Part shown: one piece after another, positions 1 through 64,000 of the stretch
How positions within the stretch are numbered: position 1 is the stretch's first letter
How the letters are laid out: the number at the start of each line of letters is the position of its first letter
DNA from: Rhodanobacteraceae bacterium
Lineage (GTDB): Bacteria; Pseudomonadota; Gammaproteobacteria; Xanthomonadales; Rhodanobacteraceae
Length of the DNA stretch: 64,000 nucleotides
Direction: 5' to 3'
Assembly (NCBI GenBank): GCA_035699085.1
Contig: DASSBG010000004.1
Span: 50,281 to 114,280, forward strand
The notes under the pieces: model-generated
Told to the model about the DNA's origin: nothing
The model's input: the letters and a program-made list of their open reading frames with translations, nothing else
Database searches by the model: none
Made by a program: the position numbers and the translations under genes

Positions 1-1272
1 GACGGGCTTGAGGTAGTCGAACGTGTCGTCGCGCATTGGCACGAACTGCGGCGCGAGCATCGCGATCTCGCCCTTGTCGTCGGCAAAGACGGTGTTGTTG
101 GACGAGTTGGCCTTGAGGTCGGCCACTTTCTGGTAGCTGGCGAGGTCGCTGGCCTTGGTGCGCAGCCAGCTCTGCTTGAGCGCGGGGACCGGCCGGTTCA
201 TGAGCGCCTCCGCGATCCATTTGCCGTGTTCGCTGCGCACGATCGGCCCGTGCTGCGTGAACCAGGCGGTAAAGCTGCGCGTCTTCAACGAACCGTCGTC
301 GGCGCGGTAACGGATGGCGATCTCGCGGCTCTTCACCGGCAGCCACTTGTCGCCGAAGCGGTAGACGAACCTGCCGTCTTGCTTCTTGACCGTTTCGGCA
401 AACTCGTCCACGGCGTCGACGCCGGTCGAGGTGTGCATCCAGCCAATGTGCTCGTTGAAGCCCTGGTAGATGAAGAACTGTCCCCAGGTGGAGGCGCCGT
501 AGGCATTCAGGCCTTCGTCACTGGTCATCTGCGATTCGGTGCGGAAGTTGTAGGTGACGTGCGGGTTGATCAGCAGCAGGGCGTGGCCGTTGGCGGTGAG
601 TCTGGGTGCGATGGCGATGCCGTTGGAGCCGGTGGGATCGACCCAGGTGGGCGGCGTCACCTGCGCCAGCGCGACCGTGGTCGCTGCGTCGGCGCCGTAG
701 AATTTGGCCAGATCCGACAGATCGACGCGCGTGATGTCGCCGCCGATGCTGCCCTCGGTGAAGGACAGGGCCATCCACGGCTCGTAGTGCGTGATGCCCT
801 TCGGCTGAACCTTCGGATGCGTGGCGAGGTAGTAGTTGAGGCCGTCGGCCCAGGCGACCATCAGCTGCTTCAGCCAGCCGGGGCTTTTCGCGTAGTCCTG
901 CTTGAGCACCGCGGGATCGATCCACAACTGTTCCCGCAGGTCGGACCAGATCGCGGACTTGCCATCGGCACGCGCGCGCCAGCCGAGCGCGTCGAGCAGG
1001 TTGCTCTGCACGCGGCTGAAGTCGTCCTCGCACTGCGCGTAGATCATCCCGAACACCGCATCGGCGTCGGTCGTGCCGTGGATGTGCGGGATGCCCCAGT
1101 CGTCGCGGGTGATGGTGACCGCCTGCGCCTGCCGCTGCCAGCGTGCCTGCTCGGCCCTCATCGTCTGTGCCGGGGCGAGCGTGGCGACGCTGACGAGTAG
1201 CGCCAACAGCGCGAAGGCGAGGCGCGTCCGGTGCAGCGGCGCGGCGGACACGGCGTTCAGTATGTTTGTCAT
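1..1272 (-). CDS. penicillin acylase family protein (Ntn hydrolase); C-terminal part lies outside the window
   Basis: Absent from ORF track because it runs off the left edge. Own translation from ATG at complement 1272: MTNILNAVSAAPLHRTRLAFALLALLVSVATLAPAQT (signal peptide)...AVTITRDDWGIPHIHG...TDADAVFGMIYAQCEDDF...PTGSNGIAIAP. Frame stays open to position 1. Confidence 0.75.
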   Translation of the reverse strand, partial: MTNILNAVSAAPLHRTRLAFALLALLVSVATLAPAQTMRAEQARWQRQAQAVTITRDDWGIPHIHGTTDADAVFGMIYAQCEDDFSRVQSNLLDALGWRARADGKSAIWSDLREQLWIDPAVLKQDYAKSPGWLKQLMVAWADGLNYYLATHPKVQPKGITHYEPWMALSFTEGSIGGDITRVDLSDLAKFYGADAATTVALAQVTPPTWVDPTGSNGIAIAPRLTANGHALLLINPHVTYNFRTESQMTSDEGLNAYGASTWGQFFIYQGFNEHIGWMHTSTGVDAVDEFAETVKKQDGRFVYRFGDKWLPVKSREIAIRYRADDGSLKTRSFTAWFTQHGPIVRSEHGKWIAEALMNRPVPALKQSWLRTKASDLASYQKVADLKANSSNNTVFADDKGEIAMLAPQFVPMRDDTFDYLKPV

Positions 1273-1498
1273 GACAGGCGATCCTCGCGTTGCGATGCGC
1301 CCAGGCGCGGCGCGTCATTGCAGGAGTGCCTACTCTATCGGATCGGCGTGCCATGGCCCCGCCCGTGCCCACCGCCGCCTTGCTGGCCCGCGAGAGGAGC
1401 CTGCGTGCAGTCGCCCCTGATCGCGCGCTTGGCGTGGACCGTTGGCGAGGACGCTCGCTCCTGCAACCGCGGCGCCCGATTCGGCACGGTGCTCTCGC

Positions 1499-2356
1499 AT
1501 GGTATGGTTGCGACCCCTTCTGCCGGAATACATGATGCTTGCCTTGCTGATGCTGGCCTTTCCAGCCATGGCCACCGCGCAGCCCGCGACCAGCGCGCCG
1601 CCCCGTCCGGATGCACGCGCGGCACTGCTTGACACCTTGGCGACATTGACACCGCGGGAGCCACTGGCGGCAGCGCTCACCGTCACCAAGACCAGCACCA
1701 GCGGCGACGAGGATGCGCCCAGGACCAGCCATGGGAGTCTCAGCGTGGACATACGCAGCGATGCGCTGGGCCTGCACGTGGATGTCCCGGCAGCGGTCCT
1801 GCGTACGGCGCGCGCGGAATCGCTCGCACAACAGAAGGATGCCGATGCCGCGACACCCGTCATGGGCTTGCTGGCCAGCTTCAGCCTGATGCGCGCCGAA
1901 TCCCTGGCGAACTACGCGCCGGGGCTGCTGACCACACTGGCGGATGCAAAGCTGGTGTCGCAGGGTCCCGCGAAGAGCGGCGGGCAGGCGGCGCAGCTGT
2001 TGGTGTTCGACATCCCGCTCAACCTGAGCGGCGGCGACCGCGAAAACCTTGACGACTACAGTGGGCAGGTCAAGGTCTGGGTCGGCGGAGACGGCGTGCC
2101 GCGGCGCGTCGAAAGCACTTACACCTACAAGTTCAGCAAGTTTTTCATCAGCTTCACCTCAACCACGCAAAGCACGTGCGACGTCATGCGGATCGGCAGC
2201 CGCTTGCTGTGCAGCCGCCGGCATGCGGTGGCGAGCGGCTCCGGTCTGGGCCGGCATGGCAAGAGCGTGACCAACAGCGTATTGCAGCCGGTCGCCGCCG
2301 TTCCGGCGGCCGCCGCAAGCCTTGCCCCCGCGCCGGCCTCAACCGCGCCGATGTAG
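1499..2356 (+). CDS. hypothetical secreted protein
   Basis: ORF 1442..2356 trimmed to MVWLRPLLPEYMMLALLMLAFPAMATA (signal-peptide-like). No family recognised. Confidence 0.5.
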   Translation: MVWLRPLLPEYMMLALLMLAFPAMATAQPATSAPPRPDARAALLDTLATLTPREPLAAALTVTKTSTSGDEDAPRTSHGSLSVDIRSDALGLHVDVPAAVLRTARAESLAQQKDADAATPVMGLLASFSLMRAESLANYAPGLLTTLADAKLVSQGPAKSGGQAAQLLVFDIPLNLSGGDRENLDDYSGQVKVWVGGDGVPRRVESTYTYKFSKFFISFTSTTQSTCDVMRIGSRLLCSRRHAVASGSGLGRHGKSVTNSVLQPVAAVPAAAASLAPAPASTAPM

Positions 2357-2447
2357 CACCGCGAAAAAAAACAGGCACTGACGCGGCTGGTACCTGGCAG
2401 CTCGCCGGCAATCAACAGGGGACGCAGGCACCCGCCGTGCCGATTCG

Positions 2448-3527
2448 CTATTCCTTGTTCCCCATTCCCAGCTCATCGGCCTGCTGCTCGCGGGTGAGGG
2501 TGTCGACGAGTTCGTCGAGCTCGCCTGCCATGATTTCGGGCAGGCGGTGCAGGGTGAGGTTGATGCGGTGGTCGGTGACGCGGCCCTGCGGAAAATTGTA
2601 GGTGCGGATGCGCTGGCTGCGGTCGCCGCTGCCGACCTGCAGGCGGCGCGATTCGGCCTGCGCGGCGGTTTGCTGCGCCTGCGCCTGGTCGAGCAGCCGG
2701 GCCTTCAACAGGCTCATGGCGCGGGCGCGGTTCTTGTGCTGGCTGCGCTCGTCCTGGCACTCCACCACCATGCCGCTCGGCAGGTGGGTGATGCGGATGG
2801 CGGAGTCGGTCTTGTTGACGTGCTGGCCGCCGGCGCCGGAGGCGCGGTAGGTGTCGATGCGCAGGTCGGCCGGGTTGATCTGGATGTCATCGATATCGTC
2901 CTGCTCGGGCAGGATCGCCACGGTCGCGGCACTGGTGTGGATGCGGCCCTGGGACTCGGTCGCCGGCACGCGCTGCACGCGATGGGTGCCGGACTCGAAC
3001 TTCAGCCGGCCGAACACGCCCCGGCCCTCGATGCGCGCCACCACCTCCTTGTAGCCGCCGTGCTCGCCCTCGCTGGCCGACAAAATCTCGGTGCTCCAGC
3101 GGCGCGCCTCGGCGTAGCGCAGGTACATGCGCAGCAGGTCGCCGGCGAACAACGCGGCTTCGTCGCCGCCGGTGCCGGCGCGCACCTCCAGAAAGACGTT
3201 GCCGGCATCGCGCGGGTCGCTGGGCAGCAGCAGCACGCGCAGCTCATCGTCCAGATCAGCCAGCCGTGCCTGCAGCCGCTCGACGTCGTCGCGCGCCAGC
3301 GCGCCAAGTTCCGGATCGCCGATCATGGCCCTGGCGTCTGCCAGTTCGCGCGCCGCGGCGCGTTGCGCGGCCAGCGCGTCGGCCAGTGGCTGCAGCTGCG
3401 AGTATTCGCGCGACAGCTCGCGCAGCCGCGCAGCGTCGGCCATGGTTTCCGGCTGGGCCAGCAGCAGGCCAAGCTCCTCGTGGCGCTCCGCCAGCTGCTC
3501 CAGCTTGCGCTGCAGCGAGGGTGTCAT
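2448..3527 (-). CDS. prfA: peptide chain release factor 1
   Basis: 359-aa ORF with the RF1-specific PAT tripeptide ([14 protein letters not shown]) and GGQ motif ([23 protein letters not shown]). Its start overlaps the hemA stop by 4 nt. Confidence 0.97.
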
Positions 3528-4843
3528 TCGCGCACCGCGTCGTCGGCGCCAGGCGTCGGGTCATCGCGCGGATCCTCTGCGCTGGCGGCCAGGCTGTCGA
3601 GGCCGTACAGGCGGCTGGCGCTGTGCAGCAGGTCGAGGTCGCCCTTCAGCGCCGCCTCGCGCAGGTTCGCACTGGGCGCGTGCAGCAGCTTGTTCGTGAG
3701 ATTGTCGGCCAGCCACGCCATGACCTCTTCAGCCGGCTTGCCCCTGGCCAGCTGGGCGCGGGCGCGCTCGAGTACCGCGTCGCGCTGGGCCGTCGCCCGG
3801 TCACGCAGCTCCAGCAGCGGGTTGTGCAGCGTCAGCGCGCCACGCCACGCCATGTAACGATCGACCTGCAGGTCGATGATGGCCTCGGCTTCCTGCGCGG
3901 CGTTCCGGCGCGAGCGGCGGTGGTCGTCGATCACCTGCCGCAGGTCGTCGATGCCGTAGAGGAAGGCGTCGCGCAATTCGCCGGCGCCGGCCTCGATGTC
4001 GCGCGGCACGCCGAGGTCGACCAGGAACATCGGCCGGTGGCGGCGCGCCTGCAGCGCCTGCTCCAGCATGGCGCGCGTCACCAGGGGCTGGCGGCTGGCG
4101 GTGGAGGCGATCACGATGTCGGCCTCGGCCAAGTGCGTCGGCAGGTCCTCCAGGGCGATGGCGTAGCCGCCGAACTGGGTGGCCAGCGCGTGCGCGTTTT
4201 CCAGCGTGCGATTGGCGACGATCAGCCGCCGGGCGCGACGTTCGGCCAGGTGGCGCGCGGCCAATTCGATGGTGTCACCGGCGCCGATCAGCAGCACGCA
4301 GGCCTGGCTGAGGTCGGCGAACACCTGCTCGGCCAGCCGCACCGCGGTGAAGGCGACGGACACCGGCTGGCTGCCGATGCGGGTCTCGGTGCGCACCTGC
4401 TTGGCCACGGCAAAGGTGTGCTGCAGCAGGCGGTCCATCGGCGTGCCGAGGCTGCGGGCGTCGCGGGCCATGCGCCAGGCGTCCTTGACCTGGCCGAGGA
4501 TCTGCGGCTCGCCCAGCACCAGCGAGTCAAGGCCGGTGGCGACGCGGAACAGGTGCCGCACCGCGTCGTCCTCGTCGTAGCGATACAGGCATTGTTCCAG
4601 CTTGTGCGGGGACAATTGGTGATGCGCGTGCAGCCAGTCCACCGGCCGCTCCTCGGCGCCATCGGCCACGGAAACCAGCAGTTCCGTGCGGTTGCAGGTG
4701 GACAGGATGAAGGCTTCGTCGACGCCTTCCACCGACTTCAGGTCGCCCAGCGCCGCCGGCGTCGCCTCGGGGGCAAACGCCACCTGTTCGCGCAGGCCGA
4801 CCGGCGCGGTGAGGTGGTTGACTCCGAGGGATATCAGCGGCAT
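3524..4843 (-). CDS. hemA: glutamyl-tRNA reductase
   Basis: ORF 3524..5329 trimmed to [23 protein letters not shown], a typical HemA N-terminus. An alternative ATG lies at 4879. The upstream part of the ORF is R/P-rich and overlaps the divergent TPR gene. Confidence 0.92.
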
Positions 4844-4962
4844 GCGCGGCGTTGGGCACAAATCGGCTAAGCTGTCCATTGTACTGCGTCGCCCGCCGTG
4901 ACCCCACTTTTTGCGGCCGGTAGGTGCGGCGCGCGAGCCCACGAATCGCCCGGTCCTTGCCC

Positions 4963-6702
4963 ATGCAGAAGCCCTCCACGACGACGGATTTGGCGCGAAA
5001 GGGTGGCCCGCTCGCTGCCGCGCTGGCAGCGCTCGCGCTGCTCGCCGGCTGTGCCCAGGCGCCACTGAAGAACAGCGCCGGACCCGCCGCCGCGGCCACT
5101 GCCACGGTGCCAATGGCAACAGCGGGCGACACGGCCACGGCTCAGGTGATGGCGGCGGAGCTTGCACTGCGGCAGGGCGATGCCGCAGCTGCGGCCCGGG
5201 ACTACGCGCATGCGGCGGCGACGTCCACGGACTGGACTGTTGCCCATCGCGCAGCCTTGCTGGCCATCGGCCAGGACGACATTGCCGGCGCCGAACGGGC
5301 CCTGGCGCGGATGCGGGCGCTGTCGGCACCGGCCATCGACGTGGCTGGTGTGCAGGCCCGACTGGCGCTGGAGCAGGGCCACAGTGACGCCGCGCGCCGC
5401 GCCCTGCAGCGGGTGCTGTCAGGTGGTGGCCGCGATGCCTGGAGCGCGTTTGCGCAGGTACTGGCGGACGCGCGCGACGCTGCCGCCGCCGGCCAGTTGC
5501 TGCAGGCGCTGGCGACGCCGCAAAGCCTGCCGGCGGACGACCCGAACACGTGGTTGGCGGTCAGCCAGTTGGGCGAAAAACTGGGCCGCCACGCCTATGC
5601 GCGCACCATCGCCAATGCCGCCGCCGAGCGCTTCGCCAGCGGCAAGGCATGCGCCTGGGCTGCACACTTGGCGTTGGCCGTCGGCGACACGGCCGGTGCC
5701 ATGGCCTGGTTCGAGAAGGGTTTGCAATCCGTGCCGAACGACATCGGCTTTCGCCTGGCCTACGCCGGCGCTCTCGCGCGCCTGGGCCACTACGGCCACG
5801 CCGCCCGCATGCTGGCCGACGGCCCGCAGACCGTCGACACCTACCGTGCCCGCGCCGCCTTCGCCGCGCGCGCCGATGACGACGCCGCCTTGGCCCGCAT
5901 CCGCGATGAACTTGCCGACGCGCCGCCTGCGTTGCGCAGGCAGGCGACCTTCCTGCGTGCGCAGCTGGCCGACAGCCTGGGCAAACCGGAGGAGGCGCTG
6001 AAGCTTTACGCCGAGGTTCCGCTTGACGACAAGGATGGCTTCGACGCCGGCCTTCGCCGTGCCGTGCTGCTCGACAAGAGCGGCAGGAGCGAGCAGGCCC
6101 ACGGCTTGGTGCGGCAACTGCAGGCCGCCAGCACCGACGACGACGACCATTACCGCAGCGCGGTGCAACTCGAGGCGGCGATGTACCGCCGCAACGGCAA
6201 GCCGGCCAAGGTCATCGCCACCTTCGACCGCGGGCTGGAGCACCTGCCAGGTGACACCGACCTGCTGTATGGCCGCGCGCTGGGCGAAGCCGACAACGGC
6301 CGGGCCGAGGAGGCCATTGCCGACTTGCGCAAGGTGCTGCAGCTCGACCCGGACAACATGCCGGCCACCAACGCCCTGGGCTACACGCTGGCTGACCGCA
6401 ACAAGAACCTCGACGAGGCCAGGACGCTGCTGGAGCGCGCCTTGGCCGCGCAGCCCGACGAGCCGGCGGTGATCGATTCCTGGGGCTGGCTGCAATTCCG
6501 GTTGGGCCACCTGGAAAAGGCCGAGAAGGCGCTGCGCCGGGCCTGGGACAAATTGAAGGATCCGGATATCGGCACCCACCTTGGCGAGGTGCTGTGGGCG
6601 CAGGGTCAGCGCGCCGAGGCCAAGCAGGTGTTTGCCGCCGTGCGCAAGATCGCGCCGGAGTCGGCGACGCTGAAGGCTGCGCTTGAGCGCCTGCAACGGT
6701 GA
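4963..6702 (+). CDS. tetratricopeptide-repeat lipoprotein
   Basis: ORF 4924..6702 with likely start MQKPSTT and lipobox LALLAGC. Repeated A/L-rich TPR-like helices. Sits directly upstream of lolB. Confidence 0.8.
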   Translation: MQKPSTTTDLARKGGPLAAALAALALLAGCAQAPLKNSAGPAAAATATVPMATAGDTATAQVMAAELALRQGDAAAAARDYAHAAATSTDWTVAHRAALLAIGQDDIAGAERALARMRALSAPAIDVAGVQARLALEQGHSDAARRALQRVLSGGGRDAWSAFAQVLADARDAAAAGQLLQALATPQSLPADDPNTWLAVSQLGEKLGRHAYARTIANAAAERFASGKACAWAAHLALAVGDTAGAMAWFEKGLQSVPNDIGFRLAYAGALARLGHYGHAARMLADGPQTVDTYRARAAFAARADDDAALARIRDELADAPPALRRQATFLRAQLADSLGKPEEALKLYAEVPLDDKDGFDAGLRRAVLLDKSGRSEQAHGLVRQLQAASTDDDDHYRSAVQLEAAMYRRNGKPAKVIATFDRGLEHLPGDTDLLYGRALGEADNGRAEEAIADLRKVLQLDPDNMPATNALGYTLADRNKNLDEARTLLERALAAQPDEPAVIDSWGWLQFRLGHLEKAEKALRRAWDKLKDPDIGTHLGEVLWAQGQRAEAKQVFAAVRKIAPESATLKAALERLQR

Positions 6703-7319
6703 CGATGCAGCGGCTGGCGGTGCGCCTTGCTGCGGCTGCGTTGCTGTTGCTGGCGGCCGCCTGTGCACCAGTGCACGTGCGCCCGACGCAGGCGCTGCTG
6801 GCGGCGCAGGCGGCGCGCGAAGATGCCTTTCCCGGGCATGGGCGATGGACCATCGAGGGCCGGCTTGGCGTCTCCGATGGCCACGACGGCGGCAGTGGCA
6901 CGCTGACCTGGCTGCAGGATGGTGCCAGCTACGATTTCATCGTCCGCGCACCGGTGACCGGGCGCAGCTTCCGCCTGCACGGCGACGCCGGCGCAGCCGT
7001 GCTGGAAGGCCTGGACCAGGGACCTCTGCGTGGCAGCGATCCGCGCACGCTGCTGGCCCGGGCGCTGGGCTGGCGCGTGCCGCTCGACCAGCTTCGCTTT
7101 TGGGTGCGCGGCTTGCGGGCACCCGGCAGCGAGGCCGAGCTGGAATTCGGCGCAAACGGCCTGCCGGCCACGCTGCTGCAGGATGGCTGGAACATCGAGT
7201 ACAAGGACTGGTACGGCACCCAGCCGCCGCTGCCGCGCAAGGTCTTCGCCAGCAGCGGCCCCTTCCGCGTCCGCCTCGCCATCCGCACCTGGAAGCTTGG
7301 TGTCGCGGCGATGCCTTGA
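6699..7319 (+). CDS. lolB: outer-membrane lipoprotein LolB
   Basis: 206 aa with lipobox LLLLAAAC. GTGA overlap with the upstream TPR gene. Conserved position divergent from hemA-prfA. Assignment rests mainly on size, lipobox and synteny. Confidence 0.75.
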   Translation: MTMQRLAVRLAAAALLLLAAACAPVHVRPTQALLAAQAAREDAFPGHGRWTIEGRLGVSDGHDGGSGTLTWLQDGASYDFIVRAPVTGRSFRLHGDAGAAVLEGLDQGPLRGSDPRTLLARALGWRVPLDQLRFWVRGLRAPGSEAELEFGANGLPATLLQDGWNIEYKDWYGTQPPLPRKVFASSGPFRVRLAIRTWKLGVAAMP

Positions 7320-7324
7320 CAGCC

Positions 7325-7530
7325 GGGAATGTCAAAGCGGGGAATGGGGAATGGGGAAAGCGCGGATTCGACATCGCGCACTTGCACGACGGCCGGCCCC
7401 GCGAAGCCGAGCGTCGCTGAGGGAAGCGAACATGCTCGCGCGCGCGGCGACAACAACGACCCAGCGCTGCTGCTCTACCGATTCCCGATTCTCGATTCCC
7501 CATTCCCGGCTCTGATTCATTCCCACTCCC
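7325..7530. repeat. composite heptamer-array element (G-rich arm / 119-bp core / inverted C-rich arm)
   Basis: GGGAATG..GGGGAAT GGGGAAT GGGGAAA at 7325-7359. CCGATTC CCGATTC TCGATTC CCCATTC CC...CATTCCC at 7479-7530, the reverse-complement type. Lies between the convergent lolB and porin stops. Confidence 0.9.
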
Positions 7531-7533
7531 GGC

Positions 7534-8724
7534 CTAAAACGCGAACTGGGCGCGCACCTCGACGATGCGCGGGTCGACCGGCAGCTTGCCGCTGTCGCGG
7601 CTCGTCCGCACATAGTTGGCCTGGAGCTTGAACAGCTGGCTGACGTACCAGTTGAGGCCGAGCGTCCAGTCGTGCGCCGAGCCGCCGCGCACCACGCCAT
7701 CATCGAGGTCGATGGTGGAGTAGCGCAGTGCCAGTTCCAGCGCGCCGCCACCGTCGAGGTCGGGGTCGCCAAAGCCGGTGTGGGCGTAGCTGTGCGACTG
7801 GCCGGTGAGCATCCAGCCACCCTGCAGGTAGTAGCCGCTGCCGTCGAAGGTCGGCCCGGCGCGGCGTGCCGCGTGCGCCGCGAGATATTCCCCTTGGATC
7901 AGGAGCGGACCCTGCAGCCAGCCTGCCTCGAAACCGCCGCGGTCGATGTGATCGATACCGCTGAGCTTGCCGGTGTCGACCAGCCGCACCGGCGTCAGGT
8001 GTGTCTCCGGCCGGGCGCGGAAGCGGGCGGTGTGGCTGTCGCGCTGTTCCCGCGACAGCGCCAGCCCGAGGTGCAGGACCTGGCCTGGCGCGCTCATTGG
8101 CGCGTAGACCACGCGCCCGGCGGTGGTGGTGCCGTCGCCGTCGTGGTTGAGGTCGTGGGCCGCAAACCAGAGCGCCTGCACGGTCCAGTGCGGCGTCTTG
8201 TTCCAGGTCCAGCCGACGCCGGCGCGGCGGCCCTCGAAAATCATCTCGACCGGCAGCGCGCTTTCCATGAACATGGTCTGCGCGCCCGATTCGGTGCCTT
8301 TCTCCCAGCCAACCGGGGTGCGGAACTCGCCAAGCTTCCACTGTCCGCCGGCGGTACTGAAGCTGACGTCGTTGTCGGTCCAGGCGTCGGCGTGGAAATC
8401 GTAGCCGACGCGGACGGTGTAGCGGCCTTTCTGCACCAGCCGCAGGTCAAACTGCTGCCGCCGCCAGGTGTTGGCGTCGGTGAACAGCTCGCCGCCGCCA
8501 ACCAGGCGGTCGTGGTCAAAGCGCGCCCAGTCGTACTGGATGTCGCCCGTGAATTGCAGCTCCGCGCCGTTGTCGAGGGAGATGTTGAAGGTGTCGCCGG
8601 GCTTGGCCAGCGCCGTCGCTGCGACAGGCAGCGCCAGCAGCGCCGCGAATGCGACGCTGCCGGCGTGTCGACGAACCGAACTGCTTTTGCGCTCAGGCCG
8701 CAGACGCGTGGTGGGTGATGCCAA
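7534..8724 (-). CDS. phosphate-selective porin O/P family protein
   Basis: ORF 7534..8817 with beta-barrel C-terminus ...EVRAQFAF and LRYSTIDLDD...TLGLNWYVSQLFKLQANY, an OprO/P-like signature. Signal peptide ...VAFAALLALPVAATALA. The start is uncertain: there is no ATG/GTG near the signal peptide and the TTG at 8724 overlaps the hemerythrin gene end. Confidence 0.75.
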   Translation of the reverse strand: MASPTTRLRPERKSSSVRRHAGSVAFAALLALPVAATALAKPGDTFNISLDNGAELQFTGDIQYDWARFDHDRLVGGGELFTDANTWRRQQFDLRLVQKGRYTVRVGYDFHADAWTDNDVSFSTAGGQWKLGEFRTPVGWEKGTESGAQTMFMESALPVEMIFEGRRAGVGWTWNKTPHWTVQALWFAAHDLNHDGDGTTTAGRVVYAPMSAPGQVLHLGLALSREQRDSHTARFRARPETHLTPVRLVDTGKLSGIDHIDRGGFEAGWLQGPLLIQGEYLAAHAARRAGPTFDGSGYYLQGGWMLTGQSHSYAHTGFGDPDLDGGGALELALRYSTIDLDDGVVRGGSAHDWTLGLNWYVSQLFKLQANYVRTSRDSGKLPVDPRIVEVRAQFAF

Positions 8725-9160
8725 GGTCCGATTTGGCCTTGGTCCTGGCAGTTTGCAGCTCCTTGCCAAGCGCCTCCAGGTCCAAGTCGGCCTTCGCGAC
8801 TTTCGGCATGATCTCATTCTCTTCTTCCTTGACGTGGTGCTGCACGTATTCCTTGAGTACCGTCAGCCGCGCGGTAAAGAGCTTCGCGCTCATGTCGTCC
8901 TCGATGTTGGCAATCAGGTTGGCCAGGCTGGCGTGCTCGACCAGCGCCTCGTCCACGAGGCTGCGCTCCTTGCTGCCCAGCGCCTTGTCGGCGGCGGGGT
9001 AGAAAACCTCTTCCTCGATCGCACTGTGGACCTTTAGTTCGTCGCAAATCTGCTGCGCAATCTGCTTTTGTTTGTTGGGTTCGGCCTTCTCGCACTTCTT
9101 GAACAGCTCGTCGACCTTGTCATGGTCGTCCTTCAGCATCTGGATTGCGTTCTTGCTCAT
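8693..9160 (-). CDS. hemerythrin (HHE cation-binding) domain protein
   Basis: ORF 8693..9214 trimmed to MSKNAIQMLKDDHDKVDELF..., with H/E-rich helices (HSAIEEEVFYP, HHVKEEENEIMP). Confidence 0.8.
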   Translation of the reverse strand: MSKNAIQMLKDDHDKVDELFKKCEKAEPNKQKQIAQQICDELKVHSAIEEEVFYPAADKALGSKERSLVDEALVEHASLANLIANIEDDMSAKLFTARLTVLKEYVQHHVKEEENEIMPKVAKADLDLEALGKELQTARTKAKSDLGITHHASAA

Positions 9161-9368
9161 GGGGCATGCCTCAGCGGGTTCTTCAGGTTTTTTGGGGAAT
9201 GACGCAACGCCCACGCAATGCTACGGGCGGGCCATGAACGCCGGCGAAGCGGCGCACGAGGGCGCCGTCGGATGCCGCCTGCGACAGCCCGCCGCCGCTG
9301 CGGCCGCCAGAGGGCGTTCATGCCGGCACGCCTAAGCTCGCCGCGAATTGGCCGCATGGAGCGCCGCA

Positions 9369-9947
9369 ATGGTGCAAGCCGCGATTCCCGAGGAGGCTTC
9401 GAAACCATTGGCCAACAGCGCGCTGCTGATCATCGACATGATCAACCAGTTCGATTTTCCCGGCGGCGACGCCCTGCGCCGCCAATGCGACGACGTCGCC
9501 ACGGCCATCGAGACCCTGCGCCAGCGCTTTGACGAGGCGCACCGGCCGGTCATCTACGTCAACGACAATTTCGGCCGCTGGCGATCAAACTTCGAAAAGC
9601 TGATCGAGCGCTGCGAGCGTGCGGGCAGCGACGGCGGCGCGCTGGCCCGGCGCATGGCGCCGCGGCCGACCGATTACTTTGTCCTGAAGCCGCAGAACTC
9701 GGCTTTCTACCACACGCCGCTGGTGCTGCTGCTGGCCTCGCTGAAGGCGCGCGAGCTGACCTTGGCCGGCATCGCCGGCGACCAGTGCGTGATGCAGACG
9801 GCGATGGACGCGCACCTGCGCGACTACGGCCTGCAGGTGCCGGCGGATGCCACGGCCTCGATCACGCCGGCACGGAATCGGCGCGCGCTCGACTACCTCC
9901 ACGAGGTCGTGGGCGTGGACACCACACCGGTTGCGAGTGGGGGGTAG
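9369..9947 (+). CDS. isochorismatase-family cysteine hydrolase
   Basis: ORF 9348..9947 containing ALLIIDMINQFDF...VIYVNDNF...LAGIAGDQCVMQTAMDA, typical isochorismatase-fold motifs including the catalytic Cys context. Confidence 0.8.
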   Translation: MVQAAIPEEASKPLANSALLIIDMINQFDFPGGDALRRQCDDVATAIETLRQRFDEAHRPVIYVNDNFGRWRSNFEKLIERCERAGSDGGALARRMAPRPTDYFVLKPQNSAFYHTPLVLLLASLKARELTLAGIAGDQCVMQTAMDAHLRDYGLQVPADATASITPARNRRALDYLHEVVGVDTTPVASGG

Positions 9948-10158
9948 GCGTGGCAGGTTTGATCGCGGCGTCGAGACGGCGGCGTCGGCACGCCGGCATG
10001 CAGCGACCAGCGACGGCAGAGCGGTAGCGGCAAAGCCGCGTGCCGGCATGGTCGCCGGTGCCGGGCAAGTGCGGCCCGTGCAGATCATTGCGTGGCGGGG
10101 TGTCGTGCAGGGACGCGATGCCGCACCCGCGCTGCCCGCATTCCCGATTCCCTGCTGC

Positions 10159-11133
<975 letters not shown>

Positions 11134-11143
11134 CCGCGCCTGC

Positions 11144-11401
<258 letters not shown>

Positions 11402-12754
11402 TCACGTGGCGCCCTCGTCGCCATCGTTCCGGTGGCGGCTGAGGGCGCGGCGGCGCTGGTCCAGCAACGGTGAGGTGGTGGTGCCGTGGACAGCGACACT
11501 GGCAGCCACGGCGGTGACAACGATGGCCGACACCAACTGCGCGTGTTGCTGGCCGCCATAGCCGTGGGTGAGGGCATAGGCGAGGTAGTTCAGGCTGCCG
11601 ATGCCGCGGATGCCCAGCCAGCCCATCATCAGCCGCCGTTCCCATGGCAGGTGCAGTCCGAAGGTCGCGATCCAGACGGCTGCCGGCCGCACCAGCACGA
11701 ACAGCCAGGCGGCAACCACCAACCCGCGCCAGTCCCAGTTCTGTGCGATCAGCACGCCGAGCAGCAGCATCAGCAGTGTGCCCAGCAGCCGCTCCAGCGT
11801 GCTGCCGAAGCTGAGCGCGCCATGGACCATCTTGCCGACGGCGCCCAACGGCGTCGGCTCGTCCTCGCCGCGCCAGGCCTCCGTACGCCACTCGGCCGGT
11901 GTCGCCGGCACGCTGCGGTCGCTGCCAGCCTGGCCCTCGCGCGTGACGATCGCCATCTCGGTGCGGCGCAGGCCGAGCCCGGCCGCAAAAACCGCGACAT
12001 AGCCAAGGGTCTGTGCGCCCTGCGCCGCGGCGTAGGTCAGCAGCATCAGCGCCAGCATCAGCAGGTCGCCGGGCGCGCCGGCGCGGGTGGTGGTGCGCAG
12101 ACGCACGATGGCATGCCCGGCGATCCAGCCCATGGCATAGCCGATGGCGACGGCGCCCGGGACCGCCCACAGCACATGCAGCAGGAACCAGTGCGACACC
12201 GTCGCAGCGCCGAACCCGGCGTGCAAGGTCGCCAGGCCCAGCAGCAGGAAGGGCAGGGCGGTGCCATCGTTGAAGCCGGCCTCGCCCGACAGCGCGACGT
12301 GCAGGTCGTCGCGGTCGGTGGCGTCGTTGACCGCCACCTGGCTTGCCAGCACCGGGTCGGTCGGCGCCAACATGGCCGACAGCATCAGCGCCAGCGGCCA
12401 GCTCAGGCCCAGGAACAGGTGCAGCGGGACCGTCAGCCCGGCGACCGTCAGCACCATCGCGATCGACGCCAGCCGTCCCGCCGGGCGCCACAGCGCGCTG
12501 GTGAACGGAATGCGCATCTTCAGGCCGCCGATGAACAGCGACACGATCAGCGAGATCTCGGTCAGCCGCTCCAGCCAGTAGGCATCGTCGGGGAAATCGA
12601 TCGACACCAGCCCCAGCACCAGCGGGCCGGCGACGAAGCCGACGGCCATGTAGATCGCGTAGGTGGTGATCGGCAGGTGGCGCACCCAGCCGGAAACCAG
12701 CGAGATTGTCAGCAGCAGCGCGCCGAGCGCCGCCATCCAGGCGAGGAAGCTCAT
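11402..12754 (-). CDS. cation:proton antiporter (Na+/H+ exchanger family)
   Basis: ORF 11402..12883 trimmed to MSFLAWMAALGALLLTISLV. About 11-12 hydrophobic segments. LAPTDPVLASQVAV is the typical exchanger motif. Confidence 0.85.
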   Translation of the reverse strand: MSFLAWMAALGALLLTISLVSGWVRHLPITTYAIYMAVGFVAGPLVLGLVSIDFPDDAYWLERLTEISLIVSLFIGGLKMRIPFTSALWRPAGRLASIAMVLTVAGLTVPLHLFLGLSWPLALMLSAMLAPTDPVLASQVAVNDATDRDDLHVALSGEAGFNDGTALPFLLLGLATLHAGFGAATVSHWFLLHVLWAVPGAVAIGYAMGWIAGHAIVRLRTTTRAGAPGDLLMLALMLLTYAAAQGAQTLGYVAVFAAGLGLRRTEMAIVTREGQAGSDRSVPATPAEWRTEAWRGEDEPTPLGAVGKMVHGALSFGSTLERLLGTLLMLLLGVLIAQNWDWRGLVVAAWLFVLVRPAAVWIATFGLHLPWERRLMMGWLGIRGIGSLNYLAYALTHGYGGQQHAQLVSAIVVTAVAASVAVHGTTTSPLLDQRRRALSRHRNDGDEGAT

Positions 12755-12980
12755 GCGGCCCGCCCGGCCTGCCGGGGGGCGACGCGCCACCTCAACGTGG
12801 CCACCGCCTGCTTCGCCGCTGTCGCGTTCCGCTGCCGGGCCATCCTTCGCTCCTCCTGCATCCTTCGCGGCGCCCGCCGGCATCGCCGGTCAGGCGATCG
12901 TGGCCGTGCCGGAGTACGGCGGCCAGTCAGGCTGGGCTTGCTAATTTCGTGGTGGGGCAATCCAGACGCGGAGACGATCA

Positions 12981-13169
12981 ATGCCAGCCAAGTCAAAAGC
13001 GCAACAGAAAGCGGCGGGTGCCGCCTTGTCGGCCAAGGAAGGTGAAACCAAGGTCGGCGAGCTGCGCGGCGCGTCAAAGTCGATGTACAAGTCGATGAGC
13101 AAGAAGGAGCTGCATGACATGGCTTCGACCAAGCGCAAGGGCAAGCCGGAGCACAAGTCTGATTCCTGA
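12981..13169 (+). CDS. DUF3008-like small protein
   Basis: MPAKSKAQQKAAGAALSAKEGETKVGELRGASKSMYKSMSKKELHDMASTKRKGKPEHKSDS, a conserved small-protein pattern. Confidence 0.65.
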   Translation: MPAKSKAQQKAAGAALSAKEGETKVGELRGASKSMYKSMSKKELHDMASTKRKGKPEHKSDS

Positions 13170-13182
13170 GGTCGTGGGATGA

Positions 13183-13212
13183 CCGCGCGCCGGAGCAAAT
13201 GCCGGCGCGCGG
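13183..13212. terminator. perfect 11-bp GC hairpin between convergent genes
   Basis: CCGCGCGCCGG-agcaaatg-CCGGCGCGCGG. No U-tract. Located between the stops at 13169 (+) and 13220 (-). Confidence 0.45.
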
Positions 13213-13219
13213 CCGCGGG

Positions 13220-13504
13220 TCAGCTGCGGTTGACGAGCTTGCAGAAGGTGCTGTCGCCGCCGCCGGATTTCTCCTGCTGGTAGAGCAGCGCCAGGTTCGC
13301 GCAGTCGAACTTGTCGAACCAGTCGTCCCAGCTGATCGTTTCAAGATCGTCCTTGCCTGCGCCGCCGGGGAAGTCGATGCGCAGGACCCCGGAGTCGTCG
13401 TCGGCGTTGGCGGTACCGCGTACCGTTGCGGGCTTGCCGTCGTGCTGCTCCACCCAGCGCCGGATTTCCTCGTGGTCGGTGGTGGTTTTGGAATGCGATG
13501 CCAT
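13220..13504 (-). CDS. hypothetical protein (94 aa)
   Basis: ORF 13220..13549 trimmed to MASHSKTTTDHEEIRRWVEQHDGKPATV.... Balanced composition and good GC3. Confidence 0.6.
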   Translation of the reverse strand: MASHSKTTTDHEEIRRWVEQHDGKPATVRGTANADDDSGVLRIDFPGGAGKDDLETISWDDWFDKFDCANLALLYQQEKSGGGDSTFCKLVNRS

Positions 13505-13641
13505 GGTTTCGCCTCCGCATGTGGACTGATTGCTGCGCGTGCCGGGCACATCGGCTGCCGGCTGCTGCGTTGCGGGTTTTTTTACGCTGCGCCAGATGAA
13601 CTGGTGCTGTGCCGGCCCGCTCTCGGTGGCTGAAGCGCTGC

Positions 13642-14505
<864 letters not shown>

Positions 14506-14705
14506 GGCGATCTCCTGATGGTCGATCCCTGCACCTTACAAACCCCTCGCCAGCCGCCCGATGAAGCGGCGTGCGGCGCCGTCGCCCGGTTCATGCTGCA
14601 GTTCGCCGGCCCGAGGTGCCGAGACAGGCAATGCGACCGCCCGGCGGCCCGAAGGCGCGTCGGTCGATCCTCAATCGCAAATCCACCGATCCCGGCGCAC
14701 CCGCA

Positions 14706-14734
14706 TTGACAGCCGCGGGGCCAGCGCAGACAAT
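14706..14734 (+). promoter_or_regulatory. candidate sigma70 promoter upstream of tRNA-Gln/prs
   Basis: TTGACA (14706-14711), 17 nt spacer, GACAAT (14729-14734). Lies about 165 nt upstream of tRNA-Gln. Confidence 0.4.
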
Positions 14735-14900
14735 CGCCGCTTCGCTTGCGGTTCAGTACCCGGAATGTGTCCCTGCCGGTCGTCCATGCGCGCCACGCCA
14801 CTGCGGTTGCGGCAGCCAAGGGATTGGAGGGGTGCGGCCCGCTGCGGCCGCCCCGCCTCGCCGCCGCGCAGCCTGCGGCGGCAGCCGGAGCCTTTCGCGA

Positions 14901-14976
14901 TGGGGCGTCGCCAAGTCGGTAAGGCACGGGGTTTTGATCCCCGCATTCGCAGGTTCGAGTCCTGCCGCCCCAGCCA
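14901..14976 (+). tRNA. tRNA-Gln (anticodon UUG)
   Basis: Hand-folded cloverleaf: acceptor TGGGGCG/CGCCCCA, anticodon arm CGGGG-TTTTGAT-CCCCG, T arm GCAGG-TTCGAGT-CCTGC, discriminator G plus encoded CCA. Confidence 0.9.
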
Positions 14977-14991
14977 TCGCCACAGCGAGGA

Positions 14992-15954
14992 ATGCCGATG
15001 ACCGCGCCCGGCCTGTTGCTGTTCACCGGAAATGCGCACCGCGCGCTGGCCGAGGAAATCGGCCATCGACTCGGGGTGCCGCTGGGCAAGGCCCTGGTTG
15101 GCCACTTCAGCGACGGCGAGGTGCAGGTCGAGATCGAGGAGAACGTGCGCGGCCAGGACGTGTTCCTGGTCCAGCCGACCTCGGCACCGGCCGCCGACCA
15201 TCTGATGGAGTTGCTGGCGCTGGCCGATGCGCTGAAGCGTGCCTCGGCCGTCTCCGTGACCGCGGTGATGCCCTATTTCGGATACGCGCGCCAGGACCGC
15301 CGCCAGCGCTCCGAGCGGGTGCCGATCACCGCCAAGCTGGTGGCCAAGATGATCAGCGCTGCCGGCGTCGACCGCGTGCTGACCGTGGACTTGCATGCCG
15401 ACCAGATCCAGGGTTTTTTCGATATCCCGGTCGACAACGTCTATGCCTCGCCGGTGCTGCTGGCCGACATCTGGCGCCACCAGGACCGCGACCACCTGAT
15501 CGTGGTCAGCCCCGACGTCGGTGGCGTGCTGCGCGCGAGGGCCATCGCCAAGCGCCTCGACGACGCCGAGCTGGCGATCATCGACAAGCGCCGGCCGCGC
15601 GCGAATGAGGTGGCGGTGATGAACATCATCGGTGACGTCCGCGGCCGCACCTGCGTGCTGGTGGACGACATCGTCGACACTGCCGGCACGCTCTGCGCGG
15701 CGGCCGCGGCGCTGAAGGAGAACGGCGCCCGCAAGGTTGTGGCGTACTGCGTGCATCCGGTGCTGTCCGGGACGGCCGTGGCGCGCGTTGATGGTTCCCA
15801 GCTCGACGAGCTGATCGTCACCGACACCATTCCGCTGCGGCCGGAGGCCGAGGGCTGCCGCAAGATCCGGGTGCTGGCGGTAGCCGAGCTGCTGGCCGAG
15901 ACCGTGCGGCGCATCGCCTTCCGCGAGTCGGTCAGTTCGCTCTACGTCGACTGA
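14992..15954 (+). CDS. prs: ribose-phosphate pyrophosphokinase
   Basis: [16 protein letters not shown]...[10 protein letters not shown]...[13 protein letters not shown]...[11 protein letters not shown] (PRPP-binding loop). A second ATG lies at 14998. Confidence 0.97.
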
Positions 15955-16058
15955 GCCGGCCCCGCCGGCCGCGGCGGCCTGTTTGGCGGCAACGATGGGC
16001 CGCGGCGGCTGAAACCCGCCCCGTCCCCTGCTCCCAGTCCCTGCGCCCTGCTCCCTGC

Positions 16059-16190
16059 TATAATGCCCGGCTTTTCCCGCGCTTCGTCCGGCCGCCTCCG
16101 CGGCCGGCTGCGCACAACCCGACTTTCCTGGTCGCGGGAAAGTCAACCAGCCGCTGCGAGGCGGCCAATGCAACCAAGGGCAACAAGCTA
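16059..16190 (+). promoter_or_regulatory. candidate promoter (perfect TATAAT) and structured 5' leader of rplY
   Basis: TATAAT at 16059-16064. Two hairpins in the leader: CCGGCCGC-ctcc-GCGGCCGG (16088-16107) and GACTTTCC-tggtcgcg-GGAAAGTC (16121-16144). Confidence 0.4.
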
Positions 16191-16862
16191 ATGGCAACCA
16201 GACACGAGATGACCGCGCAGCCGCGCAGCGACGAAGGCAAAGGTGCGAGCCGCCGCCTGCGTCGGGCCGGCATGGTCCCGGCCATCATTTACGGCGGGGC
16301 GGAAAAGCCGCAGTCGATCCAGTTCGAGCACGAGGCGGTGGTGCTTGCCGCGCGCAACGAGTGGTTCCTTTCCTCGATCCTCGATCTGTCGATCGGCGGC
16401 AAGAAGCAGAAGGTGTTGCTGCGTGACCTGCAGAAGCATCCGTTCAAGCAGCAGATCATGCACATGGATTTCCAGCGGGTCAGCGAGAACGAGGCAGTGC
16501 GCGTCAACGTGCCGCTGCACTTCGTGAACCAGGAGGTCTCGCCGGCGCACAAGATGGCCGGCGTGGTGGTGTCGCACAACCTCACCGAGGTCGAGGTGTC
16601 CTGCCTGCCCAAGGACCTGCCGGAGCACATCGACGTCGACCTGGCCGAACTGAAGCAGGGCGACCTGGTGCACCTGTCGGACCTGGTGCTGCCGCCGGGC
16701 GTCGAGATCGCGCTGCTGAAGTTCGGCAAGGAATACGACCAGACGGTGGTGTCGGCCCACGCCATGCGCGAGGAAGTCGAGGAAACGCCGGAGGTGCCCG
16801 CCGAGGGCGCGGCCGCGCCGGAGGCTGGTGCGCCGGCAGCCGACGAAGGCGAGAAGAAGTAA
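16191..16862 (+). CDS. rplY: 50S ribosomal protein L25 / general stress protein Ctc
   Basis: RLRRAGMVPAIIYGG...VLLRDLQKHPFKQQIMHMDFQRV with an acidic C-terminal extension, the long Ctc form. Confidence 0.95.
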   Translation: MATRHEMTAQPRSDEGKGASRRLRRAGMVPAIIYGGAEKPQSIQFEHEAVVLAARNEWFLSSILDLSIGGKKQKVLLRDLQKHPFKQQIMHMDFQRVSENEAVRVNVPLHFVNQEVSPAHKMAGVVVSHNLTEVEVSCLPKDLPEHIDVDLAELKQGDLVHLSDLVLPPGVEIALLKFGKEYDQTVVSAHAMREEVEETPEVPAEGAAAPEAGAPAADEGEKK

Positions 16863-16940
16863 GCCGCTGCGCACGCGCCGCATCAGGAGGCTGGATGGTT
16901 TTACCGCCCGGGCTCCTGCGGCGCGGCGCGTTCGGCGTGC

Positions 16941-17558
16941 GTGGATGCTGCCGTGACGGATCTGCAACTCATCGTTGGGCTGGGCAATCCGGGCGCCGAA
17001 TACCTGCGCACGCGGCACAACGTCGGATTCTGGTTTGCCGATGCGCTGGCCCAGGCGGCAGGGGCGCGGTTCGCGGCCGCGCCCAAGCTTCACGGTGAGG
17101 CCTGCAAGCTGGAGGTGGCCGGCAAGCCGCTGTGGCTGCTCAAGCCAGCCACGTTCATGAACGAGAGCGGCCGCTCGGTCTCGGCGGCGCTGCGCTACTA
17201 CAAGCTTGAACCGGCGCAGTGCCTCGTGGTCCATGACGACCTTGACCTGCCGCCGGGCACGGCGCGGCTGAAGTTCGACGGTGGCCACGGCGGCCAGAAC
17301 GGCCTGCGCGACATCATCCGCCATGCCGGCAGCGGATTCCACCGGCTGCGCATCGGCATCGGGCATCCGGGTCACAGGGACCGCGTGCTGCCCTGGGTGC
17401 TGGGCAAGCCCTCGGCACAGGACGAGGAGGCCATGGTCGACGCCGTCCGCCGCTCGCTCGACGTGCTTCCGCTTGCCGTCGCCGGCGACCTCAACGAGGC
17501 GATGAAGAGGCTGCACACCGAAAGCCGGGACCCGGGACCCGGGACCCGGGACCCGTGA
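16941..17558 (+). CDS. pth: peptidyl-tRNA hydrolase
   Basis: LIVGLGNPGAEYLRTRHNVGFWF...HDDLDLPPG..RLKFDGGHGGQNGLRD. An alternative GTG start lies at 16953. The last ~10 codons ([11 protein letters not shown]) are encoded by the (GGGACCC)4 array. Confidence 0.93.
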   Translation: MDAAVTDLQLIVGLGNPGAEYLRTRHNVGFWFADALAQAAGARFAAAPKLHGEACKLEVAGKPLWLLKPATFMNESGRSVSAALRYYKLEPAQCLVVHDDLDLPPGTARLKFDGGHGGQNGLRDIIRHAGSGFHRLRIGIGHPGHRDRVLPWVLGKPSAQDEEAMVDAVRRSLDVLPLAVAGDLNEAMKRLHTESRDPGPGTRDP

Positions 17559-17751
17559 AGGCAGGATCCGGAGCGCCGGAATTTCTGCGAGTTCCGACGC
17601 GAAGTAACGCGATAGCTTGGGCCCTCTTGCGCAGTTGTTGTGCGAAGTCTGACTCTGCGACGTAACTGCTTCCCGGGGTCCCGGGTCCCGGGTCCCGGTC
17701 CCGGTCCCGAGTCCCGGCCCAATCGAAACCCGGGTCCAAACCGAGTCCCGG
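17527..17751. repeat. composite heptamer-array element ((GGGACCC)4 / 119-bp core / (GGGTCCC)n)
   Basis: Left arm 17527-17554. Right arm 17675-17717, with degenerate units continuing to 17751. The arms are reverse complements. Confidence 0.9.
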
Positions 17752-17779
17752 TAGTAACCAGCCTCAGGAGTCCCCACCC

Positions 17780-18871
17780 ATGGGCATCAAATGCGGCATC
17801 GTGGGCTTGCCCAACGTTGGCAAGTCGACCCTGTTCAATGCGCTGACCAAGGCGGGCATCGCCGCGGCCAACTTCCCCTTCTGCACCATCGAGCCCAACG
17901 TCGGCGTGGTGCCGGTTCCGGACCAGCGGCTCGGCGTGCTGGCCGGCATCTGCAAGCCGCAGAAGGTGATCCCCGCGGCGGTCGAGTTCGTCGACATCGC
18001 CGGGCTGGTGGCCGGGGCCTCGAAAGGCGAGGGCCTGGGTAACAAGTTCCTGGCGCATATCCGCGAGGTCGATGCCATCGCCCACGTCGTGCGCTGTTTC
18101 GAGCATGGCGACATCGTGCACGTGGCGGGCAGGATCGACCCGGTGGCCGACATCGAGACCATCGACACCGAGTTGGCGCTGGCCGATCTTGAATCGGTCG
18201 AGAAGGCACTGAACCGCGCCGAACGCGCGGCCAAGGCCAATGACAAGGACGCGTTGGCGCGCAAGCCGGTGTTGCAGAAGCTGGCGACGGCGCTGGGCGA
18301 GGGCCGCTCCGCGCGGAGCGCCGGGCTCGACGAGGAGGAGCGTGCGCTGGTGCGCGACCTGTTCCTGCTGACGCTGAAGCCGTTGATGTACATCGCCAAC
18401 GTGCGCGAGGACGGCTTCGTCGACAACCCGCACCTGGATGCGGTACGCGCGCGCGCTGCGGCCGAGGGCGCCGAGGTGGTGCCGGTATGCGCCGCCATCG
18501 AGGAAGAGATGGCGCAGCTGGATGATGCCGATCGCGACGAGTTCCTCGCCGACCTCGGGCTGGAGGAGCCGGGCCTGGACCGGGTCATACGCGCCGCCTA
18601 TACGCTGCTTGGCCTGGAAACCTACTTCACCGCCGGCGAAAAGGAAGTGCGCGCCTGGACGGTGCGCAAGGGCTCGACCGCGCCGCAGGCGGCCGGCGTG
18701 ATCCACAGCGACTTCGAGAAGGGCTTCATCCGCGCCGAGACCGTCAGCTACGACGACTTCGTCAAGTACCGGGGCGAATCCGGCGCCCGCGACGCCGGCC
18801 GCCTGCGCACCGAGGGCAAGTCGTACATCGTCCAGGAGGGCGACGTCCTGCATTTCCTTTTCAACGTCTGA
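17780..18871 (+). CDS. ychF: redox-regulated ATPase YchF
   Basis: [23 protein letters not shown] with a C-terminal TGS-like ...[18 protein letters not shown]. Confidence 0.97.
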
Positions 18872-18877
18872 AGGGCC

Positions 18878-19160
18878 GGGAATGGGGAATGGGGAATGGG
18901 GCGCCGCCGCGGCGGACGCGGCGATGCCGAGAGTCGGTGACCCGTGACCCTGACCCGTGACCCGTGACCCGTGACCCGTGACCCGCAAAGCGGTGGTCGC
19001 GAGCTTGAGCTGCGCAAAGCAGCCCCAGGATTTCCCGGCATCGCGTCGTTTTGCGCAAGTAAGCCCGGACACACCAACGCTCCGGATTTTGCCTCTACGG
19101 GGTCCCGGGTCCCCGGTCCCGGGTCCCGGGTCGCCTGACCCGCACAATCACGAATCCCGG
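18878..19160. repeat. composite heptamer-array element ((GGGAATG)3, (GTGACCC)7 / 114-bp core / (GGGTCCC)n)
   Basis: GGGAATG x3 at 18878-18901. GTGACCC x7 (one 6-nt unit) at 18937-18984. GGGGTCCCGGGTCCCCGGTCCCGGGTCCCGGG at 19099-19142. The core is homologous, in reverse orientation, to the 17556-17674 core. Confidence 0.9.
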
Positions 19161-19171
19161 CGCTACCGGCG

Positions 19172-19762
19172 CTACCGGCGCCTGCGCGGGAGGTGGTGCC
19201 GCAGGAACTCCATCTGGTCGGCGAGAATGTTGCGGTTGGAGAGGATCAGGTGCTCGACCCAGCTCGGCCGGTAGGGCACGGCCAGCAGCGGCATGTTGGC
19301 CTGCTGCGGCGTGCGGTTGCTCTTGCGGATGTTGCAGGCGATGCAGGCGGTGACGACGTTTTCCCAGCAGTCCGCGCCGCGTCGGGAGAGCGGCAACACG
19401 TGGTCGCGGGTCAGCTGGCCGCGCGGAAAGTGGTCGCCGCAGTACATGCACAGGTGGCGGTCGCGGGCGAACAGCGCGGCGTTGGTCAGCGCCGGCGCCG
19501 GGTCGATCAGGCGGTCATGGCAATGACCGGTGCTGGCAACGATCGGGTGCAGGCGGATCACGCTTTGGCGGCCGTCGTCGCGCTGATGGCCGCCGTGGAC
19601 CGTCAGGCAGGGATCGCCGAGCGTCCAGGCCACCGCCTCGCGTACGTAGAGGCAGACGGCATCCTGCCAGCTGATCCAGTCAAGGATGCGGCCGGTGACG
19701 TCCAGCGACAGGACGCGGGTGGCTTCCAGATCGTTCAGCGTTTGCGGTATTCGGGCGAGCAT
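19172..19762 (-). CDS. HNH endonuclease family protein
   Basis: ORF 19172..19774 trimmed to MLARIPQ. Contains CMYCGDHF...LTRDHVLPLSRRG...WENVVTACIACNIRKSN (HNH/CxxC motifs). Confidence 0.85.
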   Translation of the reverse strand: MLARIPQTLNDLEATRVLSLDVTGRILDWISWQDAVCLYVREAVAWTLGDPCLTVHGGHQRDDGRQSVIRLHPIVASTGHCHDRLIDPAPALTNAALFARDRHLCMYCGDHFPRGQLTRDHVLPLSRRGADCWENVVTACIACNIRKSNRTPQQANMPLLAVPYRPSWVEHLILSNRNILADQMEFLRHHLPRRRR

Positions 19763-19875
19763 GCGAACTCCCATGCCGCGCCGCCTGTGACGGTGCGGTT
19801 GGCAATGTCCGCGCCAGCATAGCGCAATCGCGCGGCGCAGCGGAAGCTGGCACCGCGCGTGTCATCGTGCCCGTC

Positions 19876-20763
19876 TCAGCCGATTTGCGCCTCGCGGGTG
19901 ATCTCGCCCATGCGGCCGTTCTGGTAGTCGACGAAGGCCTGGCGCAGCTCGGCCTGATTGTTCATCACGAACGGCCCGTGGCGGGCCACCGGCTCGTTCA
20001 GCGGCTTGCCGGCCAGCAACAGCAGGCGGGCATCCTGCTCGCCATTGTTGCGCAGGCGCACGCTGTCGCCGTCGCCGAGCATGCCGAGGCAACCATCGTC
20101 GACGCGGATGCCGTTGTCGCCGACGGTCGCCGCGCCGCCGAACACGTAGACCATCGCCTGCTCCTCGGCCGCCACCGCGGTGCTGACGTCGGCGCCGGGC
20201 TTGAGCGTCCAGTCCTGCAGCACGATCGGGATGCGCGTATCGATGCGCGCTTCGGCGCCCAGCGCCGTGCCAGCAATGACGCGCACGCTGGCCAGGCCGT
20301 CCTCGCTGTGGCCGACCGGAATCTCGGCGGCCGACAGCTCCTGGTAGCGTGGCCGCATCAGCTTGTCGCTGGCCAGCAGGTTGACCCAGATCTGGAAGCC
20401 GTGGATGCGCCCGCCCTTGGTGCGGATTTCGGCCGAAGGCATCTCCGAATGCACCACGCCGGCGCCGGCGGTCATCCACTGCACGTCGCCCGGCCGGATG
20501 CGGCCGCGGTGGCCGGCCGAGTCCTCGTGCTCGAATTCGCCCTCCAGCATGTAGGTGACGGTCTCGAAGCCGCGGTGCGGGTGATCCGGCGCGCCGACCG
20601 CCTCGCCCGGGGCGTAGTCGGCCGGGCCCATTTCGTCGATCAGCAGGAACGGATCGGCCATGTCGCGGCCGGCGCTGGGGAAGGGCCGGCGGACGATGAA
20701 ACCGCCGCCTTCACGCTGGCGGTGGGCGGTGCTGATGGTCTTGACTTCGCGAAGCTCGCTCAT
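19876..20763 (-). CDS. pirin family protein
   Basis: Trimmed to MSELREV. Contains PDHPHRGFETVTYMLEGEFEHEDSAGHRG...DVQWMTAGAGVVHSEMP. Confidence 0.93.
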   Translation of the reverse strand: MSELREVKTISTAHRQREGGGFIVRRPFPSAGRDMADPFLLIDEMGPADYAPGEAVGAPDHPHRGFETVTYMLEGEFEHEDSAGHRGRIRPGDVQWMTAGAGVVHSEMPSAEIRTKGGRIHGFQIWVNLLASDKLMRPRYQELSAAEIPVGHSEDGLASVRVIAGTALGAEARIDTRIPIVLQDWTLKPGADVSTAVAAEEQAMVYVFGGAATVGDNGIRVDDGCLGMLGDGDSVRLRNNGEQDARLLLLAGKPLNEPVARHGPFVMNNQAELRQAFVDYQNGRMGEITREAQIG

Positions 20764-20837
20764 GGCGCACACCCTCAATGCTCAATGCATGGAAGATGGA
20801 TGCGCCGGCAGGCGAAAACAAGCGCAGGCGGGCGCCC

Positions 20838-22849
<2,012 letters not shown>

Positions 22850-23353
22850 TCACATCTGCACGAAGCGGTAGGTGGCGCCGCTGGGCGCCAGCGCCTTGGC
22901 TACGCGGTCCTTGTCGGCGGCGTCGCCGACGAACATGACGATCACGTTCTTGAAGGAGCCCTTGGCGGCCTGTGAGAAGGCCTGGCTGATGAAGTCGGCG
23001 GTGGTCGACGAGTCGGGGCCGCCGAAGGCCAGCAGGTTGCCGGGAAGCACGGTCCGCAGCACCGTGTCGGTGACCTGGTCAAGCTGGAGGTCGCGCTGCC
23101 CCTGGGCCGCGGGGCTGTCGCCGGCGGGCACGAAGTACAGGTACGGGCGCTTGGCGGTCATGCCCTCCATGTGTGCAGAAACCTTGCTTATCAGGTAGTT
23201 CTGCCAGGCCTTGGTGTCGCCGGCACTCGATGGCCGGGCCGGTGCCGCGGCGGTCTGGGAGCCCTGCTGGGTCTGGTCGCCGGAATTCTGGCAGCCGCCG
23301 AGCGCGAACGTGCCGAGCAGCATGATGATGGCGAACATCAGGTGTTTGCGCAT
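22850..23353 (-). CDS. hypothetical lipoprotein
   Basis: ORF 22850..23404 trimmed to MRKHLMFAIIMLLGTFALGGC (lipobox). Confidence 0.65.
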   Translation of the reverse strand: MRKHLMFAIIMLLGTFALGGCQNSGDQTQQGSQTAAAPARPSSAGDTKAWQNYLISKVSAHMEGMTAKRPYLYFVPAGDSPAAQGQRDLQLDQVTDTVLRTVLPGNLLAFGGPDSSTTADFISQAFSQAAKGSFKNVIVMFVGDAADKDRVAKALAPSGATYRFVQM

Positions 23354-23387
23354 GATTTCATAGCCCCATTGGGTGTCAGTGGAAGAA

Positions 23388-24498
<1,111 letters not shown>

Positions 24499-24598
24499 GC
24501 GCCGGCCCTGTGGCGGGCGCGGGAGGTGCTCCGATCAGGTGGCAGCAGGAGGTCGGGTGCTAGCATGATTGCAGGAATTATCGCTACGATCGCAAGCA

Positions 24599-25891
24599 AT
24601 GCTCAAGTTTTTCAAAAGGAAGGGCGCCAAGCCGCAGCGCCCGGAGGCGGACGATTCGCGCCAGTTGGACGAGGCCGGTCGCGAAACGTCCCGGAGCGCA
24701 GAGCTGGCCGAGCGCCCGGTGGGGCGGCCACAGGACGACGGCCGCGCGGCCCGCCGTGCGGCGAAGGACGCTGAACAGGACCGTCCGGCTGGACGTGCCA
24801 CGCCCGAGCCCGCCGTGGCGGAGCCGTCGCCGAGCCCGGCCGAAGCGTCGGCCTTGCCACTCGCGTCCGTCGCAAGCCCATCGGACGATGCCGGCCGGCA
24901 ACAGCCTGAAGTCGGCGAGCTGGAGCAGCCCGCGGGCGGCGACGCCATCGGGTCAAGCGACAGCGGCAAGCGCCGCGGCTGGCGCCAGCGGCTTGCCGGC
25001 AGCGGATTCAGCCGCGGCATCGGCGGGTTGTTCTCGCGCAACCCGAAACTGGACGACGCCCTGCTGGATGAGCTGGAAACCAGCCTCATCACCGCCGACG
25101 TCGGCGTCACGCTGAGCACCCGCCTGAGCGAAGACCTGCGCCGGCGCATGCACAAGCGGGAATTCGCCGACGCGGCAGCGCTGCTCACGGCGCTGCGGGA
25201 CGACCTGGTGGCGATCCTGGAGCCGGTGGCGCGGCCTCTGGACGTGAGCGCGGCGAGGCCCTTCGTGCTGTTGATGGTCGGCGTCAACGGCGTCGGCAAG
25301 ACCACCACGGTGGGTAAACTGGCGCGGCGCTTCCGCAGCGAGGGCCGGCGCGTATTGCTGGCGGCCGGCGATACCTTCCGCGCCGCCGCCGTCGAGCAGC
25401 TGCAGGCTTGGGGCGAGCGCAACGACGTGCCGGTGATCGCCCAGGGCCAGGGTGCCGATTCGGCCAGCGTGGTTTTCGACGCGCTGCAGTCGGCGCGCGC
25501 GCGGGGCAGCGACGTGCTGATCGCCGACACCGCCGGCCGCCTGCACACCCAGGGCGGGCTGATGGACGAGCTGGCCAAGGTGCGCCGTGTGCTTGCGCGG
25601 CTGGATGCCGATGCGCCGCACGAGACGCTGCTGGTGCTGGACGGGGGGACCGGCCAGAACGCCATCAGCCAGGTGCGTCAATTCCAGCAGGCGGCGGGCG
25701 TCACCGGCCTTGCCGTCACCAAGCTCGACGGCACGGCGAAGGGTGGCGTGGTGTTCGCGCTGGCCGCCGAGTTCGGCTTGCCGATCCGCTACGTCGGCCT
25801 CGGCGAGGGCGTCGAGGACCTGGCGCCGTTCGATCCCGCCGCGTTCGTCGACGCCCTGTTGCCGTCTTCGCTCGGCGCCGCGGCGGCCTGA
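24599..25891 (+). CDS. ftsY: signal recognition particle receptor FtsY
   Basis: ORF trimmed to MLKFFKRKG with an acidic/charged N-domain. Contains [23 protein letters not shown] and [10 protein letters not shown]. Confidence 0.96.
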
Positions 25892-25904
25892 GTGCCGGCG
25901 CCCC

Positions 25905-26969
25905 ATGTCGCGGCGCGCCCGCCTGATCCTGATCACAGCGCTGGCCGTGCTGGCGCTGCTGGTCGGCATCGTTGCGTTGGCCGTGCATGTCCTCCTCAAG
26001 CCGGCGCGCTTCACCGCGATGATGGAGAAGGCGGCGGCCAGCGCCGGCTTCGTGCTGCGCATTGACCGGCCGGCGGAGACCCAGTGGTGGCCACACCTCG
26101 GCGTGCGCGTGCGTGGCCTGCGGCTGAGCGTGGCCGGCGCCGACAGCCCGCTGCTGGTTGCCGGCGAGGCCTACGTGGTAGTGCCGTGGCACAGCCTGCT
26201 GGGCGGCACAGTGGCGATTGACGAGCTTCAGCTGCAGGCGCCGCGAGTCGATCTCGCACAGGTTCCCGCGGCGCTTGATGCCGTGAGTCCTTCCCCTGCC
26301 GCAGCCGGCGTTCCGCGTTGGCCGACGATCGCGGCTGGCGTGAGCATCACTCACGGCCAGCTGCTGCGCGGCGAGGAAGTGCTGCTGCGCGACGTGCAGC
26401 TGGAAACCGGGAGCCTCGTCCCGGGCCAGCGGTTCAGCCTGCTTGCCAGCGCAAGCAGTCTCGGCGGGATGCCATTGTCCTTGCGCTTCAGCGCGTTGCC
26501 GCAGCAGGGCGATCGCGGGATCAGCCTGCAGTCGATCCAGCTGCAGATTGCCGCCGGCAAGGCCGAGGCGGAGCTGGCAGGCCGCCTCGCCTGGCCCGGC
26601 GGCGACCGCATCGAAGGCCGCCTGCAGGGCAGTCTGGCCCGCGATGACCAGACCTATCGCCTGGAGTTGCAAGCCGAGCCCGGGTCGGCGGCGGACGAGG
26701 GCACCGGCGTGCGCATGGCGCTCAACGGCGAGGGCGCCCACCTGACGATGCGATTGCAGCCGGCGCAGGCCGCGCAGTGGTGGTCGGGGATCGCCAGCGG
26801 CGGGCCGCTGGCACTGCCGCCGGTCAATGCGCAGGCCGAGGTGGCCACGCTGGACCTCGGCAGCCTCCACCTTGAGGGGCTGCGCATCGACAGTGACGGT
26901 CAGCCTGCTGCGACCAGCGCCGCGCGCACGCCGGTGCCCGCGGCCGCTGCCAGCGCAAGCCCGCGATGA
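25905..26969 (+). CDS. AsmA-family protein (short)
   Basis: ORF 25587..26969 trimmed to MSRRARLILITALAVLALLVGIVALAVHVLLKP (N-terminal anchor). AsmA-like repeats follow. ATGA overlap with mutY. Confidence 0.6.
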   Translation: MSRRARLILITALAVLALLVGIVALAVHVLLKPARFTAMMEKAAASAGFVLRIDRPAETQWWPHLGVRVRGLRLSVAGADSPLLVAGEAYVVVPWHSLLGGTVAIDELQLQAPRVDLAQVPAALDAVSPSPAAAGVPRWPTIAAGVSITHGQLLRGEEVLLRDVQLETGSLVPGQRFSLLASASSLGGMPLSLRFSALPQQGDRGISLQSIQLQIAAGKAEAELAGRLAWPGGDRIEGRLQGSLARDDQTYRLELQAEPGSAADEGTGVRMALNGEGAHLTMRLQPAQAAQWWSGIASGGPLALPPVNAQAEVATLDLGSLHLEGLRIDSDGQPAATSAARTPVPAAAASASPR

Positions 26970-28027
26970 CGACCCTCGCACCACGGTTGCTGGCCTGGCA
27001 CGGCCGCCACGGTCGCCACGACCTGCCGTGGCAGCGCCCGCGCAGCAGCTACCGCGTCTGGATCGCCGAGATCATGCTGCAGCAGACCCAGGTGAAGACG
27101 GCATCGGGGTACTTCGAGCGCTTCGTCGCGCGCTTTCCCGATCTGCCGACACTGGCCGCAGCCGACGAGGATGCGGTACTGGCGCTGTGGTCGGGGCTGG
27201 GCTATTACCGCCGCGCGCGCTTCCTGCATCGCACCGCGCAACTGTGCATGCAGCGGCACGACGGCGAACTCCCGCGCTCGGCGCAGGAACTGGCGGCACT
27301 GCCGGGAATCGGCCGCTCCACCGCGCATGCGATCCTGGCGCAGGCGCACGGCCAGCCGCTGGCGATCCTGGACGGCAATGTCAAGCGGGTGCTGTCGCGT
27401 TACCACGCCGTGCACGGCTGGGCGGGGACGGCGGCGGTCGAACGCGAGCTTTGGGCGCTGGCCGAGCGGCACACACCGAGTGCGCAGGTGGCCGACTACA
27501 CGCAGGCGATCATGGATCTCGGTGCCACGGTCTGCACTCGCGCCCGGCCGCGCTGCGCACTCTGTCCGCTTGCCGAAGATTGCCTCGCACGCCGCCAGGG
27601 CCTGATCCCGGCGCTGCCGCAGCCGCGGCCGCGCAAGTTGATCCCGGTCCGTCAGGTCTGCATGCTGCTGTTGTACGACCGGCAAGGCCGGGTGCTGCTT
27701 GAGCGGCGAAGCGGGCAGGGGGTCTGGCCGCGCCTCTGGAGCCTGCCCGAAAGCAGTGACGAGGGCGCGGCCGGCGAGGCGGCGCGGCTGGCGCTGGTCG
27801 GGGATACAAGGCCACGCCCGTTGGCTGCCTTCGAACATGCCTTCAGCCACTACCGCCTGTGCGTGCGGCCGCTGCTCTGGGCGGCGGTGTCGCCGCACCA
27901 AGGCATCGCTGACAATGACGACCTGCGTTGGTGCGCCGCCGAGGACTGGGCCGGGATGGGCTTGCCGGCGCCGGTTCGCCGCTTGCTGCTGTCAATCAAA
28001 CCGGAGAGCGAAACATGCCCCGCATGA
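26966..28027 (+). CDS. mutY: A/G-specific adenine DNA glycosylase
   Basis: [24 protein letters not shown]...[13 protein letters not shown]...[13 protein letters not shown]...C (4Fe-4S loop), with a NUDIX-like C-terminal domain. Confidence 0.96.
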
Positions 28028-28290
28028 TCCAGTGCCAGAAACTGAAACGCGAAGCACCCGGCCTCGACTACGCGCCGTGGCCGGGCGAGCTTGGCCAGCG
28101 CATCTACGCGGGCATATCGCGCGAGGCATGGCAGCAATGGCTGGAGCATCAGACAATGCTGATCAACGAGAACCGCATCAACCCGCTGGACCCGAAGGCG
28201 CGCGCCTTCCTGGCCGAGCAGATGGAGCAGTTCCTGTTCGGAGGAGGCGCGGAGAAACCGCCGGGCTACGTTGCGCCGGATGCCGACTGA
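28015..28290 (+). CDS. yggX: oxidative-damage protection / Fe(2+)-trafficking protein YggX
   Basis: ORF 27928..28290 trimmed to [52 protein letters not shown]. Classic mutY-yggX pairing. Confidence 0.93.
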
Positions 28291-28679
28291 GCCGCACGAC
28301 CGGCGCGGTGCATGGCCTTCATGTCGACCGGGCGGATCGACTTCACCATGCAGCGGATGTCGCCGACATCCACCGCGTCAAAGCGCTTCGAGAAGACGTG
28401 CGCCATCGATTGCGTCAGGCCCAGCGCATTGGCGAAGTTGAAGCGCGGGCAGGGCTCCTTCACCCGGATCAGCCAGGCGCGGTTGACGCCGGTCCAGACC
28501 GCGACGGTATTGTCGCCCAGGTTTTCGAAGCCGATGAGGTTGTAATAATGCATCCGCTCCACCGGCGGACCGGCGAAGCGCTGGAATCGGGCAAGCCGGT
28601 CTGCCTGGCTTGCGGCGCTTGCCGCCATCGGCACCAGGCATGCCAGCAAACCTGAAACCACCCAGCCTTTCTTGCTCAT
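28266..28679 (-). CDS. hypothetical secreted protein
   Basis: ORF 28266..28898 trimmed to [24 protein letters not shown]. The upstream part of the ORF is just the tRNA-Phe gene read as protein. Confidence 0.6.
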
Positions 28680-28786
28680 GGGTACACCTCCTCGCGTCGG
28701 CGGCAGCCGCGGGGCAGACCGCCGCAACAATGCCAACGCGCGAGGCTTGCGCCGGTGGACAAGCGAGTTAAACGGCGTGGGAATGG

Positions 28787-28862
28787 TGGTGGCCGGGGAC
28801 AGAATCGAACTGCCGACACGGGGATTTTCAATCCCCTGCTCTACCAACTGAGCTACCCGGCC
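28787..28862 (-). tRNA. tRNA-Phe (anticodon GAA)
   Basis: Reverse complement reads GGCCGGGTAGCTCAGTTGGTAGAGCAGGGGATTGAAAATCCCCGTGTCGGCAGTTCGATTCTGTCCCCGGCCACCA, a canonical cloverleaf with encoded CCA. Confidence 0.92.
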
Positions 28863-29008
28863 CCTGATCTTTGAGGCCTTGCCCGTGCCATGGCGCACGA
28901 GGCGAGCCGCGTATTACAACGGCTGGCCGGTGCCGCGTCAAGCGCAACGAGGCCAGGCCCCGCAATCGCACGAGACTGCGTGCGGGCGATGCGGACGACA
29001 GCTGCCGC

Positions 29009-29950
29009 TCACGGCTCGAGCTGGCAGTGGCCGTCATGGCCGTCGTCGCCGGCGCAGGCGTGGTCGGTCTGCAAGGTGACATGGTCGATGCCGAAGCGCG
29101 CGCGGAGCATGGCGGCGATCTCGCGGCGCTTGTCGTGGCAGTCGACGTCAGGGCGGACGTGGACGTGGGCCGACAGCGCCGGGAAACCCGAGCCCACCTC
29201 CCAGACGTGCAGGTCGGCGAGGCGCGTCACCGCCGGGATGGCCAGGATCGCCTCGGCCACAACGGTTGGCGCAATGTCGCGCGGTGCCGCTTCCATGAAA
29301 ATGCGTCCGGAGTCGCGCACCAGCCCGAAGCCCGCCCTGGCCATCAGCGCCGACACCAGCAATGCGGCGACCGGATCCAGTCGCACCCAGCCGGTCGCCC
29401 AGATCAGCCCGCCGGCAACGGCGGTGGCAATGAAGGCGTAGAGGTCGGTGAGGATGTGCTTGTAACTGCCCTGGATGTTGAGGCTGCGGCGGTCGGCCTT
29501 GCGCATGAGCCAAAGGACGCCAAAGTTGACCACGATGCCAACCAGCGCCACCAGCAGCACCCAGCGGCCCTCGACCGCCGGCGGCTTCAGCAGGCGCCGC
29601 ACCGCCTCGACCGCAAACCAGACGGCCAGCAACAGCAGCGTGATGCCGTTGGCCTGGGCGCTGAGGATCTCGACACGCTTGAAGCCCCAGGTGAAGCTGC
29701 CACCGGCCGGCCGGGCGGCCGCGGCCATTGCGAACAGCGCGAGGCCGATGGCGGCGGCGTCGGTGAGCATGTGGCCGGCATCGGAAACGAGCGCCAACGA
29801 CGAGGCCATGATCCCGACCGCGACCTCGGCCAGCATGAAGGCGCACAACAGCGCCAGCGCCAGCGACAGGTACCGGCGGTCGGCGTCGCGGCCCACCGCA
29901 TGGTGGTGATGATGGTGCTGGTGCCTGGGCGCGATCATCGGCGCCAGCAT
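29009..29950 (-). CDS. cation diffusion facilitator family transporter (CzcD-like)
   Basis: His-rich N-terminus (HQHHHHHH), LALVSDAGHMLTDAAA and HILTDLYAF (TM2/TM5 metal-site motifs), plus a C-terminal cytoplasmic domain. Confidence 0.9.
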   Translation of the reverse strand: MLAPMIAPRHQHHHHHHAVGRDADRRYLSLALALLCAFMLAEVAVGIMASSLALVSDAGHMLTDAAAIGLALFAMAAAARPAGGSFTWGFKRVEILSAQANGITLLLLAVWFAVEAVRRLLKPPAVEGRWVLLVALVGIVVNFGVLWLMRKADRRSLNIQGSYKHILTDLYAFIATAVAGGLIWATGWVRLDPVAALLVSALMARAGFGLVRDSGRIFMEAAPRDIAPTVVAEAILAIPAVTRLADLHVWEVGSGFPALSAHVHVRPDVDCHDKRREIAAMLRARFGIDHVTLQTDHACAGDDGHDGHCQLEP

Positions 29951-30016
29951 GCGCCAAGCTTTGGCGGTATGAAATTACATCGGCACCGGCGCTTCAGGCG
30001 CGCGTTGGCGCTGCGC

Positions 30017-30496
30017 TCAGCGCCAGGTGCCGGAGAGGCCGGGGACAGGCGACAGCCAACCTTGCCGGTCGACCGGAAAACTTTGCCGGCCGCCGCCCTC
30101 GCCGGTCACTTCCAGGGTGCCCTTCAGCGTATAGGCGATGCTGTGCGTGGTGGTGCCGGGCTGATTGGTCACGGCAAGTGCCTGGCGCGCGGCGGCGGGT
30201 GGATCAAGGGTGGTGTGGACGACGTCGGCGCTCTGCTCCGCGATGTCGATGTCGGGCCCGGCGTCAATGGTGCCGGCGCCGGCCGCGCCGACGGTCAAAT
30301 CCACTTGAACGTGGTCCCAATGCACCGACGCGTCGTAGCTGTAATTGCGCAGCCGCAGCGTCAATTGCCAATGGCCGTCGCTGTCCACGTGCAGCTGCTG
30401 CACGCTGAGATCCGGCGGAAACACATGGTGGGTTGGGCCGCAGCCGGCGAGCAGTACGGCGGCCATCATCAGCAGCGCGAACGGCAGGCGTTTCAT
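30017..30496 (-). CDS. lipoprotein, possibly LEA type-2 (LEA14-like) fold
   Basis: ORF trimmed to MKRLPFALLMMAAVLLAGC (lipobox). The beta-rich remainder gives only a tentative family call. Confidence 0.55.
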   Translation of the reverse strand: MKRLPFALLMMAAVLLAGCGPTHHVFPPDLSVQQLHVDSDGHWQLTLRLRNYSYDASVHWDHVQVDLTVGAAGAGTIDAGPDIDIAEQSADVVHTTLDPPAAARQALAVTNQPGTTTHSIAYTLKGTLEVTGEGGGRQSFPVDRQGWLSPVPGLSGTWR

Positions 30497-30747
30497 GGCG
30501 ATCATCCGTGGCGTAACCTGCGCCGACTTTAGCGCGTCTGCGCGCCGATGTCGTGTCGCCGGTGCCGACACTGCACCCGCGACGGCGCTGCTTGCGATGC
30601 CCGCGGCCGCGCCGCCGCCGGCGGGCCGGCCGCTGTAGCCACCGCCAATCCCCAAAACCCCAGATCCCGGCCATGCCGGCCGCATCCCGGTTCCCTTCGC
30701 TGGCCGGAACAGGCATCATCGCGGCCCCGCCATCCGCAGCCATCGCC

Positions 30748-31233
30748 ATGACCCGTCGTTTCGTTGCCCGCCGCTCGCCCATCCACGGCAACGGCGTGTT
30801 CGCCGTGCAGCCGATCCGCAAGGGCGACTTCGTCATCCAGTACAAGGGGCGCCTGATCACCCACGCGCAGGCCGACCGCGACTATGGCGATGGCGCCGAC
30901 ACCGGCCACACCTTCCTGTTCACGCTCAACGACAAGTACATCGTCGACGCCAATGTCGGCGGCAACAGCGCCCGCTGGATCAACCACAGCTGCGAGCCCA
31001 ACTGCGAGGCCTCGGTCGAGGAGGCTGACGACGGCAATCCGCGGCACGACCGCGTTGTCATCGAGGCCCTGCGCGATATCGCGCCAGGCGAGGAGCTGAC
31101 CTACAACTACGGCATCGTCCTCGAGGTTCCGCACACGCCGCGGTTGAAGAAGTTGTGGGCCTGCCGCTGCGGCGCGGCCAAGTGCAGCGGTACGCTGCTG
31201 CAGCCGAAAAAGGGAAAAAGCCGGGACTCGTGA
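30748..31233 (+). CDS. SET-domain protein (putative protein-lysine methyltransferase)
   Basis: ORF trimmed to MTRRFVARRSPIHGNGVFA. Contains ARWINHSCEPNC, ELTYNY, and the post-SET-like CRCGAAKCSGTL. Confidence 0.85.
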   Translation: MTRRFVARRSPIHGNGVFAVQPIRKGDFVIQYKGRLITHAQADRDYGDGADTGHTFLFTLNDKYIVDANVGGNSARWINHSCEPNCEASVEEADDGNPRHDRVVIEALRDIAPGEELTYNYGIVLEVPHTPRLKKLWACRCGAAKCSGTLLQPKKGKSRDS

Positions 31234-31301
31234 TTGGTGAGGCTTGGCCCTGAGTGCCGAGCCTCCAGTCCAGCCCACGGCGCTACCGCGTTACCGCTTT
31301 T

Positions 31302-31330
31302 CGGGTCCCGGGTACAGGGTCCCCGATCCC
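31302..31330. repeat. short heptamer array
   Basis: CGGGTCCCGGGTACAGGGTCCCCGATCCCC. It is G-rich on the minus strand immediately after the stop of the 31334..31789 gene. Confidence 0.7.
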
Positions 31331-31333
31331 CAG

Positions 31334-31789
31334 CTACTTCCCGTCCTTCTTTGCCGCCGCGGCCGCCTTGGACTTCATTTTGTCCCGGCGCGCCTTCATG
31401 CGATCCTCACGCTGTTTCATCCGCGCTTCCATTTCCGGCGTGACCTTGCGGAAAGACATCCGCAGCATCACCTTGTCGCCGGTTTTGAGGCCGGCCAGGG
31501 TCTCGGGCGGAAAATGCACCCGCACGGTGTGACCGTTGCTCTTCACCTCAAGCATGCCGGTGGTCTTGTCGACCGACATGACGGAACCTTCCATGCGGTG
31601 GCTGCCCATGGCGCCGCGCATCATGCGCCGCTTCTGCATGCGCTCGCGCATGGCCTTTCGCATCGCCTGTTTCTGCGCCGTCGCGCTGTGTGCCGGAGCC
31701 GGCGCGGGGGTCGCGGTCTGTGCCAGCGCCAGTGGCGCCGCCAGGGCCAGGATTGCTGCCAGCAGGTACACCTGTTGCCGTTTCATCAT
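31334..31789 (-). CDS. Met/Lys-rich periplasmic protein, hypothetical
   Basis: Signal peptide MMKRQQVYLLAAILALAAPLALA. Then M-rich stretches (MRKAMRERMQKRRMMRGAMGSHRMEGSVM) and a small beta domain. Confidence 0.6.
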   Translation of the reverse strand: MMKRQQVYLLAAILALAAPLALAQTATPAPAPAHSATAQKQAMRKAMRERMQKRRMMRGAMGSHRMEGSVMSVDKTTGMLEVKSNGHTVRVHFPPETLAGLKTGDKVMLRMSFRKVTPEMEARMKQREDRMKARRDKMKSKAAAAAKKDGK

Positions 31790-31878
31790 CAGCTCCCGTC
31801 AGTGAACGGCGCGAGTCGCGCCGCGTGGACCCTTTTACGTTGGCTGCGCCGCCGAAGCAAGTGCCGCATTGCGGACGA

Positions 31879-32439
31879 TCAGCCGCCCGCGGGTGCCCCG
31901 TCGTCGATCTCGTTGAAGGGGCCCGGGTGGTCGAGCAGCCAGAGACCGGTCATCAGCTTGGGGTCAACGGACAGGCCGGCGCGTGCGCGTGCCTGCAGCC
32001 AGGCGGGAACGTCGGCCAGCGGCACTTCGTGCACGGTGATGTCCTCGCTGTCGTCCCCACCGCCCGCGCCGACGCGTTGCAGGCCGACGGCGCGCACGAA
32101 ATGGATGAACTCGGTGCTCATGCCGGCCGAGCTGGGGCCGGAATGCAGGTGTTCGATGCACGCGCAGCGGTAGCCGGTCTCCTCCTCCAGCTCTCGCGTG
32201 GCGGCCTCCGCCAGCGGCTCGTCGCCGCAGGCCGCGAGGTCGCCGATCAGGCCGGCGGGCAGCTCGATGGTGGTGCGGTCGATCGGCACCCGCCGCTGTT
32301 CGACGACCAGCAGCGCGCCGGCGTCGGTCACCGCGACGATCACCACCGCGCCGGCGGCATTGGCGCGCTCGACGTACTCCCAGTGGTCGTGCCGTTTCAA
32401 GCGCAGCCAGCGCCCCTGATACAGTGTCTCGTCCGCCAT
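31879..32439 (-). CDS. NUDIX hydrolase (ADP-ribose pyrophosphatase-like)
   Basis: Trimmed to MADETLYQGRWLRL. Nudix box ELPAGLIGD....EPLAEAATRELEEETGY. Confidence 0.88.
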   Translation of the reverse strand: MADETLYQGRWLRLKRHDHWEYVERANAAGAVVIVAVTDAGALLVVEQRRVPIDRTTIELPAGLIGDLAACGDEPLAEAATRELEEETGYRCACIEHLHSGPSSAGMSTEFIHFVRAVGLQRVGAGGGDDSEDITVHEVPLADVPAWLQARARAGLSVDPKLMTGLWLLDHPGPFNEIDDGAPAGG

Positions 32440-32501
32440 TCGTGAACCTTGCGCGACCGCGAGGGTCAATGGCTGGTCATTCTACGCAAGGGACGTCCTG
32501 C

Positions 32502-34019
32502 ATGTATTTCCAGAAATGGTTGGCCGGCGCCGCGCTCGGCCTGGCGCTGGTTTCGGTCGCGCAGGCCCAGGCGCCGAACGCGCAGGTCGTGCGGCGCGCC
32601 GAAAGCCTGAGCCAGCAGCAGATCCAGGCGTCGCAGAACGTGGCCGGGCTGCAGGCGCTCGCCGGCATCTACCACGCCACCGGCGACAAGCAGCGCTACC
32701 GCTGGGCCCTCGACCGCCTGACCACCCTGCGCCCCGGCTCGCTGCGACTGAAGCTGGCGCTGGCGGCCAGCTACGCCGGCGACGACATGAAGACGCCGGC
32801 CTATGACCTGCTGCTGCGCATCAAGGGCCAGGGGTTCGGTGTCGACATCGGCGATGACCCGCGGTTCGAAAAAATCCACGGCACCCAGGTCTGGGACTAC
32901 ATCGTCGCCAACCTCAAGGAAAGCCTAAAGCCTTTCGGCGAGGGCAAGCCCGCCTTCACGCTCAAGCGCAAGGGTCTGCTGATCGAGGCCATCGGCTACG
33001 ATCCGGCGCGCAAGCAGTTCCTGTTTGGCAGCGCCCACGACGGCCACGTGTACCTCGGCGACAAGAACGGCAACCTGCACGACTTCATCGCGCCCGACGC
33101 GAGCAACAAGCTGTGGGCGGTGATGGATCTGGTTGCCGACGCCAAGCGCAATCGCCTGTGGGTTGCGACCACCTCGGTACCGCAGTTCGAGGGATATTCG
33201 GCCGACAATGCCGGCAAGGCCGCGCTCGACGAATTCAACCTGAAAACGGGCAAGCTGCTGCACCGCTACGAACTGCCCGGCCGCAAGGTATTCCTGTCCT
33301 CGCTGGCGCTGGCGCCCAATGGCGACATTTACGCCGCCGACGGCGTGAACCGCGTGATCTACACCATCGAGAAGGGCAAGCTGAAGGAGCTGGTCGGCAA
33401 CCGGCACCTCAGCAGCATCCGCGCAATGACCGTCGGCCCCGGCGGCAAGGTGCTGTACCTTGCGGACCCGCAGATCGGCGTCCTCGGCTTCGACCTGAAG
33501 ACGCACAAGGCTTTCGGCCTCGGCTACAACCCCGAGGCACTGGTACTGCCGGGGATCGTCGACATGCTGGCCTACGATGGCACCCTGGTGGTGGTTGAGC
33601 CGGGCATGCAGCCCGCGCGGGTGATGCGCCTGACCCTGTCCGACGATGGCCGCCGCGTGACCAAGGCGATGCCGCTGGATGTCGCCCAGCCGGCGTTCGA
33701 GAACCTTGGCGCGGCCACCGCGGTGGGCGACACGATGTACTTCATCGCCAACAACCAGCAGGGCAAGTACGACCAGCACGGGCTGGTTCGCGACGACGCC
33801 ACTCTCGAGCCGCTGACGATCTTCGCTTCCAACCTGCGCTACGCCTGGGGCGAGAGCGGCATCAACATGGGCATGCACGCGCTGCCGACGGCCAAGCCGG
33901 GGGCCAAGGGCGCGGCGGCAGGCAAACGGCAGATGGTCAAGCCGCTGCAGGGGCCAGGCTGGATGAAGCACGGCTTCCAGGCCGACAGGCCGGCGGCAGC
34001 GTCCTCGGGCGGGAAGTAG
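32502..34019 (+). CDS. secreted hypothetical protein (N-terminal TPR-like region, C-terminal beta-propeller-like region)
   Basis: Trimmed to MYFQKWLAGAALGLALVSVAQA (signal peptide). Repeated motifs (...GDIYAADGVNRVIY..., ...KVLYLADPQIGVLGF...) suggest propeller blades. Confidence 0.65.
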   Translation: MYFQKWLAGAALGLALVSVAQAQAPNAQVVRRAESLSQQQIQASQNVAGLQALAGIYHATGDKQRYRWALDRLTTLRPGSLRLKLALAASYAGDDMKTPAYDLLLRIKGQGFGVDIGDDPRFEKIHGTQVWDYIVANLKESLKPFGEGKPAFTLKRKGLLIEAIGYDPARKQFLFGSAHDGHVYLGDKNGNLHDFIAPDASNKLWAVMDLVADAKRNRLWVATTSVPQFEGYSADNAGKAALDEFNLKTGKLLHRYELPGRKVFLSSLALAPNGDIYAADGVNRVIYTIEKGKLKELVGNRHLSSIRAMTVGPGGKVLYLADPQIGVLGFDLKTHKAFGLGYNPEALVLPGIVDMLAYDGTLVVVEPGMQPARVMRLTLSDDGRRVTKAMPLDVAQPAFENLGAATAVGDTMYFIANNQQGKYDQHGLVRDDATLEPLTIFASNLRYAWGESGINMGMHALPTAKPGAKGAAAGKRQMVKPLQGPGWMKHGFQADRPAAASSGGK

Positions 34020-34059
34020 GCGGAGGTCTCGGGGTGCCAGACGCGTTGTGCGGCGGCGC

Positions 34060-35025
34060 CTACATCGATCCTTCTGCCGCCACCGCGGCCACCATGGCTG
34101 CGCCGTCCTCGTCAGCCGCATCGGGCGTGGCCATGGCGCGGATCCGCTCCAGCCGCATCCGCGTGCCGGAGCCGAAGCGCAGGCGCTGGAGCAAGTCGTC
34201 CAGCCGAGCCGCCTGCACCGGCTGCCGCCGCAGCTGGTCCGGCGCACACGGTACCGGTGCATCCAGCGCGATTGCAGTCAGTTGCTGCGCGAGGCGGGCA
34301 TCGGCCGTGTGCCGGCGCAGCTTGTCCGCGATGCCCGCCGCGCCGCGCAGGCGCAGGTACGGCACCTCGTCGATGCGCTCGAGCAGCGCGTCGAGGCTGC
34401 CAAAGTGGGCCAGCAGCGCGGCGGCAGTCTTGGCGCCTATGCCGGGCACGCCGGGGATGTTGTCGATGGCATCGCCAGCCAGCGCCAGGTAGTCGACCAC
34501 CTGGTGGGCGTGCACGCCGAGCCGGTCGAACACGCCGGCGGCGCCCCAGCGCTGGCCGCGGGCGAAATCCCATTGCTCGTCGCCTTGGCCCAGCAGCTGG
34601 CCGAAATCCTTGTCGGCCGAGACGATGACGCAACCGTAGCCATGTTCACGCATGGCGCAGGCGACGCTGCCGATCAGGTCGTCGGCCTCGTAGCCCACGT
34701 CGGCCAGTACCACGAAGCCCAGCGCCGCGGCCAGCTCGCGGCAGTACTCGAACTGCAGCGACAGGTTTGGCGGCGCCGGTGCGCGGTTGGCCTTGTAGGC
34801 GGGATAAATCGCGTTGCGGAACGAACTGGCCAGCGAGACATCGAAGGCCATCACCGCGTGGCTGGGCCGGGCGCGCTCGAGAAAGTCGAGCAGGAAACCG
34901 CAGAAGCCCTGCACCGCGTTGACCGACTCGTCGCGGTGGTCGAAGAAGCGGTCCGGCATGGAATGCCAGGCGCGGAACACGTACATGCTGGCGTCGACCA
35001 GGTGGATGCGCTTCACGGGCTCCAT
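34060..35025 (-). CDS. 5'-3' exonuclease / flap endonuclease (Pol I N-terminal domain-like)
   Basis: IHLVDASMYVFRAWH...AFDVSL..SFRN.IYPAYKANR...GYEADDLIGS...SADKDFGQL...GVPGIGAKTAA. Confidence 0.9.
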   Translation of the reverse strand: MEPVKRIHLVDASMYVFRAWHSMPDRFFDHRDESVNAVQGFCGFLLDFLERARPSHAVMAFDVSLASSFRNAIYPAYKANRAPAPPNLSLQFEYCRELAAALGFVVLADVGYEADDLIGSVACAMREHGYGCVIVSADKDFGQLLGQGDEQWDFARGQRWGAAGVFDRLGVHAHQVVDYLALAGDAIDNIPGVPGIGAKTAAALLAHFGSLDALLERIDEVPYLRLRGAAGIADKLRRHTADARLAQQLTAIALDAPVPCAPDQLRRQPVQAARLDDLLQRLRFGSGTRMRLERIRAMATPDAADEDGAAMVAAVAAEGSM

Positions 35026-35582
35026 GTGCTTGCCTTGTCTGCAATGCGCGGCCGCTCGCGTTCCTTTCCGTCCATCTGCGGCGTGCCGATGTGGACAAAG
35101 CCGATGATGCGCTCGCCCTCGTCAAGGCCGAAGATGCGCCCGGCGTCGGCGTCGTAGGCAGCCCAGCCGGTCAGCCACTGCGCCGCGAAACCCAGCGCCT
35201 GCGCACCCAGCAGGAGGTTGTAGCCGACGCAGCCGGCCGACAGCAGCTGTTCCTGCTCCGGGATCTTCGGATGGTCCGGTTGCAGCTGCGCGATCACCGC
35301 GATCACCAGCGGCGCGTGACGGTAGCGGTCGCGGTCCTTCATGGCCTTCGCCGGCGCCAGGTTCGGATCCTTGCGCAGGTGCAACTCCGTCAGCCGCCGG
35401 CCCAGCTCGAGCTTCGCCTCACCCTGCAGCAGCAGCAGCCGCCAAGGCTGCAGCTTGCCGTGATCGGGCACCCGCAACGCCAATTGCAGCAGCGCGTCGA
35501 GCTGCTCGCCCCGTGGCGCCGGCTCGCCAAGCTGCCGCGCCGGTACTGAAAGGCGCCGGCCAAGGAATTCAAACGCAGACAT
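35013..35582 (-). CDS. nitroreductase family protein
   Basis: ORF 35013..35801 trimmed to MSAFEFLGRRLSVPARQL...RVPDHGKLQPWRLLLL. The upstream part of the ORF is translated heptamer repeats. Confidence 0.85.
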   Translation of the reverse strand: MSAFEFLGRRLSVPARQLGEPAPRGEQLDALLQLALRVPDHGKLQPWRLLLLQGEAKLELGRRLTELHLRKDPNLAPAKAMKDRDRYRHAPLVIAVIAQLQPDHPKIPEQEQLLSAGCVGYNLLLGAQALGFAAQWLTGWAAYDADAGRIFGLDEGERIIGFVHIGTPQMDGKERERPRIADKASTWSP

Positions 35583-35665
35583 GGGGGAAGTGTAGCAGTG
35601 GGGTGAAGACCTGACCTGTGAGACGGGTGCACGTCTGTTGCGGTGCCAAACGTTGATCGGCAAGC

Positions 35666-36014
35666 GGTGAGCGGTGAGCCGGAAACACGCAGGGCTCGTC
35701 GGAGCGGCTCCTCCGATTCCCGATTCTCCATTCCCCATTCCCGCGAAGCGGCGCCAAGCGCACCCGCTATCGCGTTTCACCAGACCACCACCGCCGTCCA
35801 CATCGGGTTACGGCCTGCGGCCTGACTCGACCTGCGGCGTCACAACCGGCCTCGCACCTGTGGGTCGGCTGGCATCGCAGCTGCGGAATCCGACATGGCC
35901 GCTTTGCCAGTCCCCGGTCCCTGGTCCCTGGTCCCCGGTCCCCGTTCGTGCCCTCAACGCACGATCGGGTTACCCTGCTCTCCGATTCCCCCCTTCTCCA
36001 TTCCCGATTCCCGG
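35666..36014. repeat. cluster of heptamer arrays plus a REP-like hairpin in a divergent promoter region
   Basis: (GGTGAGC)2 at 35666-35679. GATTCCC-type array at 35714-35743. REP-like TCGGGTTACGGCCTGCGGCCTGACTCGACCTGCGGCG at 35803-35839. (GTCCCYG)n at 35911-35944. GATTCCC-type array at 35984-36014. Confidence 0.85.
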
Positions 36015-36022
36015 CTCAAACC

Positions 36023-37126
36023 ATGCCCATCACTGTTGCCGCGTTGCGCGAGGCCGAGAGCGGCGAACGTCGTGTCGCCATCACGCCGGAGACCGCCAGC
36101 AAGCTGAAGACTCGCGGCGTGCAGGTGCTGCTGGAGCCCGAGCTGGGCGAGCCGGCGGGTATCCCGGACCAGGCCTACGGCGCGGTCGCGTGGGCCGACG
36201 CCGATGATGTCGCCGCGCGCGCCGACGTGCTCTTGTGTGTGCGCCCGCCGGCGCCCGTGCTCGCGGCTCGGCTGCGCCGGGGCGCGTGCGTCATCGGACA
36301 GTTGCAGCCGCGTGCCGACGAGGCGCGCCTGCAGGGCTGGGCCGAGCAGGGGCTCAGCGCTTTTGCGCTGGAACTGCTGCCACGCATCACCCGCGCCCAG
36401 GCGATGGACGTGTTGTCGTCGCAAGCCGCCGTGGCGGGCTACCGTGCGGTGCTGCTGGCTGCGGCCGCGGCGCCGAAATTCTTCCCGATGCTCACCACCG
36501 CCGCCGGCACCATCCGGCCCAGCAAGCTGCTGGTGATTGGCGCCGGCGTCGCCGGGCTGCAGGCCATCGCCACGGCGCGGCGGCTGGGCGCGCAGGTCGA
36601 GGGCTACGACGTGCGCAGCGAGACCCGCGAGCAGGTGCAGTCGCTGGGCGCTCGCTTCCTCGATCTCGGCGTCAGTGCCGCCGGCAGCGGGGGCTATGCC
36701 CGCGAGCTCGCCAGCGACGAGCGCCAGCGCCAGCAACAGGCGTTGGGCGAGCACCTGCGCGGTATCGACGTGCTGGTGACGACTGCGGCGGTGCCCGGCC
36801 GCCCGGCGCCACGGATCGTGACGGCGGCGATGGTCGACGGCATGCGTCCGGGCGCGATCATTGTCGACACGGCGGCCGAAAGCGGCGGCAACTGCGAGCT
36901 GACGAGGCCGGGCGAGACGGTCGAGCATGGCGCCGTGACCATCCTGGGGCCGCTCAACCTCGCCGCAGGGGCGCCGCTGTCGGCAAGCGAGATGTACGCC
37001 CGCAACCTGCTGAATTTCCTCGACCTGATGCTCAAGGACGGGGTGCTGGCGCCGGATTACGGCGACGAGTTGCTTGCGGCGACTGCCGTGGTGCGCGAGG
37101 GCAAGTTGAAGGGCGTCGCCGGCTGA
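36023..37126 (+). CDS. pntAA: NAD(P) transhydrogenase subunit alpha part 1
   Basis: ORF trimmed to MPITVAALREAESGERRVAITPE. Rossmann motif VIGAGVAGLQAIATARRLGA. Confidence 0.93.
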   Translation: MPITVAALREAESGERRVAITPETASKLKTRGVQVLLEPELGEPAGIPDQAYGAVAWADADDVAARADVLLCVRPPAPVLAARLRRGACVIGQLQPRADEARLQGWAEQGLSAFALELLPRITRAQAMDVLSSQAAVAGYRAVLLAAAAAPKFFPMLTTAAGTIRPSKLLVIGAGVAGLQAIATARRLGAQVEGYDVRSETREQVQSLGARFLDLGVSAAGSGGYARELASDERQRQQQALGEHLRGIDVLVTTAAVPGRPAPRIVTAAMVDGMRPGAIIVDTAAESGGNCELTRPGETVEHGAVTILGPLNLAAGAPLSASEMYARNLLNFLDLMLKDGVLAPDYGDELLAATAVVREGKLKGVAG

Positions 37127-37135
37127 GTGGTGGCC

Positions 37136-37657
37136 TCAGCGGCGCGACCGGCGGCCGCCGTCGTCGCCGCGGTCGTGCCCATGGCCGTTGCCATTGCGCG
37201 CCGGCGCCCGCGACTGCGGTGGCGCCCGCTGACCGTCGTGCCGCTCCAGCCACTCGTGGCGCAGTTCCTGGCGGCGCGTCGGCGGCAGCGACTGGTAGTA
37301 CTGGTAGGCCCGCCGCACGCGCTGGCGCTGCAGCGGGCTCATGCGCTTGAACTCCTCGCGGCGCTGGCGCACCTCCGCGCGCTGGCGCGGCGACATCTGC
37401 CGCCAGCGATGGCTGCTGGTGCCGTGCTGTGCGGCCTGCGGCGCCGTGTGCGGCGGGGGCGCCCAATGGCCGGATCCCGCATTGCGCATGTGCGCCGTGT
37501 GGCGGTGCGCGTGCGAGCTGTGCGTTGGCGGCGGCATGGCCGCGGCTGTGGCCGGCACGGCCAGCACCGCAATGGTCGCCAGCGTCACCAGCAGCAACCC
37601 GTTCCGCCAGCGACGGTCGGTGCTGCGGGCCTGAACCCTGGATGGCCGGAGTTGCAT
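37136..37657 (-). CDS. DUF3106-like secreted protein
   Basis: Trimmed to MQLRPSRV with a signal anchor. Repeated motif MSPRQRAEVRQRREEFKRMSPLQRQRVRRAYQYYQSLPPTRRQELRHEW. Confidence 0.7.
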   Translation of the reverse strand: MQLRPSRVQARSTDRRWRNGLLLVTLATIAVLAVPATAAAMPPPTHSSHAHRHTAHMRNAGSGHWAPPPHTAPQAAQHGTSSHRWRQMSPRQRAEVRQRREEFKRMSPLQRQRVRRAYQYYQSLPPTRRQELRHEWLERHDGQRAPPQSRAPARNGNGHGHDRGDDGGRRSRR

Positions 37658-37659
37658 CG

Positions 37660-38049
37660 TCAATGCCTCATGTTGCCTTGGGCCACCGCCGGCTGCGACG
37701 CCAGCCAGCGGTAAAAGTCGAGGTCGCTGTAGAGGGCCACGTCGGCGTCGTCCGGCGGCGTATCGGTGGCTGGCGTCGAGGCGTTTGCCGGTGTCACGTG
37801 GGCCGGCTGCGCGCTGCCACCATGCATGCCCGGCTGGTACCAGACCACCGCCAGCGCCAGCGCGCACACCGCCAGCGCCCCGGCCGGCAGCAGGGCGAAA
37901 CGCGTCGCCCGTCGAGGCACCGGCCCTGCCAACGCCTGCGCGCGAGCGTTGCGCAGCCGGATGGCGGTGCGCGGATCGAGGTCGGCGCAACTGCGCGCAA
38001 ACAGCGCGCGCGCCTGCCGTTCGAATGCCTGGTCGGCGGTCTTGTTCAT
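37660..38049 (-). CDS. DUF3619-like membrane protein (putative anti-sigma partner)
   Basis: Trimmed to MNKTADQAFERQARALF with a single TM (LLPAGALAVCALALAVVWY). Its ATG overlaps the sigma-factor stop by 4 nt. Confidence 0.65.
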   Translation of the reverse strand: MNKTADQAFERQARALFARSCADLDPRTAIRLRNARAQALAGPVPRRATRFALLPAGALAVCALALAVVWYQPGMHGGSAQPAHVTPANASTPATDTPPDDADVALYSDLDFYRWLASQPAVAQGNMRH

Positions 38050-38663
38050 TGCCAATCCTTCATTTCGTCTCGCAAGGCGTGCATGGCACGCGATAAATGG
38101 GTCTTGACGCTGCCTTCCGAACAGCCCATGGCGGCGGCCGTGGCAGCACCGTCCAGTCCGTTGAGCGTGCGCAGGGTGAAGGCTTCGCGTTGGCGGCGGG
38201 GCAGGGCGCGCAAGGCCTCCCCCAGTCGCTCCATCGCCTTGGCATCCTCCAGTTGCTGCGCGGGCCCCGGTCCCTGGTCCGCCGGCTCCCAAGGGGGCGG
38301 CGCGTCGCCGCCGGGGTCCGGCGTGCCTTGCAGCCAGCCAACCACCACCGAGCGCACCTTGCGCCGCCGGTGCATGTCGGTGATGCGGCGGCGCAGGATG
38401 CTCCAGAACAGCGGCTTCCATTCCTCCGCCGGCCGCTTCGCATAGCTCTGCGACAGGCGCATCATTGCGTCCTGCACAGCGTCGAGCGCGTCGTCGGGAT
38501 TGCCCAGCGCCAGTTGCGCACTGCGAAACCCCGGCCGCTCGACCGAGGCCAGGAAGGCGTCCATGCTCTGCGCCTGCGGCTGTGCCAGATCCTCGGCACC
38601 GGGCATCGCCGCGGACAGGCAATCACTCATCTGGCGACGTCGCTCATGTCGGTCCTCCGTCAT
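38046..38663 (-). CDS. ECF-type RNA polymerase sigma factor
   Basis: Region 2 (DALDAVQDAMMRL...FWSILRRRITDMHRRR) and region 4 (LPRRQREAFTLRTL.GLD...AAAMGCSEGSVKTHLSRAMHALR). The start could instead be 38630. Confidence 0.88.
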   Translation of the reverse strand: MTEDRHERRRQMSDCLSAAMPGAEDLAQPQAQSMDAFLASVERPGFRSAQLALGNPDDALDAVQDAMMRLSQSYAKRPAEEWKPLFWSILRRRITDMHRRRKVRSVVVGWLQGTPDPGGDAPPPWEPADQGPGPAQQLEDAKAMERLGEALRALPRRQREAFTLRTLNGLDGAATAAAMGCSEGSVKTHLSRAMHALRDEMKDWQ

Positions 38664-38746
38664 ATGCTTGCCATGGGTAACGCGACAGCCCGGCGCCGGT
38701 TGACTATGATGGCACGGCACGGGCAACTTTCTGACCCGGAGACGGC

Positions 38747-39051
38747 ATGCTCGACGGATTCGTGGCGCTGTACCTGTTCATGCTGGCGGCCTTCACCGGC
38801 TACGAGATCATCGCGCGGGTGCCGGTGATCCTGCATACGCCGCTGATGTCCGGCTCCAACTTCATCCACGGTATCGTCCTGATTGGCGGCATGATTGCGC
38901 TGGGGCATGCGCACACGCCGCTGGAGATCGCCATCGGCGTGATCGCGGTGCTGCTGGGGGCCGGCAACGTGGCCGGCGGCTACGTGGTGACCGAGCGGAT
39001 GCTGGAGATGTTCAAGTCCAGCAAGCCAGGCAACGGCCGGGGCGACGCCAA

Positions 39052-39055
<4 letters not shown>
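38747..39055 (+). CDS. pntAB: NAD(P) transhydrogenase subunit alpha part 2
   Basis: 102 aa with three TM helices (HTPLMSGSNFIHGIVLIGGM). Confidence 0.9.
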
Positions 39056-40464
<1,409 letters not shown>

Positions 40465-40469
40465 GGAGC

Positions 40470-40613
40470 GGGGATCAGGGATCGGGTATCTGGTTGGGGA
40501 TTCGGATTTCCACCTGCGCAGGGGCCCGCGGCAGCGTCGGGTTACGCGCCTGCGGCGCTGACCCGACCTGCGGCTGACGTTTATTGCCTGCGGGTCCCGG
40601 CTTGTCCGGGTCA
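40470..40613. repeat. heptamer array plus REP-like hairpin
   Basis: GGGGATCAGGGATCGGGTATCTGGTTGGGGATTCGGATTTCC at 40470-40511. GTCGGGTTACGCGCCTGCGGCGCTGACCCGACCTGCGGC at 40536-40574. CGGGTCCCGGCTTGTCCGGGTCA at 40591-40613. Confidence 0.85.
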
Positions 40614-41057
40614 GAGGCGCTTCCGCGGGCGCCACGCCAGCCAGGCAGTGATGGCGGCGAGCGCGGCGCCGGCCAGGAACCAGCCGTAGTCGGCCGGTTG
40701 CAGCGCCAGCCGCGCCGCCTGCGACAGCAGGTCGGCGCCGGCGCTGCGCAGCGCGCCGATCAATCCGATACCGAGTGCGCCGCCGATACGGATCGCTGCC
40801 AGCAGCACCGCAAAGTATGCCGCCGCCAACAGCGTCGCCAGTGCCGCCAGCAGGGCGGCCAACCAGCCTCGGGGCGCAATCCAGGCCCGCATCACCAGGC
40901 CCAGCGCCAGCCCGAACGGCAGCGCCAGCCAGGCGGTGTCGGGTACGCGTCCGCCGTGCTGGGCGTAGACCGCCAGCACCATCCACACTGCGCCGGCTGC
41001 CAGGCCCAGCGCCGCAGCGCAAACGATTGCGAAAAGCATGCCCAGAGCGCTGCGCAT
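40611..41057 (-). CDS. hypothetical integral membrane protein
   Basis: ORF 40611..41378 trimmed to MRSALGMLFAIVCAAALGL. Four predicted TM segments. Start uncertain. Confidence 0.55.
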   Translation of the reverse strand: MRSALGMLFAIVCAAALGLAAGAVWMVLAVYAQHGGRVPDTAWLALPFGLALGLVMRAWIAPRGWLAALLAALATLLAAAYFAVLLAAIRIGGALGIGLIGALRSAGADLLSQAARLALQPADYGWFLAGAALAAITAWLAWRPRKRL

Positions 41058-41295
41058 CGGGCTGTCGGCGTTGTCTGCATTTGCCACGGTCACGCATGCT
41101 CCTGTTCGGCGGTGGATTCTTCCCGCGGGCTCGGGCGATGCGCGACGGCAGGCTCGTGTGCGCCGCGCTCGCAGCGCGCGACGGCCCGGCCAATCATAAC
41201 CTGCGCAATCATCGCGTTGACCTGCGACAAGCGGCGCGGCCCGGCTGCCGTCATAATGGGCGGCCCGACAGCGACGATCACCACCGCGAAGCGCC

Positions 41296-41850
41296 ATGAG
41301 CTTCAGCCTCAACAGCGAGCCTTTCACCCTGCAACGCGACTGCGCGGCCGTGCTGGTGCCCGCCGGCGACCAGGTCACGCTGCCCGCGGGGCAGATCGGT
41401 TACATCACCCAGGCACTCGGCGGCAGCTTCACCGTCTACGTCGAGGGCAACCTGTTCCGCATCGTCGGCAGCGACGCCGACGCGTTGGGCAAGGATCCGC
41501 CCAAACCCATCGAACTGCCGCCCGATGCGGGCGACAAGGATGTCGAAAAGGCGGTCTGGGACCAGCTGCGTACCTGCTTTGATCCGGAGATCCCGATCAA
41601 CGTCGTCGAGCTGGGGCTGGTCTACGATGTCAGCGTCGAGCACCGCGACGATGGCACGCGCAGCGTCTACATCAAGCTGACGCTGACCGCGCCCGGCTGC
41701 GGCATGGGCGACATCCTGGTCGACGACGCGCGTACCAAGGTGGAAATGATCCCGACGGTCGAAGAGGCCGACATCGACTTGGTCTTCGACCCGCCCTGGA
41801 ACTACTCGATGATGTCGGACGCGGCAAAGCTCGAGACGGGGATGCTGTGA
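41296..41850 (+). CDS. SufT-like Fe-S cluster assembly protein (DUF59 domain)
   Basis: VWDQLRTCFDPEIPINVVELGLVYDV...LTLTAPGCGMG is the DUF59/MIP18 signature. The N-terminal extension is typical of SufT. Confidence 0.8.
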   Translation: MSFSLNSEPFTLQRDCAAVLVPAGDQVTLPAGQIGYITQALGGSFTVYVEGNLFRIVGSDADALGKDPPKPIELPPDAGDKDVEKAVWDQLRTCFDPEIPINVVELGLVYDVSVEHRDDGTRSVYIKLTLTAPGCGMGDILVDDARTKVEMIPTVEEADIDLVFDPPWNYSMMSDAAKLETGML

Positions 41851-41955
41851 GGCGGTGAGCGGCGGGCCGCGGCGGTCTGCGGTGCGGTGAGCGGTGAGCG
41901 GAAGAGCGCCGCGGCGCGCAGGTTGGCGGTGAGCGAAGCGAACCCCAACACGCCA
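41851..41955. repeat. GGTGAGC-type arrays plus the left copy of a 35-bp inverted repeat
   Basis: GGCGGTGAGCGG and GGTGCGGTGAGCGGTGAGCGG lie between 41851 and 41901. AGGTTGGCGGTGAGCGAAGCGAACCCCAACACGCCA at 41920-41955. Confidence 0.85.
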
Positions 41956-42008
41956 TGCCTGCGCTCGCGCAAACGCCGACACGTGAGACGCGTGCTGCCG
42001 ATCCCGGC

Positions 42009-42494
42009 TCAGGTCGGCTCGAAACGGTTCGCCTCTCGATTCTTTCGCACGTGGGCGGGGTCCCAGATACGGCCATTCATCGCGATCCAGACGCCGTCGG
42101 GAAGGCTCTGAACGGCGCCGACCGCGCAGCCGATGTTGAACACGGCGTCGGAGCCGTCGAAGCGCGCCGGATTCAAGGCGCCGGTCAGCACGATCACCTT
42201 GCCCTCGATCGAAGCCAGCTCGCGCGCGGTCTCCACCATGGTGTCGGTGCCGTGGGTGACCAGCACGTGGCGATGTGGCTGCGCCTCGATGGTTCGGCTG
42301 ATCAGTTCGCGGTCACCAGCGTCGATGTCGAGGCTGTCCTTGCGCAGGATCGGCAGCAGGTCGAAGCGGAAGCCGACGCCGAGCTGCGTGAGGATGTCGC
42401 CGATCTGCGGCGCGCCGATCTGGTAGTCGGACTTTGCATCGAAGTAGACCTTGTCGATGGTGCCGCCGGTGGTGACGATGCTGAGGTGGTGCAT
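42009..42494 (-). CDS. asparaginase-domain protein (short, 161 aa)
   Basis: Trimmed to MHHLSIVTTGGTIDKVY (the asparaginase TGGTID active-site motif), then HGTDTMVETA. Confidence 0.8.
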   Translation of the reverse strand: MHHLSIVTTGGTIDKVYFDAKSDYQIGAPQIGDILTQLGVGFRFDLLPILRKDSLDIDAGDRELISRTIEAQPHRHVLVTHGTDTMVETARELASIEGKVIVLTGALNPARFDGSDAVFNIGCAVGAVQSLPDGVWIAMNGRIWDPAHVRKNREANRFEPT

Positions 42495-42555
42495 GGCGGT
42501 CGGCCTGGTGAGGGGCGAGCCGCCTAGTCTAGCGGGCTGTGCCCTGCGCGGCAGC

Positions 42556-42711
42556 GGGACCTCGGGATCTCGGGACGCGGGGCTCGGGGTTCGGGGTTCG
42601 GGACAGGACACGGGACTGGGGACCCGGGACCCGGGACCCGCAAGGGCACTGGCTCGGCCTCTGCGTGGGTGCAGGCTGGCGTGTTGGGTTCGCTTCGCTC
42701 ACCGCCAACCT
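42556..42711. repeat. G-rich heptamer array plus the right copy of a 35-bp inverted repeat
   Basis: GGGACCTCGGGATCTCGGGACGCGGGGCTCGGGGTTCGGGGTTCGGGACAGGACACGGGACTGGGGACCCGGGACCCGGGACCC at 42556-42640. TGGCGTGTTGGGTTCGCTTCGCTCACCGCCAACCT at 42678-42711. Confidence 0.9.
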
Positions 42712-42717
42712 TTGCAC

Positions 42718-43128
42718 TCAGCGGCCGCCACCGATCAGGTGCACCGGACGCGGGCGCTTCCAGCGCAGCAGCAGCCACAGCAACAGCAGGGGCAGCGGCA
42801 GCCAGTAACTGGCCTTTGCGACCGGCGCGAGTGCGCCATGCGAATCTGCGAACAACGTGTCAAGTGCAGTTGGCGGGTTCGCCGCGACGGCGGGGTAGGC
42901 GTCGCCGAAGCTGGCGCTGGCCAGAGCCGTCGCGACGCTGGTGACGCCCGGGATCCAGTTCGCGAGGCTGCGGCCGAGGACAATGTAGGTTTCTGCCAGG
43001 GGAGATTCCAGCCGCGCCTGGGCCTGCACCGCCGGCTGCTCGATCGCAGCGCCGCCGAGCGCCAGCACGTCGAACAGCAACGTGGCAAAAAACAGGATGC
43101 CGCAGATGATGTGCGCGCGTGCTTTCAT
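42718..43128 (-). CDS. hypothetical membrane protein
   Basis: 136-aa ORF with an N-terminal TM (IICGILFFATLLFDVLALGG) and a C-terminal TM (YWLPLPLLLLWLLL). Confidence 0.5.
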   Translation of the reverse strand: MKARAHIICGILFFATLLFDVLALGGAAIEQPAVQAQARLESPLAETYIVLGRSLANWIPGVTSVATALASASFGDAYPAVAANPPTALDTLFADSHGALAPVAKASYWLPLPLLLLWLLLRWKRPRPVHLIGGGR

Positions 43129-43233
43129 GGGTGGATCCTCCGCCGCGGAGTATCATGCGCGGTGGCGCTTGCGTAAAGGCCTCGGCGGCCATATTTCCCC
43201 GCTGTCAGACGCTGCAACCCACGGAGTCCAGCC

Positions 43234-43854
43234 ATGTCCAGCCCCAGCCTTGCCGCTGCACGCGAGCCATTGCCCGGCCGCAGCGAACCCATGCCGATCA
43301 ACAACCGGCACTACGTCAATGGCCACCCGATCAAGGGCGACTTCCCCGGGCTCGAAAAGGCGCAGTTCGCCATGGGCTGTTTTTGGGGCGTGGAGCGGCT
43401 GTTCTGGCAGCTGCCGGGTGTCTACACCACGGCCTCGGGCTACGCCGGGGGCAGCACGCCCAACCCGACCTACGAGGAGGTTTGCAGCCATCGTACCGGC
43501 CATGCCGAGACGGTATTGGTCGTTTATGACCCGGACGAGATCGGCTACGACGAACTGCTCACCGTGTTCTGGGAAAACCACGACCCCACCCAGGGGATGC
43601 GCCAGGGCAACGACATCGGCGAGAACTACCGCTCGGCGATTTTTGCCGTCACGCCGGAGCAACGCGCCGCCGCCGAACGTTCGCGCGATGCATACCAGCA
43701 GCGCCTCCGCGAGGCGGGCCTGCAGCCGGTGACCACCCAGATAGAGGATGCCGGCCCCTTCTACTACGCCGAGGACGAGCACCAGCAGTACCTGGCGAAG
43801 AACCCGTCCGGCTACTGCGGCATCCACGGCACGGGCGTGCGGTGCGTGGGGTAG
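43234..43854 (+). CDS. msrA: peptide-methionine (S)-S-oxide reductase
   Basis: [26 protein letters not shown]...NPTYEEVC...GHAE.V.VVYDP. Confidence 0.96.
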
Positions 43855-43871
43855 GGGAGGCGGGAGGAGGC

Positions 43872-44345
43872 GGGACTCGGGATTACCCGGGACCGGGGAC
43901 CCGGGGCCCGGGACCGGAAAAGCGCGGGATCGGCTTGCCGGATCCGAGCAGCGACGCGGCCGCGCTGCGCACTGAGGCGCCGCATCGGCGCGGCGTCCGC
44001 CGGCCGTCGTGCGCGACCAGCCGAGGAGCCTGCATCGTCCGCGTTCAGACGCACGCGGGACCCGGGACCGGGGACCGGGGACCGGAAAAAAAAAGCGCGG
44101 GATCGGCTTGCCGGATGCGACCAGCGACGCGGCCGCGCTGCCTGTTCGAAGCGCCGCATCAGGCGACGGGTGCAGCCCTGCAGTCGCCACGGGCCGGGGC
44201 GCAATCCGCGTCATCCGCGTTGACGTGCCCACGCGTCGTCCCCGAGTCCCGGGGCCATGCGGTGGCAATCGTGGCGCGGCCATGTCGTCGGCGGCTGCTG
44301 CGCGGCTGATCCCGCGCCTTTACGGGTCCCGGGTCCCCGGTCCCG
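43872..44345. repeat. two direct copies (~170-bp period) and one inverted partial copy of an array-plus-core unit
   Basis: Array 43872-43916 followed by AAAAGCGCGGGATCGGCTTGCCGGATCCGAGCAGCGACGCGGCCGCGCTGC. Array 44057-44085 followed by AAAAGCGCGGGATCGGCTTGCCGGATGCGACCAGCGACGCGGCCGCGCTGC. Inverted GATCCCGCGCCTTTACGGGTCCCGGGTCCCCGGTCCCG at 44308-44345. Confidence 0.9.
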
Positions 44346-44350
44346 CGCCT

Positions 44351-45973
44351 TCAGGGGTTCCCTCGAATCAACGACAGACCCCGAGCGAGGAATGCGCGCA
44401 ACGCGGCGGCGCACGCGTCGCCGCCGCCGTGGGCGGCGGACCATGTGGCTTGGCGGGCCAGCAGTGCGGCGGCCGTGGTTCGCGCCAGCGTGAAGGCGAG
44501 GTCACGGGCGCCGGCTTGCAGCCGCGCGTTGTCACCGGCAGCCGTGGCGACGAAGGCGTCGGCACCCTCCAGCGCCGCGCGAACCGCGCTTGCCGCGTCC
44601 GGGTTGGCGGCTTCGGCGAGCAGGGCGTCGATGGCGGTTCGCAGCGGCGCCAGCCCGTCCTTGGCCAGCGCGCGCAGCGCGTCCAGTGACAGAACGTTGG
44701 TGGTGCCTTCCCAGATAGGGTAGACCTGCGCGTCACGCAGCAGTTGCGGCAGGCCGGTGTCCTCGATGTAGCCGTTGCCGCCGAAGCATTCCAGCGTTTC
44801 GCTGGCGAGGCGCACCGCCAGTTTGCCGGTCCACAATTTGGCCAGTGGCGTCAGCAGGCGCAGCAGCGCCGGTTCGTGGGCGGCCGCCACCCCGGCTTCG
44901 ACGCGACCCAAAAGCTCGGCGACATGGAAGGCCAGCGCAAAGGCGCCGGCAAACGCGGCTTGCATTTCCGCCAGCGTGCGCGCGTGCAGCGGTTGCTCGA
45001 TCAGCGGCCGGCCGAAGGCCTGTCGTCGTGTTGCGTAGTCGGTGGCGAGCGCAACGCAGCGGGCCATGCTGGCCACGGCGCCGATGGCATTCCAGGTGCG
45101 GGTGACATTGAGCATCGGCACCACCTGGCGCACGCCATGCGCCAGTTCGCCCAGCGGCCATGCTGGCACGCCGTCGAGATGGATTTCCGCGGTCGGCAGT
45201 TCGCGCGTGCCGAGCTTGTCCTTCAGGCGATCGATGGTGAGGCCGTTCCAGCGGCCTTCCGCGTCCCTGGTCTCGACGTAGAACAGCGCCAGCGCATCAC
45301 CGGTGCTGCCCGCGCCTTCGGGCCGCGCCAGCGCCAGCGCCGCCTCACCGACGATGGCGGAGGTGAACCACTTGCGTCCGTGCAGGCGCCACTGGCCGGC
45401 GTTGTCACGGCGGGCGACGGTCTCGGTGTGGCCGACGTCGGAACCGCCGATGTTTTCGGTCATCCACTGGCCCGACAGCCACAGCGCGCCGGCCTTGCGG
45501 CTGAGGAAATGTGGCAGCGCGCGGTCCATCAGTTCGCGGTTGCCGCTGGCCTTGATCGCGGTGGCTGCGCCATCGGTCATCGCCAGTGGGCAGGTGTAGA
45601 ACTCGCTGGCGACGTGGTAGAGGTAAACCCGTGCGAATTGCTCCAGCCGCGCATGCGGACCGGCGGTGGCGTCGTGGCCGGCGGCCAGCAGGCCGTGGCG
45701 CGCGGTCAGGGCCGGGCCTTCCAGCCAGGCATCCGTCAACGCCACCCGGTCGACGCGCTCGCCCCACGGCCCCCACTGCGTCAGCACGGGCTCGCGTCGC
45801 GGCATCTGCAGGCGCCGCGCATAGGCCATCAGCGCGTAGTCCGCCAGCGCCTCAAGGTCCGGCAGCAAGGCTTCGCGCCGCGCGGCTGGCAGCGCACGCG
45901 CCAGCAGGTTGCGCAGCAGCGGGTCGGCATGCAGCGGGTGCGGCAGTTGCGGCGGTGCTTGCAGAAAGCCCAT
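44351..45973 (-). CDS. acyl-CoA dehydrogenase family protein (AidB-like)
   Basis: ORF trimmed to MGFLQAPPQLPHPL. Contains WMTENIGGSDVG, KWFTSA and YPIWEGTTNV, typical ACAD motifs in a long-N-terminus AidB-type architecture. Confidence 0.88.
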   Translation of the reverse strand: MGFLQAPPQLPHPLHADPLLRNLLARALPAARREALLPDLEALADYALMAYARRLQMPRREPVLTQWGPWGERVDRVALTDAWLEGPALTARHGLLAAGHDATAGPHARLEQFARVYLYHVASEFYTCPLAMTDGAATAIKASGNRELMDRALPHFLSRKAGALWLSGQWMTENIGGSDVGHTETVARRDNAGQWRLHGRKWFTSAIVGEAALALARPEGAGSTGDALALFYVETRDAEGRWNGLTIDRLKDKLGTRELPTAEIHLDGVPAWPLGELAHGVRQVVPMLNVTRTWNAIGAVASMARCVALATDYATRRQAFGRPLIEQPLHARTLAEMQAAFAGAFALAFHVAELLGRVEAGVAAAHEPALLRLLTPLAKLWTGKLAVRLASETLECFGGNGYIEDTGLPQLLRDAQVYPIWEGTTNVLSLDALRALAKDGLAPLRTAIDALLAEAANPDAASAVRAALEGADAFVATAAGDNARLQAGARDLAFTLARTTAAALLARQATWSAAHGGGDACAAALRAFLARGLSLIRGNP

Positions 45974-46040
45974 GGCCTTCGGTCCCGGACGGCTTGGTCC
46001 GATTATAGGCAGCCGCGGCGCAACGGGCCGCGTGACGCGC

Positions 46041-46415
46041 TCATCGCGCGGTGGTCGGTTTCTGCTTCGGCGCACGTACACCGCAGGCGCCGATCAGCAC
46101 CACGCTCAGCGCGATCTCGACGAAGGCGAGCAGGCGCTGCTCGGGCGCCAGCCACGCCTGGCTGACGCCCTGGCAAAAGTACAGCAGCGCGACCATGCCC
46201 GCCCACAGCAGTGCCCGTTGCGGCCGGCGCAGGGCCAGCAGTGGCAGCAGCAAGGGCACGACGACAATCGCCAGCGCGAGGCCGGGTGGAAGGAAGGGCG
46301 AGGGCCACAGCCACCAATGCCAGGCGAACTGCAGCACCAGCAGCGCGCTCCAGGCGGCGAAGCCGACGCGGCGCGCGTTGCGCATGCGGGTGGGCGTGCC
46401 GACCGTCGCGGTCAC
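46041..46415 (-). CDS. DUF2069-like membrane protein
   Basis: Small membrane protein in the classic position downstream of wrbA. The GTG at 46415 overlaps the wrbA stop (GTGA). An alternative ATG lies at 46385 (MRNARRVGFAAWSALLVLQFAWHWWLW). Confidence 0.65.
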   Translation of the reverse strand: MTATVGTPTRMRNARRVGFAAWSALLVLQFAWHWWLWPSPFLPPGLALAIVVVPLLLPLLALRRPQRALLWAGMVALLYFCQGVSQAWLAPEQRLLAFVEIALSVVLIGACGVRAPKQKPTTAR

Positions 46416-47014
46416 GCGTGATCCCCCAGACGAAGGGTGATGTCGGCCAGGCGCCGGCCCAGCGCGCGCGCCAGTTGCCGCTCCTCGTCGCTGATCGGCC
46501 GGTCGCCCTCCAGGCCGGCGACGTGACTGGCGCCGTACGGCGTGCCGCCGCTGCGGGTGGTGTTGAGCGCCGGCTCGGTGAACGGAATGCCGACGATCAG
46601 CATGCCGTGGTGCAGCAGCGGCAGCATCATCGACAGCAGCGTCGACTCCTGGCCGCCATGCATCGTGGATGTCGAGGTAAACACAGCCGCCGGCTTGCCG
46701 GACAGCGTGCCCGAGGCCCATTCGGCGGCAGTCGAGTCAAGAAAATGCTTCAGCGGCGCCGCCATGTTGCCGAAGCGTGTCGGGCTGCCCATCGCCAGGG
46801 CCGCGCACTCGGCCAGATCGGTTTTGTCGACATACGGCGCGCCGGCGTCCGGCTCGGGTGGTTGCGCACTTCGGGTGACTGGAGCCACCGGTGGCACCTG
46901 GCGCAGGCGGGCCTGCATTCCCGGCACTTCCTCGATGCCGCGAGCAACCAACCGCGCCAGCTGCGCAACGCTGCCGTTGCGGCTGTAGTAGAGGACCAGG
47001 ATTTCCCGATTCAT
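46412..47014 (-). CDS. wrbA: NAD(P)H:quinone oxidoreductase, flavodoxin-like (WrbA type)
   Basis: Trimmed to MNREILVLYYSRNGSVAQLARLVARG. Contains GSPTRFGNMAAPLKHFLD and GGQE. Confidence 0.88.
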   Translation of the reverse strand: MNREILVLYYSRNGSVAQLARLVARGIEEVPGMQARLRQVPPVAPVTRSAQPPEPDAGAPYVDKTDLAECAALAMGSPTRFGNMAAPLKHFLDSTAAEWASGTLSGKPAAVFTSTSTMHGGQESTLLSMMLPLLHHGMLIVGIPFTEPALNTTRSGGTPYGASHVAGLEGDRPISDEERQLARALGRRLADITLRLGDHA

Positions 47015-47093
47015 CGCGTGGCGGTGTCCGCTGACTGGTTTCGTTCGCACGTGGTGCGCTAGTCTCGCAGATATCCGCACTCCGGACGACGTC

Positions 47094-48356
47094 ATGGCTG
47101 CACGTTTCGACCGCGACCGCGCCATCGCCTTCTCCAGCTTCCTCTGGAAGCGCTACCTCGATGACAAGTGTTTCGAGACGGCGGGCGCGCTGTCCTACAC
47201 CACCTTGTTCGCGATCGTGCCACTGATGGCGGCGATCTTGGGCATCCTCTCGGCATTCCCGGTGTTCGGCGACTGGTCGAACGCACTGACCGATTTCGTG
47301 TTCCGAAACTTCGTCCCGACCGCCGGCGACACCATCCGGCATTACATCCTGCAATTCGCCGCCAACGCCAGCAAACTGACGGCGATCGGCATCATCGTGC
47401 TGCTGGCCAGTGCGCTGATGATGTTGTGGGCGATCGAGGACCGGCTCAATCGCATCTGGCGGGTGAAAACGCGGCGCTCAAGCGTCTCGCGCTTCCTGCT
47501 TTACTGGGTCGCGCTGACGCTGGGCCCGATCCTGGTGGTGACCGGCCTGGCGGTGTCGTCCTACCTGTTCGCGCTGAGCGGCGCACAGGCCGAATTCAGC
47601 CCGGCGGGGCCGCTGCTGCGCGTGGTCTCGTTCCTGGTCACGCTGATCGCGTTGCTGGCGATGTACAAGCTGATACCGAACCGCGTGGTGCACTGGCGGC
47701 ATGCTGCCATCGGTGCAGTGTTGGCCGCCGTGCTGTTCGAATTCGCGCGCATGGCGTTCGGCCTGTATGTCGCTTCGATGGACTCCTACAAGCAGATCTA
47801 CGGCGCGGTGGCGGTGGTGCCGATCTTCCTGATCTGGATCTTCATCAGCTGGAACATCGTGCTGCTGGGTGCGTCCATTGCCGCGTCGCTGTCGTCGTTC
47901 CAGTACCGGCCGAAGTCCGAGCAGCTGCCGGCGGGCGCCGAATTCATCGGCCTGCTCGCCGTGCTGCGGCATTTTGTCGAGGCCCAGCGCGAGGGCCGCG
48001 GCCTGCACAGCGACGAGCTCTGCGCGCGAGAGGAGTACCTGTCCGATGACCTGCTGCAGCGCTATCTGGGCGACATGCAGGAGGCACGCCTGATCGAGCG
48101 CAGCGAGGATGGCGACTGGATGTTGATGCGCAGCCTCGACACCGCAACCCTGGCCGACGTCTACGAGACGGGCGAATACCGGCTGCCGCTTGAGCCGGGC
48201 ATCATGGCAAAATGGGGCGCCGACCTGCCGCCGCCATTGCGCGAGGTGCTGAACGCAACCGTCGACACCTTGCGCCGCCAGCTGGGCGCGCAACTGGCCG
48301 GGGCGTTCCCGCGTCCCGAATCACCGTCCTCGTCGACCACAGCCGAGCGCCCATGA
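47094..48356 (+). CDS. yihY: YihY/BrkB family inner-membrane protein
   Basis: ALSYTTLFAIVPLMA..., six TM segments, YGAVAVVPIFLIWIFISWNIVLLGA, plus a C-terminal soluble extension. Confidence 0.88.
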   Translation: MAARFDRDRAIAFSSFLWKRYLDDKCFETAGALSYTTLFAIVPLMAAILGILSAFPVFGDWSNALTDFVFRNFVPTAGDTIRHYILQFAANASKLTAIGIIVLLASALMMLWAIEDRLNRIWRVKTRRSSVSRFLLYWVALTLGPILVVTGLAVSSYLFALSGAQAEFSPAGPLLRVVSFLVTLIALLAMYKLIPNRVVHWRHAAIGAVLAAVLFEFARMAFGLYVASMDSYKQIYGAVAVVPIFLIWIFISWNIVLLGASIAASLSSFQYRPKSEQLPAGAEFIGLLAVLRHFVEAQREGRGLHSDELCAREEYLSDDLLQRYLGDMQEARLIERSEDGDWMLMRSLDTATLADVYETGEYRLPLEPGIMAKWGADLPPPLREVLNATVDTLRRQLGAQLAGAFPRPESPSSSTTAERP

Positions 48357-48826
48357 AACGCCTGCTTGCCGCCTTCCTCCTGGTCACCTTCGCCACCTTC
48401 GGCGCGGCCTGCGCCGGCCAGATGCCCGAGCATCCACAGCTGTCGGTGACGACGCTTGACGGCGGCCACTTCGACCTTGCGGCGCAGCGCGGCAAATGGG
48501 TAATCGTCAACTACTGGGCGACTTGGTGCCGGCCCTGCATCAAGGAGATGCCGGACATCTCCGCCTTCGTGCAGCAGCACGCGAACGTGCGGGCGATAGG
48601 GCTCGCCTACGACGATTCGCCGAAGACCGATATCGTCGCGTTCGCCGCCAAGCACCCGGTGGTCTACCCGCTGGCGCAGGTCGACACCATGAACCCGCCC
48701 AAGGATTTCAGCGTGCCGCGCGGCCTGCCGACCACCTGGCTGATCGGCCCGGACGGCCGGGTCGCGCATACCTTCCTCGGGCCGGTGACCGCGGCCGAGC
48801 TGGGCAAGATAATCGACGCGCCGTGA
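48353..48826 (+). CDS. TlpA-like periplasmic thiol:disulfide oxidoreductase
   Basis: Trimmed to MKRLLAAFLLVTFATFGAACAG. Thioredoxin motif YWATWCRPC. ATGA overlap with yihY. Confidence 0.88.
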   Translation: MKRLLAAFLLVTFATFGAACAGQMPEHPQLSVTTLDGGHFDLAAQRGKWVIVNYWATWCRPCIKEMPDISAFVQQHANVRAIGLAYDDSPKTDIVAFAAKHPVVYPLAQVDTMNPPKDFSVPRGLPTTWLIGPDGRVAHTFLGPVTAAELGKIIDAP

Positions 48827-49092
48827 GCTGCGTGCGCTTCCTGGTCGGCGGCACCGTGCAGGGCGTGTTTTTTCGCGCCTCGGCCCGCGAGCAGGCGTTG
48901 CGCGACGGCATCGACGGCTGGGCGCGCAACCTGCCTGATGGCCGGGTGGAAGTGGTCGCCGCCAGCGCCGACCCAGCGGCGCTCGATCGCCTGGAAGCAT
49001 GGCTGCACCACGGCCCGCCCGCTGCCCGCGTCGACCACGTCGCGCGCGAGCGGCTGGACACGCCGCCGCCGCCCGGCTTCCACGTTCGCTGA
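48823..49092 (+). CDS. acyP: acylphosphatase
   Basis: The GTG start overlaps the upstream stop (GTGA). Protein reads VSCVRFLVGGTVQGVFFRASAREQALRDGIDGWARNLPDGRVEV, the acylphosphatase signature. Confidence 0.88.
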   Translation: MSCVRFLVGGTVQGVFFRASAREQALRDGIDGWARNLPDGRVEVVAASADPAALDRLEAWLHHGPPAARVDHVARERLDTPPPPGFHVR

Positions 49093-49183
49093 CGGGCGCG
49101 GCCCGACCGCAGGCGAGCCGATTACTCCTTTGCACGACACAAGGCAAAGCCATTGCAAGGAAGACGCGAGCCTCAGGGCGCCC

Positions 49184-50025
49184 CTAATAGGTGCGAAGCT
49201 GGTCGCCTGATTCGGCGCCAGGGCGGGGAATAATTGGACGCGACCTGCCGTACTTTGCGATATGCATCTTTCGCAGGCGATGAAAAATAACCGCTGCCTG
49301 GCTGTCTATCTCCGCCAGTGCGTATCGATCGAATTGCGGGTATAGCTTGTAGAGGTATCCTGCCGCCTTGGTGTCGCCCATCAGGTAAGCCAGCCGAAGA
49401 TGGGCGGCTGCCATGTATCGGTCGGCGTTTGGGTTCTTTCCGAGTCGAGCCATTCTGCCCAGCCATACTGCGCGTAAACAGAACCCTCTTCTCGTGCTTT
49501 TGCCAGATACTGCAATGCCTGCGAAACATCGCCTTTCCGCAGGAGAGCCGTCCCCAGCAGGCTCGTCGCAACCAGATTGCCGTTGCCGCTGAGTGTCCGT
49601 AGCGCAACCGGGTCCAGACCCGCGATGTTCTGAAGTTGCTCCTGAGTTGGAAAGCCTCGACTGCTCATCCATGCGGCTTCGGCCGCCGATCGCGCGGCGA
49701 ATGGATCGTCGAGGTCACAGGTGGGGCAGGCGTATGCTTGGACCAGCTCTGCACGAACAGCAGCCGCGGAACCTGGTGAAACCGGTACAAGCGTCACATG
49801 CGACTGTGGCACAGCCAGCTTGACGGTACCATTTGCCGGCTGTCGCGTCGCCGCTACTGTACTGATCGAGCTGGGGCGCGCCGCTGCCGGCACAACCGGT
49901 GCTTGGCGCACATCATTCCGAGCACTCTCTGCCGCAGGAGCGTTGTGCAAGACGGCCCATACACAGCCGAAGGCAACAACGACGGCAGCGCCGAGAAGGA
50001 ACGTTCGCAAGGTCATGGTGCGCAC
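49184..50025 (-). pseudogene. membrane-anchored Sel1/TPR-like repeat protein, apparently frame-disrupted (or two overlapping ORFs)
   Basis: ORF 49381..50025 (MRTMTLRTFLLGAAVVVAFGCVWAV...ALQYLAKAREEGSVYAQYGWAEW) loses its repeat pattern near 49450. The pattern resumes in another frame in ORF 49184..49672 (...LGKNPNADRYMAAAHLRLAYLMGDTKAAGYLYKLY...). Local GC is 52-63% in 60-nt samples. Confidence 0.45.
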
Positions 50026-50117
50026 CTGCTGTCATCAAGTGTTGCCCACCAAGCTGCACAACGTGCATCCTTGGTGGCAAGTTCCCACTTCTCGTGTAGT
50101 GAGTTAGCTGGGCTGAT

Positions 50118-50462
50118 TCAGTTGACAAGGGACGACGGGACCAGATCAGTAACGTCAAACCCGATCCAGTTGAAGGCGTCCAGTGTCGACTGTACTAGCG
50201 AGGGTGACCCCATCTCCCGCGCAATCTGTACCGTTTCATTGCGACAAGCTAGCTCCGCGCCTGTTGGCGAGCTGCCTGGCGCGAACATCCCGCCGCGCGC
50301 TCGCATGCCATCAAGGTACCTGAAAAAGTAAACGGCCAGCGGTTGCGAGGCATGCTTCCGAGCAGTAGCCGCCGCGGAGAACAGATCAATAGGTAACGGA
50401 GGATAGGCAGGCGGCGAGTCAATGGTCTGCACCGCTGCCGGGGCAGCCGATGGGCAGGGCAA
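50118..50462 (-). CDS. hypothetical protein in the low-GC islet (start and intactness uncertain)
   Basis: TTG-started ORF. Upstream, the better-coding frame is that of ORF 50249..50566 (MSGVVDSANMVVATVSRDVGASEATSAVA...), suggesting another frame switch near 50440-50470. No family recognised. Confidence 0.35.
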   Translation of the reverse strand: MPCPSAAPAAVQTIDSPPAYPPLPIDLFSAAATARKHASQPLAVYFFRYLDGMRARGGMFAPGSSPTGAELACRNETVQIAREMGSPSLVQSTLDAFNWIGFDVTDLVPSSLVN

Positions 50463-50768
50463 CCGAGCCGACAGCAGCGAGCAACGGCCGAGGTGGCTTC
50501 CGAAGCGCCCACATCCCGGCTGACCGTGGCAACGACCATGTTGGCCGAGTCTACGACTCCGCTCAACGTCTCAGTCGACTGCCACTGTTTTCGATAGCAC
50601 GACCTCGACCATTTAACGCGCCGCGGGCGCTACGGCCAGGCGAAACCAAAGCAGGCACCCTGGCTTGCGGCGCATCAGTCTGAATCGTGAAGCACCACGA
50701 GTTTCCGACGTCCGGAATCATCCGCCGGTATGCTTGGTCATGGCGCGATCATACGCGTCGGTGGTGCG

Positions 50769-52808
50769 TCAGGCGTCTTCGTCCGCGCGCGGGTTCCAGG
50801 CGTTGCACAGCTCCTTCTGCACTTGAGGCGGCACCGCCTCGTAGTGGCTCAGCTCCATTGCGAAACGGCCCTCGCCGCCGGTCATTGATTTGAGCTCGGT
50901 CTGGTAGTCGCTGAGCTCGGCCAGCGGCACCTGCGCCTTGATCACCAGTTGCTCTCCGCGCGCGCTGTCGGTGCCCAGGATGCGCGCACGTTTTGCTGCC
51001 AGGCCGCCGGTGACATCGCCGACGTTCGCCGCGGGTATGCGTACGTCCACGTTCACCACCGGCTCCAGCACCATCGGCCGCGCCTTGGCCACGGCGTCGA
51101 GGAAGGCCTTGCGGCCGGCGCTGACAAAGGCCACTTCCTTGGAGTCCACGGGGTGGTGCTTGCCGTCGAGCACCACCACGCGCAGGTCCTGCAGGGTGTA
51201 GCCGGCGATGGCGCCGTCCTCCATCGCCTGGCGCACGCCCTTCTCGATGGCCGGCATGAACTGGTTGGGGATGGCGCCGCCCTTGACCTCGTCGGCAAAC
51301 TCGAAGCCGGCGCCCCGCGCCAGCGGCTCGACCCGCAGTGTCACTTCGCCGAATTGCCCGGCACCGCCGGTCTGCTTCTTGTGCCGGTGGTGGCCTTCGG
51401 CCGTTGCGCCGATGGTTTCACGGTAGGCGATGCGCGGGGTCGAGGTCTCGACCTCGACCCCGTAACGTTCGCGCATGCGCTCGATCATCACCCGCAGGTG
51501 CAGGTCACCCAGGCCACGAATCACGGTCTCGTTCAGTTCCTTGTGGTGCTCGACGCGGAAGCAGGGATCTTCTTCGCACAGCTTCTGCAGCGCGCGCGCC
51601 AGCTTCTGCTCCTGGCCCTTGTGCGCTGGTACCACGGCCAGTCCGAACATTGGCTGCGGAAAGGGCAGGGGCTTGAGGTGGATGTGATCCTCCGCATGCG
51701 AATCGTGCAGCACGGCGTTGAAATGGACATCCTCCACCTTGGCGACGGCGGCGATGTCACCCGGCCCGGCCTCGTCGATGTCGACATGGTCGCGGCCGTT
51801 GATGCGGAACAGGTGGCCAACCTTGAACGGCTTGCGGCCGTCGTCGATGAACAGCTGGCTGTCCTTGCGAACGGTGCCCTGATAGATGCGGAATATCCCG
51901 AGCTTGCCGACGAAGGGGTCGTTCACGATCTTGAAAACGTCCGCGACCACGTGGCGCGCCGGGTCGGGCTGCACTTCGATGGCACGCGCGGCGTCGCCGC
52001 TGCCGGTCATGAACGGCGGCGGATTGCCCTCCGCCGGGTTCGGCAGCAGCCGCAGGATGAGGTTGAGCAGTTCCGGGACGCCGGCGCCGCTGCGGGCGCT
52101 GACGAAGCAGATGGGCACCAGGTGGCCCTCGCGCAGGCACTGCTCGAATGCCTCGTGCAGTTCGTCGCCCTGCAGCGCGCCTTCACCGTCGTCCAGATAT
52201 CGCGCCATCACCTGCTCGTCGACCTCGACCACCTGGTCGATGATCTGCTGGTGGGCCTCGGACACCGAGGAGAAGGCAACCTCGCCCTCGCCGCCGCGAA
52301 AACAGTCGACCACGCCATCGCGCGCCCGCGTCGGCAGGTTGATCGGCAGGCACTGGCGACCGAATTCGGCACGCAGCTCGTCGGTCAGCCGGCCGAGGTC
52401 GACGCCGTCGGCGTCGATGTGGTTGACCACCAGCATGCGCGCCAACCCTTGTTCGCGCGCGTAGTGCATCATCCGCCGCGTGCCGTGCTCGATGCCATTG
52501 ACGGCGTTGACCACCATGGCGCAGGTCTCGACCGCCTCCAGCGCCGCCAGCGTTGGTCCGCGAAAATCCGGGTAGCCCGGGGTGTCAAGGAGGTGCAGCC
52601 GGCAGTGTGGCAACTCCACGGTGGCGATGGCGGTGTCTATTGAATGGCCGTGGGCCTTTTCCTGCGCGTCGAAGTCGGACACGGTGGTACCGCGCTCGAT
52701 GCTGCCGGGGCTCTGGACGGCGCCGGCCGCCTGCAGCAGCGCCTCCAGCAAGGTGGTCTTGCCGGCGCCGGCGTGGCCGGCCAGGGCGAGGTTGCGGATC
52801 GAGTCCAT
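50769..52808 (-). CDS. elongation factor G paralog (EF-G-like GTPase)
   Basis: ORF 50769..53231 trimmed to MDSIRNLALAGHAGAGKTTLLEALL (G1), with LLDTPGYPDF (G3) and VVNHID in the G4 position. EF-G domains II-V are recognisable (..GDLHLRVMIERM.., ..GGAGQFGEV..). The upstream part of the ORF is translated heptamer array. Confidence 0.9.
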   Translation of the reverse strand: MDSIRNLALAGHAGAGKTTLLEALLQAAGAVQSPGSIERGTTVSDFDAQEKAHGHSIDTAIATVELPHCRLHLLDTPGYPDFRGPTLAALEAVETCAMVVNAVNGIEHGTRRMMHYAREQGLARMLVVNHIDADGVDLGRLTDELRAEFGRQCLPINLPTRARDGVVDCFRGGEGEVAFSSVSEAHQQIIDQVVEVDEQVMARYLDDGEGALQGDELHEAFEQCLREGHLVPICFVSARSGAGVPELLNLILRLLPNPAEGNPPPFMTGSGDAARAIEVQPDPARHVVADVFKIVNDPFVGKLGIFRIYQGTVRKDSQLFIDDGRKPFKVGHLFRINGRDHVDIDEAGPGDIAAVAKVEDVHFNAVLHDSHAEDHIHLKPLPFPQPMFGLAVVPAHKGQEQKLARALQKLCEEDPCFRVEHHKELNETVIRGLGDLHLRVMIERMRERYGVEVETSTPRIAYRETIGATAEGHHRHKKQTGGAGQFGEVTLRVEPLARGAGFEFADEVKGGAIPNQFMPAIEKGVRQAMEDGAIAGYTLQDLRVVVLDGKHHPVDSKEVAFVSAGRKAFLDAVAKARPMVLEPVVNVDVRIPAANVGDVTGGLAAKRARILGTDSARGEQLVIKAQVPLAELSDYQTELKSMTGGEGRFAMELSHYEAVPPQVQKELCNAWNPRADEDA

Positions 52809-52873
52809 CGGCGTGCCTGCGATGCTGTCCGGGATGCCAAGCCTTGCGCCCCGGCGGCCCGAGGTCAAGTGGC

Positions 52874-53171
52874 GGGATTCGGGACCGGGGACCGGGGACC
52901 GGGGACCAGGGACCGGGGACCAGGGACCAGGGACCAAGGACCAGGGACCAGGGACCAGGGACCAGGGACCAGGGACCAGGGACCAGGGACCGGGGACCGG
53001 AAGAGCGAACGCCGGGGCCACCAATGCAGCAACCCTGCATGATTTTGCTCTGGCCATCATCAAGGGAACGCAAAACGACACGCGGCGGCACCGCCCGTGC
53101 GACTGCGACACTGTCCCCGCGCATCCCGGTCCCTGGTCCCCGGTCCCGGTCCCCGTTGCGCCGAGTCCCGG
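52874..53171. repeat. composite heptamer-array element with an 18-unit arm
   Basis: 18 consecutive 7-nt units at 52874-52999: GGGATTC, then GGGACCG/GGGACCA variants and one AGGACCA. 125-bp core. Inverted CCCGGTCCCTGGTCCCCGGTCCCGGTCCCCG at 53125-53155, plus GAGTCCCGG at 53163-53171. Confidence 0.92.
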
Positions 53172-53254
53172 CGCACTTAATACGCATTTAAGCCGGCATC
53201 CGATAGCGTCGCGGCGGCGCGTCGCGCGCACTGGGCCCTGACACAGGTTGCTGC

Positions 53255-54229
53255 ATGGATCCCGATGGTGCGGTACACATTCCCGCCACCCCGACCCATC
53301 GGCTGGAGCTTTCTCCGGCGCGCTGGCGCGCGCGCGCGCCGCGGCGCTACAACGACGACGCCCGCGCGTATCTCTGGAACCTGCGCTGGGGCCACCGCGG
53401 CCGTGACCGTGGCCCGGTGGTGGTGGTGCTGGCGGTGGTGCTGCTGGCGCACGTTGCGGCTTTCACGCTGCTGCGGCTGACAACCGCGACGCCGCTGCGG
53501 CAACCGGCAGTGAGTGTGGACGAGCGGGACGTGATGCAGGTGCGCCTGATCGAGCCGCCGCCGCCTTCGCCGGCGCCGCCGATGCAGGTGCTGCCGCCGA
53601 CGCAGGTTGGCCAGCCGCGGCCCGCGTCACCAGGCGTGCCGCCGCGACCGCCGCCAGCGGCCCCGTCACCGCCCGCACGGCCGGTGGCGGAGAAGACACC
53701 GGCATCGACGCCGCAGGTGCATTTCTATGACGCGCAGGGGAGGGTGCTGTTGTCGCCGACGCCGCCAGCGCCAGCGGCGTCGGTCGCGGACTACCGGCCG
53801 CATCTGCCGAAGGGCTCGGCGAAGCTGATGCATCCGCCGCCGCCGCCGATCGTCTACACGCCGACCAAGCTGGAAAAGTATTTCGTGCCCGCAGACGAGA
53901 ACCTGCTGCAAAAGGCCGTGCGCAAAACGCTGGTGAAACACACGTTCCACCTGCCCTTTGGCCTCAATTACACCTGCGTGGTCGCTCCGCTGGCGGTCGC
54001 CGGCGTTTGCGGGTTTACCGCGCCGGAGCAACTGTCGGCGCCGCTGCAAGTGAGCAATACACGCGACAACCTGGCGCCGGCGACGCCGCTGATCCGCAAG
54101 CCCCAGCCGTCCACGGCTGCCTCCACCGTGCCGGCGCCGGCACCCGCGGAATCGGCGCCGGCCGTGCCCGCGCTTATCCCGCCGGCGGCCGGGTCACAGC
54201 AGTTTTTGCAGTCCGGGCAGCAGCGGTAG
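53255..54229 (+). CDS. proline-rich membrane-anchored hypothetical protein
   Basis: High GC3 throughout. N-terminal TM (VVVVLAVVLLAHVAAFTLL), a long P-rich spacer, and a ~130-aa C-terminal region with no recognised family. The 3' end overlaps the convergent iorB-like gene by 36 nt. Confidence 0.6.
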   Translation: MDPDGAVHIPATPTHRLELSPARWRARAPRRYNDDARAYLWNLRWGHRGRDRGPVVVVLAVVLLAHVAAFTLLRLTTATPLRQPAVSVDERDVMQVRLIEPPPPSPAPPMQVLPPTQVGQPRPASPGVPPRPPPAAPSPPARPVAEKTPASTPQVHFYDAQGRVLLSPTPPAPAASVADYRPHLPKGSAKLMHPPPPPIVYTPTKLEKYFVPADENLLQKAVRKTLVKHTFHLPFGLNYTCVVAPLAVAGVCGFTAPEQLSAPLQVSNTRDNLAPATPLIRKPQPSTAASTVPAPAPAESAPAVPALIPPAAGSQQFLQSGQQR

Positions 54230-56452
54230 GCTGCGGATGCGGGCGGTGGTCGCCGCAAACACCGCGTTGGCCAGCGCTGGTGCTGCGCTGGGGAAGGCCA
54301 CCTCGCCGGCGCCGGTCGGGGTGACCTGGGAAGGCATGACGATAACCTCGACCCGGCGCGGCAGGTCCGCCGTGCGCGCCATGCGGTAGTGCTTGAGGGC
54401 GCGCTGCTGCACGGTGCCGTGGTCGATGGTGATGGCCTGCCCGAGTGCGGCCGACAGCGCGTCCAGCGTCGCGCCCTCGGCTTGTGCGACGACGCCCAGC
54501 GGATTGATGGCGCGGCCGACATCGACCGCGCAAACGGCGCGCTGGAAACGCAGCTTGCCGGCACGCGTCGACACCTCGAAGGCATGCGCGGCGTAGCTGC
54601 CGAAGGTGAAGTGGCAGGCGATGCCCAAGCCGTGGCCGTTGCGCCGCCGGCGCGTCCACTCGATCCGCTCTGCCACCGCCCGGAGCACCGCCGCCAGCCT
54701 CCCGGTGTCCAGCGTCGGACCGCCGAAGCCCCTGTAGGGCAGCGTGCGAGCCTCGCCCAGCAATTCCAGGCGCAGGGCCAGCGGGTCGCGGCGGGCGGCG
54801 TGGGCAATTTCGTCGAGAAAGCATTCGACCGCGAAGGCCGTGGCGTTGTGGCCGGGTGCGCGATAGTTGCCGCGCGCGGCGGCGGAGTCGAGGCCGTGCC
54901 AGAGCAGCTCCAGGTTGTCGACCAGGCCGGCCGGAGGATCGTCCGGATACATCACCGCGTGCCAGAGGCCGTCCTGCGGCACGCCACGCCCATGCCAGGG
55001 CGAGGTGCTGGCCATGTGCTGACGCCAGCCGAGGATGCGACCGTGTCGGTCGAGCGACGCGCGGATGCGCTGCAGACTGAAGGGACGGAAGGCATCGTTA
55101 GCGAGGTCGTCGTCGCGGGTCCACATCAACTTGATCGGCCGCTTCGCGGCCTGCGCGACCAGGATCGCCTCGGCGACGAAGTCGCTGTCCAGCCGGCGGC
55201 CGAAGCCACCGCCCATGCGCGGAAAGTTGATGTCGATCTGCTCCGCCTTTAGCCCCGTGAGGCGCTGGGTCACGGCAAAGGCCGCGGCGGGGTCCTGGGT
55301 CGGCACCTGCAGCGTCGCTCGGTCGCTCTCGATTCGCACGTGCACGGCCAGCGGCTCCATGGTGACGTGGGCGAGGTAGGGCAGGGCGTAGGTTGCCTCG
55401 ACATGCTTTGTTGCCTTGCGGTCGGCGGCCTCTACATCACCATCGCGCCGTACCGCCAGCGCGTCCTCCGGCGCATCGAGCACCTTCTGCGCCTGCGCCA
55501 GCAGGCCGGCCGTGCTTTCGTCGGCGTGGGCGCGCGCCTGCCAGTGCAGCTGCAGCGCCTTGCGCCCCTGCAGCGCGGCCCAGGTGCTGCGCGCCAGTAC
55601 CGCCACCGCCGCCGCCAGTGGCCGGGTGCCCAGCGGCAGTTCGTCGCTCGGCGCCGGCAGCTGCACGATCTGCTCGACGCCGTCCACCTTGCGCGCGGCG
55701 CTGTCGTCGAAGTACTGCAGGTCGCCGTCCAGACAGGGGCAGCGCGCCAGCACCGCGACCAGCGCGTCGGCCGGCCACGCGTCGATCACGAAACGCTGGC
55801 GGCCGCGGACCATTGCATCGGCGTCGACGTCGCCCGCGCGCTGGCCGATCAGCGCGTAATCCTGCGGCTGCTTCAGCGCTGGTGGCGTCGTCGGCAGCGA
55901 CAGCTTGGCCGCGGCGGCGGCCAACTCGCCGTAGGAAAGGCTGGCGCCGCCGGGAGCGATGACGCGGGACTTGGCGCAGCGCAGCTCCGCCGCGGACTGC
56001 TTCCAGTGGCGCGCCGCGGCCTCGCGCATCAACCAGCGCGCGCTGGCGCCAACCTGGCGCAAATCCTCCCAGGCCGCGGCCATGGTGGTGCTGCCGCGCG
56101 CGTCCTGGGTGCCCAGGGTGAACTGCGGCGTGCCATGCTCGCTGACCACGCCCAGGGCCATCGGCAACACGGTAACGCGGGTCCAGTCGGCGGCGAACTC
56201 GTCGGCGATGATGCGCGCCAGCGCGGTGTGCGAGCCCTGGCCGAAATCCGGCGCACGCGCGCCGATGAAGATGCGGCCGTCCGGCTCCACCCGGAGGTAC
56301 GGCCCCAGCGCCGTGGTGTTTTCGCCGAGCAGCGCCAGGTCCGGGTCGGCGGCCAGTGCCGGCAGACTGCGCAGCCCGACCAGCAGCCCGCCACCAGCCA
56401 GCGCCATCACCTGCAGGAAGCGGCGGCGCGAACGATCCGCCGGCTCGCTCAC
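54194..56452 (-). CDS. molybdopterin-dependent oxidoreductase, large subunit (IorB / aldehyde oxidase-xanthine dehydrogenase family)
   Basis: Tat signal SRRRFLQVMALAGGGLLVG. 752 aa with family-typical segments (..GGGFGRRL.., ..GAGEVAFPSAAPALANAVF..). Confidence 0.88.
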   Translation of the reverse strand: MSEPADRSRRRFLQVMALAGGGLLVGLRSLPALAADPDLALLGENTTALGPYLRVEPDGRIFIGARAPDFGQGSHTALARIIADEFAADWTRVTVLPMALGVVSEHGTPQFTLGTQDARGSTTMAAAWEDLRQVGASARWLMREAAARHWKQSAAELRCAKSRVIAPGGASLSYGELAAAAAKLSLPTTPPALKQPQDYALIGQRAGDVDADAMVRGRQRFVIDAWPADALVAVLARCPCLDGDLQYFDDSAARKVDGVEQIVQLPAPSDELPLGTRPLAAAVAVLARSTWAALQGRKALQLHWQARAHADESTAGLLAQAQKVLDAPEDALAVRRDGDVEAADRKATKHVEATYALPYLAHVTMEPLAVHVRIESDRATLQVPTQDPAAAFAVTQRLTGLKAEQIDINFPRMGGGFGRRLDSDFVAEAILVAQAAKRPIKLMWTRDDDLANDAFRPFSLQRIRASLDRHGRILGWRQHMASTSPWHGRGVPQDGLWHAVMYPDDPPAGLVDNLELLWHGLDSAAARGNYRAPGHNATAFAVECFLDEIAHAARRDPLALRLELLGEARTLPYRGFGGPTLDTGRLAAVLRAVAERIEWTRRRRNGHGLGIACHFTFGSYAAHAFEVSTRAGKLRFQRAVCAVDVGRAINPLGVVAQAEGATLDALSAALGQAITIDHGTVQQRALKHYRMARTADLPRRVEVIVMPSQVTPTGAGEVAFPSAAPALANAVFAATTARIRSLPLLPGLQKLL

Positions 56453-56973
56453 GTGGCTTTCCGCCGTGCTGCCGCGACTTGCCGGATGGCGACCCGAAAC
56501 CGCGGGTAGAGGCCGCAGCGGCAGAGGTTGCTCAGGCTGTCGATGTCGCCGTCATCGGCGCGCGGCTTGCGCTTGAGCAGCGCTGCGGCGGCCATCAACT
56601 GGCCCGGCGCGCAATAGCCGCAGCCAATCGCGTCGTTGTCGATGAAAGCCTGTTGCAACGCGTGCAGTGTGCCGTCGGCGGCGGCCAGGCCCTCGACCGT
56701 GGTCACCGCGTGTGCTGCCAGTTTCGCCATCGGCTGGCGGCAAGCGCGCACCGCCTTGCCGTCGAGCAGCACGGTGCAGGCTCCGCAGTCCTCGCCGTCG
56801 CAGCCGTACTTTGTGCCCGTGAGGCGGAGTACGTCGCGCAGGTACCAGAGCAGCGGCATGTCCGGGTCGCCGGTGTGCCGGTAGGTTTCGCCGTTGATGA
56901 CGAGGTCGACGCCCTCGCGCACCGGCTCGGGCTTGATCGCGTCGGCTTGCGTGGGCAGGAACTGTAGCGGCAC
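56449..56973 (-). CDS. (2Fe-2S)-binding small subunit (IorA-like)
   Basis: INGETYRHTGDPDMPLLWYLRDVLRLTGTKYGCDGEDCGACTVLLDG...GCGYCAPG...CRCG. There is no ATG, so GTG at 56973 (GGAG 8 nt upstream) is proposed. 4-nt overlap with the large subunit. Confidence 0.85.
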   Translation of the reverse strand: MPLQFLPTQADAIKPEPVREGVDLVINGETYRHTGDPDMPLLWYLRDVLRLTGTKYGCDGEDCGACTVLLDGKAVRACRQPMAKLAAHAVTTVEGLAAADGTLHALQQAFIDNDAIGCGYCAPGQLMAAAALLKRKPRADDGDIDSLSNLCRCGLYPRFRVAIRQVAAARRKAT

Positions 56974-57115
56974 TCGGGGCTCCGTGGGCGCGTCGCCGCC
57001 TTGAGGATAGCAGCGCGCGGTGTGACCGCTGATTCTTGCATTGCACGCGCCACCGCGGGCAGCATCCGGCTGAACGGGCGGCGCCGCCTGTCGGATCCCC
57101 GCGTCGGCCGGGGTG

Positions 57116-57160
57116 GCCGCAGGTCGGGTTGGCGGCAGATCGGGTTGGCGCCGCAGGCGC
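57116..57160. repeat. REP-like element
   Basis: GCCGCAGGTCGGGTTGGCGGCAGATCGGGTTGGCGCCGCAGGCGC. Related, in reverse orientation, to 35803-35839 and 40536-40574. Confidence 0.6.
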
Positions 57161-57364
57161 ATGCCCGGCATCCTCGATCACACACGCGGCATTGTCCGCT
57201 GGCCGTCGTGGGCCCTGTGCGACCTGCGGCCAAGGGGCGTTTCCGGCGCAGATCGCGCGCGCGGCTTGTGTCGCGGCGTGGCGGGCGGCAAAGTGGCGCG
57301 GTTTCCGCATGCGTTCCGCACATTGCGCGCTGGCGATGGATGATGACCACCCGACGGCCCACAA

Positions 57365-60031
57365 ATGACTGACCACGGCACCGACATGGATGCCGCCACG
57401 GGCGGCGCCGCCGACGGCGCCGCCGCGCCGCCGCCGGTACTGGCGCCGGATGCGCCGTGGATCGTGATGAAGTTCGGCGGCAGCAGTGTGGCCAGCGCCG
57501 AGGCCTGGGACAGCATCCGTGCGCTGGTCGCCGCACGCCGCGCCGAAGGCGCGCGCGTTCTGGTGGTTGTGTCGGCGCTGGCCGGCATCACCGACGCCCT
57601 GCGGGCGCTGTGCAAGGCGGCCACGCGCGAGGCCCGGCTTGCCGCGGTTGACCAGATTGCGCAGCGCCACCATGCGTTGCTCGCAAACCTGGGGCTGCCG
57701 CTGCCGGAGGCGGTCGAGGCGCGCCTGCTGGAACTGCGGCGCCTGGCCGAAGCCGAGGCCTGGGTGGTCGTCGAGCTGGCCTGGCAGGCGCAGGTGCAGG
57801 CGCACGGCGAGTTGTTGTCGAGCGCGCTGGGCGCGGCCTGGCTCAGCGCCCACGGCCTTGCCACCCACTGGCTGGATGCGCGTGGCTGCCTGGCGGCGGT
57901 GGCGCTGCCCAACCAGAGCGAGCGCACCCGCATGCTCTCGGCGATGGTCGACGCGCAGCCGGACGCCGAGTTGCACGCCTGGTTGACCGGGCTGGGTGAC
58001 GTTTTCATCACCCAGGGGTTCATCGCACGCGACGCCGAGGGCCGCACCGTGCTGCTCGGCCGCGGCGGCTCGGACACCTCGGCGGCCTACTTCGGCGCCT
58101 TGCTGCGCGCCGCGCGGGTCGAAATCTGGACCGACGTCGCCGGCATGTTCAGCGCCAACCCGCGCAAGGTGCCGGGCGCGCGGCTGCTGCGGCGGCTGGA
58201 TTACGAGGAGGCACAGGAGATCGCCACCACCGGCGGCAAGGTGCTGCACCCGCGCTGCCTGGCGCCGCTGCGCGAGCCGGGCGTGCCGCTGCTGATCAAG
58301 GACACCGCGCGGCCGGAGCTGGACGGCACGGTGATCGGGCCGAAGGTTCGCGAGCATGCGCCCAGCGTCAAGGCGATCAGCGCGCGCAGCGGCATCACCC
58401 TGGTGTCGATGGAGTCGGTGGGCATGTGGCAGCAAGTCGGCTTTCTCGCCGATGTCTTCGACGCATTCAAGCGCCACGGCTTGTCGGTGGACCTGATCGG
58501 CTCCGCCGAGACCAACGTCACCGTCTCGCTTGACCCGACGGCAAACCTGCTCGATTCCGACGCCGTCGCCGCGCTGGCGGCGGACCTCGCGCAGGTCTGC
58601 CGGGTCAAGGTGATCGCGCCCTGCGCCGCCATCACCATGGTCGGCCGCGGCATGCGTTCGCTGCTGCCCACGCTGTCGACGGTGCTGGCGGAGTTCGGCC
58701 AGTTGCGCGTGCACCTGGTCTCGCAGTCGTCCAACAACCTCAACCTGACGTTCGTGGTCGACGAGGAAGTCGTTGACCGCCTGCTGCCGCACCTGCACGA
58801 CCTGCTGATCGGCGCCGGTGCGTTGCGCACCGACGACGGGGTGCTGTTCGGGTCGAGCTGGCGCGCGCTCTACGGTGGCGGCGAACGGGGCCGTGCCGCG
58901 ACGTTCTGGTGGCGGCAAGCGCGGCGCGCCAAGCTGCTGGAGCTGGCTGCCGAGGCGACGCCCCGCTATGTCTACCACCTGCCGACCGTGCGCGCGCAGG
59001 CGGCAAGGCTGCAGCAGCTGTCCGCCGTGGATCGGCTGCACTACGCGATCAAGGCCAACCCGCATCCGGCCATCCTGCGCGCGCTCGCGGCGCAGGGGCT
59101 GGGCTTCGAATGCGTCTCGCCCGGCGAACTGGAGGCCGTTGCCGCGGCAGTGCCTGGCGGGTCGCCGCTGCTGTTCACGCCCAACTTCGCGCCGCGCGAG
59201 GATTACCGCCGCGCACTGGCGGCCTCTGCGGTCGTGACAGTCGACGCGTTGCATCCGCTGGAGCACTGGAGCGAGCTGTTCGCCGGCCGCGAGCTGATGC
59301 TGCGGCTCGACCTCGGCCGCGGCTTCGGCCACCACGGCAAGGTGCGCACCGGCGGCAATGGCAGCAAGTTCGGCCTGCCGCTTGACCAGCTGGATCGGTT
59401 CCGTCGCCTGGCGCGCAACCGCAAGGTGAAGATAACCGGCCTCCACGCACACCTTGGCTCCGGCATCCTCGACGCCGCCCACTGGGGCGAGGTGTATGCG
59501 CAGCTGGCCAGCCTGGCCGAGCGCATGGACGATGTCGAGGTGCTGGATGTCGGCGGCGGGCTCGGCGTGCCGGCGCATCCGGATGAGCCGGAGCTGGACC
59601 TGGCGGCGCTGGACTGCACGCTCGCGGAGGTCAAGGCGGCTTATCCGCACTACCGGCTGTGGCTTGAGCCGGGCCGCTTCCTGGTGGCCGACGCCGGCGT
59701 GCTGCTGGCCCGCGTGACGCAATGCAAGGACAAGGGCGCGCTGCGCTACGTCGGTGTCGATGCCGGCATGAACGTTCTGCTGCGCCCGGCCCTGTACGAC
59801 GCCTGGCACGATATCGTCAACCTCAGCCGCCTGGACGAGCCGGCAACCGCGCTGTGCCAGGTTGTCGGGCCGATCTGCGAGAGCGGCGACGTGCTTGGCA
59901 GCGACCGCCGGCTGCCGGAGTCGCGCGAGGGCGACGTGATCCTGATCGCGCAGGCCGGCGCCTACGGCGCGGTGATGGCCTCCAACTACAACGCGCGCGG
60001 CCTGGCCGCCGAGGTGGTGCTGGATGACTGA
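57365..60031 (+). CDS. bifunctional aspartate kinase / diaminopimelate decarboxylase
   Basis: N-terminal half has VMKFGGSSV, SALAGITDAL and ACT-like regions. C-terminal half has YAIKANPHPAIL (PLP-Lys), HLGSG, LEPGRFLVADAG and GPICESGDVLG. Confidence 0.93.
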   Translation: MTDHGTDMDAATGGAADGAAAPPPVLAPDAPWIVMKFGGSSVASAEAWDSIRALVAARRAEGARVLVVVSALAGITDALRALCKAATREARLAAVDQIAQRHHALLANLGLPLPEAVEARLLELRRLAEAEAWVVVELAWQAQVQAHGELLSSALGAAWLSAHGLATHWLDARGCLAAVALPNQSERTRMLSAMVDAQPDAELHAWLTGLGDVFITQGFIARDAEGRTVLLGRGGSDTSAAYFGALLRAARVEIWTDVAGMFSANPRKVPGARLLRRLDYEEAQEIATTGGKVLHPRCLAPLREPGVPLLIKDTARPELDGTVIGPKVREHAPSVKAISARSGITLVSMESVGMWQQVGFLADVFDAFKRHGLSVDLIGSAETNVTVSLDPTANLLDSDAVAALAADLAQVCRVKVIAPCAAITMVGRGMRSLLPTLSTVLAEFGQLRVHLVSQSSNNLNLTFVVDEEVVDRLLPHLHDLLIGAGALRTDDGVLFGSSWRALYGGGERGRAATFWWRQARRAKLLELAAEATPRYVYHLPTVRAQAARLQQLSAVDRLHYAIKANPHPAILRALAAQGLGFECVSPGELEAVAAAVPGGSPLLFTPNFAPREDYRRALAASAVVTVDALHPLEHWSELFAGRELMLRLDLGRGFGHHGKVRTGGNGSKFGLPLDQLDRFRRLARNRKVKITGLHAHLGSGILDAAHWGEVYAQLASLAERMDDVEVLDVGGGLGVPAHPDEPELDLAALDCTLAEVKAAYPHYRLWLEPGRFLVADAGVLLARVTQCKDKGALRYVGVDAGMNVLLRPALYDAWHDIVNLSRLDEPATALCQVVGPICESGDVLGSDRRLPESREGDVILIAQAGAYGAVMASNYNARGLAAEVVLDD

Positions 60032-61376
60032 ACTGGCCGACCCGCGCCGCGCGCAGGTCTTTCGCTTTGTCCGCCACGACTGGGCCGATGGCGTGGCCGA
60101 GCTCGCCTATGCCTATGACGACGGCCCCGAGCTGGTCGAGCGCATCCGCTTTCCGCAGGCGCCGGCGCCGCAGCCGCAGCGGCAGCCAGCCTTTGCCGCG
60201 GCGCTGCGCCTGCTGCACCTGGTGGCCGGCGTCAGCTACTACAAGGCCGGCGTGCCGCCGCGCATAGCCATCGATGCCGGGCCGCTGGACGACGCCAGCG
60301 CCGGGCTGCTGGACACGCTCTACCTGGATGGCCTGGCCGAGTTCGCCTACCGCAACGGCCTTGACCTGCGCGAGCGCATCCGGTTTCCCCGCGGCGCGCC
60401 GGCCGTGCCCCCGGCGCGCCCGGCCGGGCTGTCAGCGAACACGCTGGTGCCTATCGGCGGCGGCAAGGACTCGCTGGTGGCGATCGAGGCGATCAAGTCC
60501 ATCGGCGCCGACGCCACCGTCACCTGGGTTGGCCATTCGCCGCTGATCGCCGCCTGCGCCGCACGCACCGGCCTGCCGACGCTGAACATCGGTCGCGAGC
60601 TGTCGCCGCTGCTGTTCGAGTACAACCGCATGGGCGCCTGGAACGGCCACATCCCGGTCACCGCGATCAACTCGGCGATCCTGGCGCTGGCGGCGGTGCT
60701 CTACGGCCACGACAGCATCGCCTTCGCCAACGAGCGCTCGGCCTCGGCGGCGACACTGGAATACCAGGGCCGCGCGGTCAACCACCAGTGGAGCAAGGGG
60801 CTGGCCTTCGAACGCGCCTTCGGCGAGCTGCTGAAGGCACAGGTGGCGGCCGACCTCGACTACTGTTCGCTGCTGCGGCCGTTTTCCGAGCTGGCGGTCA
60901 CCGCGGCTTTCGCCCGCCTCGGCGGCGACTATTTCGATGTGTTCTCCAGCTGCAACCGCAACTTTCGCATCCTCGGGCCGCGGCCGGCCGACCGCTGGTG
61001 CGGGCAGTGCCCCAAGTGCCACTTCGTGTTCCTGGCGCTGGCACCGTTCATGCCCAAGCCGCGGCTGCTGTCGATCCTTGGCCGCAACCTGCTTGACGAC
61101 GAGTCGCTGGCCGGTGCTTTCGACGCGCTGATGGAGTACCGCGACCACAAGCCCTTCGAATGCGTTGGTGAAGGCGCCGAGGCGCGCGCGGCGATGGCGG
61201 CGCTGGCGGCGCGGCCGGAGTGGGCCGAGGACGCGTTGGTAGCGCGCTTCCGCCGCGAGATCCTGCCGCAGCTCGACCGCGGCGAGCTGGCGCTGGAGCC
61301 GTGGTTGCAAGCCTCGCCGGAGCACCGCGTTCCGGCGCGGCTGGGTGGAGCGCTCGATGCGATTTGCACAGCTTGA
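60024..61376 (+). CDS. murL: UDP-MurNAc-L-Ala-L-Glu epimerase MurL-like protein
   Basis: 450 aa with PP-loop-like IGGGKDSLV and the CGQCPKCHFVF Cys cluster. Located directly upstream of, and overlapping, a second-type MurD ligase, as in the MurD2/MurL pathway reported for Xanthomonas oryzae. Confidence 0.7.
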   Translation: MTELADPRRAQVFRFVRHDWADGVAELAYAYDDGPELVERIRFPQAPAPQPQRQPAFAAALRLLHLVAGVSYYKAGVPPRIAIDAGPLDDASAGLLDTLYLDGLAEFAYRNGLDLRERIRFPRGAPAVPPARPAGLSANTLVPIGGGKDSLVAIEAIKSIGADATVTWVGHSPLIAACAARTGLPTLNIGRELSPLLFEYNRMGAWNGHIPVTAINSAILALAAVLYGHDSIAFANERSASAATLEYQGRAVNHQWSKGLAFERAFGELLKAQVAADLDYCSLLRPFSELAVTAAFARLGGDYFDVFSSCNRNFRILGPRPADRWCGQCPKCHFVFLALAPFMPKPRLLSILGRNLLDDESLAGAFDALMEYRDHKPFECVGEGAEARAAMAALAARPEWAEDALVARFRREILPQLDRGELALEPWLQASPEHRVPARLGGALDAICTA

Positions 61377-62724
61377 GGGCAAGCGCGTCGCCATATGGGG
61401 CTGCGGCCGCGAGGGCCGCGCCGCAGTGGCCGCGCTTCGCCGGCGGCTGGCGGGGCTGCGGCCAACGCTGCTGTGCAGCGCGCATGAGGCGGAGCAGGTG
61501 GGCGGGGCGGGCCTGCAGGTAGACGCCACACTGCCCGACGCCGCGACGCTGGGGCGCTTCGACGTCGTCATCAAGTCGCCGGGCATTTCTGCCTACAAGC
61601 CGGAAATCCTCGAAGCCTGCGCCCATGGCACGGTGTTCACCTCGGGGACGGCCCTGTGGTTCGGCGAGAACCCGGACGCGCGCGTCATCGCCGTCACCGG
61701 CACCAAGGGCAAGAGCACCACCACGGCGATGCTCGCGCACATCGCCCGGGCGCTCGGTATCCGCACGGCGCTGGCGGGCAACATCGGCCTGCCGCTGCTG
61801 GAGCTGGACGGCCAGCAGGCGGAGCTGTGGGCCATCGAATTGTCGAGCTTCCAGACCGGCGAGGCGGGGCCGCTCGATGTCGGCGTCATCACCAGCCTCC
61901 ACGAGGAGCACCTGGACTGGCACGGCTCGCGTGAGCGCTACGTGGCCGACAAGCTGAAGCTGGCCGACGCGGCGCGCCTGCTGGTGGTCAACCGGACCCC
62001 GCCGCTGTTGCTCGAACGTACCGCGCGGCACCCGCGGCGGCGCCTGTTCGGCGAAGTCGGCGGCTGGCATGTCGGGGAGTCCGGCGACCTGCGTCGCGGG
62101 ACCACCAGCGTGTTGTCGGATGCCGCGTTTCCGCTGCCCGGGCCGCACAACCGGCTGAACGCCTGCGCCGCGCTGGCCGCGCTTGACGCACTGTTGGGTC
62201 TTGGCCAGCAGCGTGCGCTGGCTGCCGCGCAGGCGCTTGGCCGCTTCGTGCCGTTGCCGCACCGCCTGCAGCCGCTCGGCCGGCACGATGGTATCGACTG
62301 GATCGACGACTCCATCAGCACCACCCCGCAGGCGACGCTGGCGGCGCTGCACAGCCTGCCCGGCCGGGCCATCACCCTGATCGTCGGTGGCCACGACCGT
62401 GGCCTCGACTGGTCGGGCTTCGCCATCCAGGCACGTCAATCCGCCGGCCTGCGCATCATCACCCAGGGTGCCAACGGCCCGCGCATCGCGGCGGAGCTGC
62501 GCGCCGCGGGTGGGCCTGCGCTGCTCGCCGAGGTGGCGACATTGGAGGAAGCCGTCGCCTGTGCCCGCACGCAGGCCGCCGCCGATGGCGTCATCCTGCT
62601 GTCACCCGGCGCGCCAAGCTTCGACCAGTTCCGCGACTACGCCGAGCGCGGCCGCCGCTTCGCCGAACTTGCCGGCTTCGACGCCGCGGCCCTCGGCGTC
62701 ATCCCCGGCCTGGGCATTTGTTGA
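61357..62724 (+). CDS. murD2: UDP-N-acetylmuramoyl-L-alanine--L-glutamate ligase (MurD2-type Mur ligase)
   Basis: ORF 61345..62724 with ATG at 61357 (MRFAQLEGKRVAIWGCGREG). Mur-ligase P-loop AVTGTKGKSTT. C-terminal domain ..HRLQ..DDSISTTP... Confidence 0.8.
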   Translation: MRFAQLEGKRVAIWGCGREGRAAVAALRRRLAGLRPTLLCSAHEAEQVGGAGLQVDATLPDAATLGRFDVVIKSPGISAYKPEILEACAHGTVFTSGTALWFGENPDARVIAVTGTKGKSTTTAMLAHIARALGIRTALAGNIGLPLLELDGQQAELWAIELSSFQTGEAGPLDVGVITSLHEEHLDWHGSRERYVADKLKLADAARLLVVNRTPPLLLERTARHPRRRLFGEVGGWHVGESGDLRRGTTSVLSDAAFPLPGPHNRLNACAALAALDALLGLGQQRALAAAQALGRFVPLPHRLQPLGRHDGIDWIDDSISTTPQATLAALHSLPGRAITLIVGGHDRGLDWSGFAIQARQSAGLRIITQGANGPRIAAELRAAGGPALLAEVATLEEAVACARTQAAADGVILLSPGAPSFDQFRDYAERGRRFAELAGFDAAALGVIPGLGIC

Positions 62725-62742
62725 CGGCCGGTATTCGTGATC

Positions 62743-62908
62743 GGGGATTGGGGATTGGAGACCAGCGCAGGGCTGGCGGTGAGCGATGCCGGCGCTACCG
62801 CAGGCGACGGGAGATCGCGCGGCAGCGGCGTCGGGGCAGGGGCGCGGCATGATCCCGCGCCTTTGCGAAGCCCTGCTCACGAATCACCAATCCCGGCTTC
62901 ACCTCACC
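62743..62908. repeat. composite heptamer-array element (GGGGATT arm / ~122-bp core / C-rich arm)
   Basis: GGGGATTGGGGATTGG at 62743-62758. The core ends with GATCCCGCGCCTTTGCG (62851-62867). GAATCACCAATCCCGGCTTCACCTCACC at 62881-62908. Confidence 0.8.
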
Positions 62909-64000
62909 AGATCTGCACGCGCTTGTCCGGAGCGAGGTAGAGCTTGGCACTCGGCTGCACGTCGAAGGCCTTGTACCAGGCATCGAGGTTGCGCACGGTT
63001 TCGGCGCGGAACTGCGGCGGCGCGTGCACGTCGGTCTTCACCCGCTGGCGCAGCGCCGCGTCGCGTGTCTTGGAGCGCCAGGTCTGGGCGAAGGCGAGGA
63101 AGAAGCGCTGGTCGCCGGTCAAGCCGTCGATCACCGGCGCCGGCTTGCCCCCCAGGGAGGTGTGGTAGGCGATGCGGGCGATGGTGAGGCCGGAGACGTC
63201 GGCAATGTTTTCCCCCAGCGTCTGTTCGCCATCAACGTGCAGGCCGGGCAGTGCCTGGTACTGGCTGAACTGTTTCGCAAGCCGGTCGGTCGCCTCCTTG
63301 AAGTGTTTCGCGTCGGCCGGCGTCCACCAGTTGTGCATGCGCCCCTGGGCATCGAACTGCGAGCCCATGTTGTCGAAGCTGTGGCTGATCTCGTGGCCGA
63401 TGACGGCGCCGATCGAGCCGTAGTTTGCGGCCGGGTCGGCGTTCGGGTCGAAGAAGGGCGGCTGCAGGATCGCCGCCGGGAAGTTCAAGGCGTTCTGCAG
63501 CGGCAGGTTGATGGCGTTGACCGTCTGCGGCGTCATCCACCATTGCCCACGGTCCACCGGCTTTCCGAGCATGCCGCGCTTGTAGTCATAATCGAGCTTG
63601 CTCACCGCAATGGCGTTGGCCAGCGGGTTGTCGGGGCTGACCGTCAACTGGTCATAGCTGCGCCAGTGCTCGGGGTAGCCGACACTTACGCGCAGCGTGT
63701 CGAGCTTGTCCTTGGCCTTCTGCCGGGTCTCCGGCGTCATCCAGTCCAGCGTGTCGATGCGCGAGCGGAAGGCGGCGATGAGGTTGTTGACCAGTTGCTG
63801 CACCTGAGCCTTGGACGACGGCGGAAAGTACTGCTTGACGTAGAGCTGCCCGACCGCATCGCCGAGCGCGCTGCTGGTGGCCGCCACCGCGCGTTTCCAG
63901 CGCGCCTCCTGCTGCGGCACGCCGCGCAGGGTCTTGCTGTGGAAGTCGAAGGCCAGGTCGGCGTAGGCCTTGGGCAGCAGCGCCGCGTACTGGTCGAGCG
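62904..64000 (-). CDS. M13 family zinc metallopeptidase (PepO / endothelin-converting-enzyme-like); N-terminal part outside the window
   Basis: VIGHEISHSF (HExxH), GENIADVSG, and C-terminal ...DKRVQIW. The frame stays open to 64000 (my translation ...LDQYAALLPKAYADLAFDFHSKTLRGVPQQEARWKR), so the track's start at 63920 is an artefact. Confidence 0.9.
   Translation of the reverse strand, partial: LDQYAALLPKAYADLAFDFHSKTLRGVPQQEARWKRAVAATSSALGDAVGQLYVKQYFPPSSKAQVQQLVNNLIAAFRSRIDTLDWMTPETRQKAKDKLDTLRVSVGYPEHWRSYDQLTVSPDNPLANAIAVSKLDYDYKRGMLGKPVDRGQWWMTPQTVNAINLPLQNALNFPAAILQPPFFDPNADPAANYGSIGAVIGHEISHSFDNMGSQFDAQGRMHNWWTPADAKHFKEATDRLAKQFSQYQALPGLHVDGEQTLGENIADVSGLTIARIAYHTSLGGKPAPVIDGLTGDQRFFLAFAQTWRSKTRDAALRQRVKTDVHAPPQFRAETVRNLDAWYKAFDVQPSAKLYLAPDKRVQIW

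Follow-up and report, generated by a model that had tools for sequence, protein, structure and literature searches.

The tandem heptamer arrays described here are arranged as inverted pairs in intergenic DNA and belong to an already described class of elements, namely the heptamer inverted pairs of Xanthomonas, which are built like REPINs. They were studied in a window of 64,000 nucleotides (the whole stretch of DNA analysed) from a metagenome-assembled genome of Rhodanobacteraceae. With a probability of about 0.65, they are heptamer-repeat extragenic palindromes of the Xanthomonadales/Lysobacterales that form hairpins and, like REPINs, have been dispersed by duplication, with a function that, we infer, would be REP-like. 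Two observations are new: at the pth-ychF locus, the two arms change together from species to species, and the arms carry an AAGCG/AAGAGC junction on their inner side. The initial annotation knew of no described element class with this structure; however, the class was catalogued by Rehm et al. (2015, PMC4692102). The present data show that it is not confined to Xanthomonas but also occurs in Rhodanobacteraceae, Pseudoxanthomonas, and other Lysobacterales.

The window has a strong excess of tandem arrays with period 7, nearly all of them intergenic. Under one scoring rule, period 7 gave 10 arrays worth at least three units, while periods 4-6 and 8-12 gave zero to two each; TRF recovers the same period-7 arrays. 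Seventeen of the 25 period-7 arrays with a score of at least 8 lie outside the gene list, and most of the others are at the ends of ORFs that were called too long. Units of the GGGAAT/GGGGATT type, which match the Xanthomonas consensus GGGAATC / GGGANTN, occur at 7325, 18878, 62739, 10138, and 35713. The other loci differ from this consensus, with GGGACCC, GTGACCC, GGGACCR, GGTGAGC, and CCCTGCT units, so that the unit sequence varies by locus within one genome, as was noted initially.

Six complementary arm pairs are present in the window, five of which have 114-124 nt between the arms. From 5' to 3', an element consists of a tandem 7-nt arm, a short purine-rich junction (AAGCG, AAGAGC, or AAAGGCGCGGGATC), about 115-125 nt of core, and a 3' arm complementary to the first in inverted orientation. 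Element A (7325-7532) is flanked by two stop codons, that of lolB (7317-7319) and that of a minus-strand Porin_O_P gene (7534-7536). Its 5' arm (7325-7359, forward strand) begins 5 nt past the lolB stop and comprises GGGAATG (7325-7331), TCAAAGCG, and (GGGGAAT)2 GGGGAAA (7339-7359). The subterminal junction motif AAAGCGCGGATTC (7357-7369, forward strand) is located on the inner side of this arm, the core of 119 nt spans 7359-7477, and the 3' arm (7478-7532, forward strand), made of CCGATTC/CCCATTC units that are the reverse complement of the 5' arm, ends 1 nt short of the porin stop. The sequence is as first described for 7325-7530, that is, a G-rich arm, a 119-bp core, and an inverted arm.

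Element B (17525-17751, forward strand) occupies the pth/ychF spacer and is formed by (CCGGGAC)4.4, which overlaps the pth stop, TGAAGGCAGGATCC, a 117-nt core, and (GGGTCCC)n. Element C (18937-19142, minus strand) is an inverted copy of B on the other side of ychF, with (GTGACCC)7, a 114-nt core, the motif in reverse complement (GGATTTTGCCTCTACG), and (GGGTCCC)n. Element D (52874-53171, forward strand) contains (GGGACCR)17, AAGAGCG, a 124-nt core, and (CCCGGTC)n between two divergent genes. Element E (62739-62908, minus strand) lies between convergent gene ends and contains (GGGGATT)2 and a degenerate GAATCAC/CAATCCC arm around a core of about 123 nt; its motif, TGATCCCGCGCCTTT (62850-62864), is in the right part of the core, which is homologous to 44273-44322. 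A complex, F/G (43856-44345, no strand assigned), consists of two direct half-sites, (GGGACCS)4 followed by AAAAGCGCGGGATCGGCTTGCCGGAT (43885-43940 and 44053-44113), which include a 51-bp tandem duplication with 96% identity, and one inverted half-site, GATCCCGCGCCTTTAC followed by (GGGTCCC)3 (44305-44345). The spacers, measured with objective array boundaries that are themselves soft, are 119, 117, 114, and 124 nt for the left arms starting at 7339, 17525, 18948, and 52881, about 123 nt for the left arm at 62739, where the right arm is weak, and 237 nt for 44053/44323. The core lengths given initially for the first five were 119, 119, 114, 125, and about 122. At 17527 the arm complementarity extends into the 'core', leaving a 101-nt loop.

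The remaining arrays are single or degenerate. An unpartnered (GGGAATG)3.4 array (18878-18901, forward strand) begins 6 nt past the ychF stop. The degenerate two-unit arm CATTCCCGATTCCC (10138-10155, forward strand) adjoins the stop of the minus-strand gene 10159-11310, and the degenerate single arm GGGTCCCGGGTACAGGGTCCCCGATCCCC (31302-31330, forward strand) adjoins that of the minus-strand gene 31334-31789. At 35663-35944 (no strand assigned) there are the arrays (AGCGGTG)2.4, (CCGATTC)4.4, and (GTCCCCG)5, none of them paired; the last stops 3 nt short of the gene start at 35948. A degenerate (GGTGAGC)n array at 41847-41901 (forward strand) is followed by AAGAGCG, and (CGGGGYT)n and (GGGACCC)n arrays without a complementary partner occur at 42555-42640 (forward strand). 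Of the places where looser versions of the element had been listed, those at 10138, 31302, 35666-36014, 40470, 41851, and 42556 are single or degenerate arrays that mostly abut an ORF end, and that at 43872-44345 is complex F/G, in which two arrays are direct and one is inverted.

When folded, whole elements have their arms paired, with z = -4.2 to -5.9 relative to dinucleotide shuffles. Period 7 is uniquely enriched, and the window-wide family with 7-nt periodic complementary arms that had been proposed is real. Cores alone are not significantly folded (z = +0.8 to -2.7; +0.7 and -0.3 for the core of element A by itself), and cores as structured RNAs are unconvincing.

Homology was detected between some of the cores when local alignments were scored against dinucleotide shuffles. 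Over its whole length, core B (17556-17672) can be aligned with core C (18986-19099) in reverse complement, with about 60% identity and z of 7.2-7.7, and core E (62759-62881) matches 44086-44322 in complex F/G with z of about 8. A blastn-short comparison is silent among the five archetype cores, but the shuffle-scored alignments show that the cores of B/C and E/G are not unrelated sequences. Elsewhere, the two 111-nt cores of L147 are 76% identical in inverted orientation. Cores A (7359-7477) and D (53001-53124) have no relative in the window detectable by local alignment, and among orthologous pth-ychF cores from different genera only the close pair L010/L014 could be aligned. Since two pairs of cores in the window are homologous, the constant core length is better explained by common descent than by a length 'ruler', and common descent is the best explanation for it.

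Homologous cores at separate loci (B/C, E/G, and the L147 pair) also bear on whether anything has moved at all. It might be argued that the arrays grow in place, slippage beside an ORF end producing one array and template switching or selection for a hairpin producing or maintaining its complement, so that the core would merely be pre-existing intergenic DNA. Such a scheme would suit the many cores that are unalike, the closeness of the arms to ORF ends, the lack of a transposase in the 64-kb window, and the conservation of 83% of array positions between Xcc and Xac, where repeat length and sequence change (PMC4692102). It does not account readily for the homologous cores, nor for a core length (114-124 nt) that is far less variable than the intergenic spacers hosting the elements (179-386 nt), and we consider it rather unlikely.

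The pth-ychF locus provides a comparison across species. In the orthologous spacer of 12 species, the units are GGGACCC, GGGACTC, AGCAGGG, GTGAGCG, GGGAATC, and GTTTTAC, and each is accompanied by its own complement. The arms of these elements match at 163 of 168 positions compared with 105 on permutation, and none of 20,000 permutations was equally good. Arrays that persist at one position in at least 12 species with turnover of the unit would be expected if they grew in place; however, the spacer is just 70-110 nt long in relatives without arrays, and the pth-ychF element is therefore extra DNA, which argues against that scheme.

The same locus bears on the proposal, made for Xanthomonas, that the arrays are G-quadruplex (G4) regulatory elements, in which the G-rich arm would modulate the adjacent gene as a G4 and arm pairing would be secondary. 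Xanthomonas GGGAATC repeats form G4 in vitro and show a preference for four units, and in skewed pairs the G-rich arm is 5' on each strand. In the window, 7325-7359 and 18878-18901 have four tracts of three to four G, and by sequence they are the only arrays with four clean tracts of at least three G and no matching C-tracts. On the other hand, the orthologous elements in L026-L028 carry GTTTTAC/GTAAAAC units, which are incapable of G4, GGGACCC arrays are equally C- and G-rich and nearly self-complementary, and (GTGACCC)7 lacks a tract of three G. Because the arms co-vary across species and include units unable to form a G4, what is conserved appears to be arm complementarity rather than G-tracts. 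Therefore, the data point to pairing between arms as the conserved property, and a role based primarily on G4 is improbable.

A short motif beside one arm had been reported to give the elements a polarity. The motif is present at all the positions that were listed, and some of the elements are polar; however, AAGCGCGGGATC at up to two mismatches is not enriched window-wide (21 found versus 14 expected). At up to one mismatch, four of its six matches are at an arm or within about 20 nt of one. A looser AAGCG/AGAGC junction is strongly enriched on inner arm flanks: AGAGC occurs in 9 of 38 such flanks versus 0.17 expected, and among the 84 flanks of an independent metagenomic set, AAGCG was counted in 16 versus 0.9 expected and AAAGC in 13 versus 0.4. 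A metagenome scan for an arm plus AAAG(G)CGCGGGATC gave no match. The junction recurs across genera and across differing units, which is a further argument against growth in place.

The distance between arms differs among lineages. Pairs in related Lysobacterales genomes are 12-162 nt apart, and metagenomic pairs of the GGGACCC type (n=42) have a median spacer of 83 nt, only 3 of 42 being within 110-130 nt. Spacers cluster by genome (114-124 nt in the window, 16-22 nt in L022, 57-67 nt in L027; permutation p ~2e-4, with three to six pairs per genome and tested post hoc). The fixed-length core of the initial annotation thus holds for five loci here but not for the class, in which Xcc spacers range from 21 to 135 nt and mostly from 21 to 67 nt (17 pairs; PMC4692102); the core of about 120 nt is a lineage-specific property. 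All nine metagenomic contigs with two exact hits have the convergent ('+ then -') arrangement.

A core length that is constant per genome while the sequence is little conserved could also be expected if the arms were iterons, both bound by a heptamer-reading or nucleoid protein that loops the core of about 120 bp into a topological or transcriptional insulator, comparable to gyrase or IHF on BIMEs. The conserved junction motif and the placement at gene boundaries would fit as well. However, a sequence-specific binder would not tolerate a unit that varies by locus within one genome, core homology is a simpler account of the constant length, and no candidate protein was found: 1.2 Mb of loci rich in arrays contain no homolog of the HNH gene beside element C. 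Of the explanations weighed here, this one is the least credible. The same result led to the rejection of the HNH gene as a candidate for a partner enzyme.

Rehm et al. (PMC4692102) counted about 185 heptamer arrays in a Xanthomonas genome, and 70-75 of these form convergent inverted pairs near ORF ends. About 90% are intergenic, the arrays lie within about 50 bp of ORF ends without linkage to IS elements, and Xcc pairs always converge, the G-rich arm being the 5' one on either strand (PMC4692102). The elements of the window resemble them in the 7-nt unit, the intergenic location beside ORF ends, and the convergent complementary pairs, as well as in the retention of positions between species while repeat length and sequence shift, and they come from the same bacterial order, the LolB protein being 100% identical to one from a MAG of a Rhodanobacteraceae bacterium. 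They differ in that a Rhodanobacteraceae genome carries several unit types, in that the spacers are 114-124 nt rather than spread as in Xcc, and in that arm length is variable instead of mostly four units. Core homology, the junction motif, and a polar core are seen here and are absent from the account in PMC4692102, which states that the functional role of the heptamers 'still remains to be elucidated'. Three of the present results, namely the co-varying arms, the shared cores and junction, and the wider taxonomic range, narrow the options for their function and origin.

The initial annotation held the elements to be unlike REP/BIME, yet their plan is that of a REPIN. REPINs are REP doublets that form hairpins and are mobilised by RAYT transposases encoded elsewhere; each family has its own spacing (71 and 110 bp in P. 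fluorescens), and conservation is lower in the spacer than in the arms (Bertels & Rainey 2011, PMC3116915). Inverted arms around a spacer, a predicted hairpin, a strictly extragenic location, a spacer less conserved than the arms, and, in a small sample of 64 kb, a family-specific arm distance are likewise found here, as are singlets resembling decayed doublets, tandem clusters, and the absence of a transposase beside most copies. In contrast, a REP arm is one conserved 16-25-mer, itself palindromic and common to hundreds of copies, whereas the arms here are tandem microsatellites whose unit varies by locus, with no genome-wide conserved 16-mer, and only the short junction motif and some cores are common to copies. 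No excision intermediates were observed, and RAYT was looked for within 64 kb. In Pfam/NCBIfam scans of the 50 ORF translations of this window, no transposase, RAYT, or integrase was found, in line with the initial observation of no transposase.

Other known systems are less similar. MITEs are also small (170-300 bp), non-coding, and multicopy with terminal inverted repeats, and some cores are homologous; the elements here differ from them in having variable-length tandem-repeat termini, mostly unalignable cores, no parent IS with matching ends, and no target-site duplication, none being visible by eye beside elements A-E, as already noted at the outset. A CRISPR array, with direct repeats of 24-48 nt and unique spacers of similar size, is ruled out by 7-nt tandem units inverted around a single core, in agreement with the first description. 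Cyanobacterial heptamer repeats go by the name STRR. Other intergenic heptamers include three tandem heptanucleotides in Calothrix PCC7601 and GGGGA(C/T)T in Nostoc PCC7120, where few heptamer pairs are able to form inverted repeats (PMC4692102). For the TAACTGA repeats of Beggiatoaceae, PMC4679880 lists 169 direct sets and one indirect repeat. All of these are tandem, abundant, and intergenic 7-nt repeats like those of the window, but they are mostly direct arrays.

A possible origin and action can be described as follows. Whole arm-core-arm units may have been duplicated into further intergenic sites in the manner of REPINs or MITEs, which would leave some cores still alignable and keep core length constant in a lineage. 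Cores and a junction motif common to several loci point to such copying of whole elements, as with REPINs. Replication slippage may then expand and homogenise each arm locally, so that units would differ by locus while the arms of one element remain complementary. The telomere-like origin of convergent G-rich arms from a healed break plus filler DNA is unnecessary given the core homology. In the transcript or in single-stranded DNA, the arms would pair as a long hairpin, flush with the flanking ORFs and enclosing the whole intergenic region. The most likely effect would be REP-like, i.e. protection or definition of mRNA 3' ends and insulation of neighbouring genes; alternatively, the elements may be near-neutral passengers. 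For the element flanked by divergent starts (D), an effect on mRNA 3' ends is inapplicable. The elements lack the T-run of an intrinsic terminator, and promoter and terminator consensus scans of 7000-19400 gave no site inside the three elements covered. Rfam returned only two tRNAs at the gathering threshold, and even with E-values of up to 1 it had no match on the elements.

A bolder proposal, which we regard as doubtful though worth stating, is that the elements form a class of their own among non-autonomous mobile DNA, resembling REPINs and occurring across Lysobacterales and in related metagenomic lineages. The microsatellite termini of this class would be self-renewing, with the unit drifting by slippage and the arms kept complementary; the junction (AAGCG/AAGAGC, extended to AAAGGCGCGGGATC here) would be the putative recognition or cleavage site of an enzyme; and core length would be about 20, 60, 85, or 120 nt depending on the lineage.

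The lolB-porin spacer (7320-7533) has 100% identity in eight independent assemblies, possibly all of one clone, and element A is therefore not an assembly artefact; across these eight assemblies, possibly of one clone, no presence/absence or copy-number polymorphism was found at this locus. Heptamer arrays break short-read assemblies, and short-read contigs stop within the long array of element D, (GGGACCA)17. In Xanthomonas, heptamer arrays double as MLVA/VNTR typing markers. Weak two-unit period-7 matches at 4086, 5388, 16371, and 20774 are inside or adjoin coding sequence. The C-terminal tail and the stop codon of pth are formed by the heptamer array. Upstream of the L25 gene, a single (CCCTGCT)5 array (16026-16059, forward strand) abuts a TATAAT-like box, and the CCCTGCT unit is also found at the orthologous L25 position in L006.

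At the archetype element (7325-7532), the 5' arm (7325-7359) begins 5 nt past the lolB stop and consists of GGGAATG, TCAAAGCG and (GGGGAAT)2 GGGGAAA. It is followed directly on its 3' side by a 119-nt core and then by a 3' arm of CCGATTC/CCCATTC units, which extends to 7532 and ends 1 nt short of the stop of the convergent gene, named Porin_O_P from its Pfam assignment; the initial annotation had described this sequence correctly. Since the lolB-porin spacer is identical across eight independent assemblies, it is not an assembly artefact. The window has a G+C content of 66-73% and carries housekeeping genes such as prfA, hemA, lolB, prs, the L25 gene, pth, ychF, ftsY, mutY and pntAB, among others. 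LolB has 100% identity to a protein recorded under 'MAG TPA: Rhodanobacteraceae bacterium'. The closest L25 relatives among GTDB representatives, from Rhodanobacteraceae and Pseudoxanthomonas MAGs, show just 68% identity.

Under one scoring rule, the window holds ten arrays worth at least three units with a period of 7, against zero to two for each of the periods 4-6 and 8-12, and TRF likewise singled out period 7. Twenty-five period-7 arrays score at least 8; 17 of them lie outside the gene list, and the remainder mostly occupy the ends of ORF calls that are too long. The window-wide family of 7-mer arrays is confirmed; the loci listed as looser versions hold single or degenerate arrays at ORF ends. 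From objective array boundaries, the spacers between left and right arms are 119 nt (7339/7478), 117 nt (17525/17673), 114 nt (18948/19100), 124 nt (52881/53125), about 123 nt (62739/about 62882, the partner being read from the sequence) and 237 nt (44053/44323). Predicted folds of whole elements have the arms paired (z = -4.2 to -5.9 against dinucleotide shuffles), and cores folded alone show no significant structure (z = +0.8 to -2.7). The elements are flush against ORF ends, four of the six at convergent stops, one between co-directional genes and one between divergent starts. T-runs are absent and no terminator-like sites were found in the three elements scanned (7000-19400), which argues against a terminator role. 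At the longest array, (GGGACCR)17 (52881-53000), short-read (Logan) contigs break off; the one contig examined (L046, 1-30) ends within it, and none of the 15 contigs with the neighbouring gene reaches 10 kb.

GGGAATC-type heptamer arrays number 186 in Xanthomonas campestris and 183 in X. axonopodis, are 89-93% intergenic, typically at most 50 bp from an ORF end, and are not associated with IS elements (Rehm et al. 2015, PMC4692102). In the same account, 70 and 75 convergent pairs, respectively, are potential stem-loops or cruciforms, and 83% of the arrays keep their position from one species to the other despite variation in repeat length and sequence (PMC4692102). MLVA schemes for typing Xanthomonas use the same arrays as VNTR markers. 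The window elements share the period, the intergenic placement and the convergent pairs, although their units follow the specific GGGAATC consensus only in part. Therefore, they are a further instance of this already described heptamer-pair class, and the earlier statement that no such class was known is unsupported; a match to a catalogued family is the outcome that the initial annotation itself had named as refuting it. They match no Rfam family, differ from MITEs in having no target-site duplications, and were rejected as a CRISPR array. What the known class gains is a broader taxonomic range, several types of unit within one genome and longer cores, as well as core homology, a junction motif and arm co-variation; nothing is categorically new, and the question of function is now somewhat more testable.

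The pth-ychF spacer was compared across 28 sequences, namely the window, 25 relatives from the Lysobacterales and two gammaproteobacterial loci that are more distant. Of these, at least 12 have an array at the pth stop that is matched by its complement shortly before ychF, with the unit varying by lineage (GGGACCC, GGGACTC, AGCAGGG, GTGAGCG, GGGAATC, GTTTTAC). Left arms agree with their own right arms at 163 of 168 positions, against a mean of 105 when right arms of other species are substituted, and none of 20,000 permutations reached the observed value. This co-variation is evidence that arm pairing is a conserved property. Regulation by G-quadruplexes has been considered as a rival explanation; GTTTTAC/GTAAAAC arms are unable to form them, which argues against G4 as a general reason for the elements. 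Another rival takes the arms to be protein-binding iterons. Array-free relatives and the two distant loci have just 70-110 nt here. Since some relatives carry ordinary REP-like palindromes instead, the heptamer palindromes fill the REP niche. A different palindromic repeat, …GCTCGTCATCCCGGCGMAGGCCGGGATCCA… and CGCCGGAATGACGGCGTGGAG, occurs in the pth-ychF spacers of several Rhodanobacteraceae (L007, L013, L015, L019 and L002), in some cases adjoining a lone heptamer array. At 17480-17558, the stop and last ~10 codons of pth lie inside a (CCGGGAC)4.4 array, and in relatives the C-terminus likewise extends into the local unit; slippage by one unit (7 nt) would thus put the tail into another frame and displace the stop.

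A fixed-length core does not hold as a class property. The spacers of 17 of the published X. campestris pairs are 42, 50, 60, 36, 67, 53, 21, 28, 23, 28, 39, 89, 41, 28, 91, 135 and 32 nt (PMC4692102), those of related Lysobacterales loci are 12-162 nt, and those of 42 metagenomic GGGACCC-type pairs are 28-387 nt (median 83; 26 in 60-100, three in 110-130). Spacers do group by genome (114-124 in the window, 16-22 in L022, 57-67 in L027; permutation p about 2e-4, post hoc and on small samples). REPIN families GI and GII similarly have distance peaks at 71 and 110 bp, with spacers less conserved than arms (PMC3116915). Genome-wise clustering is REPIN behaviour, and the view that the elements are unlike REP/BIME is wrong or overstated; they work like REPINs, yet without a single conserved REP sequence common to all copies. 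A second arrangement in metagenomes, with (GGGTCCC)n first and (GGGACCC)n second, reverses the arm order of all window elements and has spacers of 15-23 nt (L048 3301-3392; L060 28-103; L063 2591-2669; L114 1483-1562; L116 2122-2195; L080 482-556).

Searches of the five archetype cores against each other with blastn-short found nothing. Local alignment scored against dinucleotide shuffles aligned the core at 17556-17672 end to end with the reverse complement of that at 18986-19099 (~60% identity, z 7.2-7.7), and found a ~60-nt block common to 62759-62881 and 44086-44322 (z about 8); the half-sites at 43913 and 44086 are a tandem duplication. Two 111-nt cores of the metagenomic locus L147 are 76% identical in inverted orientation. 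The cores at 7359-7477 and 53001-53124 have no relative within the window by this alignment. Judged from these homologies, entire arm-core-arm units have been copied, and the constant core length of this lineage is most simply explained by common descent; the rival is that arrays grow purely in place. Whole units would spread duplicatively, as REPINs do, via an enzyme outside the window, and slippage would renew and homogenise each arm. Once transcribed, the hairpin may have a REP-like role, in which it stabilises or defines 3' ends or insulates adjacent genes; the elements may instead be near-neutral. In L147 (996-1964), each of two tandem prepilin-like genes (N-termini KNGFTL(I/L)EI) has one of the elements at its 5' end, and the inverted pair parallels the inverted copies on either side of ychF in the window.

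A motif beside one arm only had been proposed. It is present at every site listed for it, but the 12-mer AAGCGCGGGATC is not enriched window-wide (21 observed versus 14 expected at up to two mismatches); four of its six matches at up to one mismatch lie at an arm or within about 20 nt. In an unbiased 5-mer test of the 14 nt immediately inside each arm, AGAGC was found 9 times versus 0.17 expected in 38 flanks from the window and relatives (p 1e-13). In 84 flanks of metagenomic pairs, AAGCG was found 16 times versus 0.9 (p 9.5e-16), AAAGC 13 versus 0.4 (p 3.1e-16) and AGAGC 8 versus 0.54 (p 7.9e-08). Of the 42 metagenomic elements, 24 carry the motif on a single side and three carry it on both. 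The junction motif is therefore a genuine feature of the class, and it is absent from the Xanthomonas paper's account (PMC4692102). A short distance downstream of ychF, a Lysobacterales MAG (L026 2687-2890) has five successive G-rich arrays (GAGGGCT/CAGGGCC), each followed by AAGAGC(GGGAAGAGC), with a complementary CCCTCAG array ~400 nt beyond; they form a tandem cluster of half-sites, as at window 43856-44113.

Other repeats occur in the window. Two inverted copies of the 36-nt AGGTTGGCGGTGAGCGAAGCGAACCCCAACACGCC (41920-41955 and 42678-42712; 97% identity, ~720 bp apart) bracket the gene at 42009-42611 and seem to represent a REP-like repeat of their own. Another dispersed repeat, GGGTTACGSCCTGCGGCSCTGACYCGACCTGCGGC (35805-35839 and 40539-40574; 38-nt alignment, 92% identity), lies in two intergenic regions that also contain heptamer arrays. 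At 16026-16064, upstream of the L25 gene, (CCCTGCT)5 continues directly into a TATAAT-like box, GCTATAATG; since the unit recurs at the orthologous position in a 68%-identical relative (L006 2298-2323), the array may serve as the spacer of the L25 promoter or as its -35 part. A weak match to the plant microRNA family MIR439 (Rfam) inside the L25 coding region (16638-16733; 34.5 bits against a gathering threshold of 90, E 0.008) is almost certainly chance. Directly adjoining the element at 18937-19142 is a 200-aa HNH endonuclease gene (19172-19774, minus strand; Pfam HNH/HNH_5, weak IscB/Cas9d HNH-domain matches). A (CCGGCGCTA)2.8 repeat (19157-19181) overlaps the 3' end of this gene, and 1.2 Mb of other array-bearing loci contain no homolog of it. 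The gene at 10159-11310 (minus strand) encodes a product with Top1B_N_bact and Topoisom_I domains, by a database gene call on locus L040, and is a bacterial type IB topoisomerase, an enzyme uncommon in bacteria.

Follow-up and report, generated by a model that had tools for sequence, protein, structure and literature searches.

Two composite elements, here termed E1 and E2, flank the gene encoding YchF in a Rhodanobacteraceae genome, and their arrangement raises the question of whether they form a device dedicated to this gene, such as an invertible cassette, or represent a more general kind of intergenic repeat. All coordinates refer to the window, a 64-kb stretch of DNA with a GC content of 69%.

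E1 (17525-17717) lies between pth, the gene for peptidyl-tRNA hydrolase (16941..17558, plus strand; recognized from its open reading frame and translation, with PF01195 homologues of which the nearest is 76% identical), and ychF (17780..18871, plus strand; an open reading frame for an Obg-family GTPase/ATPase that is 87% identical to Frateuria YchF). The element comprises two heptamer arms and a core of ~115 nt. Its 5′ arm (17525..17555, plus strand), detected by TRF as (CCGGGAC)x4.4 with 100% matches, is composed of GGGACCC units and encodes the last 11 codons of pth, whose TGA stop codon (17556-17558) lies at the inner end of the arm and forms the first triplet of the core. The core (17556..17670, plus strand) begins GTGAAGGCAGGATCCGGAGCG and would constitute the loop of a hairpin. 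It is followed by a 3′ arm (17671..17717, plus strand; defined by TRF, sequence and fold) with 6.9 GGGTCCC-type units and 87% matches, within which positions 17673-17698 are the inverted-repeat partner of the 5′ arm, with 96% complementarity over 26 nt. Degenerate units run on from the 3′ arm to ~17752; the arm itself ends ~60 nt upstream of the ychF start, and the ychF ribosome-binding site, AGGAG, is located at ~17768.

On the other side of ychF, an unpaired (GGGAATG)x3.4 array containing four G-tracts (18878..18901, plus strand; TRF) starts 7 nt past the stop codon and is the array in the window closest to the published GGGANTN type. It is followed by E2 (18937-19132), which likewise consists of two arms and a core of ~115 nt. 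The ychF-side arm, (GTGACCC)x7.1 (18937..18985, plus strand; TRF and folds), bears one G-to-T variant in all of its units, creating one mismatch per unit with the HNH-side arm, and shows G3 tracts only when read on the minus strand (GGGTCAC). The core (18986..19099) is homologous to that of E1 on the minus strand, where its first letters, GTAGAGGCAAAATCCGGAGCG, extend from 19098 down to 19078, and the HNH-side arm is (GGGTCCC)x4.7 (19100..19132, plus strand; TRF). The adjacent gene (19172..19774, minus strand; Pfam PF14279/PF01844) encodes an HNH endonuclease and is convergent with ychF, its 3′ end facing E2. Among 80 relatives, the HNH gene is located elsewhere and never adjoins ychF, and no E2-like sequence was found downstream of it in relatives. 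The ychF/HNH junction is a synteny break at which E2 sits. A second synteny break, seen relative to two related loci (L283 and L284), coincides with the heptamer-armed element at 7339-7508. The sequence-only reading that drew attention to this locus had attributed to each element its own complementary heptamer arms, and this description holds for both, with the recurrent mismatch in E2.

According to the same reading, the two cores derive from one sequence, have diverged from each other and are oppositely oriented. Alignment of the E1 core with the reverse complement of the E2 core confirmed this view, yielding a local score of 22 (z = 7.3) that none of 5000 dinucleotide shuffles reached, whereas the cores show no similarity in the same orientation (z 0.24); the strings quoted in support were present where they had been placed. 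With more stringent scoring, z fell to 3.6, and softer scoring and anchored tests were needed. When the well-conserved first 22 nt are set aside, the remainder, identical at 57 of 99 positions, retains significant similarity, its score being reached by 2 of 2000 shuffles in the global and 11 of 2000 in the local comparison, and the spacing between ...ATCCGGAGCG and ACGCGAT is 31 nt in both elements. The arms are also related: the reverse complement of the E2 HNH-side arm is 97% identical to the E1 5′ arm over 30 nt (17525-17554 / 19100-19129), and 17674-17698 matches 19098-19122 directly at 96%. This homology ends at the outer arm boundaries, beyond which the flanks do not align. These observations suggest that E2 is a diverged local copy of E1, extending from arm to arm with nothing beyond, although its manner of origin is something that we infer.

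Searches with nhmmer revealed no further cores of this type in the window or in 1.6 Mb of sequence from relatives; weak matches in three Dyella loci fell within a conserved coding frame and were discarded. A scan of genome contigs with a 17-nt degenerate pattern returned random matches in all phyla because the pattern is too short. A longer composite pattern matched the genome collection once, in a coding region of an unrelated metagenome-assembled genome, and a scan of metagenomes gave two matches, on low-GC contigs; we attribute all of these to chance.

Both elements are predicted to fold as ~200-nt stem-loops closed by their arms, as had been proposed from the sequence, with free energies of -119.5 kcal/mol for E1 (z -6.7) and -117.5 kcal/mol for E2 (z -5.05). 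RNAalifold returned a weak consensus for the two cores (-15.6 kcal/mol), and since two sequences are too few, we do not claim a conserved core structure. For GGGACCC arms, the energy model favours a hairpin over a G-quadruplex (G4), a single arm folding at -20 to -30 kcal/mol. When G-quadruplex terms are included, ViennaRNA assigns a predicted G4 to the (GGGAATG)x3.4 array that follows ychF (-9.6 vs -1.4 kcal/mol), and the energy model also predicts one for (GGGTCAC)7, the minus strand of the E2 ychF-side arm.

A search of 16800-19900 detected no sigma-70-like promoter, suggesting that ychF is probably co-transcribed through E1. A consensus scan found no intrinsic terminator inside E1 or E2; because their loops measure at least ~115 nt and the arms are not followed by a U-tract or T-run, the elements do not represent canonical intrinsic terminators. 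Rfam 15 covariance models gave no match at the gathering threshold near the elements, and none at E <= 1 in 17400-19300.

The proposal that E1 and E2 form a special composite bracket around ychF finds no support in the rest of the window. TRF identified 19 period-7 arrays in the 64 kb (0.30/kb), compared with 13 in 1.41 Mb of Dyella, Rhodanobacter and Frateuria loci (0.009/kb), a density ~30 times that of these relatives. Six pairs of arrays are convergent, meaning G-rich on the plus strand at the left and G-rich on the minus strand at the right; none is divergent, and all six fold arm-to-arm. Since four of these pairs reproduce the architecture of E1 and E2 at other sites, the two elements appear to belong to a class of intergenic repeat that is genome-wide. 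Its arrays either lie ~0-26 nt past a stop codon, the sense strand then being the G-rich one, or precede a start codon, where the sense strand is C-rich; the latter arrangement is found at ychF, a pntA-like gene and an EF-G-like gene. In this small sample, 12 of the 19 arrays have 3.3-5.0 units by TRF, many of them ~4.4; two have 2.9 units, and five are longer (6.9, 7.1, 8.1, 16.9 units), including one at 52881-52998 that has grown to 17 units. Among the other arrays are GGGACCG x4.1 at 44057-44085 and, at 7339, a GGGGAAT array that fits the GGGANTN consensus, and two elements (35713-36015 and 42555-42640) contain arrays without a complementary partner. The cores are long (115-240 nt) and in two cases duplicated: besides E1 and E2, the only cores in the window that are related to each other are those of an adjacent tandem pair at 43916/44086, and none of the window's six other cores is related to those of E1 and E2. 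With up to one mismatch allowed, AAAGGCGCGGGATC is present at 43918, 44091, 44308- and 62851-, at each of these four places within a heptamer-armed element. The start of E1 and E2, GTGAAGGCAGGATCC, resembles it only suggestively, and we do not claim a shared arm-core junction motif.

Orthologous loci offer a second argument against a ychF-specific bracket. At L283 and L284, whose Pth proteins are 76% and 74% identical to that of the window, the pth-ychF spacer is ~220 bp, as in the window, and consists of (CGGGACC)x4.4, a 155-nt core and (CGGGTCC)x4.3; the array-encoded Pth tail is also present in both. The corresponding site contains (GGGATTC)n, 25 nt and (GAATCCC)n in Frateuria (L121), and (GGGAAC)n, 55 nt and (GTTCCC)n in Rhodanobacter (L127). 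When 3′ and 5′ arms are paired with one another, every 3′ arm finds its best partner among the 5′ arms that share its unit type. Arm specificity has limits, since G-U pairs allow the 5′ arm of Frateuria to pair equally well with foreign GGGTCCC arms. Between genera the cores show no relationship, and that of E1 is unlike even the cores at the orthologous site of L283 and L284. Relatives that possess the E1 hairpin lack E2, their ychF being directly followed by a 4HBT gene. E1 is the lineage's conserved intercistronic pth-ychF hairpin, orthologous in relatives, and the comparison demonstrates covariation of its arms. A further heptamer-armed hairpin resides in the rplL-rpoB spacer of L284, where it follows an intrinsic attenuator hairpin; in E. 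coli, the same position is occupied by an attenuator followed by an RNase III site.

We consider it probable that E1 and E2 both belong to a genome-wide class in which convergent, complementary G-tract heptamer arrays enclose a variable core, that E2 arose by local copying of E1, and that in Rhodanobacteraceae this class corresponds to the G-rich heptamers of Xanthomonas (GGGAATC type). Under this explanation, the arrays would lengthen and homogenise through slippage. Because GGGACCC is identical to its own reverse complement at six of seven positions, such arms could align in either orientation, which would permit a core to be copied or flipped through them by recombination or template switching. 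The elements would be transcribed together with their flanking genes, and the arms would zip into a GC-rich RNA stem of ~30 bp that might act post-transcriptionally as an RNase III-type processing site, as a barrier shielding the upstream 3′ end or as a brake on read-through, with ribosomes completing pth expected to open the E1 stem. The stem rather than the core would carry the function. On this view, the likeliest role would be that of a transcribed stem-loop affecting mRNA processing, stability or read-through. Certain observations count against such a role. The fixed variant in the (GTGACCC)x7 arm of E2, which mismatches its partner in each unit, looks like the outcome of neutral slippage and not of selection for pairing, and the partnerless arrays at 35713-36015 and 42555-42640, as well as the incomplete specificity of the arms, also count against it.

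The hairpins could alternatively be functionless mutational by-products, a reading we judge rather unlikely, in which slippage gives rise to the arrays and spreads them, one arm is copied from the other within a hairpin or cruciform intermediate, and the products are retained between genes because they cost the cell little. Such a process would account for unit turnover between genera at one locus, the sweep of a mismatching variant through an entire E2 arm, the 17-unit expansion at 52881-52998 and the ~30-fold lineage-specific bloom of arrays, and the literature ascribes the heptamer excess to slippage and found no function for it. It would not readily explain why the pth-ychF hairpin has been kept in place through at least three unit types with its arms matched, why polarity is convergent in six of six opposite-orientation pairs in the window and in 70-75 pairs in Xanthomonas (Rehm et al., 2015), or why placement at stop and start codons is so tight and a four-unit mode recurs. 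The compensatory match between arms points to a duplex rather than a G4 and counts against an action at the DNA level, whereby a G-quadruplex, i-motif or cruciform would affect transcription, replication, supercoiling or nucleoid-protein binding, a G4 role of this sort having been put forward for the Xanthomonas repeats. We regard that alternative as quite improbable, given that GGGACCC arms are self-complementary, that the model prefers Watson-Crick pairing over G4 formation for E1, E2 and the GGGACCC/GGGTCCC arms, and that the plus strand of (GTGACCC)x7 lacks G3 tracts; it does draw support from the 7-nt periodicity of the G3 tracts with ~four units per array, from the G4s predicted for (GGGAATG)x3.4 and for minus-strand (GGGTCAC)x7, and from the formation of G4s and i-motifs in vitro by Xanthomonas repeat oligonucleotides (PMC4692102).

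Two further alternatives concern the mobility of the sequences themselves. The elements could be non-autonomous mobile elements (MITE- or REPIN-like), with heptamer arrays as terminal inverted repeats and a transposase encoded elsewhere in the genome, as might be suggested by a homology that runs exactly from arm to arm, by ends that are inverted repeats and by the occurrence of two copies in opposite orientation 1.4 kb apart. This is very improbable. Rehm et al. found the repeats that they analysed not to be linked with mobile elements, and for E1 and E2 there is neither a target-site duplication nor a direct repeat shared by the flanks. Within 64 kb there are only two copies, which are neighbours, and the six other cores are unrelated; 1.6 Mb of relatives and public genome and metagenome collections contain no extra copy; E1 occupies an ancestral orthologous site; and no transposase or RAYT occurs among the 30 window proteins scanned. 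The sequence-only reading had suggested a recombination device, in which inverted and direct repeats would flip or delete the ychF segment. The inverted and direct arm matches described above, together with the position of E2 and of the 7339-7508 element at synteny breaks relative to L283/L284, speak for such a device. However, E1 and E2 share no exact match longer than 18 nt, direct or inverted, a length that is short for RecA-dependent recombination; the arm sequence also occurs at 42619 and 44324, so that nothing about it is ychF-specific; ychF retains its ancestral orientation relative to pth in the one genome read; and relatives have E1 without E2. We give this mechanism almost no credence, and an invertible or deletable ychF cassette is unsupported. 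The accompanying description of ychF as essential does not fit E. coli, in which ychF is not essential and pth is.

A more far-reaching interpretation, which strikes us as distinctly unlikely, is that heptamer-armed hairpins constitute a self-homogenising structural module whose arms, 100-240 nt apart, change units in concert. It is prompted by the presence of GGGATTC, GGGAAC and GGGACCC at one pth-ychF site in different genera. If it were true, the mechanism would operate through the folded hairpin or cruciform, for example by templated repair, or alternatively through transcription- and RNase III-dependent repeat dynamics, as at the hmw locus of Haemophilus influenzae, and near-palindromic GGGACCC arms would allow cores to be duplicated, inverted and traded among loci, besides initiating rearrangements.

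We return to the explanation that we favour, a genome-wide class of heptamer-armed stem-loops, and compare it with known systems. The REP/BIME sequences of enterobacteria and the REPINs of Pseudomonas are similarly abundant extragenic inverted units that form hairpins in transcripts, often past stop codons or between convergent genes, and REP/BIME elements stabilise upstream mRNA and modulate termination and translation. However, each REP unit consists of one imperfect palindrome, 20-40 nt long, whose head is conserved, and is mobilized by RAYT transposases, whereas the arms of E1 and E2 are built of 7-mers in tandem, with a copy number that varies and no set length. MITEs such as Correia, ERIC and RUP are also short, non-coding sequences with inverted ends that form hairpins when transcribed, but a MITE ends in unique terminal inverted repeats, is flanked by target-site duplications and exists in many dispersed copies whose interiors are homologous, and none of these features was found for E1 and E2. 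Elements of Geobacter metallireducens contain GGGACCG heptamers, four in tandem (Aklujkar et al., 2009; PMC2700814); heptamer repeats are also present in cyanobacteria and Beggiatoa (PMC4679880). With these the window shares a near-identical unit (the GGGACCG x4.1 array), arrays of four copies and numerous loci in each genome. They have been proposed, but never demonstrated, to be regulatory. Unlike the arrays described here, the Geobacter elements also occur within genes, are not described as convergent pairs and belong to an unrelated phylum.

The 5′-UTR of H. influenzae hmw1A contains a transcribed heptamer repeat within a long hairpin that is cleaved by RNase III and controls expression (Rapun-Araiz et al., 2025, NAR; PMC12721329). 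By analogy, a tandem heptamer array in E1 or E2, if transcribed as we propose, would form one arm of a long RNA hairpin beside a coding region. In hmw1A only one arm is a repeat, (ATCTTTC)n paired with a G-rich region, whereas in E1 and E2 both arms are arrays; furthermore, hmw1A is an AT-rich, phase-variable, single virulence locus, in contrast to GC-rich elements at housekeeping genes. The action of RNase III is established experimentally for hmw1A and, for E1 and E2, is suggested by this analogy.

The Xanthomonas repeats remain the most informative comparison. Long simple sequence repeats with units of 5-11 nt were reportedly noted by Mrazek and colleagues in 2007, the Xanthomonas G-rich heptamers reportedly being a subset. 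In X. campestris and X. axonopodis, G-rich heptamers of the type GGGAATC/GGGANTN, whose function is not known, show a four-unit preference, form 70-75 convergent pairs and lie with the sense strand <=50 bp past stop codons (Rehm et al., 2015, PLoS One; PMC4692102). The E1 arms, the E2 HNH-side arm and the 18878-18901 array are likewise tandem heptamers with a G3 tract, from a member of the same bacterial order; they are strongly intergenic, have a mode of ~four units, in some cases overlap a stop codon and frequently form convergent pairs capable of folding into stem-loops, and the sense-strand position rules apply at the pth stop, at the ychF stop and to the C-rich arrays upstream of starts. 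The E1/E2 units GGGACCC, GGGTCCC and GTGACCC, unlike the neighbouring arrays GGGAATG at 18878 and GGGGAAT at 7339, depart from the GGGAATC/GGGANTN consensus in having C rather than T at position 6, and we therefore file them as a variant. The elements differ further in that their GGGACCC/GGGTCCC unit is nearly its own reverse complement, for which reason a hairpin is predicted to outcompete a G4, in enclosing long cores (115-240 nt), in belonging to the Rhodanobacteraceae, and in the conservation across genera, with unit turnover, of the pth-ychF locus.

In Xanthomonas-type genomes, few unexplained features are as abundant as G-rich heptamer repeats, and the question of their function dates from 2007-2015. 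Our analysis extends the class to the Rhodanobacteraceae with a different, self-complementary unit, which a duplex stem fits well and a G-quadruplex poorly, and suggests that entire arm-to-arm units can duplicate locally. The persistence of the pth-ychF hairpin across genera while its unit and loop are replaced represents comparative evidence for maintenance of the stem, and its occurrence in the cultured strains Frateuria hangzhouensis STR12 and Rhodanobacter umsongensis KACC 12917 provides a concrete site at which the function of these repeats can be tested. With no sign of a new kind of system, E1 and E2 are a known kind of intergenic repeat built from a variant unit.

The region containing ychF (17780-18871, + strand) has the gene order rplY (16191-16862, +), pth (16941-17558, +), ychF and then, in convergent orientation, an HNH endonuclease gene (19172-19774, -), with pirin and ggt beyond. 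Between pth and ychF lies a heptamer-armed element, E1, in which a 5′ arm of (CCGGGAC)x4.4 (17525-17555) is separated by a core (17556-17670) from a 3′ arm of 6.9 GGGTCCC-type units (17671-17717), and the C-terminal 11 residues of Pth are the translated heptamer array (17525-17558). A second element, E2, follows ychF and a short (GGGAATG)x3.4 array (18878-18901), and comprises a ychF-side arm of (GTGACCC)x7.1 (18937-18985), a core (18986-19099) and an HNH-side arm of (GGGTCCC)x4.7 (19100-19132). The end of the HNH gene is overlapped by a 9-bp tandem repeat (CCGGCGCTA x2.8; 19157-19181), whose minus-strand reading is a repeated Arg-Arg-stop, which places two TAG stops in frame at a distance of 9 nt.

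A sequence-only reading of this DNA, whose quoted strings were all found where it had placed them, described the two cores as diverged copies in opposite orientation around ychF, each closed by complementary heptamer arms into a stem-loop of ~200 nt. Both parts of this description are confirmed. Local alignment of the E1 core with the reverse complement of the E2 core gives a score of 22 (z = 7.3) that none of 5000 dinucleotide shuffles reaches, although a harsher scoring scheme yields a z of only 3.6; in the same orientation no similarity is found (z 0.24). The first 22 nt are well conserved (17/21 identical), and the remainder of the cores retains significance without them (global alignment, 2/2000; 57/99 identical). 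The spacing from ATCCGGAGCG to ACGCGAT is 31 nt in both elements, and homology does not extend past the outer arm edges. These arms are strong tandem repeats, 96% complementary across 26 nt in E1 and pairing with one mismatch per heptad in E2, and the predicted folds are hairpins of ~200 nt closed by the arms, at -119.5 kcal/mol (z -6.7) for E1 and -117.5 kcal/mol (z -5.05) for E2.

The idea that the pair forms a special bracket around ychF is not borne out, as the same architecture occurs at four other sites in the window: 7335-7512 (between lolB and a porin gene, with GGGGAAT and ATTCCCC-type arms), 43880-44348 (flanked by msrA and an acyl-CoA dehydrogenase gene, with GGGACCC arms and a core duplicated in tandem), 52878-53158 (upstream of an EF-G-like gene and including (GGGACCA)x17) and 62736-62893 (with GGGGATT arms, flanked by a Mur ligase gene and a convergent gene). 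All six sites read, from left to right, G-rich (or GGGACCC) array, core and complementary array; every one of these convergent elements folds arm to arm, and the window holds no pairs of divergent polarity. Further arrays have no partner, namely three C-rich arrays at 35713-36015, 5′ of a pntA-like gene, mixed G-rich arrays at 42555-42640, 5′ of an asparaginase-like gene, (GTGAGCG)x8 directly 3′ of an Fe-S assembly gene (41847-41901) and, in the prs-rplY spacer, (CCCTGCT)x5 (16026-16059). In total, period-7 arrays number 19 in 64 kb (0.30/kb), compared with 13 in 1.41 Mb (0.009/kb) of Dyella, Rhodanobacter and Frateuria loci retrieved via the HNH gene. Once ORF starts had been corrected by Pfam domain positions, all 19 were seen to overlap either no coding sequence or only the last codons of a gene; the sense strand is G-rich in those lying just 3′ of stops and C-rich in those upstream of starts. 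The feature is real, and its original description correct but over-interpreted.

Two further observations concern these elements. Four copies of the 14-mer AAAGGCGCGGGATC, none with more than one mismatch (43918-43931, 44091-44104, and on the minus strand 44308-44321 and 62851-62864), are all located within heptamer-armed elements and are spread over two separate loci; in the stretches 44296-44322 and 62838-62870 the 14-mer belongs to a GC hairpin followed by TTT, a terminator-like arrangement. The first of the four additional elements, at 7339-7508, forms the left edge of a ~7-kb block (7534-14505; phosphate porin, isochorismatase, bacterial type IB topoisomerase, Na/H exchanger and SDR genes) between lolB and the tRNA/prs genes, where the loci of the nearest relatives by Pth, L283 and L284, have the order lolB-ispE-tRNA-prs; ispE is absent from this site in the window.

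Comparison with relatives indicates that E1 is an old, orthologous hairpin of the pth-ychF site. The closest Pth homologue in the collections searched is 76% identical to that of the window. In L283 and L284, (CGGGACC)x4.4 overlaps the end of pth, giving Pth a tail that is encoded by the array and is the same as in the window, and is followed by a core of ~155 nt with no detected similarity to that of E1 and a (CGGGTCC)x4.3 arm, with the ychF start ~45 nt further on; the pth-ychF spacer measures 218-222 bp, versus 221 bp in the window. In more distant relatives the corresponding site carries (GGGATTC)n, 25 nt and (GAATCCC)n in Frateuria hangzhouensis, (GGGAAC)n, ~55 nt and (GTTCCC)n in Rhodanobacter umsongensis, and decayed remnants in Dyella; in Rhodanobacter (locus L127) GGGAAC repeats encode the Pth tail. 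In a duplex-energy matrix, the strongest pairing of each 3′ arm is with a 5′ arm that shares its unit type. Hairpins of differing units at a conserved site, each pairing with its own type, show that the stem is kept while unit sequence and loop turn over, and this retention is the strongest argument that what matters is the paired arms rather than the core. A serious rival is that the arrays are largely neutral products of slippage: the (GTGACCC)x7 arm of E2 has fixed a mismatching variant in every unit and some arrays in the window lack a complementary partner, both of which count against selection for pairing.

By sequence comparison, E2, which sits at the rearranged ychF/HNH junction, is a local copy. 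A 4HBT thioesterase gene follows ychF within 20-30 bp in L283 and L284, the HNH gene is located away from ychF in 80 relatives, and nothing E2-like lies 3′ of that gene in relatives. Searches of the window, of 1.6 Mb of relatives and of public genome and metagenome collections turned up no further E1/E2-type cores at the sensitivity used, and the sole other related core pair in the window is a local tandem pair (43916/44086; z 16.6). As related pairs are all local, cores seem to duplicate locally through the arrays, without transposition. GGGACCC matches its own reverse complement at 6 of 7 positions, so that arms could align in either orientation, which would permit an inverted core copy or a core flip between its own arms. 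The proposal that E1 and E2 flip or delete the ychF segment is supported by nothing found in the one genome at hand: their longest exact identity in either orientation is 18 nt, their arm sequence recurs at other loci, ychF has its ancestral orientation, relatives carry E1 without E2, and in E. coli pth is essential and ychF dispensable. Synteny with L283 and L284 does break at E2 and at 7339-7508, but this is anecdotal and runs counter to the higher local stability reported for Xanthomonas (PMC4692102).

We favor the interpretation that these elements act as transcribed stem-loops affecting processing, 3′-end protection or read-through. No sigma-70-like promoters were found in 16800-19900, so ychF is probably co-transcribed through E1, whose arms would then pair in the mRNA as a GC stem of ~30 bp. 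Ribosomes that finish translating pth would open this stem, the stop codon of that gene being at the inner end of the 5′ arm. With a loop of ~115 nt and no U-tract, the stem is not a canonical terminator. In the energy model, the self-complementary GGGACCC arms prefer duplex over G-quadruplex (G4), and G4 is predicted for the unpaired (GGGAATG)x3.4 array 3′ of ychF. In E. coli, the rplL-rpoB spacer holds an attenuator and then an RNase III site. The L284 rplL-rpoB spacer (19846-19940 of that locus) holds a GC hairpin that has a U-rich tail and resembles an attenuator and then, ~35 nt before rpoB, a heptamer-armed hairpin of GGGAATG-type opposite ATTCCCC-type units; Xanthomonas axonopodis has a GGGAATC repeat between these genes (supplement, Rehm et al. 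2015, PMC4692102). An H. influenzae 5′ UTR contains a transcribed heptamer repeat whose long hairpin is cleaved by RNase III and is required for changes in repeat number (PMC12721329). The promoter absence, duplex preference, L284 arrangement and H. influenzae hairpin together argue for the transcribed stem-loop.

Among the long simple sequence repeats of Xanthomonas, Burkholderia and cyanobacteria, heptamers predominate, according to the account of Mrazek et al. 2007 in PMC4679880, and 49 elements of Geobacter metallireducens carry four GGGACCG units (PMC2700814). The elements have no match in Rfam. After the ychF stop, a Stenotrophomonas MAG (L126, ~4093-4175) carries about five tandem 13-mers (GTAGAGCGGACTT) and then complementary AGTCCGC, a REP/SMAG-like repeat of another kind at the position of the window's post-ychF site. 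A chance match in an unrelated low-GC metagenome contig (L282, ~970-1110) has (GAATAGT)n, a core and (ACTGTTC/ACTATTC)n after a stop codon; from this AT-rich design, convergent heptamer arrays may be widespread outside Xanthomonadales. Xanthomonas genomes each hold ~185 GGGAATC-type arrays (Rehm et al. 2015, PMC4692102), with a clear four-unit mode, ~90% intergenic placement, a sense-strand location no more than 50 bp past a stop codon, 70-75 convergent pairs that are potential stem-loops or cruciforms, and G4 formation in vitro (PMC4692102). The window arrays share the published placement and convergent pairing and are a previously undescribed form of this already known repeat class, set apart by the GGGACCC unit, the Rhodanobacteraceae host and the long, locally duplicated cores.
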